Part shown: positions 1-64,000 of the stretch, piece by piece
Position numbering within the stretch: the first letter of the stretch is position 1
How the letters are laid out: each line of letters opens with the position of its first letter
DNA from: Microthyrium microscopicum
Lineage: Eukaryota
Reading direction: 5' to 3'
Assembly: GCA_010405405.1 (NCBI GenBank)
Contig: MU004235.1
Location: 1,440,538 to 1,504,537 of the forward strand
Length of the DNA: 64,000 bases
The notes under the pieces: generated by a model
Databases searched by the model: none
Seen by the model: the letters and a program-made list of their open reading frames with translations, nothing else
What the model was told of the DNA's origin: nothing
Position numbers and translations under genes: made by a program

Positions 1-1700
1 CCAACTCTTGAGGAACTCCCCAAATGGGTTGTTTTGAGCGAAGTCCTGGATGAAATTGAGCGCGACGTATATTTCAATCCAGTTGTAGACGATTCCAGTG
101 GTTCCATTATGATCATGTGCAGCAATCATGAGACGTGCGCCCAACTCAAGGAGTATCTCAAACGCAGACAGCTAGTCGAAGATGCAGAGGACGAGGAATC
201 TGAGCCCCATTTCGCAGCAAGCTTTATGCTGAAGGACAAGCTGCGGAGCTATATCTACTGGAAACGGGCGTTCGCCAAGATGAATGACTCTTTGAAAGCA
301 GATGTCGCGCAATCCATGGAATCGAAAGGCGAAGCTCAGCGCGACGCCCCTCGTCGAGGGCCACCAAACAAGCGGCGAAGAGTCCGCGGCGGCGCGGCTT
401 CTGCTAGTACTGCAAGCCGAATCGAGACTTCGAGGACTGCCGGCGACAAGGAAGCGCATCTGGCCAGCTTGCTTGAAAATGAAGTGCAAGCCGTGGGTGC
501 TGATGGTCTGCCTGAAGAAGAAGTTGTTGTAGATCCGCTAAGCGACAAAGACACATACTTCGAATTGCTCGAGATGCAAGACCTGATTATCGTTCATCCC
601 TATGACGGCGACATCGACGAGCATGCGATTGAAGAAGTGCGCCCGCGCTATGTCATTATGTATGAACCAGAGGCTGCATTCATACGGCGAGTGGAAGTGT
701 ATCGCAGCTCGCATACGGATCGGAATATTCGCGTGTACTTCATGTACTACAAAGACTCCGTGGAGGAGCAGATGTATCTTGCTTCGGTCCGCCGAGAAAA
801 AGATGCATTCACTAAGCTCATCCGCGAGCGAGGAGTAAGTGGCCACAAAAATATGATGATGTTTCGGAGGCTAACGACGCGGCGTAGAACATGGCGATCA
901 CGATTGATAATGCCAAACTTGATCCCGAAGAGGCTTTCTTGAGGACTATCAACACCCGTATTGCAGGTGGCGGCCGAGTAGCTGCTGCCACCGCCGAGCG
1001 GCCTAGAGTTGTGGTCGACACTCGAGAGTTTCGTTCCTCGCTGCCGTCGCTTGTCAACGCGCGTGGAATGGATGTTGTTCCCTGCATGTTGACCGTGGGT
1101 GATTATGTCCTGACGCCAGATATTTGCGTCGAGCGCAAGTCCATCAGTGATTTGATTGGCTCGTTGAACAACGGACGATTGTTTAACCAAGCAGAGACGA
1201 TGCTGGAGCATTACAAATTTCCAATGCTACTGATAGAGTTCGACCAAACGAGAAGCTTCACGCTCGATCCGTTCACTGACTTGTCGGCTGGTCCACAGAG
1301 TGCTTTGTCCTCTGCGCCAGACTTGCAGTCGAAGATTGTGCTTTTGACTCTCGCTTTTCCCCGAATGCGCATCATTTGGTCGAGCTCGCCGTATCAAACG
1401 GCCGAGATTTTCGAGGAGTTGAAAAAGCTGAACGACGAGCCAGATCCGCGCAAAGCTGTGAATATGGGTATACAAGAAGGTGATGATGCGGAGACAGTGC
1501 GTCCATTCAATCAACTTCCCATAGACATGCTTCGAGAGATTCCAGGAATCAACGAGAAGAACATCACTCGACTAAGCTTGGATATTACCAATATCCATGA
1601 GCTGGCGAATTACGAAGAAGACGATATTTGCGCAATGGTAGGTCGTGAAGCTGGTCGCCAGATCTATCGGTTCTTCAACCGAAATATTGGCCGAGACTGA
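1..1700 (+). CDS. RAD1: DNA repair endonuclease XPF/Rad1/MEI-9 (5'-truncated by window edge)
   Basis: ORFs 34..942 and 891..1700 join in frame via intron 835-887 (GTAAGT..CTAAC..TAG). Motifs PRYVIMYEP..FIRRVEVY, VVVDTREFRSSLP, GDYVLT..CVERKS..DLIGSL (ERCC4 nuclease) and a C-terminal HhH. Confidence 0.95.
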
Positions 1701-1789
1701 GCTGTTGGCCGTGTCTAGTGTAATTAGTAATTGTCTAATGAAAGCTGCATGGCCATCTCAGCGTACCGTGAAATTGGTGGGCTGGAACT

Positions 1790-4400
1790 GTAATCTGGAT
1801 TACCCCTTTTCCTAATTAGCACATCTGCCCCATGTCAGTCTTAGTCTTGTTCTTGCGACAAGCGGGCCGACATCAGTATGGTCAACTCGCAAGCAGAGTA
1901 CACATACCTTCCCATTAGAACTGACTGCTTCATTACGGCAATGTAGCCCTCGCGTGCCGATGGGCTTCTAATTCAGGGGCTTGGTCGGTCGCGTAGCGAG
2001 TGAAGTATACGGTCGTGGGAATCGAGCGCGGAGGTTCGGACAAGGACGCGGCGAAGCGAGGGAATGAGGGAACGCGGTATGAAGGCCAATCCAAGCTAAC
2101 CATCCATGCATCACCAAGACTACCAGTATTACCGTTATGAGTTCGGTGAGGGAGAGGGAGAGGGAGGACAGAGCCGGGGTTAGGGCGGTGCTTCGAAAAG
2201 GGGTATTATGAGTCTGCGAAAGTTCAAGTCAAACCAAAGCCTTCTATCTACGCACCTATCGAGAGTTTAGTCTTGTTGTAAGTAGCATGGCCTTGTTTCA
2301 TACTTGCTTGAGCTTTTAGTTATGCGTGCTTCAAGGTTCTAATAAAAACGGTTACTGTCTTTAGCAAAAACTGAAGTCGAAGACTTGTCAGAACGAATTT
2401 GGGGAGCTCTTCAATTTCAAAGTTAGTAAGTGCTGTTGTAAATGCTTGATGTGCTTACTTGAGTCATTCTACCTCATCATACATGGTTATGAGAGAGTCT
2501 CAAACTGCTCTCCGTGCTTGAAGATGTTCGATATCGAGGTAAGGTAATTGAGGAAAGGGATTCGAGGAAGGGTATTCGAGGGAACGGTTTGGAAAAGTAA
2601 ATCGTAATCGGTGCCAAATATCATCCAACCACACCAATATTACCAGTATAAATCGTGCGTCGAGTTCGATCGCGGCTCGGAGGGCTTTCGAAATGGAAGT
2701 TGATCATCCTGCAAACACGTTACGTAGAAACTTGGTATCTGAGCTATAGCTTGATACAAATGTCAGCGGCGAATCAAATCGTCATTCGTACCTTAGACAA
2801 TCGATTACATGTTGCTTGTCTGCTTTTCTGACTTCACGATTTCGGCGGTTACGAGGAAGAGGGAATGGAAGGAATCGCATTTCGGTCGGCCCATCCATCA
2901 AACTCCAGCCTCGCCAGTATTACCAGTATGAAATCGTTCTCGTTCGATCGTGCGGTATCGGTAGGGGTATTTTACTTTGCTGGAACTGTAATACCTCGTG
3001 GTTAATCCATCTTTCTCTTCCACTGCTACTGAAGACTGACAGAGCACTTTAACTTGACGAAAGCATCAGTCGATACGCTCATACTTTTGTCAAAACAATC
3101 GAACTGGATTGCAAGCCTGGGGGTTTCACTTACCGGCTGCGGCTCTTGCTGAGTATTCGCAATGTTGTATGACAACCAAATGTACAACTCTCAATCTGCA
3201 GATGTGACGGTGACGCTCTTGCCTCATTCCAAGCTCTTTTCTTTAGTCAAAAGCTTGAAACGGCTTCAATATGAAGACCTCTGTCACCGGCGTAAGGGTA
3301 GCTTCGAGGGAGGCATTCCAGTCGCTTTTAAAGCGTCTTTGTCCATGCATTTTGTCACATACTATGATCAGTTAGCAAGATGATAAGACCAGGTGAACCA
3401 AACTAGATAAACTCCTTCTTACTAACCTTTGCCTTGAGATGTTATCCTAGGTGGGGCCCACTTGTAGCGACCTCTGTTTCCAAATCTAATCTCATGATTC
3501 TCAAAAAGCACAAGTCCAGGCCAGCTCCGATGGGATTGATTTCCGTAGCTAGAGCATAAGCACTTGACTACACCCTGTAGATACGGCAGGAAATATGAGT
3601 CATTGGCGTCGCGTTCCGTCTTGAAGTGCCATGTAAAGAATCCGTATGCTACGAGGAGGTTGCTTTGAATCGGTTGCAAGGCGCAAACTTTCTTATCCAG
3701 GAGTCGTGAGATCTCTTTCCCATGCTCTTAGATATTTTACAATGGTGGGCCTTTTTGTTGGATTCAATTAGATGCTTTGACGAAAGCGCACTCCGTTTGC
3801 TGTTGAGGACAATTGAACTTTGATTGTTTTTGGCCATTCAGCCACCAACGCAGCCAGTAATACCGCGCTAGTTGCTCCTTGAGAATGTTAATGAATGGTT
3901 ACTAAGGATAAAGTACAACTTGCATTGATATTTGCTGCCAGTCCGTCGATTTTCAAGGCCCCACGTGGGTTTTCTGGTATTGTTTGCCACGGCTTCAATC
4001 CGCAACCAGTGCTGCTGGAACAAATCCGAAGCTTTGTAGTGTCTCTCCGGCGTGTTAATGCTGTTTGCTGGAAGTTTGATGAAATTGTAAGACCTTTTGG
4101 GACGGAGACGGCTGGTGTGAAAGTGAAGCAAGAGTTTGCCGCTGGGTTGTAAAGATTGTTTGCCCCTGAACTCTTTGAAAAAGGTGCACAAAGGTGGCTT
4201 AGAGGCGGAGGAAGGTATGAATGGTAGACTTAAGCATACAGAAGTAGAAACAAAGGGGGTGTTAAGAAGAGAAGAGCACGAAGGCTCATAATAACAAGGC
4301 TGAAGTGTGCATGGGTAGAGAAACAGGGCAGTCAGAGACTGGAGGGAGGAGTTTAGCTTCCAACACCATGGCAATCGTGACCTGGGGACAAAGTTTGCCC
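1790..4400 (-). ncRNA. Putative spliced long non-coding transcript with repeated exonic hairpin modules (ends approximate)
   Basis: Six intron-like segments on the minus strand (about 1825-1907, 2256-2303, 2409-2458, 2744-2791, 3053-3133, 3362-3426), each with GT donor, branch-like motif and AG acceptor. Exons I translated contain stops in all three frames. Pyrimidine-rich leader near 4200-4350. Confidence 0.45.
2058..2950. repeat. Three dispersed ~90-bp modules GAGGGAA...CATCCA...CCARTATTACC (fourth degenerate copy at 3843-3865)
   Basis: Cores at 2123-2133 (CCAGTATTACC), 2634-2655 (CCAATATTACCAGTATAAATCG), 2914-2936 (CCAGTATTACCAGTATGAAATCG) and 3854-3865 (CCAGTAATACCG). GAGGGAA precedes the first three at 2058, 2578 and 2859. 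Confidence 0.8.
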
Positions 4401-5189
4401 CAATCTCGCGCTTCATTCGCTGCTCGCCAAGTCAAAACGGTGGAGCTGCGTGTTTAAATCCTCGGCAATGTCAATTACCAGCCGCATCTACCTCATCACG
4501 TCTACTTTTCAAGACAAAAGCTCCCGCGAGGAAACCTCTCATTTCTAGCTTAACACTCGTTCTATCTACAGAAGCCGGTGCACTTATCAACTACATGCAC
4601 CCACCCAGCCGGCCGCCTTGATTTCCATAAGCATCCCATACTCCTTACCCGCTCCTCGCCTGGCACTCCGTGCTTTTACGACCACGAAGAGACCGAGATA
4701 TACATCCCGACGACAGAAAGCAACGGCCAGCCCACCTTATACCGATATGGAGGATAGGAGGATGCCCCCGATAGCCCGTGGTCAGACGTCAAAACGAGAA
4801 ACCAAGCTTCCGCCCAATGTGAAGGAGTAGAGGAACCAGAAAAACGCAAGACTTTAACTGCTCTGGCCTTGAGAGACTTGCTTACGCTGTCAATCCCAAC
4901 GACTTGATACACTCAAGGCAGCACCACAGGAAGAGGAGAATAACAGGAGTATTCCCATCGAATGCGATGGTACATATCTAATCGGATGGCAGCCGTCGCT
5001 TGCGCGCACCAAGGCCAGCAACTTGGAATATTGGGTTTCGAGAGGCGCTGGAGACATACAAAAGGATGCATAACATACAGATGATGGAGCGGGCTTGATA
5101 GCGGAGCACGATAAACACATGATTTGAAGGCATTGGCAGGTTTAAAGCATGAATTGAATGGTTTATTGGATCTAAGATAACACGAAAAC

Positions 5190-5512
5190 TAAAGCTAATG
5201 GCACAATGAAATGGAATGTTTGCAGAACCGGCGAAGAGGAGCCATGGGGTAAAAGACACTCTTCAATAGGAATTGCAGTTTGATGTAGCACCCTTTAAGT
5301 GAAGATTCCTTGGGAAAGAAAGAATCTTCACCGTAAAGGCGAGATGACTGGCTGGCTGACGAGTTATAGAAACTTGGGTGCATTGTATTCTACTTCGGTC
5401 TTCTCCAAGCACCAGGGTATAGACCAAGATGCAGGAGATGATGAAGAAGTCTGGCGGGCTTAAGAGGAAGAAGAGGAAGAAGAGGAGGAGAGAGGGATCG
5501 AGGGCTTAAATA
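5190..5512 (-). ncRNA. Putative hairpin ncRNA unit, copy 1 (TATTTAA + CT leader + long hairpin)
   Basis: TATTTAA at 5512-5506, CT-rich tract, CAGCCAGCCAGTCATC shared with the 10.3 kb copy, perfect 10-bp inverted repeat 5299-5308/5322-5331 extended by CCTTTA/TAAAGG. Confidence 0.35.
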
Positions 5513-5775
5513 GACAACGCGGAGGATTGTTGATGCGCTAGCACCACGGAACTTGATGGAATTCTGCGCCTGATGACTATTGTCATCATCACAAGGCTTT
5601 CAAAACGCGTCAGTGGTGTTTTGAAAAAAAGAGCGCTCCATCTGCGAGCCTAGACCGAAGGGGCCACCAAATTGGACATTGTGTCTGTCCCCATTTCTCC
5701 CTATTGTAGTTGTGGCTGTGCTTCCTGTGAATATTTGCCCAGAGTCAGAAGTCAGTCAAGTGTCTGAGCCGTAGT

Positions 5776-6135
5776 GGTGGGTTTCAGTCATTTTGGAGCT
5801 CTTGAAGCCACCGAGCGACCTGTATTGAAGCCAGCATAAACATAGAGGTCTGCCATCACTTGAGATGGTAGATATAAGGTAGCCTGTTGTCCTTCAACTG
5901 CGATGAAACTTTAGGCTACTAACGTGGATCGCCTTGCGTGAAGTGTTTGAACAGTGGTGAAAGTGGCTTCCAGTCACTTTGAGGTCTCTTGAAGCTACAG
6001 AGCAACCTTTATTGCAGCCAGCGCAGACAAGAGGTTCAACCATCGCTATTCATGGTAGATAGATGAAATTATATTGCCCATCGAATGCAATGGGACTTGG
6101 AGTTGATAACGTAGATCGCGTTAGATGAAGCGTAA
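5776..6135. repeat. Diverged tandem duplication, period 187 bp
   Basis: CAGTCAYTTT..CTCTTGAAGCYAC.GAGCRACC..TATTG.AGCCAGC..GAGGT..CCATC..ATGGTAGATA..TAACGTRGATCGC occurs twice (palindromes at 5853 and 6040). Confidence 0.85.
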
Positions 6136-7255
6136 TAGACAAATATGACGGAGTCAATCATCTACCTTGACATGAAAATTACTGCATCTTAAAGCTTTTC
6201 ATCTTCGCCCAGCCCTGCCATATATTTCAGCTTAGTAAAAACTGGTTCCAGCGCACTGGAACTTCTGAAAGCGGCGTCCCAACCACATTGAATGCCTATG
6301 CCGTCGTTCTGGTATCGAGGTAGATGTGGATTTAGATCTGATGATTGACGTACACCCAGCATCAGCCCGATAGAAGGACTTTCTGGTGCCCAATCTTATT
6401 CACCGTTGCCAAGCACCAATTCTTCTCTATATAACCCAAAGTCAAGGGTAGATGGCACAGCTATCGACTTTCCGTGATAAACCCAGAGCTCTAACAGCTT
6501 GTCCAGCAACCAGAAGGTCCAATTCCACCTCAGCGACATCTGCTCAGACTCCGAAAGCGCGTCCAGATGGTTTTCGATCACCGTGGACTGAACTTTCGCC
6601 ATGCAGACCTTCCCAAGGACCTTTCAAATACCTCCAAACTGCCCAAGTGCAGAAGCTCAGCGAATGTGGTTGAATCCCGGCCGCCACGCTGCTGTCAGCC
6701 ACATGTCCCCTGGAATCCTTTCCCTGTCTACTCGTGGTTTTCACGCCCCCTAGCCCTCTGAGCCCACAGTTCTTTCCAACTTCTCAACGACCACCGACCA
6801 CATGCCTGTGGCAACCATCGTGAACTGAAGGCAAGAGCTCACTCGTCAAACATCAGAGACAAATCGCGCTAAACTCCTCAAGGCAGGTGTCTACATCAAA
6901 TGATTTTCCAATACAGCTCTGTTGGCGAATACTCAGATCAGTGTTTTGACCGTTCCATAGCTGTAGATAGTTCCACACACAATGTAAAGATACCATAATC
7001 TACAGATAGTTGCTTCGGCATGCCACCAAGTGCCTCGCTTTGTTTTGAATCTAAACGGACTTCCCAGTGTCGAGTTACAGCTCGTTATGTATCGCATCTT
7101 CAAGCCCACAAACCTCATCGGCTGGCAGCAGATTGGCCTGAGAGCCATACAATACACCAAATCAGCGGTATCGTGACTTCCCAGGCACCTTCATTGCCCG
7201 TGACAACACTGCGCTTATCCCCAACAGGAAGGCATTGACATCAATAAGTCGAAGC

Positions 7256-7273
7256 CGGAGTATTGTTGATGCG
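7256..7273 (+). promoter_or_regulatory. CGGAG(T/G)ATTGTTGATGCG motif upstream of a TATA box (second copy 5520-5537; partial copy 10414-10422 on minus)
   Basis: 17/18 identity between 7256-7273 and 5520-5537. All three sit within about 55 bp of a paralogous TATTTAA box. Confidence 0.5.
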
Positions 7274-7308
7274 GTTATTCCGTGCCAAGACTCTTGCCAT
7301 CTGATGGG

Positions 7309-7612
7309 TATTTAACCTTTCGATCCGTCCACTTCTTCCAACTTTCTTCTTCTTCTTCCCACACTAGATAGGTAGATAGTTTAGGTAGCTCGTCTCGACA
7401 ACGCCTTCGCTATCGCCAGTCACGTTCTTGAACAGATTTCGCTAACTTTCTTCTTTTCATAGGTGAGGGGGGAGCATCTGCTCCCTCCTCAAACTATCGG
7501 GCCCGTTACCAGTGTCTTGGACACGAGTCTTCGGACTCGAGAGGCCTTGGGCAAGCCTCTCTCTTTTTTTTTTCATTGCATTCTTTGCCTTGTGCGGAGA
7601 TGTGAGGAAGAA
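7309..7612 (+). ncRNA. Putative structured ncRNA unit, copy 2 (TATA, CT leader, possible intron, four hairpins, T10)
   Basis: TATTTAA 7309-7315, GCTAAC..TAG acceptor 7441-7462, hairpins 7464-7491, 7512-7524, 7525-7538 (cUUCGg loop) and 7539-7561, T10 at 7564-7573. Confidence 0.5.
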
Positions 7613-8491
7613 ATTCCTTTACCATTTGGTGGTCATTATGCTTGATATTATTGGAGTGGGGCTGTGAGAGGCATTGTTTTGATGCGAAGTCATGACTATA
7701 TTGGCAATTGATAGTATCTGAGAGAGGTCTGTGAAGATTCTGTGACCATGAGCTATGTCAGAAGCTGTATATGTTCCTTTTCTATGGTGTTTTGAGACTG
7801 CTCTGGCGGTATTGCGTGTTTGTGGGGTATAATCGGGTGGTGAATATTGGCTCAGTCATTGTGGTCAACGAGCGGGCCAGATTATCGCTACGCTGCCACT
7901 CAATGCGCCCGGATGTTATGTGCATGAGGATGAGAAGCTTTTAATTATGATCGTGTTTATGGTAAATTGCATTATCGCTGGGTATTCTGGTGGTGGAGGT
8001 ACAGTGTCTTCACAGCGATGTTGTTCAAGCAAGCCCAAATTTCTGCCACGCTGCTGACAGCGGCGGCAAAGACGATGTCCCAGCGTACATATAATTCTAC
8101 TTTCATGCTAATTCTTGTGATAATTGGAGCCCGCCAGGCATACGAGGATGGTGGAGGCTCAGTGTTACCACTCCCTCCAGGTGGGCCATAAGAATCGGCA
8201 TTGTCCCAGCGACCACGGTGGCTACCAGCGTATCTTGTGTCTACAGTCCAGTACTGGCCATCTGAAGCGATTTATTATTACCTATCTCATGTAATCAATG
8301 GGCTAGAGCCGCAGTCGAAGGCAGTACGGCGTGCATGGCAGCCAACCAGGTCGCTGGAATACGTCAGTTCTGATGGCCACCCTAAATGTTCCGTTTTTCT
8401 GCCACTTTTCTACCTGTTTACTCCTCCACAACAACACACACTTTCAAGCTTTTCACATTGACCTTACAAATACACCTCCAAGCCCACCAAG

Positions 8492-9720
8492 ATGTCTCCA
8501 ATTAGCATCATTCACCAGCTCCTCGCCGCCATTATGGCGTATTTCACAGGCCTGTTCTTCCAGCTCGCCGTCAACATCCACGGCACCAAGGCCATCAACA
8601 CCATCCTGACCGCCCTCTCTCGAAGTAAGAATACCATTTTCAACCACTTTCCAGCGTTTCCCAGCCATTACGAATTACACCGCGCCTCCCATCGCATTCG
8701 ATGGTCCCCATACGATGCTTTAAACACTCAGTGTTAGGCTTTCCCAAGGCCACGATAGCCAATGTCAGACAATTCCGGGCTTCTGAGCGAGAGAATTTCT
8801 CGAATTACTCGCTTCTACAAGACTTTACCATCGAATCCAATGACTGCCATCGCATTCGATGGTTCCCATATGATTTGTTTGCCATGGCGGCTTATGCTTC
8901 ATTTTGAGCGATTTTCCACATTTCAGCTCCCCTCAGAGGCAGATTTACACGCATTTTGGGCTTCATGGGATATTCTCATCGCTTTAGATGGCTCCCATCG
9001 CACTCGATGGGGCCCGTCGCACTCGCTGGCTGTTTGGCGTATTTTGATAAGAAGCTTGAACTAACATTTTCCAGATGATATTCACATTTCTCAGCTCCGA
9101 AAGGAGCTAAAATCCGTGGTCCGCAGTCAGCCAATGTGGAAATTCGAGGCGTACCGAGCGGCATTTGCAAAGAAGTTGTTCTGTGCATTGCGAATGGAGG
9201 TTTCTTCTCGCCGATTATTGGGAGAAACCATCACTACGAAGTTCTGACATCGTTCAATGGAGGTGGTTTTCTACATCGGCCCCGATGTGATCGACTTCGA
9301 CACGCTTGATACCTTTGCATTGATTGCAGTACTTTTGCCCTGGCTGCTTCGGGCTATGGGTTTACGGTCGCGCGGCTTGATAATCGGTGGGAAAACTCGA
9401 AAATTGGGCTCGGAAAGTGCTAAGTTCTTACAGGATCTATTCTCGAAGTCTGGCCAAAATGGCTGCAGAGGTAAGATTTCCCCTTTTCGAGCCAAATTTC
9501 TCGACAATGAACGATGAAACCGAAAGTACACACTCTCCCATTGCACTCAATGGCTACCATCGAATGCGGTGGGAGATGTACACATCTACTCGGAGAATAC
9601 AGGAACGGCCTATTCAAGGCGTGTTAGCTCTAAAAAATGTTATACTAACTAGTTTCAGCGATGCTTCAGAAGATTTGGTTGAGCAAAACTCTCTTATCTG
9701 CCGTTTTCTTCACGAATTGA
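8492..9720 (+). CDS. Possible orphan hydrophobic protein (~175 aa) with repeat-containing introns
   Basis: ATG 8492 after a CA/CT-rich leader, fungal-like codon use in exon 1, introns 8625-9074 (GTAAGA..CTAAC..CAG), about 9200-9262 (weak signals) and 9471-9658 (GTAAGA..TACTAAC..CAG) preserve a frame to TGA at 9720. No recognisable domain. Confidence 0.3.
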
Positions 9721-10095
9721 CCAGAATCAATGGTCCATTGCGAAGCGAGGTGGGAGCTTACGGAACATTCATGTAGGAATAAGCAAAATGTATCAGCTTA
9801 AATGTAACATAGTGTCCAGCTCTTGAAAGATGTGGACTTTTCAATGAATAGCCGTTTGGCTGGCTGACATGTCACAAGTATTTCTACAACAGCAGTGATA
9901 TGATTGAACTACTCCGCAAGCTTCTCATCTAACACCCACCCTGAAGCGGTCTTCAGCTTTCATCAACAATAGATAGGGTGACCGGGCAGCATAAGTGATA
10001 ACAATAATCCTAGAGAGCAGCATAACAGTAATACGACGTAAATATAATGGGCAGCGGCGGTACCCCTCCGTAGAACGATGAATATGAAAGTTTCC

Positions 10096-10370
10096 CTTCC
10101 TCACAGCTCTGCGCCAGGCAAAGCATGCAATGAAAAAAAAGTGTTTAAGGTCCTGGAATTACCTTCACTCAGATAAGCCAAGTAAGGCAAAACGAGGACC
10201 GCCAGCAAAAAATATCCTCTCCTTGTTCTAGATATGCCAGTCTACTTGATCGACTGACACACCGAGCGTCATAGAGGTGATGACTGGACTGGCTGTGAAA
10301 CCTGTCCCGCCGTTAGCATGGAAGAAGAAGAAAAGATTTGGAAGAAGCGAGGGAAGCAAAAGCTTAAATA
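10096..10370 (-). ncRNA. Putative structured ncRNA unit, copy 3 (inverted paralogue of 7309-7612)
   Basis: TATTTAA 10370-10364, leader CTTCTTCCAAATCTTTTCTTCTTCTTCC, hairpins at about 10148-10200 and 10235-10259, then T8-CATTGCATGCTTTGCCTGGCGCAGAGCTGTGAGGAAG matching 7564-7610. Confidence 0.45.
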
Positions 10371-11936
10371 GACCAAAGGAAAGCCCGGAATAATGTTTCT
10401 GCGATCGGTCCTTAATCCTCCGTTAATAGGCAGCAGAGACGGTTGGCAGGTGACGAGTTTACCGGCAGTATGGGTGTTATTTTGATTGGGAAAGAGCCTT
10501 ATGGGCTCGTCATGGCGCTGAGTAAGAGGCAGGACTATGACGATACTCAGAAGCCATCATCATGACCCGAGCTTCGTGAGTACGGTTCTTTGGTCACAGG
10601 AAGGAGAATGAGATAGCTGAGGGTCTGCTTCTCTACCATTGCATTTGCATAGACACGGCTGTGCGGCGGACAAAAGCGAAGATAGGAATGAATCAATAAG
10701 CTCGCTCAGGATTCTGCGCGAAAACAACACTTTGTAGACAGGCGATGGTTTACAATGGTCTATCAGCTTTCGGAACTGTTATTGATTCAGTTTGAGATGC
10801 GCGCTGTTGCTCTGGCTTGCGTCTCTTGTTCCGACAGCAGCGGCTAAAGAATCAGCGTCACAGTATTTACCGACGGCCATGGTCCTCAAGCTCACGGTAT
10901 CATGAACGGCCACGTCAACAGTTGAGTGCGCTGTCTAGTCTTAGTCGCAATATGTGCATAAGAATCAATGTTAATTCAAATGGCATCATCATTAATGGCA
11001 TTGCGCAAGTGACATCGGCTTTCCGCGCCACAGATTTCAAACCTTCCCAGTATTTCGAGACTAGCGCTACTAAACACATGTCTGGATACGCTGACGACTT
11101 CGTCAATATCCGACCATACAACGGAGGCACCATCAATATCATTAGCTCTACCATCTGCCTACCGTGGACTTTCGTACTGTTTGCCTACGCTACAAGATGC
11201 CTGATAACTGGACAAGAATCGTGGAAGTGACCGTTGTCATCTACATTGGTGAGCTGGTTGGGATGAGACTCTTTAGCTGGCTGTCTTGATCTTCACTTTG
11301 AACAGATTGAAGCGCGGCTAGCCGTCCGTGTTCAACAACTTGTCAACTCGTGTCGAGTGCTATCTTGTCTAGTAGCTTCGCCTATTTGCCAACACCACTC
11401 TAACTTGAAAGACGCGAAAGCAGTTTGATTCACCGACAAACTTTGGTCAGACCCCAATACCGCCTACCCATCAGTCAGGGCACCTTTGATACCGCTGGCG
11501 AGCCTTCCACTGCAAGAGCAGCCAACGCCGCCGTCATACGCTAATGCCATCCGCTGTGTTTGACGAACGAGCGCCAAATAGCCAATCTGCAAAGCAATCG
11601 TGGCTTTCCAATCCATTCTTGAGCTGTGTTCCATTTCCAAGTACTGTGAGATAATCATATAATTCACTGGGCAAAATTGATGAGGTGATGATGCAAATCA
11701 TGGAATTGTAAACACAAAATAGGAGGCGCAAAAAAATGAGCCCGTGCGTTGGAAGTTGGAAAAATGCCAAGACGTACCATGCAAACTCCACGCCACCTCC
11801 GGGTCCGGGCGTTGTATCAGTATCGTCACGATCATAACTTCATGCGCTGCAACTACTCCACGTTCCTTGCTTACAACCTCCTTCAAACTCTAAAAATAGC
11901 TTTCAAGCTTCAATACCAACAACTACAACCTACATT

Positions 11937-12366
11937 ATGAAGCCTGTTGTATCTGCTGGCAATGCCTGGACCTGGTAACTCCTCCTATTCGTCGTGCAGC
12001 ATGAGGTCCGACCCGCTAACAGAGTTGCAGCATCGTGGTCTCGGTCTTTGCTATCGTCATTCTCTCGATACTCGGATCGATGTTCAAGGTATGTAGCTTG
12101 AGAGACCATTCAAGCTTGAGCTTTGCTAATGTCTCACCTCCGCAGAACGGTCATCATACAGTCATGGGCTCGACAGAAGACCCGGTTGACGGCGCAGCCG
12201 TAGCGGGTACCATCTTCGGAGCAGTATTTGTCTACATTGTAAGCTTCACCTTATAACCACACTAAGCGTTGGTACTAACGATCAACAGGGATTCCTGGTA
12301 TTCTGCGCCTCTCAAGCGTTCCTACACATGCGCGAAAGCCGCCGCGGGGCGATAGCCTTATCATAA
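11937..12366 (+). CDS. V-ATPase V0 subunit f / RNase kappa family small two-TM protein
   Basis: Exons 11937-11974, 12031-12088, 12146-12238 and 12289-12366 give MKPVVSAGNAWTCIVVSVFAIVILSILGSMFKNGHHTVMGSTEDPVDGAAVAGTIFGAVFVYIGFLVFCASQAFLHMRESRRGAIALS, resembling yeast YPR170W-B. Confidence 0.88.
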
Positions 12367-12594
12367 TGGATGATTAGCAGTTTTTAGCATTAGGGACCAG
12401 TTGGTTCCTTCACGAACCAGGTGTACGGCGCTTTGTTTACTCTGCGTTGCCAACAGGGGAGTTGTACGAATTTGGCTTTACACGTGTAGCTTCAGCAAAA
12501 CAATGCACATAATCTTGAATGTCCTTTATGTTTTCAATATGTTTTCTTGTTCATACTCACTTTACAGGTTCATGAGTTACTAATACAGATTGAA

Positions 12595-14388
12595 TTACTC
12601 CTCGTCCGTGGAGTCATCGAGGTCAGGCAGCATCTTGGACATATATGGTCCATCCAGCCAATACCCCAAACGCGCATAGTAGCTTCTCACACCGACGCCA
12701 CTGATGACAGATATCTTACTGCTACCATGCTCATCCCTAGCAATTCGCTCCGCCTCTTCCATCAGCAACGTTCCAAACCCTTGGTGTTGAAACTTCTTTG
12801 GATCGCGCGCATGCACTGGCACAGCAGTTCCATACACATGCAATTCACGAACCAAACTTGTCGGTTGTCCTGTCAGCTCAGGGCGGAAGGTGTGTGTCGT
12901 GCTGCACTTCCGCAGTCTTAGCAGTGCGATCAGGATATCCTGCTTTGGGTCCTCGTAGGCCAAGAATGTCTCCCAGCCGCCATTTGCTGCATAATCTCTT
13001 CGCACCAACTCGACCTGCGACGGCCGTATCTTGTGCTTCACCTCGTTGATGCCTACTTCTCGCGTCCGCACGTCTCGGCATGTTGTGCCAAAGTCCTTCA
13101 TGCGGGCTAGCGCTAGCTCACGCAGATTGCCGTTCTCTACGCCGGATGTGACTAGAGGCATGGGAATATCACGCTGGACACGATAAATGCGCGTCCATGG
13201 AGGAATGAGAGCTAGGATGCGAGCCACTATGTCGATGAGCGCATTGGGTGTGTAGTTCTTGTACCGACCGGTCCGCCAAAGCTCGTAGAGACCAGTTCCA
13301 CGTATCACAAGAGTGGGATAGATTTTGAGACCGTCCGTCCGGAAGTCGGGATTCTCAAAGTACTCACGGAATTGATCCAAGTCCCGCTCCATACCCACAT
13401 TCGGCAAATCGGGCATCATATGAGATACAACTTTGAAGCCAGCATCTTTGGCCAACTTGAACGTTTCCGCAACAGCAGCAACTGTATGGCCACGGTTGGT
13501 ATCTCGGGCGACATCTTCATAGAGCGATTGGACGCCGATTTCGAGACGAGTGCAGCCATATCTCAGCATGGCCGATAGATGTTGGTCCAGACAATAGTCT
13601 GGCCGCGTTTCGATGGTAATGCCCACGCATTTGATGTCGCTCTGTTCTCCTGCGCTGACTGCTTCGTCGACATTGGTTGTGCAGTAGCCGGAGAGCGCAT
13701 TATGTAGCTGAGCTATGAACTCATCTCTATAGCTCTCTGGCAATGACATGAATGTGCCGCCCATAATGATGTACTCTACTTTATCGACGGAGTGGCCCAG
13801 TGATTTGATTTGGTCCACCCGACCTCGAGCTTGCTCAAACGGATCATATCGAGCTCGGATGGCTCTCATGGATGTTGGTTCGTAGCCTGTATATGACTGT
13901 GTCGAGTATTCAAAGTCTGAGTCTGGGCCACCGGGACAATACACACATATGTTCCCCGTGTAGGAAATATGTGGACATCTATGTGGTTTGCACATCACGG
14001 CTACCACAGCTATTCCAGACGACGTTCCTAATTCTCGTCAGCACGAATCATGAAGACGGGGAAAAGCACGGTATACGTATAACATACTGATTGGTTTTGC
14101 TATCAACTTTGGCAGGATATATTTCTTATAGTGCTCTGGTACTGCCGCGATAATCGCTGTCAAAGGCGGCAGCGAAGCCAGATAGTGTTTCTTTGCGATT
14201 TGGCCACGAAGAGAGTTAAGATTGATATCTTTCTTTGGTCCAGATCCATTTACTTGCTCCTCATAGTCTTGGATTAGAGCGCTGGCTATGTCTGCGCATG
14301 CGCGCATATACCGTTCATTTTCTGGAGCCAGTTTATGGCCCTTTGGCATCCGCCTTTGGCGGGTTGCTGTGGCCGTAACCGTAGCCAT
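12595..14388 (-). CDS. ELP3: Elongator complex catalytic subunit (radical SAM + acetyltransferase)
   Basis: Intron 14028-14087 restores [23 protein letters not shown]. Also [22 protein letters not shown] and GVGVRSYY motifs. Confidence 0.98.
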
Positions 14389-14693
14389 GATGGCTGAACC
14401 CCAAATCAGATCTTGCTTATGGATTTTCAAAATGCGAACTGTGGCTGTACTTTCAGATTAAAATTGAAGGTTTTGGTGATTCCAAAACCAAAGTCACAAA
14501 AAATGTGGCGGAAATAAGCGGACGGCGCGCCAAGACCAGCGCTAGTCCTGGAAACAGATCTCCGCCTTGAGCTCCTCAAGCTCTTTCGTTCTACCATAAG
14601 TTTCTCGAATCCATTGCTCGCCCATCTACCCTATTTCCTCTCTTCTTCTCTTCAATCCTGCGTTAGAGCGCTCTTGCAAACTTCGCGCTCACG

Positions 14694-15889
14694 ATGCAGG
14701 CATTTCGGCGTCCAATACAGAGTGGATTGCGACAAGTAATCCGCTCCAGGGGATACGCAAGCTCATCCTCTCCATACGCCTCGACAAACAAGAATCTGCG
14801 CATCAGTGGAGACACTAAGGTGCTATTTCAAGGTTTTACTGGAAAGCAAGGCTCGTGAGTACTATCCAATCGCGATTCGTGATGAAATGCGCTAATCGCC
14901 CCGTTCGCAGATTTCACGCGGAGCAAGCCATCGAATACGGTACTTTATCTCGTTAGTCCCCGAATGACGAGGAAACTAAAGCTTCATAGGCACAAATGTT
15001 ATCGGTGGTACAAATCCCAAGAAAGCTAGCACTGAGCATCTCGGTAAACCGGTTTTCGCGACTGTGAAGGAAGCTCGGGAAAAGACTGGCGCAAATGCAT
15101 CAGCTATCTTCGTTCCGTATGTTGAGATAAGTCGGATAAGAGGATAAACACTGATTTCTGGGCCACAGTCCACCACTAGCGGCAAAGAGTATTGAGGAGG
15201 CTATCGAGGCGGAGATGCCATTGGTCGTCTGGTGAGTTTGAGATTTGAGGTGCTGATAGGAGAGTTAACAAAACAATAGCATCACTGAGGGCATCCCTCA
15301 ACACGACATGGTCAGAATCACCGATATGCTCAAAACACAGGACAAGACACGTTTAGTAGGACCCAACTGCCCAGGTATCATCGCTCCGGGGCAATGCAAG
15401 ATCGGTATCATGCCAGGCTTCATCCACAAGCGTGGTCGTATTGGAATTGTCTCTCGGTCAGGAACTCTTACATACGAGGCCGTCAATCAAACAACACAAG
15501 CAGGCCTCGGCCAATCTCTCGTCGTTGGTATTGGTGGTGATCCATTCAGCGGAACCAACTTCATCGACTGCCTCGACGTCTTCCTGAAAGACAAGGAGAC
15601 CGACGGAATCATCATGATTGGTGAAATCGGTGGCAGCGCCGAGGAAGATGCCGCCGACTTCTTGAAAGAGTACAACACCGCCAACAAGCCAGTCGTCAGC
15701 TTCATCGCCGGTATCTCTGCTCCTCCAGGCCGGAGAATGGGACACGCTGGTGCCATTATCAGCGGTGGAAAGGGTGGCGCTGACTCCAAGATTGCTGCAT
15801 TGGAAGCTGCTGGTGTGCTTGTTGAGCGCAGCCCGGCAGGTCTTGGAAAGAGACTGCATGCTGAGTTCGTTAAACGTGACATGATATAG
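14694..15889 (+). CDS. LSC1: Succinyl-CoA ligase alpha subunit, mitochondrial
   Basis: Multi-exon 5' part ([25 protein letters not shown]), [21 protein letters not shown] and active-site RRMGHAGAI. Confidence 0.97.
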
Positions 15890-16029
15890 ATTGGTTTGGA
15901 TGGATCAGTAGCGAGTAATGTGGGACGCTTGAGCGTCGTGTGTTCCACTAGGCGTGTTTGTTGAAGGCTTTGATACTTGTTTTATATACAATTCAATTCC
16001 GATGTGCATTTCACTTGACCTCCCCTTGG

Positions 16030-18073
16030 CTACCGTAGAACAACCTTGCGCCACCGTGGTCCAGGATCCAAACAAGTCTCCAAGACCTCTTTTCGCAACT
16101 CGACGATGCCCCTTCGTTCTGCGATCCCATTTTCATTACATACTAACAGTAAAGCCATAAAATCATTGTCTTTTGCTGCGATCAGCGCAAATGTTCCAAT
16201 CTCCGGAACTGGGTCTAGTTTCATATCTGTTCCCAGTCGCCCGCAGTCCAAGCCGGTTCTATCTCGTGCACAGAGATATGTCGTACGGCTGCTCTGCTGT
16301 ATAATGCGCTCCAGATTAAGGTTCAGGATGACGGTGTTGAAGTGTAAGAGTGGGTACGGTGAACTGTTGAGACTGAGATTACCCATGTCCAACTCATATG
16401 TAGCTATGTTGATATCCCTAAACTCTTGGGGCCCCTGAGCACGACTTTCCTCCACTGAGATTGGAGAAGATGCTGCGTGAGTGCCATCGTCGTTTATATC
16501 AACGACAGTAGAGATGTCCTGGTCGATTAGTCGATATTGATACGTTATCCAATGTCGAAGTGTGGAATCTAGAGCTGATTGACCGTAATCGCGGACTGGT
16601 TCTTCATGTTCGACTCCAGAGTAGTCCGCGACATATTTCCAGCCAGCCCACGAATAGCTTGGTAGTCCCTCGCGTCTCGGATTGACGATAGCGGGTGCAA
16701 AATCAGCTGCCTCAAAGAGCATCGATCGAGAGAGCGGCAATGGTAATCCTTGAAAAGTGCCAACACCAGATAGTAAGTGGAACTTATTGAGCATACCCTG
16801 GGCAGCGCGCAGCGCGTCGCTCTCATATGAGAATTGTCGGTAGCCATAATACATGATGAGAGTAGAGAAGTCTGTAAACTCGACGTGTCCTCTCATCAAA
16901 ACCTCGTAAAGTGAGGCAGAGTGATTGAAACCAACAAGCTGATGGTCTGGGGCATTCATTGCCTCGCTGTATAAATTTCTCTGGCATTTGAAGTAGACTT
17001 GATTGTTGATGAAAACGAGCATCCGATTAGACAGTATCTCTTCTTGCATGCTATGTGAATCACTATTAGTTCAGACTGGGTAGAAGCAATTCATTATCTA
17101 CTTACGTCCACGCTCGTTTGGAGTAAGCGCTTCGTCTCAAAAGCGTCTGCATATCCACGATGGTTGTCAGATGAAGCCCAGGAGCAACCTCTCTAGTCAA
17201 TCGCTTATGGTCGCGTGGAGTGGGGAACACTCCAGGTAGCCCAGAATAAGCGTCGCCTGTGGCTGCTACAATAGTGAGAATCGATCTCTCGTAATAGTAG
17301 TCCATGTTTTCGCAACATCTCTGCAGTTCATCCTCATCATCTTGCACTAGACACAAGCTATCAACCCAAAGATATCGTTCGCCAAGTTGATGTACGACTG
17401 ACATGGCGTCTTGCACTGTAGGTGGGATAAAGCCTCTACATGTCGCCAGCGCACCAGGGGTCATCAATTGCCCTGCGTTCGACTTTTCCAACAACAACCT
17501 GCTACTGTTATGACTTCCCCACACGTAGGACAGCGCAAGATATGCCAGACGAGGAACATCCATCGGGTTTACTTCAACAATGCACATCGCTTCAACATCA
17601 ATAAATCGAAATGCGATATCTTGAATATGTGGTCGACGAGTCGAATGTTCCCGCGGAGGCATACATTCGCTCGAGATATGCTCGGCTTCACAGGTTCTCA
17701 ACCACCGACTAACATCTCTGAAGTCTACCCACTTGTCTAATTCAGGCCTCGCTCTTAATAAATCCGATTCACCAAGCTCTGCGAGTACAACCCACGAGCC
17801 CAACGGAGAACATGACGCGTTGAAGCCATCTGCCGGCCCCCACTGGACCTGAACAAGCCTATCGTCACTGGGTGGCTTGTAGGCAGACATTGAGTCCAAA
17901 CCATCGACGCAAATGGAAGCAATCAACTCACAGAAGGGGCAGTCTCTTTGACGCAAATCGCCAAAAGTGCCGTATGCCCATGATCGGTCCCCGGAATATG
18001 TCCCATTGATCATACATTGCAGCTGAGGCTCGAGCGGCAGCTTCATGCAGTATCTGCAAAGAGGCCGCACCAT
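16030..18073 (-). CDS. HET-domain (heterokaryon incompatibility) protein
   Basis: YLALSYVWG, ERYLWVDSLCLVQDD, MDYYYERSILTIVAA and (across intron 17051-17105) RAWTMQEE. C-terminal PSYSWAGW. Start codon uncertain. Confidence 0.92.
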
Positions 18074-18312
18074 AGCTTCTTGTTGTGCATTCGAGATGAG
18101 AAAACCCTCAACCTGATCGTAGTAATTGATGAGAAGGGGAGCTTGCATCGCGTTGGAGATGTGGTTGCTTACAAGTAGGTTCGCGCTTAACCTAATCGGG
18201 CGCGTCTCGATCTCCCGCATCTCGAGCTTGAGGTTGAGCTCACAAGCTGGCCAGACCTCCATCGCCTAAATATCGCCATGAACGACCATTTCACATCTCC
18301 TCCACTATCACG

Positions 18313-19729
18313 ATGATATCCGGCATCCTAATCTTCAATCAAAAAGGGGAAAACCTCATCTTCCGCTCCTTCAGATCCGACTGCCGCCCGCGGCTGGCCG
18401 ACATATTCCGCATCCAAGTAATATCGAATTCCCAAGTTCGCTCGCCGATTCTCACACTCGGAAGCACGACTTTCAGCCATACGCGTCATGAAAACATATA
18501 CCTAGTGGCCGTGACTAAGAGCAATGCGAACGCCGCGCTGGTATTCGAGTTCTTGGAGCGGTTGCGCTCGTTGGGGAAGGCGTACTTCAACAAGTTCGAT
18601 GAGGAGAGCGTGAAGAACAACTTCGTGCTGGTCTATGAACTTCTCGATGAGATATTAGACTTTGGATATCCGCAGAACACGGAGACGGAGTCGCTGAAGA
18701 CGTACATTACGACAGAGGGAGTGCGGTCGGAGAGAAAAATGCCAGTATGTGCTTCGCAAAAGTTATTGGCAATATGTTACTAATGAAGTTACAGGAGGAT
18801 ACTTCAAAAATCACAATGCAAGCTACAGGCGCTCAGTCGTGGCGGCGAGCAGACATCAAACATCGCAAGAACGAGGCATTCGTCGACGTTATCGAAGATG
18901 TCAACCTCCTCCTCTCCTCATCAGGCACAGTCCTTCGTGCAGATGTCAACGGTCAGATAGTTATGCGCGCATACCTTTCTGGCACACCAGAATGCAAGTT
19001 TGGATTGAACGACCGATTAACGCTAGGCGAAGATAATATCGCGCCTCCAACTAACAATCGGCTGGGAACGAAGGCAACGCGAGCGGCAGCTGGTTCAGTA
19101 GCGCTGGAGGACTGCCAATTTCATCAATGTGTGAAGCTAGGCAAGTTTGATGCCGAGAGAATCATCACTTTTGTGCCGCCAGATGGTGAATTCGAGCTGA
19201 TGCGTTATCGAGCCACGGAGAACATCAATTTGCCATTCAAGGTGCATGCGATTGTCAACGAGGTCAACAAGTCCAAAGTCAACTACAGCATTGCCATCCG
19301 TGCAAACTATGCGCAGAAGCTCTTTGCTACCAATGTGGTCGTTCGGATACCGACACCACTCAACACAGCACGAATCACCGAGCGTGTGTCGCAAGGAAAA
19401 GCCAAGTATGAACCAGAACAAAACAACATTGTCTGGAAAGTGCAGCGATTTTCAGGTGGAGCCGAAGTCATTTTGAATGCAGAGGCGACTCTGACATCGA
19501 TGACAAACTACAAAGCTTGGTCTCGTCCACCCATCAGTATGAGCTTCAGCCTTCTCATGTTCACGAGCTCGGGTCTGCTTGTTCGATATTTGAAAGTGTT
19601 TGAAAAGAACAACTACAGTTCTGTGAAATGGGTGCGATACATGACCCGAGCAGGAAATTATGAAATACGGTAAGCTTCTCCCCGAAGCAGATGGATGCTT
19701 TTGACTAACATTCTGCTTGAAGATTCTAA
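18313..19729 (+). CDS. APM4: AP-2 adaptor complex subunit mu
   Basis: MISGILIFNQKGENLI, NFVLVYELLDEILDFGYPQ, FVPPDGEFELMRY, KWVRYMTRAG.YEIRF. Two introns (about 18745-18794 and 19670-19722). Confidence 0.97.
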
Positions 19730-20474
19730 AGTCCTTGCACAAGGCATTCAAAAGATACACCTGTTTATGAGCGTAGGGACTTGCATATGAGCTGCATTGT
19801 AATGGTGTTGGGCTGCTAATGTTTCTCCCCTTGTAAATATCGCATCCTTAAGCGAGAATTGAGCACATGTTTGTTGTGCTTGAACGTTCAATGATGGTTG
19901 GTGCTACTCCTCGTATCGATTAATAGGCAGAAACAAAAGCAGGAAAGATCCCAGTTTTCCTTGGCTGTACAAGCGAGTGATTCTTGACCTCGTATTCCTT
20001 TCAGAATCGTCAGGAGAAAGCTACAGCATCTTGAAACAAGATCTTCTTTTTGAGATTGCATGCTCGTGGGCTCGTTTTGTGAAAGTCATTAGTGGTAACC
20101 TCGAATAAGGCAAAATCCGCACTCGTCATTGGCGAATTATTCAATTGGCTCGGTGGGTGAAGTCTGCCTTGCTATCCCGATTTAGCATCGCCAAGTGGTG
20201 ATCTCAAGAGGTGCATGTGGTGGCTGAGTCTCCAATCAAGGAAACCCGCGACTCCATCATGACCCTTTTGAAATATTTTGAATTTCAATAGCTACTTCAT
20301 TCTCACGTTCTACTATGCTTCTGGCCGAATCGACCACTCACTGGTGATACATACTCCCTGCTGGTCAGTCGAGTTTCCCTCGAATGTATGACCAAGCTCG
20401 CAACCACATCTTTCCTCTTTTCGGAAGAAGAATGCAGCAACGATAGGTGGTGATATCGTCATATCAAACAAATC

Positions 20475-22344
20475 ATGAGCGGACCATTAGGCTTTGCTGG
20501 TAACAGCGACCTTTACGGAATTGGTATGCTACTAGCTGATATCTCGCTTGATTTTGCGGATATATTTAGTGCCAGTGGTGATAATTCGATTGCTAATAGA
20601 TCTCAGGTATTCGAATTGGCTATTACTCCCAGGCCATTTCACTATGGATCAGTCATATGTGGGCTCCTTCGGAAGCCTACTTTCTCAACCCCATTACTCT
20701 GGTATTTCTGGTCTCCGTCATAATTGGCGTCTGCAATCTTTCTTTCCAAACATCGACCACTTATGCAATTGAGCCTTTCATGATAATGCAAGTAGCTTAC
20801 TATGTAAGTGCATCTACCAAAGATATTGACTAGTTCTCATGTTGCGCTGTAGATGTATTACATGAGCTTTGGTGGACCTCACGAATACGAGCTTCTCCGC
20901 TGGGAGGTTGACTACCTCAAAGTGGTCTTAACCATGTTGGTTGGCATTGGACTGCATGGTTTTGACACCTGGTTTTGGTGGCGTGGCTTGTATAAATTCA
21001 AGCCAACACCGGGTGAACATACTGTAGCGCTCTTCGTCTATTTCGGACAGAATGACTTGTATGGATACATCCGAATCGTTTCGCGAGTATGGAACGCGAT
21101 CGCTCTATACCTCCTGGTCTTCAATCTGGTCCTAAGGGTATCACAAAGATCTCTGGAAAGGACGGTGAATAGTGAGATACCGCCTTCAAGGCTGAAAGAG
21201 ATATCGCAAGGCTGGCTGACCACTCTATATCCATACAACCTAAACCAAACAGGATCTGAGAAAGGAGATCTTAAAATGCCAGCCACGCTATCACCACCAC
21301 GAGTCAGCAGACGTCCAAGCATCAACTCGATTCGTAGTGCACCAGTACCCAATTTGACATCGGAAAAGAGTCTCGGTCATAGGACGACGAGAACGTTCAA
21401 TGAGAACTGGCGGACAGACTTGGAAAAGAAGACGGACTTTAGTACTCCTGGCAAGGCCGAAGATGCCACAAGTCGAAATCATTCGCCGATACCACAAATC
21501 GTGACCACAGAGCCAGGCATTCAACGCACAAAAAGTGACCGTTTTAGAGAAAGGTTTCTTGGTTGGCAACCACAGGCCGCTCTCGGTGATCCAATATATA
21601 ACTATCAACCAAGTCTCGAAAACCTCCAGTTAGCCACCGATCTCATAAAAGATATCAACAAACCCGATCCTCACAAAAAGTGGCGCTGCATCACCTTCAT
21701 TTGGGACGTTCCAAGCTCAATAATACGATGGGAATGGACCTTATTGACTAATAAATTTCGCCCACGAGTCCTGACCGCAGTAACAGCGCATGCCAGATCG
21801 CTCAGCTACACCCTGGAGTGGATTATGACTGACGTGTGGAGACATGCTGTCAATCATCCTGCCTACCTCGTTGTCTCTGGAGATGATATTGCTCTTGCTT
21901 CTCGTATAAAGTTCACTTTAGAGGTAAGACTGCTGCCTGAATCGCTACTTAAACTTCAGAAGTACTAATCCATCCAAGGGAATCCGACCTCCAACGAATT
22001 GGGAACGTGGTAGCTGGGCATATATCCTCTTCTCGTCATGCAGTCTCCTAGTCATAGGAACAGAGCTTACAATAAATTGGAACAGCATCACCGGTGTACA
22101 AAACATAGGATCAGTTGGTCAACTTATTCCTGCCGCCATCGGAGTTGGCAGTCTGGTCAAAGTTCTATACACTGCCTTGTTTGAACGTCACCAGGGCCAA
22201 GATCTCTGCTTTGGTCAATGTCATCGTAAGAAAAGACAAGAAGAATGGGAAGATGCTTGCGAAGTATTTGCTCAAGCAAGGAGTGCATGGGAGAGGAAAA
22301 GGGACGCCGAGTTTATAGGAGATCCTTCTAGTAAGATCGTGTAG
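20475..22344 (+). CDS. Uncharacterised multi-pass membrane protein (fungal DLYGxGIR family)
   Basis: Spliced N-terminus GFAGNSDLYGIGIRIGYYSQ, several hydrophobic segments, C-terminal ELTINWNSITGV...SVGQLIP motif, three introns. Confidence 0.75.
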
Positions 22345-22834
22345 GTCTAAAGTTATACACCTTTGAGCGTGGAGTTTCAACGATATGATGATAGTTGATT
22401 ATCGAATGATATAATGACCGAAAGCTATCTTTGATAAGATGAGAAAGCGGTGTATTTGAATTAAATAGAAGACATGACAACACATGATATGCTCCATCAA
22501 GTAAATTGGCCGCCATAGACTTTATCACATCTCAGTTATTATCCACAGGTAACTTCTAGCGAAGTGAATCAAGCGCAGTGTTTGTTTTCATCCATTGATC
22601 TAGTGAATAATAAAGAGATACAAGAAAGCGTTGCAAGTTAACAACTGTACAGGCCTATCGCATCTGTGATCCGAAAGGAAATGCACGAGAGAGAATGGTA
22701 GAAATCTTGAATTAGATTGTCCCGTCCTCTGTGATTTTGCTGAAGCAGCGTCATGTACTATGCTGGAATTGGCGCAGCAAGTCGCCTTACGATTACATAT
22801 ATTGTAGCATATTTATACAAGATGAGACCAGTCC

Positions 22835-24987
22835 TTAAGCCTTGTTCTGCCAGGCATATTGACCTCCCACCAGTTGAGTCTTACCAACTGCCTCTGGCCC
22901 ATATTTCACAATCGCCTTCTGGAACATCTCTCGACAACGAACTCGACTTCCTAAGCGAGCGCAGAGAAGAAATGCGCCGCTCAATTTCCGATGTAGGCTA
23001 TATGTCTCCTCTGGTGGCGGAGAGAGTCGTTCGCGAAGCATGAGAGGAATTAAGCTTCTCACCCGATCCGTGATCGTTTGATCCTTGAAATCGAATACGT
23101 CGGGGGCAGTATCGCCGAATGGCTCGGAAAGCGTTATGATAGACTCGATGTGAGCCTTGACCATTTCTTTGCTTTCGTGTCCTGTTAAATAGCCTAATAA
23201 GATAGATTCTTTCTCCACACCTGAGCTATCCTGTCTTGCTGCTGCGTCCAGTAGATGAACATAGTTGGTAATAAATTCCAAGGGGTATTCTCGGCTGGCG
23301 CCGAAGTCGAGGAGCTCTAGTTTGTGCTCCTCTCCATTATACAAGAAATTTGTCCAATTGGGATCAGTCTGCATGAACTGAAAGTCGCATATCTCTCGTA
23401 AGCAGAGACGCAATATGTTGGTGCCGATCCAATCTCGCTCTTGTTGGCTCAAATTCGGCAGCTTGGTCACTGCAGTGCCATCCATGAACTCTGCGGTGAG
23501 CACTTCTTTTCCACAGGCGTCGTCAAATATCCGCGGAACCTTGAAAACGTTTTCATCATCAGATAACAAGGTGCGAAACCTTCTGGCACACTCTGCCTCC
23601 CGAATGTAATCACATTCCCAAGCCAATTCGGTTCGAGCATTGGCAATAGTTTTATCAAGAAATAAGCCACTCGGAAGCAGTTTGGATGCCGTCAATAAAA
23701 TGGAGATGTTGCTTAGATCAGAGTCGATCGATGTTGCAACACCGGGATACTGGATTTTGACAGCTACTTCATCCCCCGTTGCTTTGTAGGCAGCGCGATG
23801 CACTTGTCCAATGGATGCTGCTGCCACTGGCACCTCATCAAATCTGCTGAAAAGATCTCGCCAGTCAGAGCCTAGATTTCGTGATAGCACACTGTCACGT
23901 TGAGATGCTGGCATGTAGTCTGCGCTATCCTGTACTCGCTGGAGGACATTGTGAATCTCAGGAGGTAGCATCTTCAAATCTGTGTTTATTTAGCATGCAA
24001 AAAGATTAAACATGGACTGATCAATAATTTACCTTGAAAAGAGACCATTTGACCAAGCTTCAGTGCCGCACCACGCATTCTGGATAGACGCGCCACCAGT
24101 TTTTCTAGATTCCCAGGACTGAGCAGCACAGAGCCGGTCGAGCCTCCCCCAGTTACTCGTCTCAATGACTCTCCCATTGCGCCCACAGCCATACTCACCC
24201 CGAGGTTTCCATACTGCCAGAGGCGGCCAATGCGTGTTGATGGTACTCGAGACTCTCGCATCTGGAAGGGGATAGCCTTTGGCGATTCAATTGATACTTC
24301 CGATTGCGTTGTAGGATCATCTGGAGGTAAATGACTTGATGTATTGATGTTCGAGGAGTCTTTCAAATGATTTGTAGTGGGGTGCTCCAGGTCTGTTGTG
24401 GATGAAATGTCGCCTTGGTCCGGAGTCTCAATGCTTTGCTTAGTCGTAGAAGCACCAGTACTTGCTGTAGGAGGCTTGCTTGCTCTCACATTGGACGAAC
24501 CGCGTGGTGCTTCAAATTCTGAGGGTTGTGGAAATACGTCCGAGTTGATTCCCGTCTGCTTTGCCTCGGAAGAATCCCTTAGATCAGTCTCCACATGTCT
24601 AGGAATTGATGGAGTATAGTTTGTTGCAGAAGTCGCGGTTTGATCCAATGGCCCGGTGGCATCAATTGTTGATTCTGCAGAGTCATGTCGAGTACTGGTA
24701 CGTTGGAAATCTTCCTTTTGAGTCCTTTGATAGTTATCGTCAGAAGTTGGGTAGGGGTTGACATTCTGGGCTGATGTTTTGACGTCTTCTCCCAGTCGCT
24801 GCGCCAGTACAACAGCGGCCTTCACAGTCAAAGTGACGCGATCTGTTTGATCCTTTGCTGCCTTTGCAAGAGTTGAAGTACGATTAAAGACGTCGAATTG
24901 GTCTGATCGTAAAGCTATATGCTGCTTAGCAACAGACCGCGTAGCCTGCACCAGCCTTGTCACGTCCATGAAGCGTCGTCCTGCCAT
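22835..24987 (-). CDS. COQ8: Atypical ABC1/UbiB kinase for coenzyme Q biosynthesis
   Basis: LSRMRGAALKLGQM (KxGQ), AAASIGQVH, VAVKIQYPGV, QTDPNWTNF, LLDFGA. Intron 23980-24032. Confidence 0.96.
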
Positions 24988-25316
24988 CTTTATCGCATTG
25001 TTCTAATATTTCCGTGTCAAATATGAGCAAAATGACCTAATTGACGACATAATTAATGTATAAATGTCATTGACGAGTTGGTCCAAAAAAAGTTGGGACG
25101 AAGTCAAGCTCAGTGGTCCGAGCTTCCTGGCCGTCACTTCTCAACATCAAAGATCTCTTCTTCAGCTTCTGTTTCAAGACATAATCAGACTGTTCATAAT
25201 TTACTCTTCTCTTCCGGCAGGCCGGACATATATTCTAAGGTTCTCTGCCTGGCTTTCAGGCTTCTTGCACGACTTGCGTAGATCTTCACAGCAGAGCAGA
25301 GCAGATCAAATCAGAC

Positions 25317-26347
25317 ATGAGGATCGCATGTCTCCAATTCGCTCCCCGATTAGGGGAGATCTATCCAAATATTGAAAAGGCAAATAAGATATTAGACAAC
25401 ACAGAAGAGCTCAAGACCCAGAGTTCCACAGCGCCACTATGGCTAGTGCTTCCCGAGATGGCCTTTTCAGGTGAGTTTAACTAGATTCTCTGGCATATAA
25501 ACGTTGACAAAGCCTTAAGGCTATAACTTCCATTCCCTGGAACACATCACTCCATTATTGGAGCCCACTGCAGGTGGACCTACAACCGAATGGGCAAAAG
25601 AGACCGCGAAAAGGTACAATGCCTATGTCACAGTCGGCTACCCAGAAAAGTCAATACCAGATCCTCCCAAACCAGGCGAAGATCCTAGAGCTGGCAACTA
25701 CAACAGCATGGTCACAGTATCACCCGGCGGCCAAGTCATTGCTCACTACAGAAAGCGCTTTCTCTACTACACAGACGAGACGTGGGCATCAGAAGGTGAC
25801 GGCACCAACCCGCCAAGCGGATTCTTTGCTGGCGACTTGGATGGTGTCACTGTTGCCATGGGAATCTGTATGGATATCAATCCCTATAAATTCACTGCGC
25901 CTTGGACCGATTACGAGTTTGCGAATCATGTTATTGAGAGCAGAGCTCAACTGGTGATTCTCAGCATGGCGTGGCTCACTAGGTTGAGTCCCCAGGAGCT
26001 GACCGAGTTGCCTTTACGTCCAGACAATGACACTTTCACGTATTGGATTGAACGGTTCCTACCATTGCAACTTGCTGGAGGAGGGCCAATTTTCATTGTG
26101 TTGGCTAATCGATGTGGCGTTGAGCGCAGTGCTTGCTATGCTGGTACCAGTGCTGTGATATCCTTTCGAAATGGCAAGGGATGCATATACAACATCCTTG
26201 GAAAGTATGATGAGCAATGTATGGTGGTCGACTTGAAGCAGGTATGCTATTCGTAGGCTGAGCACTGTAGTGATCTTGATATCTGACGACCTCTAGGCTC
26301 CCAAATACGAGATTCAAACTAATGGTTTGACTCCGGGCGGATACTAG
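25317..26347 (+). CDS. NTA1: Protein N-terminal Asn/Gln amidase (nitrilase superfamily)
   Basis: MRIACLQFAP, LVLPEMAFSGYNF, HYRKRFLYYTDETWA, GICMDINPY catalytic motif. Two introns. Confidence 0.93.
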
Positions 26348-26770
26348 ATTTGCGAAGCAGGCAAACTGATCAGGCCTGGTAATCGCAAACTGACGTTTGA
26401 ATGCATTCTTGTTCTTGTGAGAAGGTTGGCTTTCGATTCTGAGTCTAGATTAGTTTGGAGCTGTGTAGCTTCACTCCGGTGAGGAAGGAACCGCCGAATA
26501 AGGAATGGCGCCCAACGATATTGATAGAGAATCTGATCATCACTGAGATACCAAGCAGTGCAACACATTATGCAACGAAATCCTCATGATATTTTTTTCA
26601 TTGACCCAACCTCAACTATTTCCCTGTCCCCATTGAACAGGATATTCGAGGCACCGAAACTCCGCTGTTATTGACAGATGCAAGAAACCTGACCGATACC
26701 ACATGAAAGCCTTTGGTCCATCGTGTCCAGAGAGAGATGGTTTTGGATCGGGTTTGGAGGGGCGAGTCGA

Positions 26771-27034
26771 CTAGATGCCGAGGCGGGTCTTGCGCCAATG
26801 TCTTCGCTTCGCGTTGTATCTATTCGATAATTAGCGACCGGCTCTTCGAGGTTGTTGATATATTGATGATGCCATACCGGATGGTGTTGCCGGTTCTGAG
26901 GCGAATCCACTGAGGGATGGGACGATTTTGCTTTTGGGCTCTCGCAAGCTTCTGCTTGGTACGGAAAGACTTGTGAGACTGTATTATGTCAGTATATGGT
27001 GACGATTGTGGTGTTCGGCGTGTCGTACCGGCAT
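26771..27034 (-). CDS. RPL39: 60S ribosomal protein L39
   Basis: Three exons give [51 protein letters not shown]. Confidence 0.98.
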
Positions 27035-27867
27035 TTTGATTGTCTGGATGGCCGTCGACAGTGTGTTTGGAGAAGGATGATGATTGAAGTTGGTGTGTCA
27101 ATTTCTGGGGTGGAACCGCAGCTTGGTGGGCTTGGCACTTCTTGCTGATTCAGCAAGAAAATTTTGGGGCCCAAGCGCAAACATTGAATTTCAACACCAT
27201 GCGCATGAACTAAAAGCTATCTCATCATTCTCATTCCTCTCGGTCATTTTGGACCCAACCATTCAATATCCCAATTCGTCAGTCTGATGAGGAACAAACG
27301 GACAACTTGCGAGCCGGTCATAGTGTTCGTAAAAACATGCGCGTAGCATCTTCATTCTCAACAGAAACATGCTACCCAGCCTCTTGACCTTACCTATGTC
27401 GTGTTCTTGTCCACAAATAACGTGGCAGGAGAGCTCTAAATTTACAGCAATGAGACTGGTCTGATCATTCAGACTTCAGCGTCGATGATTTCCTCTCTTT
27501 TACCAAATCTTTGCCCGTCTCGACCCACAGTGGCATCGCTGATCACTTTCGTAGCTCATGAAGTAGGTATTTTAAGTCGATACCCGGAGGTCTATCGCAC
27601 GATTGTTAGCCAGGACTTTTTCTCCTTACAGTCACAGGTCCAGCTATTCAGAACTTCGCTTGACCATGTGCTTAGACGCGGTCTTGGAACATTGTGCTAC
27701 AATAATTATAGGAATGCAAACGGTGTTGTGTGTTCGCGTAATTAGTCGCGTCTGCCATTCCCTCATAATGTAGAGGCTGGCTTGACTGGATGTGATTTCT
27801 TCAAGTTTCTACCTCTCATTCATTCGAGGTCCTTTTTGCATTTGTCAACTTTCACTTTGCTTCAAAC

Positions 27868-29777
27868 ATGCTTAGCGTCTTAGTGCTATCGATACTTCTC
27901 CAGAGGGCATCTGCCTTCTGGAGAATGCCATGTACGGAGATGCTTCTGGGTCGAGTCGATCCTGTCGTTCAGCCTGGTGTCGCCTCTGCCCACGTCCATA
28001 CAGTCGTTGGTGGAAATAGTATGTCAAATTACTCTGAGAAAGATGGTAAGCAGCTAACAGTTGACAGATTTTGGAATCAACGCAACAGGTCTTTCTTTGA
28101 GTAACTCTGCTTGTACAAGCTGCGTCATCCAAGCAGACAAATCAGCCTACTGGACACCAGCCCTTTACTACGAATACCCAAATGGCACATTTATGATGGT
28201 GCCCCATGGTGGCTCAATTGTCTACTATCTAGGCCGCGGTAACAATGCAACACGCGTACCATTTCCCCCGGGATTCAGAATGGTCGTTGGAAGTGCAGCG
28301 GCTCGAAGTTTTGCCCAGACACCACTCACATACATGAATCAGCGGCCCATTGCAGAGCAAGTCAGCTGGCTTTGCATCGCGGATCCTTCGCAGCCGGAAA
28401 CCTATGGTCTTAATCAGACTGATTGCCCCTATGGATTGCGTTCCCAGATTCAATTTCCTACTTGCTGGAATGGTATCGACCTTTATAAGTCTGATCAGAG
28501 CCATGTTGCTCACTTGAGTGGAATCGATTCTGGTGACTGCCCACCAACTCATCCGTATCAGTTTGCACATGTTTTCCAAGAGATCTACCATCAGCCAAAT
28601 GATGTCCCCGATCAACAACCTGGAGGAAGATTCGTACTGAGCACTGGCGACCCCACTGGATACTCACTACATGCTGACTTTATGAATGGATGGTACGTTC
28701 ACTTTGCACACCACAAATGCAATTGACTAATCCTAAATAGGGACCAAGACGTCCTTGCCTGTGCCGTCGAGAACTGCGCTCTTGGTGAACAAGATGGCGA
28801 TCTACAAGACTGCCCGTGTTTACTACCAAGCTATAATCCCAACACCGCCCAATTCTGTCCAATGCGCCCCTCACAAGTTGTCGAAACAGTGACCGGACTA
28901 CTCCCAAAACTGCCCGGCTGCATCAACATTGTAAACGGTCCAGCAGCCGCGCAACCAGCCGATATGAACTGCCCTCCTAGCGTCGTAGCAGCAGGTCCCC
29001 AACTCCTCCCAACCCCAGACACAAGCCCGGTATACTTCGATATGCCCGTCGTAAATCAACCTTACGGCTTGCCAAACTGGACATATCTAGGCTGTTCCAA
29101 CGACACAAACAACGACCGTGCACTGCAGGGCTATTCGTTCAGCAACGGCACTGGCATGACCATCCAAACATGCCAGGCGTACTGCCAAGCGAATTTCTTT
29201 CGCTATGCTGGGGTCGAATTTGCGGATGAATGCTATTGTGGCGGGGCCTTGCTAAACAATCCAGTCTTTGGCCCTCTTTCCACGCAGCGGGAGAATCAGT
29301 GCTCGCTCCCTTGCTCAGGAAATGGGTCAACATACTGCGGAGGTGGAGGTCGTATTGATATTTATATAAATCCCACTATTGAGGCGTTGCCGGTACCCAG
29401 TCCCAAGCAACAGGTCGGCTCGTATTCATACAAGGGATGTTATATCGATTTTGGAGGTGCGCGCGCATTGAGAGACTATTCGGTTGCCAATGGCAGTATT
29501 GGACCTGATGTTTGTGCCGGGTTCTGCCAACAGCATGGATCGAGATATTTTGGTGTCGAGTTTGGGTGAGTATTACCGATGAAACATAACATCACTAACT
29601 GTTTCTAGGGCGGAATGCTATTGTGGGACTCAACTATTTAACTTAGGCATTGGTAGTCCAGATAGTTGTAGCGCGGCTTGTGCAGGTAATCATCTCCAGA
29701 CACAGAATATTTGTGGTGGATCAAATCGGATGAGCTTGTATTACTCGCCACTGGTTAGCCCGCCTCCTCCACCGTAA
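27868..29777 (+). CDS. Secreted DUF1996 + two WSC domain protein
   Basis: Signal peptide, RVDPVVQPG..SAHVHTVVGG, DKSAYWTP, FPTCWNG, GYSLHADFMNGW, and two WSC repeats (YLGC..., GVEF..ECYCG, CGG..R). Three introns. Confidence 0.93.
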
Positions 29778-29922
29778 TAGGCAGGCTTTGGGTTTGTGGG
29801 TGTATATATCTTTCTTGCTAGCTTGAGAGGAGACTTTGGGGTTCATTTCAGTCGTCCTGTAGTTGGATATTGTAATGAACCCTCTGGAATTGGTGTATCA
29901 AACTCTTCAAAAACGCTTGGCT

Positions 29923-30456
29923 TCATTTCGAGCATGTCTGGCCAGTCTTTTTCAGAATTGTATCGACCAACTTTCCACAATCATCAACAATATCTTCAAA
30001 TTCTAAATCCAGAACTTTCTCCTGTGGAAACACATGTATAGTGCCAGTGATGGATGGTTTGAGTTCACCGCCGGAGGGCTGTTCTTCCAGTTCGAGTGGA
30101 CGACCCATTCGATCCATACCTCGCTCTTTCAGTGCCTTGATAATTGCGTGCTTGACTCTGCGACTGTGGTACTGCCTGACGACAGCTTTCTTGTGCAGCT
30201 TCGGTGATGAATACACGAAAGTCCATAGCGTGGTTCTGTCTGCTTCTTCCCATTTTCTTTTGAGGAGTAGTTTCAATGGATGATAATCCGGTTTACCTAT
30301 CACCATCTCTGTATTCCGGTGCAGGGTGTGAGGATAGACGAAGTGCCATTCGATGGCACGGGTGTGGCCTCCTGTTCTGGTATTTACCGGTGTTGATATT
30401 GGCTTGCTGGAGATTTGTCGACGCGCCGTTGCTGCCAGAGCGTTTATTTTGCTCAT
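29923..30456 (-). CDS. Small basic protein with presequence-like N-terminus and RnpA-like motif
   Basis: 177-aa intronless ORF. Acid-free S/T/R/K-rich N-terminus, and KLHKKAVVRQYHSRRVKHAI resembles the RNR motif of bacterial RNase P protein. Confidence 0.65.
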   Translation of the reverse strand: MSKINALAATARRQISSKPISTPVNTRTGGHTRAIEWHFVYPHTLHRNTEMVIGKPDYHPLKLLLKRKWEEADRTTLWTFVYSSPKLHKKAVVRQYHSRRVKHAIIKALKERGMDRMGRPLELEEQPSGGELKPSITGTIHVFPQEKVLDLEFEDIVDDCGKLVDTILKKTGQTCSK

Positions 30457-30907
30457 CAGGTCAACGTGAATCGTGATTGAAAGCGGACTTTGAGATGCCT
30501 AGGCTTGCTGTCAGCGGGCCATTGCTTCATTCAGCCCGCGGTTCTTTTGGATTTGTTCATCGTTGTTGTTTAACTCATACATAAACAAAGACAGGCGACC
30601 TTCGAGGCGACGAGGATAGACTTCGTCCTAAAGGAGCCTAGCGAAGAAAATGCATGAGTCAGCGACCGCGCTAGGCTCAAAGCGGTGGCTTACACGCGAG
30701 TTTGGAGGTTGCATGACAGCAAAGCGTGGGTGACTATTGTGGCGGGGTTCCATGGTCACTACTTGGGCACCATCAACCCATATTAAAGCATTTGATCCTT
30801 CGTCCTTCTTTCTTCACAACACACACTCTCTCCCTCCACAAATTCCCACCGAACAAACATCGCTCCATTCGCACTAGACCACTAAAAACTTACTTGCAAA
30901 CGACAAT

Positions 30908-31534
30908 ATGCCTAAGAACAAGGGAAAAGTGCGCACTCCCTACCCCACATCTTCGGGATCATCTACTAACGCGATGAACAGGGTGGTAAGAATCGGCGTA
31001 GAGGAAAGAACGAAAACGACAACGAGAAACGCGAACTGGTCTTCAAAGAAGATGGACAAGGTACACACCCCTCATGTCACGAACCCATATATCCGTCACT
31101 AACGTTGGGCACAGAGTACGCCCAAGTCGTAAAGATGTTGGGCAACGGTCGCCTAGACGCAAAATGCTTCGATGGTGTCTCGCGTCTCGCACATATTCGC
31201 GGCAAACTACGAAAGAAGGTGTGGATAAACCAGGGCGACATCATTCTACTGTACGTACCATTACGTCCCTCTGTGTCACCTCGAACCTGCGAACCCGGCT
31301 AACCATTAATCCACTAGATCCCTTCGAGAGTATCAAGACGATAAGGGTGATGTGCTCATGAAGTACTCCGCAGACGAAGCCCGTTCCCTAAAAGCCTATG
31401 GCGAACTACCCGAAAATACCCGTATCAACGAGACCGACACATATGGCGAGGAGAACGCCGAAGGCGCCGGATTCGAGTTCGACGAGGATCGTAGTGGATC
31501 CGAGGAGAGCGACGTCGAGATTGACGACATCTAG
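30908..31534 (+). CDS. TIF11: Translation initiation factor eIF1A
   Basis: [43 protein letters not shown], acidic tail ending DIDDI-like. Three introns. Confidence 0.98.
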
Positions 31535-31948
31535 ACTCCAAGCGTTCATGCTGCTTATGGGAACGATGCATAAAAACCACCCACAACACACCCATGATGC
31601 ATCTTGTCGGCGTTGTTGTTCATCTTTCACGGCCGTGTCATTATTCTCTCCTATTATTGTTTCTCTCATGTTTATATGTCTGTCTTCCGCACCCAGCTGA
31701 GGCAAGACAGCTAGAGCGTTAAAACGAATGTCCTCGATGGCTGATATAGCAAGAATAGAAAGCATGGTATCAAATTCGGATCTTCGTACTAAGTTCTGCC
31801 CTTTTGAGCTGGAATATTCTGTTCCCTTATCCTTTCGCCGCTTAGAAATTACACTTGCTGATCTTGTGAATAGAACTATTGAACAGAAAACGCCCAACTA
31901 TGCATGCTAATTCCTTTGAACACCGCTTAGCTCGCCATTACCAGCACT

Positions 31949-33402
31949 TCAAACACTTGATCCCGACTGGAGTGGTATTCTCGCAGTTGTTGCTTGTGGA
32001 ACCACGTGAGTGCTAAAGCTCTGCACCCAAGGGGCCAATAATGCGCCATTGATAGGCTTGAAGACATATCCTGTTGCACTGGCAGCCGGAGACGCATTTG
32101 CTAATGCTGCTGCGCTTATTGATTCAGCCAGTGACGCGACTAGGCTTGAGCTCAAACTACTCAGTCCTGAGGCAATCGGTCCGGCGATTATTGCTGTTGC
32201 TGGCTCGGAAGATAACGGCGTGACGGATGGCGGAAGCACATTTGGCTTTGGGGTTGGTATTGGAGCTGGTGCAGCACTTGCTGCTGAACTCGCTAGTGTA
32301 ATAACTTGTGCAGTTGGTAGCGGAGCTGGTATTGAACTCGCTGCTGATGTCGCTAGGGGAATTGGTATGGAACTGGCCGCTGATGTGGGTATGGGAGCTG
32401 GAACAGCGTTTGGTATTGAACTGACTGGTGCTGGCACTGGATTGGGAGCCATGCTAAGAGGAAGTGGCGATGCCGTCGCAATAGTAGCAGGCTTCGGTGA
32501 CACCGGCACTGTGAGCGTAATTACGATCGTCGTCATTGCTTCTGATGACTTGGGATCCGGCAAAATTATAGTTGGTTGAGCTTTTGGACTTGCTGTCGTC
32601 CACAGCGGGATGCTTGTGGTTTTCGGCGTTGCCTGCGACGGTTTTGCGGTTTGATTCGCATATGGACTTGCAGTAGGTCGACCGCCTGGATTTGGCTCTA
32701 GAGGATGGGCGCCTGGTGGTTGACATGCCCTCAAAATCTGGTCAAATCGGATGTTCGGTAGGCCAAAGTCATTCTCGTTGATGTAGCATCCCTGGGATCC
32801 GGTCTTTACCCAAATATCGCTATGTTCTTGTCGGCCTGAATTGTAATTGCGTGGTCGCATGTCTGTATTTACCCAGCAGGTGAGATTCAGCTCGGTCCAT
32901 TTGTATAGATGTAGTGCATTATTAGTCAGAGGATGTATGCTTGGCCATGGTCGGCACCAGGTTACGTCGGCTGCTGTGATTACTGTCAAGTGGTTAAGTG
33001 GTTTGTTGAGATCGGGCGGTTGAGAGCCTGGCTGATATGGCCATCCTTTGGGAAGTGGAGGTGGACCGCATGTTTTGACGGTACCCCAGGGTGTAAGGTT
33101 ATCTTCTTGTTCGCAGTCGGATGGAGGAGGTGGACGGTAGGGAGAGAGTGAATGTCGTATTGATGGTCTTGTTTGAGGCTGTGATGGGAGTGGGATATCA
33201 ATGCTCTCCGTTTCTTCGAGATCTATCAAAGAATCTTGGCTCGCATAACCATCATCGCGAGCTACAAGCCAGGATAGTGTTAGTTTAATGCTTTTTTTAC
33301 GGATAATGAAAAAGTCCGTTATCTCATACCTATAGGTGTTGCGACAACAGTCACTGCGCGCGCCAGGCTTACTAGCACTACGAAAGTCTGATTGAAATGC
33401 AT
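31949..33402 (-). CDS. Secreted protein with SH3b-like Cys module and P/S/T/A-rich tail
   Basis: Exon 1 MHFNQTFVVLVSLARAVTVVATPI (signal peptide), intron 33262-33329, module CRPWP...LTCW...WVKT...GCYINE, long mucin-like C-terminus. Confidence 0.7.
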
Positions 33403-35098
33403 GCTGGGAACAGCCCGTATGAGAGGGGGACTTCAAGAGGAAGAATATAGAGACATGCTTCGTTATAGCATCCAGGTACAAAAATCACTTCCAGCCCACG
33501 GTAATCCAGTCGTGATCTGAACCTCGAGGATCAAAGTAAGGATAACAATTAGGCTAACAGATCAACAGATCATAAATGAGGAGACACGGAAAGCACACAG
33601 AACCATCATGTTCGGCGCCGCAATGCTATTACTTCCTAGCAGATAATGTGGTCTCGTGTCTAAGCTCTTCAAGATGCCACAGATATTGATGGAAGGCCAT
33701 CTACCAGATCCAGATCATAGCTGACGGATAACACCCATACTCTTGTCAGGGGTAGGGGTCGAAATAGCCAATGAAGTTGACTAGCAATATATGTGACGCC
33801 GATTTTAAATGGCATGTAATATAGCCCACCACCATCCTTCCAGAATGTTGGGACCACGAGGAGAATTTGTTCTGATCATCTGTTATGGCTCTTTAACTCA
33901 GAAAGGCAGGATGCAATGAATCTCTTCTTTTGGAAATTTTCTCTATATCCCATAAAGATTCTGCTGGGGCATAGCGAGTTGTGAACTTGTGTAACGTTGG
34001 ATTATGGTCAGAAGAGGAAAACTCTCAAGGTATAATTCAGGCCAGGAACCGCGCGGTACTGTTTAGGATATGTCGATTCGAACATCATAGTCAAAGATAT
34101 TATTGGTGGTCCGGCTTGAGCCGTCCTTGGATTTCCATCAACAGCACTCAATAGGTCGAAATAGTCCCGCGAAGAAGCTTTGACAGATCATCAAACCTTA
34201 AGAGGTGGATTGTCAGTGAGACGTTGTACATTTAGTGTCCGGTAAAATTTACTCGATTACCGTCGCTCTTATGGCCTTGAAATTATGTCCACAAAACATT
34301 GTAACTGGTCTTTGTCTCTGTGGAGACTGTCATCAATCAAACGACAATCATATAAAGGCGCCGTAGGATTCAATCTGAAAATCCGGTATCCTCTTCGCCC
34401 CTGCCAGGTTATCAGCATTCAATGGTCAAGGTCAGTGTCGGTCTATGATCCGTGGGGAGCGGTTCTGTAATATAATTCAGAAAAGGCATCGACTCCGCCC
34501 GATTTAGGTCACAACCTTGGAAGCCTCGGCGAAGGTCATCCTGAGTTTTATTAGTCGCCTCTCTTATGTTCATCCTTCCGCGCAGTATTGCGTTTGACTT
34601 GTGACACATGAATCTATAGTGTTGATGGCCATACAGTATCATGGTGCAGAAATATCACAGCGTACATCCGGAGAATAAGAGTAGTAAATAACGGAGATTT
34701 ATAGAAGATAGAAAAGAAGAATTGAATTGTCCCGAAATCTAATGATAGTACTGCGCTATTGAAGGTTCTAGAGCTCCTGAAAAAGTAATGTTCTTTTGCA
34801 TCAAGGCTTTCGGTGAGCCAGCGAACGCCCCTCGGCTAACTAGACCAGTTTCGTTATTTTTCGTAAATGACTGTTGGGACAGTTGGTTGGAAGTATTCGT
34901 GGCTTCGTAAAAACTGGCTGTCTTTGAAGATGTGGAGATAAGCTGGAATGATGTCGTTGGTTTGTAAATTGTATCATACGTTCGAGGTGCGTGAAAGGGG
35001 GCTTGCTCTGGGTCGTAACTAGGGAAACATTTTGAGATCTCATTCTCCAAATATGCATCTCAGTTTGTTCTCGTCGAAAATTCTTATAGTTTCGACTA

Positions 35099-36139
35099 AT
35101 GAAGATATCCCTCGCCATCGCGGTTGCGCTCATGCGCCTTGCATCGGCAAGCCAGTGTTATTACCCGGACGGGACTGCTCCTACTGACTATACTTATCGA
35201 GCATGTACTTCAGGAGGCGTCTCGTCTTGTTGCATTCCAGGAGAAGGCGACCAGTGCCTGAGCAATGGTCTCTGTTTCTGGCCAGCTGGGAATTACGCCT
35301 TCCGGGGCGCTTGCACAGGTATTTCGAGGTCTTGCTTACCAATTCATGAAAGAGTTCTGACAAGTGAAACAGATCAGACGTGGAATTCGGGCAATTGCAC
35401 CTCATTCTGCAAATCATGTACGTTGCGCGCGAATAGCGTCGATACCCAATTTGATTCTAATACCTGAACAGCAAACATTGGCGGTTGGGAACAGCTTGAA
35501 AGCTGTGGAGGAACAAAGTATTGTTGTATCTCGGATGGAGTGGACTGCTGCAATCATGCCAGTTATATCTTTGATATTGGTGTGCCTTCAGTGATCAACG
35601 ACTTTTCAGCAGGGACTACAGTGACGCCTACTGCAGTAGCCAACTTGTTGATCACAGCAAGCTCCACTGCTTCGACGACAGGAGCAGCATCCGGATCTTC
35701 GCAGTCGTCAGCGTCAGCGAACAGCAGCAATACATCAGAAACCAACAACGGGATTGGGACTGGTGCTTTGGTTGGGATTGCCGGTGGAATCATAACGTTC
35801 GCCGTCTTGGTCGCTGCTGCTGTTATCGCATACTACTGCATCAAGCGCCGGAAAGCCAATAAGCAACCTTCTCAGAATTTGATCGATATGAACGGTCCGA
35901 ACGTGTCAGTAGGGGTGATACGGCCAGGCACAGGCTATTCTGGTTATCAACGAGAGAAATATCCAGGGACACCGCAAACACCAGAATGGGATTCAGCGCC
36001 TGCATACCAGAGAGACTTTTATGCTTCGAATCAAGATCTCCTTCCAAAGGGCCTAAACGGAGTGACTTTGATCGAGCTTCAGAGTTCACCAGCGCATCCG
36101 GTTGATAACAATGGACATCAGAGGCACGAACTGGCCTGA
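35099..36139 (+). CDS. Mid2-like single-pass cell-surface protein with Cys-rich ectodomain
   Basis: Signal peptide, CYYPDG..CC..GDQCLSNGLC..RGACTDQTW..C, S/T stalk, TM segment GALVGIAGGIITFAVLVAAAVIAYY, basic stop-transfer KRRK. Two introns. Confidence 0.85.
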
Positions 36140-36217
36140 TCACCCTGGAGCTCCTTTTGCCAGGCAAAATTTGTTTCACTCCAGATCAGAAGCTCTCAGA
36201 TACCAAAAAAAGCATCC

Positions 36218-38106
36218 TCATACGTCCACCGTCACTGCAATAGGGTTCTTGGGTGATAAAGTCGAGGCCTCTACATGGACAATTTCGTATGCCGGTACCG
36301 ATTCATGACGCTCGATTGGAGTGTTCATGGCGCTCACAGCGCTACCGTTGTATGATCCTGTTGGTGGTTTCCATTTCAGAAACGATCCTTCCGCATCAAG
36401 AAGCTCTTTGCGAAGGTACCATTCTTCACCAGGGCCTTGCGGCTTGAACAAGAAGCTGACCGGCCATCCTCTTACTCCTGGTATCTCTTCAAATGCGAAG
36501 AAGACGAGATGAATGCGGGCGTTCTCTGGTGGAAGCTGGTAATCGGTAGGGATCTGTCCTGGAGGTAGTTTGAGAGCCATTTCTTCCAATTGCATCACTC
36601 TCTCATTCAATAGATGGCTGTAGAATGAATCAAACAAGCATTCTCGTTTTGGGCTTAGTCGAAGAAGTTCCAGAGCGCGGCGTCGTATTGTGGGATATCG
36701 ACATTTGCGAGCAACAAGCTCAAGTGGAGGAATGATTCCAAGCTCGAAGGAAAATAATTTTGACTGAGAGTTTGGAAAACGAATACCATCTCCGACTATC
36801 TCTTCTACGAGACGGATAAGTTCCTCAAACTCGGCTTTGTAAGAATCCCAGGAAGTTTCGTACAGCGCACAGGCGTTGAGAAGCCAAAGTCGAACTGTGA
36901 GGTGAACTGCGCGGAGCATACTTTTGCCTTGAGAGAGTGGATCTACCCAATTATCCCCTTCGTGTTCCTCCAAAGCATCAAATTTGATTTTCCACGAGTT
37001 GTATAGGTTCAGCATTCGCTCCTGCATGCGAAGGTCCTCGACACTTGGTGCACCACCAGAATGCTTCTTCTTTCCAACCTCATATACGAATCCTGTCGAG
37101 CGATTTGTTATGTCAAGTAAAGTGCCAATTGCTTCTTCCATATCCTTGAGGTCTTTGACTTCCCATGAATCTGGATCTGCATTTCGAGTGAGGAAGGATA
37201 CGCCAGGTCGGCCAAAGACTGATGCCGTGATATTGAGCGAACTGAACAACGGAGCCATGACTCTTTCAACTATCTCTGTCTCAAAGTTTAGAGAACCTTT
37301 TATGTGACTGGTGTTCAGTGCATCTGATCGTTCGGTCCTTGCTTGCTCAATCATCCTAATTCCTCCATCAATGTGTTTGATTGCAGCCCAGATGTCTCTT
37401 CGCAAGAACTCCAAGCACACAAACAATAAACACCCGATTACTGGTATTATAATAGAATCCTTTTCTTGCATTTTCTTAACCATAGATCGGATGGCGCGGT
37501 TGTAGTAGTACAGTGACAATTTCTTCAATGCGACGGTTCCAGAGCCGGGGGATTCGCCGACCATGGTATCGTCTTCGTAAACCGCACTTATGGCGACTAA
37601 CGCATGTCGTATTGAGGCCTCGTCAAAACTGACTTGAAGAACAAAGTTCCAAAATGGTTCTTGAAAGTAGCCAGAGAGCTGTGGAGCAGCTTTGAGGAAG
37701 AATAGTTCAATAGAGCGAAGCTCTTTTGGACTCTGGTTCGTGAACAAAGACATGGCTTGTACAGGCCCTGGCGATATGGGACTTGACTGTGTTGTAGATC
37801 CATCTGGTGAGGCTGAGCTTCGTTCGTTGTTGAGGTATCCCTCGCATTTTCTGCCAGTGCTGGCGCATCTAGAGTATTAAACATGAGTGTGATATTCTTC
37901 CAAAACTGCAACGAAGCTTTTGTAATCTTACCGAATACACTCTGGTTTTTGCTCATCGCATTTGACATGTCGACTCCTGTTTGAGATTAGTGTTGTTCTA
38001 CAGTTCCATACAGTAATCAAGCATACTTGCAGGTTAGACATCCAGTCCTAACTTTGGGCCCACTTGCTCTCGTCCTTTTCACCGGAGATCTCGCCTTTGG
38101 TTCCAT
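36218..38106 (-). CDS. Zn(II)2Cys6 transcription factor with fungal TF middle domain
   Basis: Spliced KVRTGCLTCK|SRHVKCDEQKPECIR|CASTGRKCEGY zinc cluster, IRHALVAISA, KCRYPTIRRRALELL. Confidence 0.93.
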
Positions 38107-41041
38107 GGTATAAATCGTTCAAATTCTCATTCCAGGTAAGGGGAGAGTTGAGCTGTGTTTAACGTATTCAAAGCTTCTCAAAGAGATGATGTTTGGCGTA
38201 GTACCAAATTGGACGTCATACAAAAATAGAATGGGAGGTGACAGGAGGAATGTATCGGATATTGTAGTTGCCTTTAGGATCGCCACCACGCTGGTAATGA
38301 TTATTTCGCCCACGTTCTTTTCTCGCGTCAGAGAAAAACAGTTGATAGCCCTGCTTGCAAAGCGCCCTCCGCTTCATTATACACAGTATACATGCCCCTT
38401 GAGCAAATGAGGAGGCTCCGTTATGACCAGGGAGCCCAGAGGGCCAATATAAAACAATGGATCGCGGCCTGACCAGTGTTATACCTACAGTCTTGGTAGC
38501 GTTTGTATAACTCTTCTCCTCATCCAATGTGGTGGTTCTGGCAAGTTTTCTATGCGGTTTTAATAGAGAGCATTTCCACGTCAAAATTTCTACCTCAGTC
38601 CCAATTTTACGGCCACTGATGGATTACCTTTATATTCGGTCCGAGTTTATATTCATATCCATAAGGGTTGTGATGGCCAGCTGCACTCCGCCACCCTATA
38701 GCATACCTAAACCTGATGAATGGGCATCGCTACTAATACAGGGAATCAGTTGATTGAACAAGGCTGGCATGTGGCTAGTCAAACTTGAAACTATGTAGAT
38801 GGGCGAACGATTCCTCCATTTATGCTATGTGGATCTTGTGATGCCTGCTTAAGATCTTATTGCCCTGTCACTTGTTATGGCCGCATTTCAGTTCGTGAAC
38901 AAACCCTCCATAGATTAATATCCAATATCTTTTACCCATGTTCCTTGACTGGCCAACATTTTATTGGTAGAAGTATTATGTTCCGCATTTCACACGGCTA
39001 CCAGAATACCAGTGGAGCCCTCAATTTACGGCTTCTCATCCGTTCATTTGCCAAACCCAATTTCGGCCACACCATGTTGAGTACTCTGTCAATAAAAGAT
39101 TAGTGAGCCAGGATTTTCTGTTCCTTATTATGTTTCTTCCTAAAAACATTGAATGTGCTGTCAGTGATCATATGGCCGTCTCGAAACATCACTGAGAGCA
39201 CATGTCAATGGACTGCCTGCTTAGGCCCCTATTTGAAATTCATCAATTTGGGTCTCTCATTGCCACTTGTCACTGAATTCAAAAGGAGACTGCGATTGTT
39301 TTGCAAGATTTCAATGCCAAGGTACCAGAATCACATACCGCCATATGTAACGTACGAAATCTGTGGCCTCTCATTTGTAGGCTGTAGCCGGCTTTATCTT
39401 ACAGCAGTTTAACAGCTTAGAGCATACAATCTCTGACGACGTAGGTCAGACTACGTATATGTTAAGTATTAATGGAATTCTTTCGGCCGAACTGGCGCCA
39501 CATCTTTCTCGGGGCTAGTCGGGCAAGTCAAAGCAGCCCGTCAAGGGCAGAAAGCCGATAGAGAACGTCGAGCAATCAATTGCTGATAATGCTTTGAAAG
39601 TGAGATATCCAACAGATTGAACCAAGATACACGCTTCCGCCCTGTATATCTACTCAGCATCAGTCAAGTCGATTTGATCTACTACATATCAAGCTCGAAT
39701 GACTTCTTAATTCAGGTGCATGCCATGGCAAACTTGGAACTGGGGGTGACTATTCTCGACGACATAATAGACTCGCATCTGGAGCGAGCTTGACATCTGT
39801 GAAACGAAGCTTGAGTAAAGGTTAACCAAGAACAACGCGAAATGCTACATGAGCTTTAACTACTTGAACAGTTATTTTTCGTCACTGTGACATTACCATC
39901 GAGCTAGAGACTCAAGGAAGGAGGACATCCCCGATGCTGAGGCTTAGAAGACGCACTTACGAACTGAAGCCCCACCCTGAAGCAAGTAATAACAACATGA
40001 ACCAGCAGAGCCCATAGCTGTGATAACATGCATCGACGAGGTTTGATCAAGACTAGGCCATAACCCAATATATCCGATCATGGCTTAACGGCAATGGCAT
40101 CGAAAGTTTGATCTACCGATCAGCCAAGATTCGAAGTTGAGGTTCCAAATGTCTGGTGGTTTCACACTTGCATGAGCTATATCTAGATTCAGGTTCACTC
40201 CGTCATCATGAAGCACGTCACTGCAATCAGATGGAGATCCTCCATTGATACGAGGGTTGAACTAGAAGGATTCATCGATACGATATTGCACATGCAGTGA
40301 ACAAAGAAAGTGCCGGGTACATGTAGCACTACGCCTGACTTTGCGAATAATGAATAACGCTTCAAGGTCAAATTTTAAGAAGCTGATCCTATCACGTTCC
40401 TTCGGAATTGACGATGACTAAAGGGCTGAGGGGTCTAGGGCCTTTCTTCAACTGCTTCGCCATTCGGTGACATGTGTAACTTTGGGGCTTGAACAACTCA
40501 GATGGTGTGCAAAGTATTTCTCATAGATGCTATTGTTGAGGATGTTGACTCTCTACAGCCTGCATAAGCTCTCATCACGAAATTGAACAAACTTCACTGC
40601 CACGTTTCTGGACAACCAAGAGGTTCTGACTTGTCAAAATGTTCTCATTTTATCATTCCACACATGTACATGGTGGAATAAAAATAGTGGAGAGATTTAA
40701 AACCTAACGTGCTCAGTCGGTCAATTTGGTGGTCCACAACACGAAAAGATCTGATCGAGGTATTTAGACTCGTCTTCTAAGCAAATCTGATCCAATCGAG
40801 AATGGTGAGTAACGTAAGGCCAAACGTGGCTCCAGCTGAGACTCCAAAACCATGGGACCTAGCAAAGAGGCTGATCCAGCCAGATTATCATCGCGATCAA
40901 GCTCCACCAGATCGAATGACACAAGCAGCTATGGCAAGCCATAAAAGCAACATAGGGCCAGAGTGATCTCGCCCAAGTAAAGGTGAAATTTCCACCGCAA
41001 CTTAACACCCTGAACCCATGATAATCACCAGAAGTTCCCAA

Positions 41042-42651
41042 ATGGCGGGCCGAATTGTATCCGGAGCATACAAAATCGTCAGCGAGAAGCTGCAGAACGA
41101 TGAGATCTTTGAGGAGAACATCATCCGTATCGAAGCTTACGAATCAGAGCGTGAGATCACTCGTGCTTTTGACGAATATGAGACCGATACCAGAGAGGAG
41201 CGTGAGCTCGTCAGAAAGATTGATGTGAGGATCTTGCCAATCCTTGGGCTTGTGTATGCTGCTCAGTCAATGGACAAGGCTGGAATGGTAAGACTGAACT
41301 TTTACCATCTTTGTTTGAGTGCTCACTGATGTTTTGTTAGAACGGCACTCGTCTTGCTGGTAAAGCTCGCCAATTCTACAACAACAACCATGGATATTCA
41401 ACAGCAATGACCACGATGGCCGTCGGCTACATTGCTCTTGTTGTAGCATCCAACATGGTGCTCTCTCGAGTCCGCCCTTCGCAATTCCTAGCTGGTATTC
41501 TTGTAGTCGCCGGCATCATGAACGCACTATCAGCTACCATGCCAAACATTCAAAGCATGCTAGTAGCCCGTCTCCCAGGAGCCACCATCGAGGCCGTGAC
41601 ATTCCCAGCCATCCTCTACATCCTATCCTGCTGGTACAAGCCCCGAGAAATTGGCAAGCGGATCGCTATCTTCCCAGCAATCGGTATGATCACTCAAGCA
41701 ATCTCCACCACCATTGCAAGGAACAGCGTCGCTTTCACCAACAACTTGAACCCCTGGAGAGCAATCTTTATGGTCAACGGCCTCATCCTTCTGGGCGCCG
41801 CTCCCATGGTCGCTTACTCAATGCTCGACTACCCAGCAATCTCCCGCCTGCTCTCTCGCCGCGAACGCGAGCTCGCTACAATCCGCCTGCTCCGCACCGG
41901 CCAGGACACCGGCAGCTCAACCCGTCTCGGACTCGAACGCCTAGGCCACGTTGATGCTCTCATCGCCACCATCCGCGACCCACGCATCCTTCTCATTGCT
42001 GGATTATCTGTGCTGCTCGTCTCCGCGTCCTCAGCAAGCCATCTGATCACATCAACGTCCAGCTCCGTGCTCCAAGCATACAGCCCACTGCGCGCCCACC
42101 ACATTGCCCCAGGCGTCTTCATTTTCGGCCTTGTCGTCCTTGCCCTCACCATGGTACTCAGCGACCGCAGCACCGAGCGCCGCACCCCCATCATCGCTCT
42201 CCTCCTCGCCGCCATCGCCGGCCCAGCTACCCGTCTCGCAACTCATACAGGCGAGAGCACCATCATCCGCGTCATGGCCAACGCTCTCTTCGTTGCCGCA
42301 ATTTTCAGCGTACAACCACTCCTCACAGCCTGGCTCGTCAACACCATCCGCGCGCCCGCCGAGAAGCGTGCCGTAGCTATCGCGCTCGTACATGGCGTCG
42401 CTACTACCGCAGCCGTTGGAGGTGCACGCATGTGGCCCCGTGCCAACGGTTCTCGGACTCGCATTGATGCAGGCATGGCTACAAGCTTGTTGGCTATTGC
42501 TGCCGTTGCGGCTCTGGCCGTCCCAGCTATGCTGCCACTCAAGAACTACCGTGGAACTAGAGCCGAGCGTAGCCTGGAGACGAAACGACGAGCTCGAGTT
42601 GCGGTCGAGGAGATGCTCGAAGAAGAAGAAGAGTGCGAGAAGAGAATCTAA
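41042..42651 (+). CDS. MFS transporter, anion:cation symporter (Dal5/Tna1-like), divergent
   Basis: ELVRKIDVRILP, ILSCWYKPREIGKR, PWRAIFMVNG, about 12 hydrophobic segments. Intron about 41288-41340. Alternative start 41018. Confidence 0.88.
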
Positions 42652-43470
42652 GGTAGGTGAAAATCCGCGAAAGGCGAACTAGGGGCAAGAACATGCCAAG
42701 TATTTTACTTGCGTCTTCCTTCTCAACTCGCGCATCGGGTAGTTCCAATCTGGTAGATGGTCTTGCTTGGATTTGACACCAATCAGATACAGATAAGCAC
42801 ACCCAAATAGCAAAGCCTGGGTGATACACTCGCTAATAAATGTAAATACAAAATCCCTACGGTCATTGCAGGGGATATGAACCGGTTGTAAATAGATGTG
42901 GGCGTACCGCCACCAATAAAAGTGTTTTTCCTTTGTGATAAAATCTTGCACTTGCGGTATGCTGTTAAGATGTCAATTAGGCAAAGTGGGTCGGCTAAAA
43001 GTCATATAGTTGCTTCTCAGCGCGGGTTGAATACTGCAGAATATGTACGGCTCGCCGTAATGTTCAATCAATAGGGGTTTCATCAGGACCTAGGCATCAT
43101 ACGTGAAGATTGTGAAAAGTAGTTGGTTGTTGCTGATGAAAAGTTGACCTCGTAACCGAAAGCATTGAAAAAACCAACTCCACACAATTTGGAGCTTTGA
43201 GCAAAAAGATGCAGACTCCCCATTGAAACGGTTGCTCGTGCCGTTCTGGACCTTCACATATAGCAGTTGAAAATTAGTTTCTTGTTAGCCAAATTTCTTG
43301 ATATGACACTTACAGCTCCAAGCACCACATCTGACGCAGGAACGTATGGGATTCTCCGAACATCTCACTATCATGTCCACGCTCAATTTGGCTTCTTAAC
43401 GCATTCATTATACCTCGCATATATACACGTCGCCTCCTCTGCCTTCAAGCTCCAATGTTCACTCCAATAT

Positions 43471-43985
43471 TTACGACCGTGCCTTGGAAACAGGTTCCCA
43501 GCTTGCTATCTTCACCTTCGTCGTACTATACGGCCGATAGGCGCTCCTACTCAGCGTCATCACTGGCTTATGTTCTTTCAACTCCCACACCCGTTTCATT
43601 GTCTGACTGAGGGGATCTTCTGTCGGCGGGAGATCAGTGCTGTAGGACATCCAGTTGTGCCAGCCAGGCTCGATCTGGTCCGGGGAGTATTCGGAGTTGG
43701 CGTAGTCGACCCACCGAGTTCGTAGCGGCAGCTCTTGATGTTTTGAGGTCGTGACGGGAGCTTCGTAGTATTTGTTGCCGAGACGGTCGGTACCGATTAG
43801 AATACCGGCTTTGGTGTCGCCGATGTTTTGTAGCTGGTGGGCTGCGTCCTAGGGGTTGTTGGGTTAGTTGAGGTTTGGGAAAGCATTGGGGAGCGGAGGT
43901 GTCGGGTAAGTAGCTCAATTGGGAGTATACGTACTCGGATGCCGACGCGCCAGAGATTGCGGAGTGTGCGGGTTACTGTTGACAT
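43471..43985 (-). CDS. NDUFA12: NADH:ubiquinone oxidoreductase subunit NDUFA12 family
   Basis: Intron 43849-43934. Spliced product has IGDTKAGILIGTDRLGNKYYE, LRTRWVDY, IEPGWHNWMSY and WEP. Confidence 0.94.
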
Positions 43986-44349
43986 GGTGTTATATGTTGG
44001 AGAGGAGTTTTCGAGCTTGAGATCGTTGAGGTTGGCGGTTTGAATTGATGGTAATCAAGATGTTGATGTCGTTGATATTGAGGCTGCAAGGCGGGAATAA
44101 CTTGATGCCTGAGCTTGAGGGGTGCGGAACTTGCCGCAATATGATGGAACTGATCTTGATGAGTGAACAGCCCTCTGAGACCTTCAAAGTCACCTTTTAT
44201 GTTCTACGAATGACTGCCACTTCTGACTAGCAAAGTCGGTCGCTCAATTTCTTTTCTGATAGTCTCTCCTCCTGGCCTCTGATCCGCCCGTTTCGCAATC
44301 CTCCTGCTCCTCTTCATACATCGCTCCAAGCTACCTCCGGTTTGCCATA

Positions 44350-45865
44350 ATGGCCGAAACATCCTCTATTAAGCTAAGTCCAGACACTCATGTTCAATTG
44401 GTATGCTCTCGCAAGATTTCCTGAAGCTTCTCGTCTTGCTGACATGGTATTTTAGGACCAAACTCTCCTTCGCCTCCCCCATGAACTCTCCCGAAGAACT
44501 CTCCGAACCGCCAACCGCCACGTCGAACAGACACAGACAAAAGTGGACGATGCGCTCAAACAAGCTATGAGAAATACCGGCGGCGATGGATCCAAAAGCC
44601 TTGCTGCCATAGACCAAGCGATTGCTAGAGTAAAGGCAACTCAGCAGAAGCTTCAGGCTCTCGAAGACACCCAGCAACAACTCTCCCATCAGATGGCCTC
44701 GCGGATAGCACATGTAGACGAACTATATCGCATGAACACGCTGGCCGATGTCAAATACGAGAAATGGAGTCGCACACGGTTAGATCGGCTGATTGTAGAT
44801 TTCATGTTGCGGCGAGGGTATAACGAAAGCGCGAAAACGCTTGCGGCGGATCGTGGAATTGACCAGCTGGTGGATATAGACGAATTCGAGAACGTGGCTA
44901 AGATTGAGCGGTCGATACGGCAGGATCATCGAATAGATTTGGCTTTGACATGGTGTGGAGAGAATAAACAGACTTTGAAGAAGTTTGATGTAAGTGAACT
45001 TTCTTCAGATGGTTACTAGGGAGTGCTGACTGAGTTCACAGATAATGTTTGAATACCAGCTCAGGTTGCAACAATATATCGAACTCATACGAGAGGGAAC
45101 GGATAACAAGCTCTTCGAAGCTACGATACATGCTCGAAAGTATCTCATTGGATCACTCAATACATCTCCAGCGACCGGAATAGAATCCGCCGGATTGCTT
45201 GCATTTGCACTGAGTAGAGATACAGATGTGGAACCATATTGCGTACGTCTCCAACATTCGGTCTTTGGTCTTGAACTAATCAACAATAGGGCCTCTTCTC
45301 GGAAAGCCGCTGGGACACAGTCGCTGATGATTTCCTCGAAGCCCATCACAAAATCTTCTACCTCCCTCTCCGCCCACTCCTCCACATCGCTCTCACCGCT
45401 GGCCTATCTGCGCTCAAGACGCCAGCATGCCATTCCAAATTTGTCTCGCCTACTTCTGGTCTAAACCAAGCACGCTCGCCCTCAGCGGCGTTTGATTTTT
45501 CAGACACGAGTATGCAGACAGATGATGACAACGCGTCCATGCACAACAGCGCAACCATTGACTCGATTATCGATGGTGATGGCACGCTCTTCTCAGCCGC
45601 CACGGCACTCCTAAACACGCCCGTCTGTCCAATCTGCAGCACAGAACTCAATCAACTAGCCAAAAGCGTACCATTCGCCCACCATTCGAAAAGCCATGTA
45701 GAAAGCGACCCCGTCGTCCTTCCCAACGGCCGCATCTACGGACGCGAACGACTAATCGCTGTAAACGAAAAAATGGGCACGCCAGAAGGCTATGTGCGGG
45801 ATCCCATGGATCCCGACGCACCCTCCGTACAATGGAGCCAAGTCCGCAAAGTGTTCATATCATAG
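44350..45865 (+). CDS. FYV10: GID/CTLH E3 ligase subunit Fyv10/Gid9 (MAEA)
   Basis: DQTLLRLPHEL, LisH RLDRLIVDFMLRRGY, CTLH ALTWCGENK..LRLQQYIELIR, LSALKTPACHS, RING CPICSTELN..PFAHHSKS..PVVLPNGRIYG. Three introns. Confidence 0.95.
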
Positions 45866-45907
45866 CATAAGCCTAGCGTTGTACCATATTATATAGACAA
45901 TACCAAA

Positions 45908-46918
45908 TCATTCTTCCTTGAACTTGTGCTGCTCATCCTCACTATCACTACTCTCCTCCCCAGCCTTCCGCTTCTTCCTCCTCTTCTTACCACCACCATC
46001 CTCATCCCTCTTCAGCCCAAATTCATATACCCTCGCCGCCCTATCCTCCCCCTTCCACGCACTCTCGCTCTCCTCTTGCCCATCCTCCCCTCCCTTCCTT
46101 ACAACCCCCAAAGTCCTCGCATGTCGATACGTCGGATACGTACTCTTATCGAACGCAAAAGACCTCAACACCGTAAGTCCCGCATGTCTCGCCAAATCCC
46201 GTATATTCCACAACGTATACGGCACACGCTCAAACAACGTAACCAGCACACTACTCTGCCTTAACGCGCCGGGGCCATTCACATCGCTGTAACCGCCCTC
46301 CTCACCGCCCTCATCGTCGTCCTCGCTGACATCCACCGGATCAAGCAAACCCTTCACACTCTCAAAGAATGCAGCAAGCAGCGCTTGGTTTGCGCGCACC
46401 TGCCTATTCACATCTGTGGATTTACCGCCTACATGCGGGAAATTGAAGACGATGCGACGGAAGCGTTGCTTTTTGAACGTGCGGTGGAGGGTTGTTGCGT
46501 CGATGGAGTAGCGTATTACATCGTCTTCTGCAGCGTCAAGCGTGGACGTTATGGTGGAAATGTGGGCAGCGGAACTCGGGTATTTAGCATGAACCTCCTC
46601 CTCGCTATCAAAAGCCGTAGCGACTAAGCTCGCAAGCGCATGGTCGGTGATTAGACTGGCGGCGAAGGAAAAGTCGCCTTCGCCGATGAGTAGGGTATGG
46701 TCGTAGGGACTGAAGGGGATTGTTGGTTTCCGTGTGCTTGCGCTCTTTGTTGCGGATGTAGAGCTGGTGGTGGTCGGATGTACGAGTCCAGTGCTTCTAG
46801 CAATAGGTGTAGGTTTGGCGGAGGGTTTTGCTTTTGATTTGAAGGTTGGTGGATTTTGGACACGGGAAGCGAAAGATTTATTTGCGTCGGGGAAGTTTGA
46901 GCGGCGTTTTTTGGCCAT
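45908..46918 (-). CDS. BMT5: 25S rRNA uridine-N3 methyltransferase (DUF2431)
   Basis: LLIGEGDFSFA, IDAT, IVFNFPHVGG..DVNRQVRANQ.LL..FF, PYTLWNIRDLA, YRHARTLG. Confidence 0.93.
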   Translation of the reverse strand: MAKKRRSNFPDANKSFASRVQNPPTFKSKAKPSAKPTPIARSTGLVHPTTTSSTSATKSASTRKPTIPFSPYDHTLLIGEGDFSFAASLITDHALASLVATAFDSEEEVHAKYPSSAAHISTITSTLDAAEDDVIRYSIDATTLHRTFKKQRFRRIVFNFPHVGGKSTDVNRQVRANQALLAAFFESVKGLLDPVDVSEDDDEGGEEGGYSDVNGPGALRQSSVLVTLFERVPYTLWNIRDLARHAGLTVLRSFAFDKSTYPTYRHARTLGVVRKGGEDGQEESESAWKGEDRAARVYEFGLKRDEDGGGKKRRKKRKAGEESSDSEDEQHKFKEE

Positions 46919-47587
46919 TATGATAAGTGACTCCTTGCTCTTGAATTTCTAGAATTTCCTCTTCTCCTTCGATTCAGTCTTGAGTAGCTATATGCTGATA
47001 CAAAATTGTGAATGGTTTCGTGTGTTGTGGTGCAGATGATCAGAACAATGGAGAAGAGGAGTACAAGTTTGGGAGTTGTGAGGTTTTCATGTCGGGAATT
47101 TCCCCAACCCCCGTCTCCTAAAAAATTATTTTCAAGAGGACCAAGACGCAATGAAGGTTAGGAACGAAAGTTTAGAGAATGAAGAGAGAATGTTGTCTTT
47201 TCCATTAAGCTATAGTACACTTTCCTAGCCATGCACGCACGCTCGCTCGCTGCGCTAAACCTGCCACTAATAATCCTATCTTCTACAAAGCCTCGCTCGG
47301 CCTGTCATTTTGACATTCTATCTTGTTGCCACTCCACTACACTTTCTCGATCTTCTTCTCACGCAGCTTCGGAAGTCTTGCCATAGCACCTCAAGGATGC
47401 CAGCGAAGCTTGTCTCGTCAAATCGAGACTGAGTTGCTCTTGAGTTGGCCCACGATCAACAATGATGCCGAGTGCGGCTGAACGCTGCTTGGCCAAGTGA
47501 GACTAAGATAAACCAAACAGCGGTTCTGGGCTCGGTATCCGCACCATCGGAGCATCACAAAAGGAGCCGACTTCATCTGGAGGTGTT

Positions 47588-49964
47588 CTACACCATGTGC
47601 AGTTCGAGTTTATCCCCCTCGCTGAAAGGCTTCAAGCAAGTAGGACACTTGCGATTCCGGTTGGTGATTCGATCTTTGACGCACTCAGAGCACATGACAT
47701 GCCCACAAGACTTGAGTACTATATTCTTGGGGTTGGATCTGCACACGCTGCAATATACGAAGTCCTGTTTTAGTTGGTTAGTAAGCACAAACTTCGTGCA
47801 GCACAGGAACTGCTTACCTTGAGGTTTTTAACCATCTCACTCTCATCCTTGGGCGATTTATGCTTCAATGCATCCAGTTTCTTCTTGGTGTCGGTAAGCT
47901 GTGATTGTAAGCCTGCAGCTTCTCGTTGCGCTTCATATGTTGCCGCTTGCGCGGTGGCTAAATCTGTATCTTTCGCGGCGATTGCTCGTTTCCACGATTC
48001 CGTTTGAGTTGCGTGACCAGCTGCAAGAGTTTTTAGGCTGGTGACTTCTGACGTTAAAGTACGATGTTGTAGTGTTAATGCATCCAGTTGACTACGAGCT
48101 TCTGCCAGCTGTTTTTCAAGATTGGCGGCATACTCGCGGCTTTTATTCTCTGCTTCCTTCAGCTGTTGGATGATCTCAGCACTCTTGCCGCTTTGTTTGC
48201 GCATCAATTCGCATTCTTGACGTCGAGCCTCTAAAGCTTGTCGTTCGTTGAATCGTTTGCTTTCCAGTTGGTGCTTATCTTCGCGAAGTTTCTGGTTGTG
48301 CTCCTCAATCTGAACCGTCTCTTTCACCTTGCTCAGTGCCTTTTGCTTGTATTTGGTAATCGCTTCCTGCATGTTCGTCATCTCACTAGATAATATGTCG
48401 TACTGAGAACGCTTGGAAGCCAACTCGGATTTCAGTGCATCAACGCCTTGCTCCGCAATAGCATCAATGGCAGCATCTGCTTCCACCGGCTCACGTCTGA
48501 GCAACCTGACTTCATCTTCCAAAGCCAGAATTTGCTTTTCATGGGCCTCGTTGAGGCCACTGACCTCTCGCATGGCAAGAGTGTACTTGGTCTGATTTGA
48601 TTCAAGCATGGCTCTTTGCTGATGGGTCTGATCTCTTTCAGAGCGAATCCGCTGAATATCCAAGTCTACCCGAGCGACTTGAGCCTCGGCTTCTTCGATC
48701 CTCAGCCGGCATTCCTCTTCCACTTGGCCACGATAAAGAGTTCGTTCCGAAGCCAATTTGGTCGCTTCTTCTCGGAGTAGAACATTCTTGGCTTCGATAT
48801 CGTTGATGCGCTTTAGGACATCCTCGTGTTGTGCTTTGAGTGCTTTAAATAATTCGGTTTTGGCGTAGTCCTCGTCATTCAAGCTAAGCATCCGGGTAGT
48901 CGCAGTGCTGAGCTGCTCATTGACTTTGGCGTTATTGGCCTCCAGTGTGGCGATTTGTTCCTTGCATTTCTCGAGTTCAGCCATGATCTCGAGTTTGCGC
49001 TGTTCCAAAAGTTCTACTGATGCCCCATTGACCTCCGAGACCCCGTTAGTTGAGGCTCCGTTGGATTGCTTGGCTCCATCTGAAGAGCTCTCTCGAGCGG
49101 GACCCTGGTCCGATGTTGTTTGTTGGCGATTTAGCATTTCCAAATACTGACTGGTCTGGCTTTTTTGCTTGTCAAGGGCATGCTTTGCCATGCCCCACTT
49201 GTACATATAATCATCTTTCTTGGTGTCCGCCTCTTTCCAACTAAGCTCTAGAAGCTCATACCGTTCAGCATGAGCTTTCTCAGCAGCAAGCAATCGATCT
49301 ATTTCGCGTTGTAACTCGGCGATATCAGGTGTTGCGGTTGGAGCTCGCGCAATGATTGAATCCATGAGCTGTTGGAGAGTATTAAAGCGATCTTTGAGAG
49401 AGTTGTTGAATATGTCGTTACTCTTCAGTGAAAGGAGTTTGGACAGTTGGGATGGGTTGTCCTCGAGAGGTTTGGAAATTGAAGTCATATCACCAATGAG
49501 TACGGCTAGTTCATCCGAGAACTAAAGCGACGATTAGCCGGTGCCATCATGCCACGAATAGTATCCATACCTGTTCAAGCCATTTATCAACTGAGATGGC
49601 GCGTATCTTGAGATTCTTTTCCCGCTCTTGGCAGTCTTTCAGCTCTTGTTCAAGTCGCAATTTATCACGTTTATGTTCGCGCATTTGTCGCCAAATCGCA
49701 TCCTTCTGGACGGCCTAAAACAAGATCGGTGGTTAGTATTGTTGGCAGAAGGAGTATGAAAAGGGTACGCACCGATAAGTCGACAGCCCATGGGGAGGTG
49801 GTGGGCCCAATCTTGACATCGAGGGCATCATCAGTGTTGCCAGCCGTGTTCTGACGCTTGTTGGGTGGAGGTTGTAAGTCATCGTTTTCAATGGGGCGTT
49901 TGCGCTCTTCCATCTTGATAGATGCAAGCGATGGCTTTGACTGTAGCATGGCCTTGAGACTCAT
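47588..49964 (-). CDS. BRE1: E3 ubiquitin ligase for histone H2B
   Basis: MEERKRP N-terminus, QKDAIWRQM, long coiled coil, YAKTELFK, C-terminal RING CSVC..CGHVMC.EC..RNRKCPTC. Three introns, start uncertain. Confidence 0.93.
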
Positions 49965-50876
49965 GGGAGCGTTGGCAACGCAGACTCCCGTTTCGGGCAC
50001 TCGCCCCTCAGGCTGGGTCGGCTAGCCCACCGTCAACGATCGCGCACCAGTGAGGAAACCAAGAGCGCGAAGGTCAGAAGAAGCAGTCGATGATACTTTC
50101 AATGGGAATAGCAAAGTGAAAAGAGCAGGATAGTGTGGTGGATTTGTGGATAGGAGAATGTGAGAAGTGTGAGGAGTTGAAGTGCAATTACAGATGTCGT
50201 TGAGGTTAGGGTAATCTCAGCACTCGACAGACACTAGCACACGTGGTGATTGGCTGAAGGGTGCATTTACTAGGAATAGCTAGCGCATTGAGATTAATCC
50301 AATTTGGTTTAGACTTTGGAGACAATTGATCTTGCCCATTTTTATATTTCTCTCGCCTTCTTTGTCTAGCTTCTAGAGAAGAGTGAAATGAATCCTACGA
50401 AACGCCAAAGGCCAGGCGAACAGCGAACGCAGACATCAACTTTCATCTTCAAAAACACGTGAAACAATCGCGTCGCTGCTCTGGAATGTTTGACAGCTGC
50501 AGCCAATGCATGAACAGTGTAGCCCCCTCTTAGAGTAGCTCTATCAATTCAATGCTCTTTTGTCTCTGAGAGATTGCTCCATATCTTGTTACCAACCACC
50601 AAACCTTCCATCGTGACTGCCTACACACTGCATGTGGTATTGTGAAGGGTATCGATCGCTCCTTCCCCCCTTCTCGATATCAACAGCAATCGCGATCCAC
50701 TTACTCCTGTATCAGATAGCTCTACTGCTCGCAAACCATCAACAATCTTCATACTCGCTCTGCCAACAAGGCAAAAATGAGCATTCTCCCTTCCTCGCAA
50801 CCGCGCCTCCAACTATTCATCACACCAATTACTGCCACAAAAGCCTCATAGTCCTTTCGGGCCTTAAACCGTCACA

Positions 50877-53798
50877 ATGGCCCAACAAGCCAATCCTCAC
50901 ACCCTCTCCGTCCCGCCCGCCGGACCATCTATCCACCGTGTCTCCACCGATGACGATGATAGCGACATTGACGGTGCCTCACACGGTTCCTCCAACAGAG
51001 AGCATCGCCGCCTCATAAGAAACACTAGCGGTCCAAACTCGCGGACTCAGACCACAAAGCCTCGAGGAGGAGCAGATCAACCATCAAAGAAAAGCAGATA
51101 CCCAGCCTGGTGGCCACGGTGGTTACGACTTAGCAAGTTCGTCTGCTACCTCTTCGCGCTGTTCGTCGGCTGCGTGGTACTGCTGATTGGACTGAATCTA
51201 TTCTTTTTCTGGCGCGCACCACCGGATGGTCAGAGTCCGGCGTTTTATCCTTCGCCGAAAGGTGGCTCTGCGAGAGAATGGGCGGATAGCTATGCAAAAG
51301 CTGCAAAGATGGTGCGGCAGATGACGCTTCCGGAGAAGGTCAACGTGACGACGGGAATTGGCTGGATGATGGGAATGTGTGTGGGCAATACTGGGCCGGT
51401 GGAACGGTTAGGATTTCCGAGCTTATGTTTGCAAGATGGTCCGCTGGGTATTCGATTTGCAGACAACATTACGGCATTTCCGGCTGGGATTACTGTTGGC
51501 GCGACGTGGAATCGCGAGCTGATGTATGAGCGTGGAAAGGCACATGGACTGGAAGCCAAGTTGAAGGGCGTGAATGTTCTTCTGGGACCATGCATGGGCC
51601 CTGTCGGAAGGTCACCGCTGGGCGGCAGGAATTGGGAAGGTTTTGGCTCAGATCCAGTGCTGCAAGGCATAGCTTCGGCAGAAACGATCAAGGGGATTCA
51701 ATCACAAGGTGTCATTGCAACGGCGAAGCATTGGGTGGGCAACGAGCAGGAGCATTTTCGGCAGTCGAATGAGTGGTTGACGCCAAATGCGATTTCATCC
51801 AATATCGACGATCGAACTCTGCACGAACTTTATGCGTGGCCTTTTCAGGACAGTGTAAAAGCTGGAGTGGGATCCGTCATGTGCTCATACAATCAAGTCA
51901 ACAATTCCTACGCTTGTCAAAACAGCAAACTGATGAACGGAGTGCTTAAAGACGAGTTCGGATTCCAAGGATTCATCCAGTCTGACTGGCTTGCTCAAAG
52001 AAGTGGTGTTTCAAGCACTCTAGCCGGACTTGATGTCACTATGCCTGGAGATGGTCTATGGTGGGCAGATGGAAAAACTCTCTGGGGGCCTTCCTTAACC
52101 ACTTCTATTCTTAACGGATCCGTACCAATGGACCGACTTGATGATATGGCTACGCGTGTCGTCGCTGCTTGGTATCAAATGGGTCAAGACACTGACCCCA
52201 AGCTGAAAGATGGACCCAATTTTTCATCTTGGACAAATCAAACCATTGGGCTTATTCATGCTGGTAGCGATGATCAGACCAAAGGCGTTGTCAATAAGTT
52301 TGTCAATGTCCAAGGAGAGGGCGTGACTTTCCACTCTACAGTCGCAAGGAATGTGGCAATTGAAGGCATTGTCTTGTTGAAAAATACAGACAACTTTCTA
52401 CCATTAAATCGCAATGGAACTTCCCAGGCCTCGACTACCAATACCACGGCTTCAGGAATCAATGTTGGTATCTTTGGCTCTGACGCTTTTCCTGATCCCA
52501 ATGGACCGAACTCGTGCACGGATCGCGCCTGTATGGACTGGACGATCGGCTCCGGTTGGGGCAGTGGTGCTGTAGAATTCCCATTTTTGGTCTCGCCATA
52601 TGAAGCTCTCCAGCGCTTCTTCAACAATCACTCGACTGTAGAACTATCGACGTTCAAAAGCAACAAGCTCACAGTCGCTGATCTTAAAGACACTGCTGAA
52701 CAGCAGCTATGCCTAGTTTTTGTCATGGCTGACGGAGGCGAAGGCTATCTCGCCGTTGGCGACGTTAAAGCAGACCGAAATGACCTCTTCGTCCAAAAGG
52801 ATGGAGTAGCTCTTCTTGAAAACGTCACAGATAAGTGTGGTGGAGACGTGGTCGTCGTAATCCACGCTGTAGGCCCCGTTTCAATCGAAAGCTTCATCGA
52901 CAAGCCCAAAGTAAAAGCCGTCCTCCTCGCAAATCTCCCAGGCGAAGAATCCGGTAACGCCCTCGCAGACATTCTAGGCGGCACCGAAAACCCCAGCGGC
53001 CGCCTACCATACACCATGGGCAAGTCCCTCGACGACTACGGCCCAGCGGCCAACATCATCCGAATGGTTACGCCCAAACAGCCCATCCCGCAACAAGACT
53101 TTACAGAAGGTCTGCTCATAGACTACCGCCATTTCGACCACTACAACATCACACCACGCTACGAATTCGGCTACGGTCTATCATACACCACCTTCGCCCT
53201 ATCAAACCTAACAATCCACAACTACAAGCTCAAATCCGCTCTCCCAGACCCTCGACCAAACTCCACCGCCAACCCACCAACCTACGACACCAAAATCCCA
53301 TCCATCGACTCCGCCATTTTCCCCTTGACAATCCGCCAACTCAAAAAGTACATCTATCCCTACATCACCGCCTCTGACGCCCGCAAGATCAAACACATCA
53401 CCGTCCGCCAACCACCCGCCACGCCCCTCTCACCAGCCGGCGGCGCACCAGGCGGCAATCCATCCCTCTACGACATCTTCGTCAACGTGACCGCCACAGT
53501 CACCAACACCGGCACCCGCGACGGCAAAGCCGTAGTCCAACTATACATCTCATTACCAACCAATTTCACCGACCCAGAAACCCATGAAACACCCATGTTT
53601 CCAGTCCGCGTGCTCCGAAACTTTACAAAAGTGGCTTTGAAAAAGGGCGAGAACACCACAGTAGACATGGCGTTAACGAGGCGCGATCTGAGCTATTGGA
53701 GTGCAGTGCGCGGGAACTGGGTGATGCCGACAGTGGGTGATATTGGGATTGCAGTTGGGTTTTCGAGTCGGGATTTGCCGCTCAAGGGCGTGTATTAA
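50877..53798 (+). CDS. GH3 beta-glucosidase with N-terminal membrane anchor (BglE-like)
   Basis: 973-aa intronless ORF with LQDGPLGIR, GRNWEGF, AKH, VMCSYNQ, SDW nucleophile motif, Fn3-like C-terminus, and a TM helix near residues 85-110. Confidence 0.96.
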   Translation: MAQQANPHTLSVPPAGPSIHRVSTDDDDSDIDGASHGSSNREHRRLIRNTSGPNSRTQTTKPRGGADQPSKKSRYPAWWPRWLRLSKFVCYLFALFVGCVVLLIGLNLFFFWRAPPDGQSPAFYPSPKGGSAREWADSYAKAAKMVRQMTLPEKVNVTTGIGWMMGMCVGNTGPVERLGFPSLCLQDGPLGIRFADNITAFPAGITVGATWNRELMYERGKAHGLEAKLKGVNVLLGPCMGPVGRSPLGGRNWEGFGSDPVLQGIASAETIKGIQSQGVIATAKHWVGNEQEHFRQSNEWLTPNAISSNIDDRTLHELYAWPFQDSVKAGVGSVMCSYNQVNNSYACQNSKLMNGVLKDEFGFQGFIQSDWLAQRSGVSSTLAGLDVTMPGDGLWWADGKTLWGPSLTTSILNGSVPMDRLDDMATRVVAAWYQMGQDTDPKLKDGPNFSSWTNQTIGLIHAGSDDQTKGVVNKFVNVQGEGVTFHSTVARNVAIEGIVLLKNTDNFLPLNRNGTSQASTTNTTASGINVGIFGSDAFPDPNGPNSCTDRACMDWTIGSGWGSGAVEFPFLVSPYEALQRFFNNHSTVELSTFKSNKLTVADLKDTAEQQLCLVFVMADGGEGYLAVGDVKADRNDLFVQKDGVALLENVTDKCGGDVVVVIHAVGPVSIESFIDKPKVKAVLLANLPGEESGNALADILGGTENPSGRLPYTMGKSLDDYGPAANIIRMVTPKQPIPQQDFTEGLLIDYRHFDHYNITPRYEFGYGLSYTTFALSNLTIHNYKLKSALPDPRPNSTANPPTYDTKIPSIDSAIFPLTIRQLKKYIYPYITASDARKIKHITVRQPPATPLSPAGGAPGGNPSLYDIFVNVTATVTNTGTRDGKAVVQLYISLPTNFTDPETHETPMFPVRVLRNFTKVALKKGENTTVDMALTRRDLSYWSAVRGNWVMPTVGDIGIAVGFSSRDLPLKGVY

Positions 53799-54398
53799 AG
53801 CGTTTTTTCTTGTATTGTTTAGCGGTATTGGCTATGATAGTGCCTGTTGAGAGACGGTGTAGTGTTTTGTATTATAGAATAAGAAAGGAACCTTGAATTT
53901 CTTATTTCATTGAGTTCGGGCTGAGGATTTGACTTGGTAGTAATCTTACTATGGCTAGATCTAGTACTTGGAGTGTCTTACACCATTTCATATAAATCAT
54001 TCATCGTGGTATACATATCATAGCTACTCTAGTCCTATCTGTTAGTGCCAGATATCATCACTATACCACTATCTGATTCATCTCCTCGCCACACAGTCAC
54101 GAACAGCACAAAATCAATCAATGAAATCAGTTATTGCATATCAGTACAACAATACAAATGAACATCGCCATAACCGTTGGTAAGTCTGTCTATCAAGCAG
54201 CAACTCGTAACGACCCAGAACCAATGCAAGTTCGCAATAAAGCACATCCTTTCCCGAATGCTAAAACTTTTGCCCCTAACGCCCTATATGTGTGCCCGAA
54301 GAAAAGAAAAACATGATATGTTACAAGATTTGATAATTCTCCTCTTCGACACGTGGAAAAACGCACAAACACTCGAGCTTCCCATGATAATGCCATGC

Positions 54399-57300
54399 TT
54401 AGACTTCACCATCAACAATGGCCAACCGCTCCTTCATAGTCTTAGCCTTTTTACTAATTCGCTTTTTCTTGCCGGGAGGTGCAGCAGCTTCAATCGGTGT
54501 GGCAGCACCACTAGGTTTGGCACTATCCTCAAAGTGGCCCTCGCCTATCATACTCATTAGCATGCTTGCAGTTGTAGGGGACAAAGACGGTGACTTACCT
54601 TCGTGATACATATCCTCCAGCGTACCAGCAACACCACGCTTCCGCTTCTTGGCTCCAGCTTTCTCCTTCTTGTCTTCGCCGCGGGCAAGAGCTTCTGCTT
54701 CAAGACGTTCGATTTCTTCAGCTTGATCATCATCGGCAAGCCATAATGCGATGTCCTTGGTACGATTTTCGCGACTCCGAGTGTTGAAATCGATACCAGA
54801 CCCGGCGCTCGATTGACCAGAGATGACAACACGCTGAACTTCTTCCTTCTGCAGCGCACGCTTACGGATACGTTCTTCGATTGTGCCGCGCGTAATGAGA
54901 CGGTAGACAGTGACTTGGCGAGTTTGACCAAGACGATGAGCGCGATCCATGGCTTGGCTATCAATGGTAGGATTCCAATCGGAGTCGTAAAAAATAACAG
55001 TGTCAGCGGACGTCAAGTTGATACCTAGACCACCAGCGCGAGTGGATAGCAGGAAGACAAAGATGTCGGGGTTGGACTGGAAGTCTGCGACGGTGTCACG
55101 ACGGTCTTCGAGTTTTGTAGAACCATCGAGGCGGCAGTATTTGTAATTGCGGTAGGTTAGGTACTCTTCCATCAAGTCGATCATGCGGGTCATTTGGAAG
55201 TATAGCAGTACGCGATGACCGCCGGCCTTGAGTTCCTTCAGGAGAGTATCGAGACGGGCTAATTTACCGCAGTCGGAGACGAAGCGGGTCATGCTAGGTA
55301 CGGTGATCTTGGTGTATCGAGCGAGGCGCTGATCGGCTTCTGGAAGCATGTCCACAGCAGCTGGAATGAGGTCGGGATCGAGTTTTTGTTCGACAATGGC
55401 ATCTTCGAATTGCTGTGTGACACCGAACAATGCTGTCTGCATTGGGATGTTGAATAAGCAATCTTGAGTCTCGATGATCGCACCTTGCGAGGAGCAGTCA
55501 AGATGGATTGGTGGAGCAGATGCTTGTGGTCGAGCGGCAGGCTCAAGGTATCCGAGTCCAGATGCTTCGTAGACAGATGTACGCATATCCAGAAGAGCCT
55601 CCAGTTTGCCATTCTTGCCAGCAGCCTTCTCAGAAAGAGAGTTCATGTCTTTTATGTTGAACAATGCATGTACAGGCGTGAACTTATTGTCGTCTTGGCC
55701 ATCGTAGAATGCCCCTATGCGACCAAGATTCCGTGACTTGGACCGAAGATCAACGGCACGCTGAAAGACGTCTTTACCGTAGATGCTGGAAACTTCGCTG
55801 GCCGAAGCATCACAAAATCGCAGCCAAGAAAAGATGCCATCCTCTTTAGCAGATTTGTGAATATATTCAGGACTGAAGATGTTCATCATATGATGAAGCG
55901 TCTTATTCCGCCAACCTGCTTTTTCGTTGTCTGGGCCAGGAATGTCAAGTCGGCCGCCATCTCGATATACGAGGCGAGGAACCGTATACTCGATCTTGTT
56001 TCGCACACTGTACGCGACGTTGACGTTATTTCCTTCGCGCACAAAAGATGCAGTCTCGGCCCAGTAGCTGAAGGAGAACGGCGACGCAGTATCAGCACGC
56101 TCAAAAAGATCTGGATGATTGCAGACTTTTCGGAACTGCATGACCAAGTTCATGAGTGTTGCAGTATCTTGATCGTCTCCAAGCTGTGCCTTTTCAATGA
56201 GATCCATCAAGCTGATACGATTACGCAAGCTGGTGTAGTATGCGCGTTGACGATATGTGAGGTTGCAGAAGACATCCATTTCAATCTTGTCTCCGAGTTC
56301 TTTCTGAACATGCTTCTTGACACGACGCAACATGAACGGCTTGAGAATCATGTGCAGTCGCTTCAGCTGATCTTCATTGAGCTTCGTGTTGCTCTGCGCG
56401 TGGCTTTCAATGTCTTTGGAGAACCATTCGCTGAACTCGTCGTGAGAATCGAAAAGTGTCGGCATAATAAAATGTAGCAAAGCCCAAAGCTCCTGCATGT
56501 TGTTCTGGATTGGTGTACCAGTAAGCAATAGTCGATTACGGCAGTGAAACTGAAGAAGACTTTTCCATCGAGAGCTCTGAGAAGACTTGATAGCTTGAGC
56601 CTCGTCAAGAATCATATATTGCCAAGTCATGCGCTGGAAGTATTGAGCATCTTGAACAACGATTTGATAGGAAGTAACCAGCACGTGGAAATTAGCTTCG
56701 CGTTGATAGGTGATGTGTTTGCGATCCCAGAACTTTCGAAGAACTTTGCGATCCTTTGCAGTTCCCCAGTATGGTAGGACTTTGAATTCAGGAACGAATT
56801 TTGCAATCTCCTGTTGCCAATTGTGAAGAGTTGATGCTGGCGCGACGACCAAGAATGGACCCCAAATGTTGTGCTGTTCGGCCAAATGTGCCATAACAGA
56901 GATAGACTGTACAGTCTTTCCAAGACCCATTTCGTCTGCCAGAATACCGTTGATGCCTTGCTCGTAAAGATTGACAAGCCAGTTGAGACCCTTGAGCTGG
57001 TATTCTTTCAGAGAACAAGACAAAAGCTTTGGTTGAGCAATATCCATGCTTTGCAAACTCGTGGGATTCTGAAAGTTCATCTCGCCATCATCGTCGTCTT
57101 CATCCATGGCAGCTCGATCAAATTCCTTGGCTCGGTCCTTTGCTTCTTGGATGGCATTTTGAGCATTTGCCATGGCAGCATCACGTAGTGCGGTTTCGTC
57201 TTCATCATCAAAATCGAGATCTTCAAAGTTGGTGACTTTCTTCCCAACCTTGGACGGTTCCTCCGGCATGTTGTCATTCTCCGGTTCAGGGATGGTTGTG

Positions 57301-59652
57301 TCCTTGGCAGCAACATCATCGGTAGATCTCTCGAGTTCTTGCGTTTTGACCTTCTTGCCAATGAAATGGGAGTACAACTCGGTTTGAGAGATCAAGAAAT
57401 TGAGCTTGCGGCGTTGACGAGCAGCTTCACGTTCAGCTTCTTCCTTCTTGGCATTCTCAAGTTCCTGTCGTTCTGCCATCTTGCGCTGATCGCGTTCATC
57501 ACGTTCATTGCGTCGCCAGAACGTAGCCATCTCTCGCATACTTCGCTTCGCCCGCGCTTGCACATCTTTTGTGCTCTTGTTGGTACGAAGTTGGAATCGA
57601 CGAGCTTCTTTACCAGCGAGTTGAGCAGTCTTGCGCAAATTGGAAGCTTTGGTGCCAATGGAGTCGTTTCGAATACGGACAACCTTGGCAATATCGCGCT
57701 TTGATATGTCTTTCCAGATTGAGTCGAAGAACTGATTATAAACCTTGGAGGTATACGGCTCTTTGCGAGGCACAGCCGGAGGAGCTGGAGTATCAGGTTC
57801 AGAGTCGAGCTCATTAACCGAGTCTCCATCACGTCCAGGCTTGACCTTTTCCAGCTTCTCCAGACGCGCTGCCTTCTTGGGAGCGATGGCTGGAAGAGTT
57901 TCGCCGCGGTCAATAGCCGCTTGAGCCGCTGCCGCTGCGTCTTTCTCTGCCTGCTTTTGCTCTTTGCTCTTGCGTGGGCGCGTAGTCATTCTACCGCCAC
58001 GGCCACGGCGTGAGTCTTTTTGATCTTCACTAGCTTGGAAAGAGCCCATGATTCCACCCTCCATGTTTGGTCCTTGAGGTGTGACATCCCGAAGTTCCTT
58101 GCTAACAGCAACACCGGAGAGTAATTGAGTTGTGTGGCGAATCTTCTTCTCATGCTTGTTAGCATCGCGGAGAAACTTTTCTTTGTCATCACTATTCTCG
58201 GCTTGGTTAGCACGTTCCAAGGCTTCTTCTCGCTTCTGGGATTCTTGCTGGAGAGCTTTCTCGCGACGTCGCTTGCGTTGCATGTCCTTCTTGCGTTCTT
58301 TTTCTTCCTTGACTTCTTGTGCCTGGACTTCTTTCCATGCAACATGTTCATTTACTCGGAAGTATTCCTCTTCACCACGCTTGGCACATGCTTCGAATAT
58401 CGCAAGAAATCGATGTGAGGTGTAAACGCGTCGACGCTATACTAGTCAGCTTGATCAATGTCATTAAGGGCGTCGCATACCTTTCGATGTTGCTCCTCCT
58501 TTTCTGTCAACTCAGACGCGCGTCGTTTGCCTAGACCTTTGAAATCATCCTTCCAAGTGTCAAGCTCGACTGGGCTTACACCATCGTCGGAATCATCCAG
58601 AGATCTTAGGGCTAATGCCATGTCTTGAGGATCCGGACGATGTTTAGATGAAGTTGTACCATTCGTGGCACCATTCATGTGAACATCAGAATGACCATTA
58701 GCCATTTGCTTCCCTTGTGATTTCGATGGAAAATCTGGTGTGACAGGGCCAGGGGCAATGGCTTGCGAAGATGTAGAGATGGGATCGAGTTTGATGGGAT
58801 GGTGGGATGGTTTTGATGATGACCGACGACGTTCTGCTGACGGAGGCTTGCCATAGGATGGCGAAGGCTCTTCATTATTTCCTGAAATGATGCTTGATAG
58901 GGCCATCGGATCTGCTCGCCGTGGAGGAGTCTTGATGGAATTCAAATTAGTTGATGAAATATTGTAGTTGGGGATTTATTTATGCTTACCTCTTTGGCGG
59001 GTGGCCGAGTGGGTGATGAATAGGCGGGGTTGGAGTACATTGCAGATGGCGGTGGATGAATGGGAGATGGTCGATGGTAGTTTGCCGCGTTGGGAGATTG
59101 GGAAGGTCTTGAGGTTTCGAAGCTCACTGGGGGCCGTGCATCGCCATAACCAACAGGGTCTCGTCGCTGACGTGGGTGGTTAGTAGCAAATCGGGCAAAA
59201 AGGAGTATATAGTGAATTTATTTGTCGGTAATCACTGGAGACAAACTTACCTCTATCGCGGTTGGATCGTATCTGGTGGTGCCTCGAGGCGTTATAGAGC
59301 TATCCCCGAAATCTTGTGTAGGATCATAGTATTTGGAGGGCGTTTCTCGCTGAATGACGGAAGTCAAGGGAGGAAGTCCGTTTGGTGGTGATGCCGGACT
59401 AGGGTGCGAAGGGTTGAAGGAAGGTTGAAGGGTTGGAGGTGGATGGTAATTGTTAAAGCCTTGTTGAGTGGGCGATGGAAGGGAGGCATGGTTCGCACTG
59501 GCGGCAGCATTTGCCAAATGGGTTAAAGCTACAGCGGCATTGTCTCCTGAAGCTGGGTTTGTGGTGTCTAGTCCACTTCGCGACAATCTGCGAGTACCAT
59601 TCCCATCATCCGACTGACGAGGAGAATTTTGTAGCCCCGAGCCGCGATACAT
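54399..59652 (-). CDS. INO80: Chromatin-remodelling ATPase Ino80
   Basis: DBINO region ([15 protein letters not shown]), [15 protein letters not shown], split SNF2 ATPase, [11 protein letters not shown]. Several introns (about 54546-54598, 58442-58480, 58944-58989, and one with its donor near 59250). Confidence 0.97.
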
Positions 59653-62184
59653 GTTTCTGGTGGTTTCTTCCCCAATGCACCTGAGACACGACTACAACGG
59701 GGTATTTACCGTGAATCAGGAATCGTGCGCGAGGAACCCATAGGCAATGTAGAGGTGAATGAATTGAAGATATGAAAGCCTAGATGGCAATGGGTTGAAG
59801 CCTGGTGGTGTCCACTGGTTTCGCGTTTGCGATCCAAGCCAATGAGCTACAGCAATGATGGTGTCGCAAGCGGCGCGCACACGTCTCGATGTATGATAGG
59901 GATTATGTAGGGCGACGATAGAGCAATTCAGACTGATGGGAAGACAGTGTGCGGTTTGTCAAGGGTAAATGAGACGCGTTTTCGGACCAGGCAGGCGGAA
60001 ATGTAGGGTAGTATGTGGTGATGCAGTTGAGATGGACGGTTTGGTGTTGAGAGACAAAGTGTAAATCAATGGGGAAAATGGGTGGTTGAGATGGGAAGAG
60101 ATGAGGGTGATGCGGGAGATGAAAAGACGAGATGGATGATGGGATGAAAGAAGGCAAAGATCAAAGGAGAGATTGAGGAGATTCAGGGAATTATTAGGAA
60201 GGGGACTGGACTTAGTTGGAAGCGGCGACGCAGAAGTGGCAGACACGCAGCTGCCAAAGTTAGGCGTAGGTACTGTAGCATAGCGTATCGGCGTGGAAGG
60301 GGAAGCAGCGACTGAGAAGCGTTGACCCTTGCTCCTTCCTTCTCAACTTCTCCACACTTTTCTCACCACCATAGCCATCATCATCTATTTTATTTTATTT
60401 TGCCTTTTATCCTTCGTTTTGTTGATTTTTGCCTTTTTATTCCATCTCAATACCTCAAGTAAATGTTGCTGGATTTCTTTTGGGCCAGATGGGACAGATT
60501 TGGCGTTCCGGAGGTAGTCAACTCGCATCATCAGTCCTGAGTCGGCCGACCCTATCATCTCCTTCTCTGACTTGTTCAGTCTGCACCCAAAAAGACAAAT
60601 TCAAAACTCCCCAAATTGACCCCTGCTTAACCATTCGTACTTAGGGTTAGGTCTACTACTCTCCACTCGCTTTGGCTTCATCTTTTCCCAATCTGTCCTT
60701 TTCCATCCCTCAAATCCTGCCGGGCTTGAACCTTTGCCACTCATCATCCGCCATCAATCTTCCTTTACGTTCCTAGAATTGTCGTCTTCATTTGATCCTC
60801 ACTGCTTTACCAGTAACGCCACCATTTGAAGTCCTACACAAACAACAAGCTCAGCATTAGGAATTTACCTAGACATGATCACTGATTTCAAATTTGTCTT
60901 TAATGCCAAACATTCCTTCTGATGCTCAATCCTCCCATTACTTAATTATTCCCATCAAGATCGTTTAGTTGGCTTTTCTACAAGATTGGTTGTGGGGGAC
61001 AGATTAAGCTGGCAAGCTCGTAAGCAAAGAATCAAAATGCGTGGCTTCATCTCCCTTTCACGGCGATCGTGCTCAGACCACACTCTGAGATATCCGATTC
61101 TACTGTATCTCTCAATCCCAGTCAGTGCACATTTATATTGACCTATAAACATTGACTAGATAGTCTATTATCTTCACCATTTCCTGGTCCAAATTTCATT
61201 GCGTTACTACTTTAGAAGAGATCTGCATAAATCCAACTTCATTGATGGCAAGCTACAAGGCTGAAATATGTAGAATTGACCAATCACATTGTATATAAGT
61301 CCATACACTTATGCCACATTATCTAGGTTCATAACATTCATAATGGAATGATATTCCATTTGCTCAAATAAGTCCGGAAGAAAGCTCTCAGGTACAATTG
61401 TTTTGTTGCTATCACTTTTCCAGGAATTGTCTCATGAAACAGTCAATATCATGCTCAGCCTGGTAGAAAGCTTTGCTCGCTCCAGGAGGCTGAGCAACAC
61501 CTCAAAAACTTGAGCCACTTTCTTCGCTCAAAGAAATCTCAACACTTTCACTAGTGAACCAATCATGCCTGCGTCCAGGTAGAATATTGGAAGCCACTTC
61601 CTCCGATATGCATGTTGGGGTCCGAAAAGCTGTGGCTGAAGACTGCGGATTTCCATGTAGCTAACCCAGCCGTAGCAGTTTCCCGTCCAGGATATAATAG
61701 GCAACCAAGATGACCGGTCAACTACCATCAACCAGCCAAATACCGTCATATTTTGTTTAAGGTAGCCAAGTCCCCTCATACCCTCCAAACTAGCAAGTCT
61801 GAGCAACAGTCGGTCTTGCCTTCAGTTTGTATTCCTAAAAGGTACTTCCTTTGGCAATCACCACCTATCACTGAAACTGGTGAACCACCTCTTGCTCTCA
61901 ACCTCTGTGACATTTGATCAGCCTAATCCATTTACAGCCTTCTCGGCCATCACCACCGCATAAAACCCTCCGCATCTCTCAGTCCCGCGTCTTCTACACT
62001 TCTTCCACCACCTTGTTACCTTTGCACGAAACTGCAGCGTGTCGTTAACCACCGCCAGTCTTTGCTATTACATATCATTGCATCGCATTACAACACATCA
62101 TAAGCTCGCAACGCTCATCCACGCGCATCGCATTATCCCAACGCAAGTGTTGTCTACAGTACTAGACCACGAGGATCAGGCAAT

Positions 62185-64000
62185 ATGGACCAACCTGTAA
62201 GTACTACATCCGCCTCACATGCCCGCCCACCAATTACAGCAAGCGCCTTCCTTTATTCCCTCAACTCCCTTCGCCTTGATGAACTTCACTTGACACTTTA
62301 ACTTGCATTATTCCACGCCCCTCCTCCAGCCTACACACCTCTTACACTCCCATCTCCCACCACTAATCCCTTTGATAATTCTCAACCCTCTAACCCATTC
62401 TTCCAGACCACCACCAAAAACCCAGACTCATTAGCAGAGAATCTGGCAGCAGTGAACTTAGCGGTTCAACCACCTACTGAGAATTTGAAGATGGATAGAC
62501 CGACTCCGACATTCCTCACTTTGCCGCCCGAGATTCGGCTGCAGATTTATGAGTGTTGTTTTGAGGCTTGTGGGGATGCGACGATGGTGTTGAAGCAGGT
62601 ATGTTCTAGTGAGGTTGTTGGAGGACTGAGTTGCTTGTCTGCGCCAGTGGCGTTGATGGGGAGTTCAGTGTATCAGTGGATGTTGGAAAGGTGGTGGTCT
62701 TGAGAGGGATATGTGCTAATGGGGTTGTAGCAAATTGAGCATGCTGATCCGGACATCGACACTGATAGTCCTGTTGACGATGAAGAGGATGACGGTGGTG
62801 AAGATGACGAAGAGCGCGATGAAGATGATGAGGACGGTGAGGGTGAGGATGACGATGAGGACGAAGAGGTGAGTTTCTACCCAACAGCAATTCTTGGGAA
62901 GTCCATGAAGTGTTTTGTCAACTACAGCGCTTCATGGGAATTTCAGCGTTTCATGCTCACTTGCACGTCTCATAGAGTTGATGGCTAACAAGAATTCAGG
63001 ACGACGAAGAAGAAGATGACGTCCAGCTTGACACTAACGGAGCTATCATCACTGATGCCGGACATGGCGCCAATGTTACCTCGAACTCTGCTCCTGTTGT
63101 CACTGAGATTCGACTCGACGATGAAGACGACGAGAGTGCTGATGAAGGTGGCGCTGGACAAGCTACCGCCACTCCTGCGATGATAGTTACCAATGTCTTC
63201 GCCGGTGATGCTGCCGAGGCGGATGAAGATGACGACGAAGATGACGGTGAAGATGATGATGACGGCGAAGAGGACGACGAGAATGCAGAGGACGAAGATG
63301 CCTCTGAGGACGCAGATATGGACGATGGTCCTCCACTGGCTCCAGAACCCGACATTGACGGAATGAAAGCCATCCTCGAGCGTCGCCCAGATCACCCAGG
63401 TCGCCAAACTCAATATCGCCACATGTTCGGCATTATGCAACTCTCTCATGCACCACCACCTCTGGCTCTACTTCAGACGAACAAGCAAGTCTACGATGAA
63501 TGCATCCACCACTACTATGGTAAGGAAGTGTTCTAGTTGTGATCTTAGTTCCTACTAACAAATCCCAGGAAAAGCGGCACTCTACTGGGACGTCACCGCC
63601 TCATTCGCCCACGAATCATTCTTCCGCGAAATGCTCGAGCACTTGCTCTCCAACACCAACGGTCCTCTTCTCCAGATCCGCCGCATCTTTCTCCGCTTCG
63701 TATGGGACTCTGAACTCATGCCACACTACCCATCCGGCCCAGTCATCGAGGCCGCTATTCTACCAGACCGCATCAACCAGATGGAGTCTCTCCTCAACGC
63801 TATGCCAAAACTCGAGAGAATCCAGCTGAACTATCATGACACCACTAACTCGACTCCTGGCGCTATAGAATTGCTATCCACGGTCGTCGAGAAGTTGGTT
63901 ATGGTCACCGCCAACAACATCTCGGGTCTTGCCGTGGATCTGGACACGAAGACATTCTTCCCTGAGACTGGTGTCGATCTTGCTGAGGGTTCGTTGTTGA
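62185..64000 (+). CDS. F-box-like protein with long acidic insert (3'-truncated by window edge)
   Basis: ATG 62185 with micro-exon, FLTLPPEIRLQIYE F-box-like motif, D/E-rich tract, LALLQTNKQVYDEC..YYG motif. Four introns, frame open at window end. Confidence 0.75.

Follow-up and report, generated by a model that had tools for sequence, protein, structure and literature searches.

Three elements beginning with TATTTAA lie in a gene-poor stretch (4.4–11.3 kb) of the window, i.e. the whole 64-kb segment of DNA analyzed here. Are they genes for short structured RNAs, and if so, which polymerase would transcribe them and which of their parts are maintained? The reading that we tentatively put first is that two of them, units B and C, are Pol II-type noncoding units in which a hairpin near the 3′ end is the selected part. 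Its basis is observed, namely the sequence relationships, a strand-specific fold and structure-preserving substitutions, and from these we infer transcription, the polymerase and the processing of the hairpin.

General features of the gene-poor region

The three units extend from 5512 to 5190 (-) (A), from 7309 to 7614 (+) (B) and from 10370 to 10092 (-) (C). Units B and C, each approximately 300 nt long, face inward. Features of the distinguished elements are summarized in Table 1.

Table 1. Coordinates and features of the distinguished elements (positions in the window).
Feature	Position	Strand	Characteristics
Unit A body	5190..5450	-	10-bp perfect stem at 5299-5331; no conserved tail hairpin
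Unit A head	5451..5512	-	TATTTAA 5506-5512 and pyrimidine tract; 91% pyrimidine over 45 nt
Unit A upstream motif	5520..5537	+	7 nt from TATA; family D4, 17/18 to B copy; 1 mismatch to degenerate pattern
Unit B upstream motif	7256..7273	+	35 nt from TATA; matches degenerate pattern
Unit B head	7309..7360	+	TATTTAA 7309-7315 and pyrimidine tract 7316-7360; 87% pyrimidine
Unit B middle	7361..7563	+	rich in hairpins; no detectable likeness to A or C middles
Unit B tail hairpin	7564..7614	+	51 nt; covariance model (CM) E 7e-18
Unit C tail hairpin	10092..10142	-	51 nt, as in unit B; CM E 1.5e-16
Unit C middle	10143..10317	-	rich in hairpins; unalignable with B and A
Unit C head	10318..10370	-	TATTTAA 10364-10370 and pyrimidine tract
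Unit C upstream motif	10386..10403	+	15 nt from TATA; 0 mismatches to degenerate pattern; 14/18 to B copy (own count)

No ORF common to the units was found on either strand, as had been stated in the initial annotation. Unit B contains no ATG from 7309 to 7598, and only very short ORFs are present 3′ of both hairpins. None of the 65 ORFs from 4549 to 11230 reached the Pfam cut-off, so no transposase or other domain was recognized among them, and no relative of a putative exon located between B and C was found among 1.84 billion representatives. The suggested check for known RNAs was run on positions 4000-12000, where no Rfam family reached its gathering score: six sub-threshold matches (best E 0.089) all scored at most 25.8 bits against gathering scores of 35–84, and none was located on any head or tail. 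The same interval contains no tRNA gene. All three units fold better over their whole length than shuffled sequences (z -4.5 for B, -4.15 for C and -3.0 for A), and the middle of unit B is the strongest outlier of the fold scan, on both strands.

Two decayed duplications are also present, one of 196 nt (5755-5946 vs 5938-6133, 69% identity) and one of 99 nt (8769-8867 vs 8918-9015, 64%).

Promoter-like heads and an upstream motif

In the Pol II promoters of moulds, the TATA element and the pyrimidine-rich tract preceding the start site matter for function (PMC9703631); in Penicillium xylP, mutation of the TATA element left 8% of activity and mutation of the pyrimidine tract 22%. When both strands of the 64 kb were searched for a TATA-like motif followed by at least 75% pyrimidine over 45 nt, four elements were obtained. 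Three are the heads of A, B and C, each with TATTTAA and at least 84% pyrimidine over 45 nt starting at 5512(-), 7309(+) and 10370(-), as originally described; the fourth, at 30781, is the promoter of a gene encoding eIF1A (Pfam eIF-1a, E 8.5e-18). In the units a TATA-like heptamer is followed by 45–55 nt of 84–91% pyrimidine, the arrangement also seen in the xylP and eIF1A promoters and characteristic of the core promoter of filamentous fungi, and this likeness suggests that the heads are ordinary Pol II-type core promoters. Unlike xylP and eIF1A, the units have no coding sequence downstream, and A, B and C carry a private upstream motif.

This 18-nt CGG...GCG motif, CGGANTANTGTTNNTGCG, which had been missed initially, is located 7–35 nt 5′ of the TATA element in A, B and C. 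The pattern, derived post hoc, has three matches in the 64-kb window against 0.00 expected, all at the three TATA elements, and the match between A and B was reached by none of 200 shuffles. In unit B the motif is oriented, relative to the unit, oppositely to those of A and C.

Relationships between the units

Self-BLAST of the 64-kb window revealed five repeat pairs, two of which are the tails (E 7e-9) and the heads (E 5e-4) of B and C. The 45-nt tail block pointed out previously was found at 7566-7610 and 10096-10140, with 40/45 identical positions (89%), while the heads share 40 of 51 nt (pair I1, 78%), a similarity that is in part generic promoter composition. Between the middles, 97/207 positions are identical (z 0.97), a shuffle-level value that agrees with the earlier description of them as different. 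Since head and tail are conserved and the middles are not, the divergence of B and C is strongly non-uniform. The view of B and C as real paralogous noncoding units is supported: their ends are conserved, their hairpin-rich middles cannot be aligned, and no ORF is present.

The standing of unit A is different. Pairwise z values are 12.5 for B-C, 6.6 for A-C and 2.2 for A-B. The ungapped head of A is identical to that of B at 27/51 positions and to that of C at 21/51; the unrelated eIF1A promoter reaches 25/51 with A, 22/51 with B and 20/51 with C. The TCGATCC reported 3′ of the TATA element in A and B is present in both. CAGCCAG(T)CCAGTCATC does occur in A and C, but this 16-mer is placed at unequal distances from the TATA element (~154 nt in A, ~75 nt in C), and the local alignment around it is equalled by 13% of shuffles. 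The tail hairpin is absent from unit A (z +0.9). The proposal of three paralogous units stands for B and C and is weaker than stated for A, whose head matches the eIF1A promoter equally well; at the sequence level, clear kinship is confined to B and C, and A shares promoter-level features with them.

The conserved tail hairpin

The tails of B and C are each predicted to fold into a single hairpin of 19–20 bp with 1-nt bulges and a 5-nt loop, to which, as was not noticed initially, the T-run belongs. In B the 5′ arm consists of the T10 run and CATTGCATTCTTTGC, the loop is CTTGT and the 3′ arm is purine-rich; the loops of the two copies read CUUGU/CUGGC. Folding occurs on the unit strand only, which in both B and C is the direction of the promoter: the B hairpin has an MFE of -15.2 (z -2.9) against -2.6 (z +0.7) on the reverse strand, the C hairpin one of -17.8 (z -2.1) against -7.7 (z -0.2), and standard pairs on the reverse strand number 14/19 and 13/19, respectively. 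In absolute terms the stability is not extreme (top 4.4% of 51-nt windows for B, top 1.4% for C). In folds of the whole units, pyrimidine tract included, that tract takes the place of the T-run as the pairing partner of the purine-rich 3′ arm.

All eight differences between the two tails are structure-neutral. They include one compensatory change (U-A/G-C) and three U-A/U-G changes, and the 5′ arm has accumulated one change, the 3′ arm four. Among random mutants with eight substitutions, 0.1% retained all 19 pairs (0.16% with four transitions and four transversions). In the B/C alignment 38/38 cells are paired, against 55–71% in slid controls, with the structure having been derived from the same two sequences on which pairing was tested; for this reason the shuffle control of pairing (249/500) is uninformative. 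An energy-based mutation test was weak, as 1.8% of B mutants fold as well as C and 16% of C mutants as well as B. All G-U pairs of the hairpin could also have arisen from an old perfect palindrome through C-to-T mutation biased to one strand.

A CM search of the 64 kb recovered two hairpin copies, those of B and C. Spliced RNA contigs of run X1 (one RNA library) have loose ends at 7564 and 7614, and, inferring from these two loose-end rows, another RNA contig, from elsewhere, appears to share just the 51-nt hairpin.

Proposed organization of units B and C

Under the Pol II-type reading, B and C would face inward as two paralogues of a short noncoding transcription unit composed of four parts: a sequence-specific upstream motif; a TATA element and pyrimidine tract acting as an ordinary Pol II-type core promoter; an unconstrained, hairpin-rich transcript of ~175–200 nt; and, in the same orientation, a 51-nt RNA hairpin that is maintained by selection and has the T-run as its 5′ arm. 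The hairpin would be the functional module, most likely a substrate for an enzyme of the RNase III/Dicer type, whose action might define the transcript 3′ end or release a small RNA from the U-rich 5′ arm, the better conserved of the two. The hairpin would also be carried by one or more transcripts from elsewhere in the genome. Unit A may be a further promoter belonging to this regulatory type, with the same upstream motif, TATA element and pyrimidine tract, in which the hairpin was lost or never present.

In yeast, the 3′ ends of snRNA and snoRNA transcripts made by Pol II are defined by RNase III (Rnt1/Pac1) hairpins. By pure analogy, B and C resemble these in having a conserved stem-loop downstream of a variable short noncoding body; they differ in the loop, CUUGU/CUGGC in place of AGNN, and in bodies that have neither snRNA/snoRNA features nor an Rfam match.

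The structural minimum for fungal mi/milRNA loci is, according to Johnson et al. 2022 (PMC9757828), an unbranched foldback without large internal loops; membership further requires small RNAs of defined size on the arms, in replicates. In line with this structural minimum, the B/C hairpin is predicted to be a single unbranched foldback with small bulges and a 5-nt loop, and one of its arms is better conserved. It differs from these loci in being short, at 51 nt.

A wider hypothesis, which we consider improbable, is that of a lineage-specific modular family of hairpin-RNA genes in which a shared CGG-type upstream site and a strong TATA/pyrimidine promoter would drive short noncoding transcripts. 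Only the G-U-rich 51-nt hairpin would be under selection in such a family; it would also occur in other transcripts and would serve as the source of a U-rich small RNA or as an RNase III processing/termination signal.

Alternative explanations

A somewhat unlikely alternative, and the one that survives best, is that a series of old local duplications has made the 4.4–11.3 kb stretch into a patchwork, in which B and C are the functionless remnant of one inverted duplication; head and tail would be the better-preserved parts owing to chance, short gene-conversion tracts or low mutability. The two decayed duplications, a cluster of short palindromes, the failure of every ORF in the stretch to reach the Pfam cut-off and the putative exon without relatives are all in keeping with neutral decay. 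Such decay accounts poorly for identity that, within one 300-nt unit, reaches 89% in the tail and stays at shuffle level in the middle, for eight tail differences that all preserve pairing, for the same upstream motif at each of the three TATA-pyrimidine elements, and for the apparent recurrence of the hairpin, judging by the loose ends, at another, transcribed locus.

Non-autonomous DNA elements typically have conserved termini and unrelated middles. The segment 7309-10370 might thus be an old element with ~300-nt terminal inverted repeats, or the hairpin a very small MITE- or SINE-like repeat, dispersed and by chance lodged in B and C; we regard either as unlikely. As in TIR transposons and MITEs, B and C are inverted, their similarity begins at the outer ends (outer 51 nt, 78%), the interior is unrelated, and a short block seems dispersed, as the loose ends of run X1 place the hairpin in another sequence context. 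The proposed target-site duplications were looked for by eye and none was seen: no more than 2 nt are common to the flanks of 7309/10370 or to those around either hairpin. Moreover, the ORFs encode no recognizable transposase, arm similarity does not extend beyond head, tail and palindromes, no inverted repeat links head and tail within a unit (lowest shuffle fraction 0.056, a 9-nt CT match), and the CM found two copies only in 64 kb. A DNA-level foldback would be symmetric, whereas this hairpin folds on one strand. The earlier suggestion of old terminal inverted repeats is thus disfavoured by the unduplicated flanks, the lack of a Pfam domain, the confined arm similarity and the one-strand hairpin.

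Two further classes of element were rejected. A solo LTR (TG...CA termini with short inverted ends, 4–6 bp target duplication) was considered on account of a TG 5′ of each TATA element, but no matching inverted 3′ end or duplicated flank was seen by eye. In the case of introner-like elements, B and C begin with TATTTAA, GT...AG ends are not present in all copies in either orientation, and the two units lie in no recognized gene.

It is also quite improbable that B and C belong to unannotated protein-coding or small-ORF genes as their promoters and long 5′ leaders, with the hairpin as a regulatory element of the leader and coding exons further downstream. The promoter architecture is that of an mRNA gene, and the 3′ arm of both hairpins contains a conserved GTGAGG that could be a 5′ splice site. 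This explanation is opposed by the absence of a shared ORF, of an ATG in B from 7309 to 7598 and of a Pfam match, by the very short ORFs past both hairpins, and by head and tail substitutions that, by eye, are not enriched at third codon positions in either reverse-strand reading.

Transcription by Pol III, as proposed initially, is very unlikely. In this explanation the units are genes for structured RNAs of ~230–260 nt with a TATA-like start and a T-run end, and the TATA element at a fixed position, the T8-10 run 230–257 nt downstream and the structured bodies are compatible with it. The precedent is Neurospora crassa milR-1, a hairpin locus with poly-T at which, according to PMC3547838, TATA-like elements serve Pol III and A and B boxes are missing. 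The units resemble such genes as intergenic noncoding hairpin loci with a TATA-like element and a T-run, but differ in that the T-run lies inside the hairpin and the promoter looks like the mRNA kind seen at eIF1A. The conserved block runs 37–41 nt past the T-run, pairs with it and changes in structure-preserving ways. Because the 3′ arm is downstream, a transcript that stopped at the T-run would lose the conserved structure; being inside the hairpin, the T-run cannot both terminate and pair. Based on the predicted fold, it is probably not a terminator but the 5′ arm of a strand-specific hairpin. Furthermore, unit A has no T-run tail, and the units contain no A/B boxes, tRNA or Rfam family: none of eight B-box-like and none of 34 A-box-like near-consensus matches in the window falls inside any unit. 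A Pol III type 2 gene or tRNA-derived SINE was likewise rejected on the missing internal boxes and the lack of a tRNA in 4000-12000.

Significance of the locus

If real, B and C would represent a compact duplicated hairpin-RNA gene with a recognizable promoter and a paralogue pair showing compensatory change; conservation support exists for few fungal hairpin-RNA loci. If they are relics only, the finding is ordinary. The main text of the mi/milRNA re-analysis (PMC9757828) makes no mention of Dothideomycetes, the class to which the little-studied source fungus belongs. The locus also corrects a misreading: a TATA element with oligo-T 250 nt further on is not in itself a Pol III unit, since the oligo-T here is half a stem and the TATA element with its leader looks like the mRNA-type promoter that is normal for this fungus. 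If the units are real, further genes of this kind could be located across the full assembly with two concrete tools, the covariance model and the upstream motif.

The short palindromes clustered in the 4.4–11.3 kb stretch (CCATCGAATGCGATGG) have a 10-nt core, CATTGCATTC, in common with the 5′ arm of the hairpin; under the wider hypothesis of a hairpin-RNA gene family, they could be related elements or targets.

Genomic context

The window comes from a filamentous ascomycete, and its long ORFs carry HET, Fungal_trans_2, ERCC4, Elp3-type radical SAM/GNAT, INO80-type SNF2 and GH3 domains. One 371-aa ORF shares 100% identity with a Microthyrium microscopicum protein annotated as hypothetical, and its next relative is only 36% identical, so there is no close genome for comparison. 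The three units, designated A, B and C, lie in a stretch of about 4.4 to 11.3 kb bounded on one side by the ERCC4 gene and on the other by a small spliced gene adjoining Elp3. Positions 4000-12500 contain 91 ORFs of at least 50 aa, the longest inside 4549-11230 being 144 aa. The Pfam cut-off was reached by none of the 65 ORFs at 4549-11230, and exact look-up of six ORF products in a protein collection returned no match.

A possible four-exon orphan gene was distinguished by its splice signals (GTAAGA donors and CTAAC branch sites, judged by eye). It may not be a gene, since its putative exon 9248-9517, between B and C, has no relatives among 1.84 billion representative proteins and a Pfam match is lacking. 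Among the titles listed for papers that name the species, none deals with repeats or noncoding RNA, and nothing in print was found on the units.

Features of the stretch and other repeats of the window
Feature	Position	Strand	Size or sequence	Remarks
Unit A	5512-5190	-
Unit B	7309-7614	+		faces inward
Unit C	10370-10092	-		faces inward
Head pair (B/C)	7309-7359 / 10320-10370		51 nt	78% identity; repeat search of 4000-12000
Tail pair (B/C)	7566-7610 / 10096-10140		45 nt	89% identity; repeat search of 4000-12000
Upstream 18-mer, A	5520-5537	+	CGGAGGATTGTTGATGCG	7 nt from TATA
Upstream 18-mer, B	7256-7273	+	CGGAGTATTGTTGATGCG	35 nt from TATA
Upstream 18-mer, C	10386-10403	+		15 nt from TATA; 14/18 relative
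CCAGTCAY sites (A, B, C)	5343-5356, 7416-7424, 10282-10298	unit strand		TATA distances differ
Tandem duplication between A and B	5755-5946 / 5938-6133		196 nt	69% identity, E 1e-23
Decayed direct duplication	8769-8867 / 8918-9015		99 nt	64% identity
Tandem array	8987-9031		19-nt repeat	built from CCATCGAATGCGATGG palindrome
Possible orphan gene	8493-9776	+	four exons	ATG at 8493
Small spliced gene	11340-12673	+		three 50-57-nt GT..AG introns: 11973-12030, 12086-12144, 12238-12289
eIF1A gene	30781-31535			TATTAAA + pyrimidine-tract promoter
Remaining repeat	63222-63273 / 62818-62869			83% identity
Remaining repeat	63224-63316 / 62775-62867			72% identity

Relationship between the units

The blocks described in the initial annotation, which regarded A, B and C as three paralogous units composed of a TATA element, a leader and a hairpin, are all present in the sequence. 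Self-BLAST of the 64-kb window gave only five repeat pairs, two of which are the heads (TATTTAA and the following pyrimidine tract) and the tails (the conserved end blocks) of B and C. Global alignment against shuffles yielded z-scores of 12.5 for B-C, 6.6 for A-C and 2.2 for A-B. The B and C middles showed no residual similarity (97 of 207 columns identical, z 0.97), and in local alignments of the middles shuffles reached the A-C score in 13% and the A-B score in 12% of cases. Given these z-scores and the uneven similarity of the blocks, B and C are, at the level of sequence, true paralogues with very uneven conservation. This part of the proposed kinship was upheld, but the TATA element and leader alone do not tie A to the other two. 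The block CAGCCAG(T)CCAGTCATC, which A and C have in common, did not exceed chance against shuffles, and its distance from the TATA element differs between them.

The motif CCAGTCAY occurs in all three units. The opposite strand of C at this site reads GUGAUGA, resembling a snoRNA C box, and no matching D box was seen.

Promoter-like heads and the upstream motif

Both strands of the window were searched for TATA-like heptamers with a pyrimidine content of 75% or more in the 45 nt that follow. Four such elements were found. Three form the heads of A, B and C; the other one, at 30781, precedes the ATG of an eIF1A gene (Pfam eIF-1a, E 8.5e-18) by 127 nt. Ungapped comparison of the 51 nt that begin at the TATA element gave 40 identical positions between B and C, 27 between A and B and 21 between A and C; the eIF1A promoter, which closely resembles the heads and served as a control, matched A, B and C at 25, 22 and 20 positions, respectively. 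The TCGATCC common to A and B is closely matched in this promoter too, by TTTGATCC. In moulds, according to a passage of PMC9703631, a TATA element and a pyrimidine tract are both required for full Pol II promoter activity. Since the heads match the eIF1A and mould Pol II promoters, they are no signature of a special RNA class. The single "CT-rich" passage of PMC12857756 deals with the 5' UTR of a plant and is not relevant here.

The element that ties A, B and C together is an 18-mer just upstream of each TATA element. The copies of A and B agree at 17 of 18 positions; when the 300-nt upstream regions were shuffled 200 times, this value was never attained, and apart from the 18-mer these regions are unrelated among the three units. 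The pattern CGGANTANTGTTNNTGCG, defined post hoc, is matched three times in the window when up to one mismatch is allowed (0.00 expected). Every copy lies on the + strand, so that relative to its unit the 18-mer of B points the opposite way from those of A and C. Sites that contain CGG are characteristic of zinc-cluster transcription factors. We read the 18-mer as a putative shared regulatory site. Nothing comparable to the B/C tail hairpin was found in unit A, which would be a promoter of the B/C regulatory type without the hairpin.

Structure and substitutions of the tail

Folded alone, segments 7564-7614 (+) and 10092-10140 (-) each form a single unbranched hairpin spanning nearly the entire segment; the T-run is base-paired to GGAAGRRAA, and the 5-nt loop is closed by an inner helix. 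Predicted minimum free energies were -15.2 kcal/mol (z -2.9) for B and -17.8 kcal/mol (z -2.1) for C on the unit strand, and -2.6 (z +0.7) and -7.7 (z -0.2), respectively, on the reverse strand. Among all 51-nt windows the hairpins rank in the top 4.4% (B) and 1.4% (C) for stability, and in the top 0.17% and 1.4% for strand asymmetry. An unfiltered covariance-model search of the window recovered the B and C copies only (E 7e-18 and 1.5e-16; next E 0.82). We take the tail to be a hairpin and probably not a terminator.

All 38 cells of the 19 aligned pairs are paired, compared with 55-71% with slid partners; this evidence consists of two sequences, from which the structure itself was inferred, and the column-shuffle control (249/500) cannot discriminate. 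Within the stem, one pair has changed in a compensatory manner (U-A in B, G-C in C) and three alternate between U-A and U-G; one of these differences falls in the 5' arm and four in the 3' arm. The others are in the loop or beyond the stem, and all eight B/C differences are hence structure-neutral. Eight random substitutions left all 19 pairs intact in 0.11% and 0.09% of 100,000 trials, and in 0.16% when restricted to the observed four transitions and four transversions. An energy version of this test was weak (1.8% and 16%). In principle, the G-U pairs could also be what a perfect palindrome became through strand-biased C-to-T mutation.

Whole units A, B and C fold better than shuffles; when the pyrimidine tract is included in the RNA, it replaces the T-run as partner of the purine-rich 3' arm. 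When 3000-10125 was scanned in sliding segments, the one over B deviated most on either strand, and C stood out on its own strand. Perfect 8-bp hairpins are not enriched in the region (3 in 4000-12000, 17 in the whole window), and putative small-RNA targets within the window were limited to the antisense of the B and C hairpins themselves.

Possible nature of the units

The paralogous relationship between B and C, with their conserved hairpin, is a real but small feature. The promoter and the strand-specific hairpin have like orientation in both units. This arrangement, the uneven conservation and the substitution pattern lead us to favour, tentatively and at somewhat less than even chances, short Pol II-type noncoding transcription units in which the hairpin would be the selected part. 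An RNase III/Dicer-type enzyme would cleave the hairpin and thereby either release a small RNA rich in U or define the 3' end; such cleavage is the most economical idea of a putative mode of action. The hairpin cannot be claimed as a mi/milRNA, since membership of that class requires small-RNA reads, as stated in a passage of PMC9757828.

It is rather unlikely, though the best of the alternatives, that B and C are neutral relics of local duplications littering the stretch, of which those at 5755-6133 and 8769-9015 are examples. Remains of a mobile element are less probable: no target-site duplication, LTR or Helitron end signature was seen by eye in the sequence, and the head and tail form no inverted repeat within any unit. 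Apart from head, tail and palindromes, the arms between B and C have no sequence in common; a long inverted duplication was rejected, and the suggested old terminal inverted repeats are without support. A reading of B and C as introner-like elements (PMC4457414) was also rejected.

Still more doubtful is the reading of the units as leaders of unannotated genes. Read on the reverse strand, the head would encode a C-terminus rich in K and R that stops at TAA, and the tail would give an N-terminal M..LPH.SA.GK.CNEKK; this coding was dropped because the ORFs end after 15-40 codons, the middles differ and the substitutions lack third-position bias (by eye).

The Pol III gene family suggested by the initial annotation is the least probable. 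Its precedent, Neurospora milR-1, was accurately described, with TATA-like elements serving Pol III without A and B boxes (passage in PMC3547838), but the T-run of the units is half of a conserved stem and does not fit this model. Near-consensus A- and B-boxes number 34 and 8 in the window and none inside the units, and no tRNA was found in 4000-12000. An Rfam scan of 4000-12000 by E-value gave six matches, all far below gathering (best E 0.089) and none on a head or tail.

RNA-derived contigs

Contigs from a single public sequencing run (X1) skip the GT..AG introns of the flanking genes and show zero differences from the window; they are therefore RNA-derived and from the same organism. The small spliced gene is on contigs with the largest depth figures across 1-20000. 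Among the pieces listed no contig is native to A, B or C, and depth is zero in several bins of 2669-11339, neither of which bears on expression. Loose ends occur at 7564 (the preceding sequence being unlike) and 7614 (the following sequence being unlike), each in one contig of 255 letters. These limits coincide with the hairpin base and are most simply explained by a single contig sharing just the 51-nt hairpin with the window, a putative copy elsewhere. In a metagenome scan with a 22-letter tail pattern, the tail at three loci never continued past the pattern, and these were set aside as chance matches. Further loose ends at 8688, 8847 and 8994 indicate that the short palindromes of the region are dispersed too.

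Short palindromes and duplicated segments

These palindromes (CCATCGAATGCGATGG; 6-bp stem, 4-nt loop) gave 16 strand-matches with at most three mismatches at about 10 sites (0.76 expected), all those of the 64-kb window falling within 4955-9572. They may be a binding site, a tiny repeat or introner-like debris. Several fall in the would-be long introns of the possible orphan gene, and the 10-mer CATTGCATTC is common to one variant and the 5' arm of the hairpin. Both copies of the tandem duplication between A and B include a degenerate palindrome as well as a CAGTCAY motif (TCAGTCAT in one, CCAGTCAC in the other).
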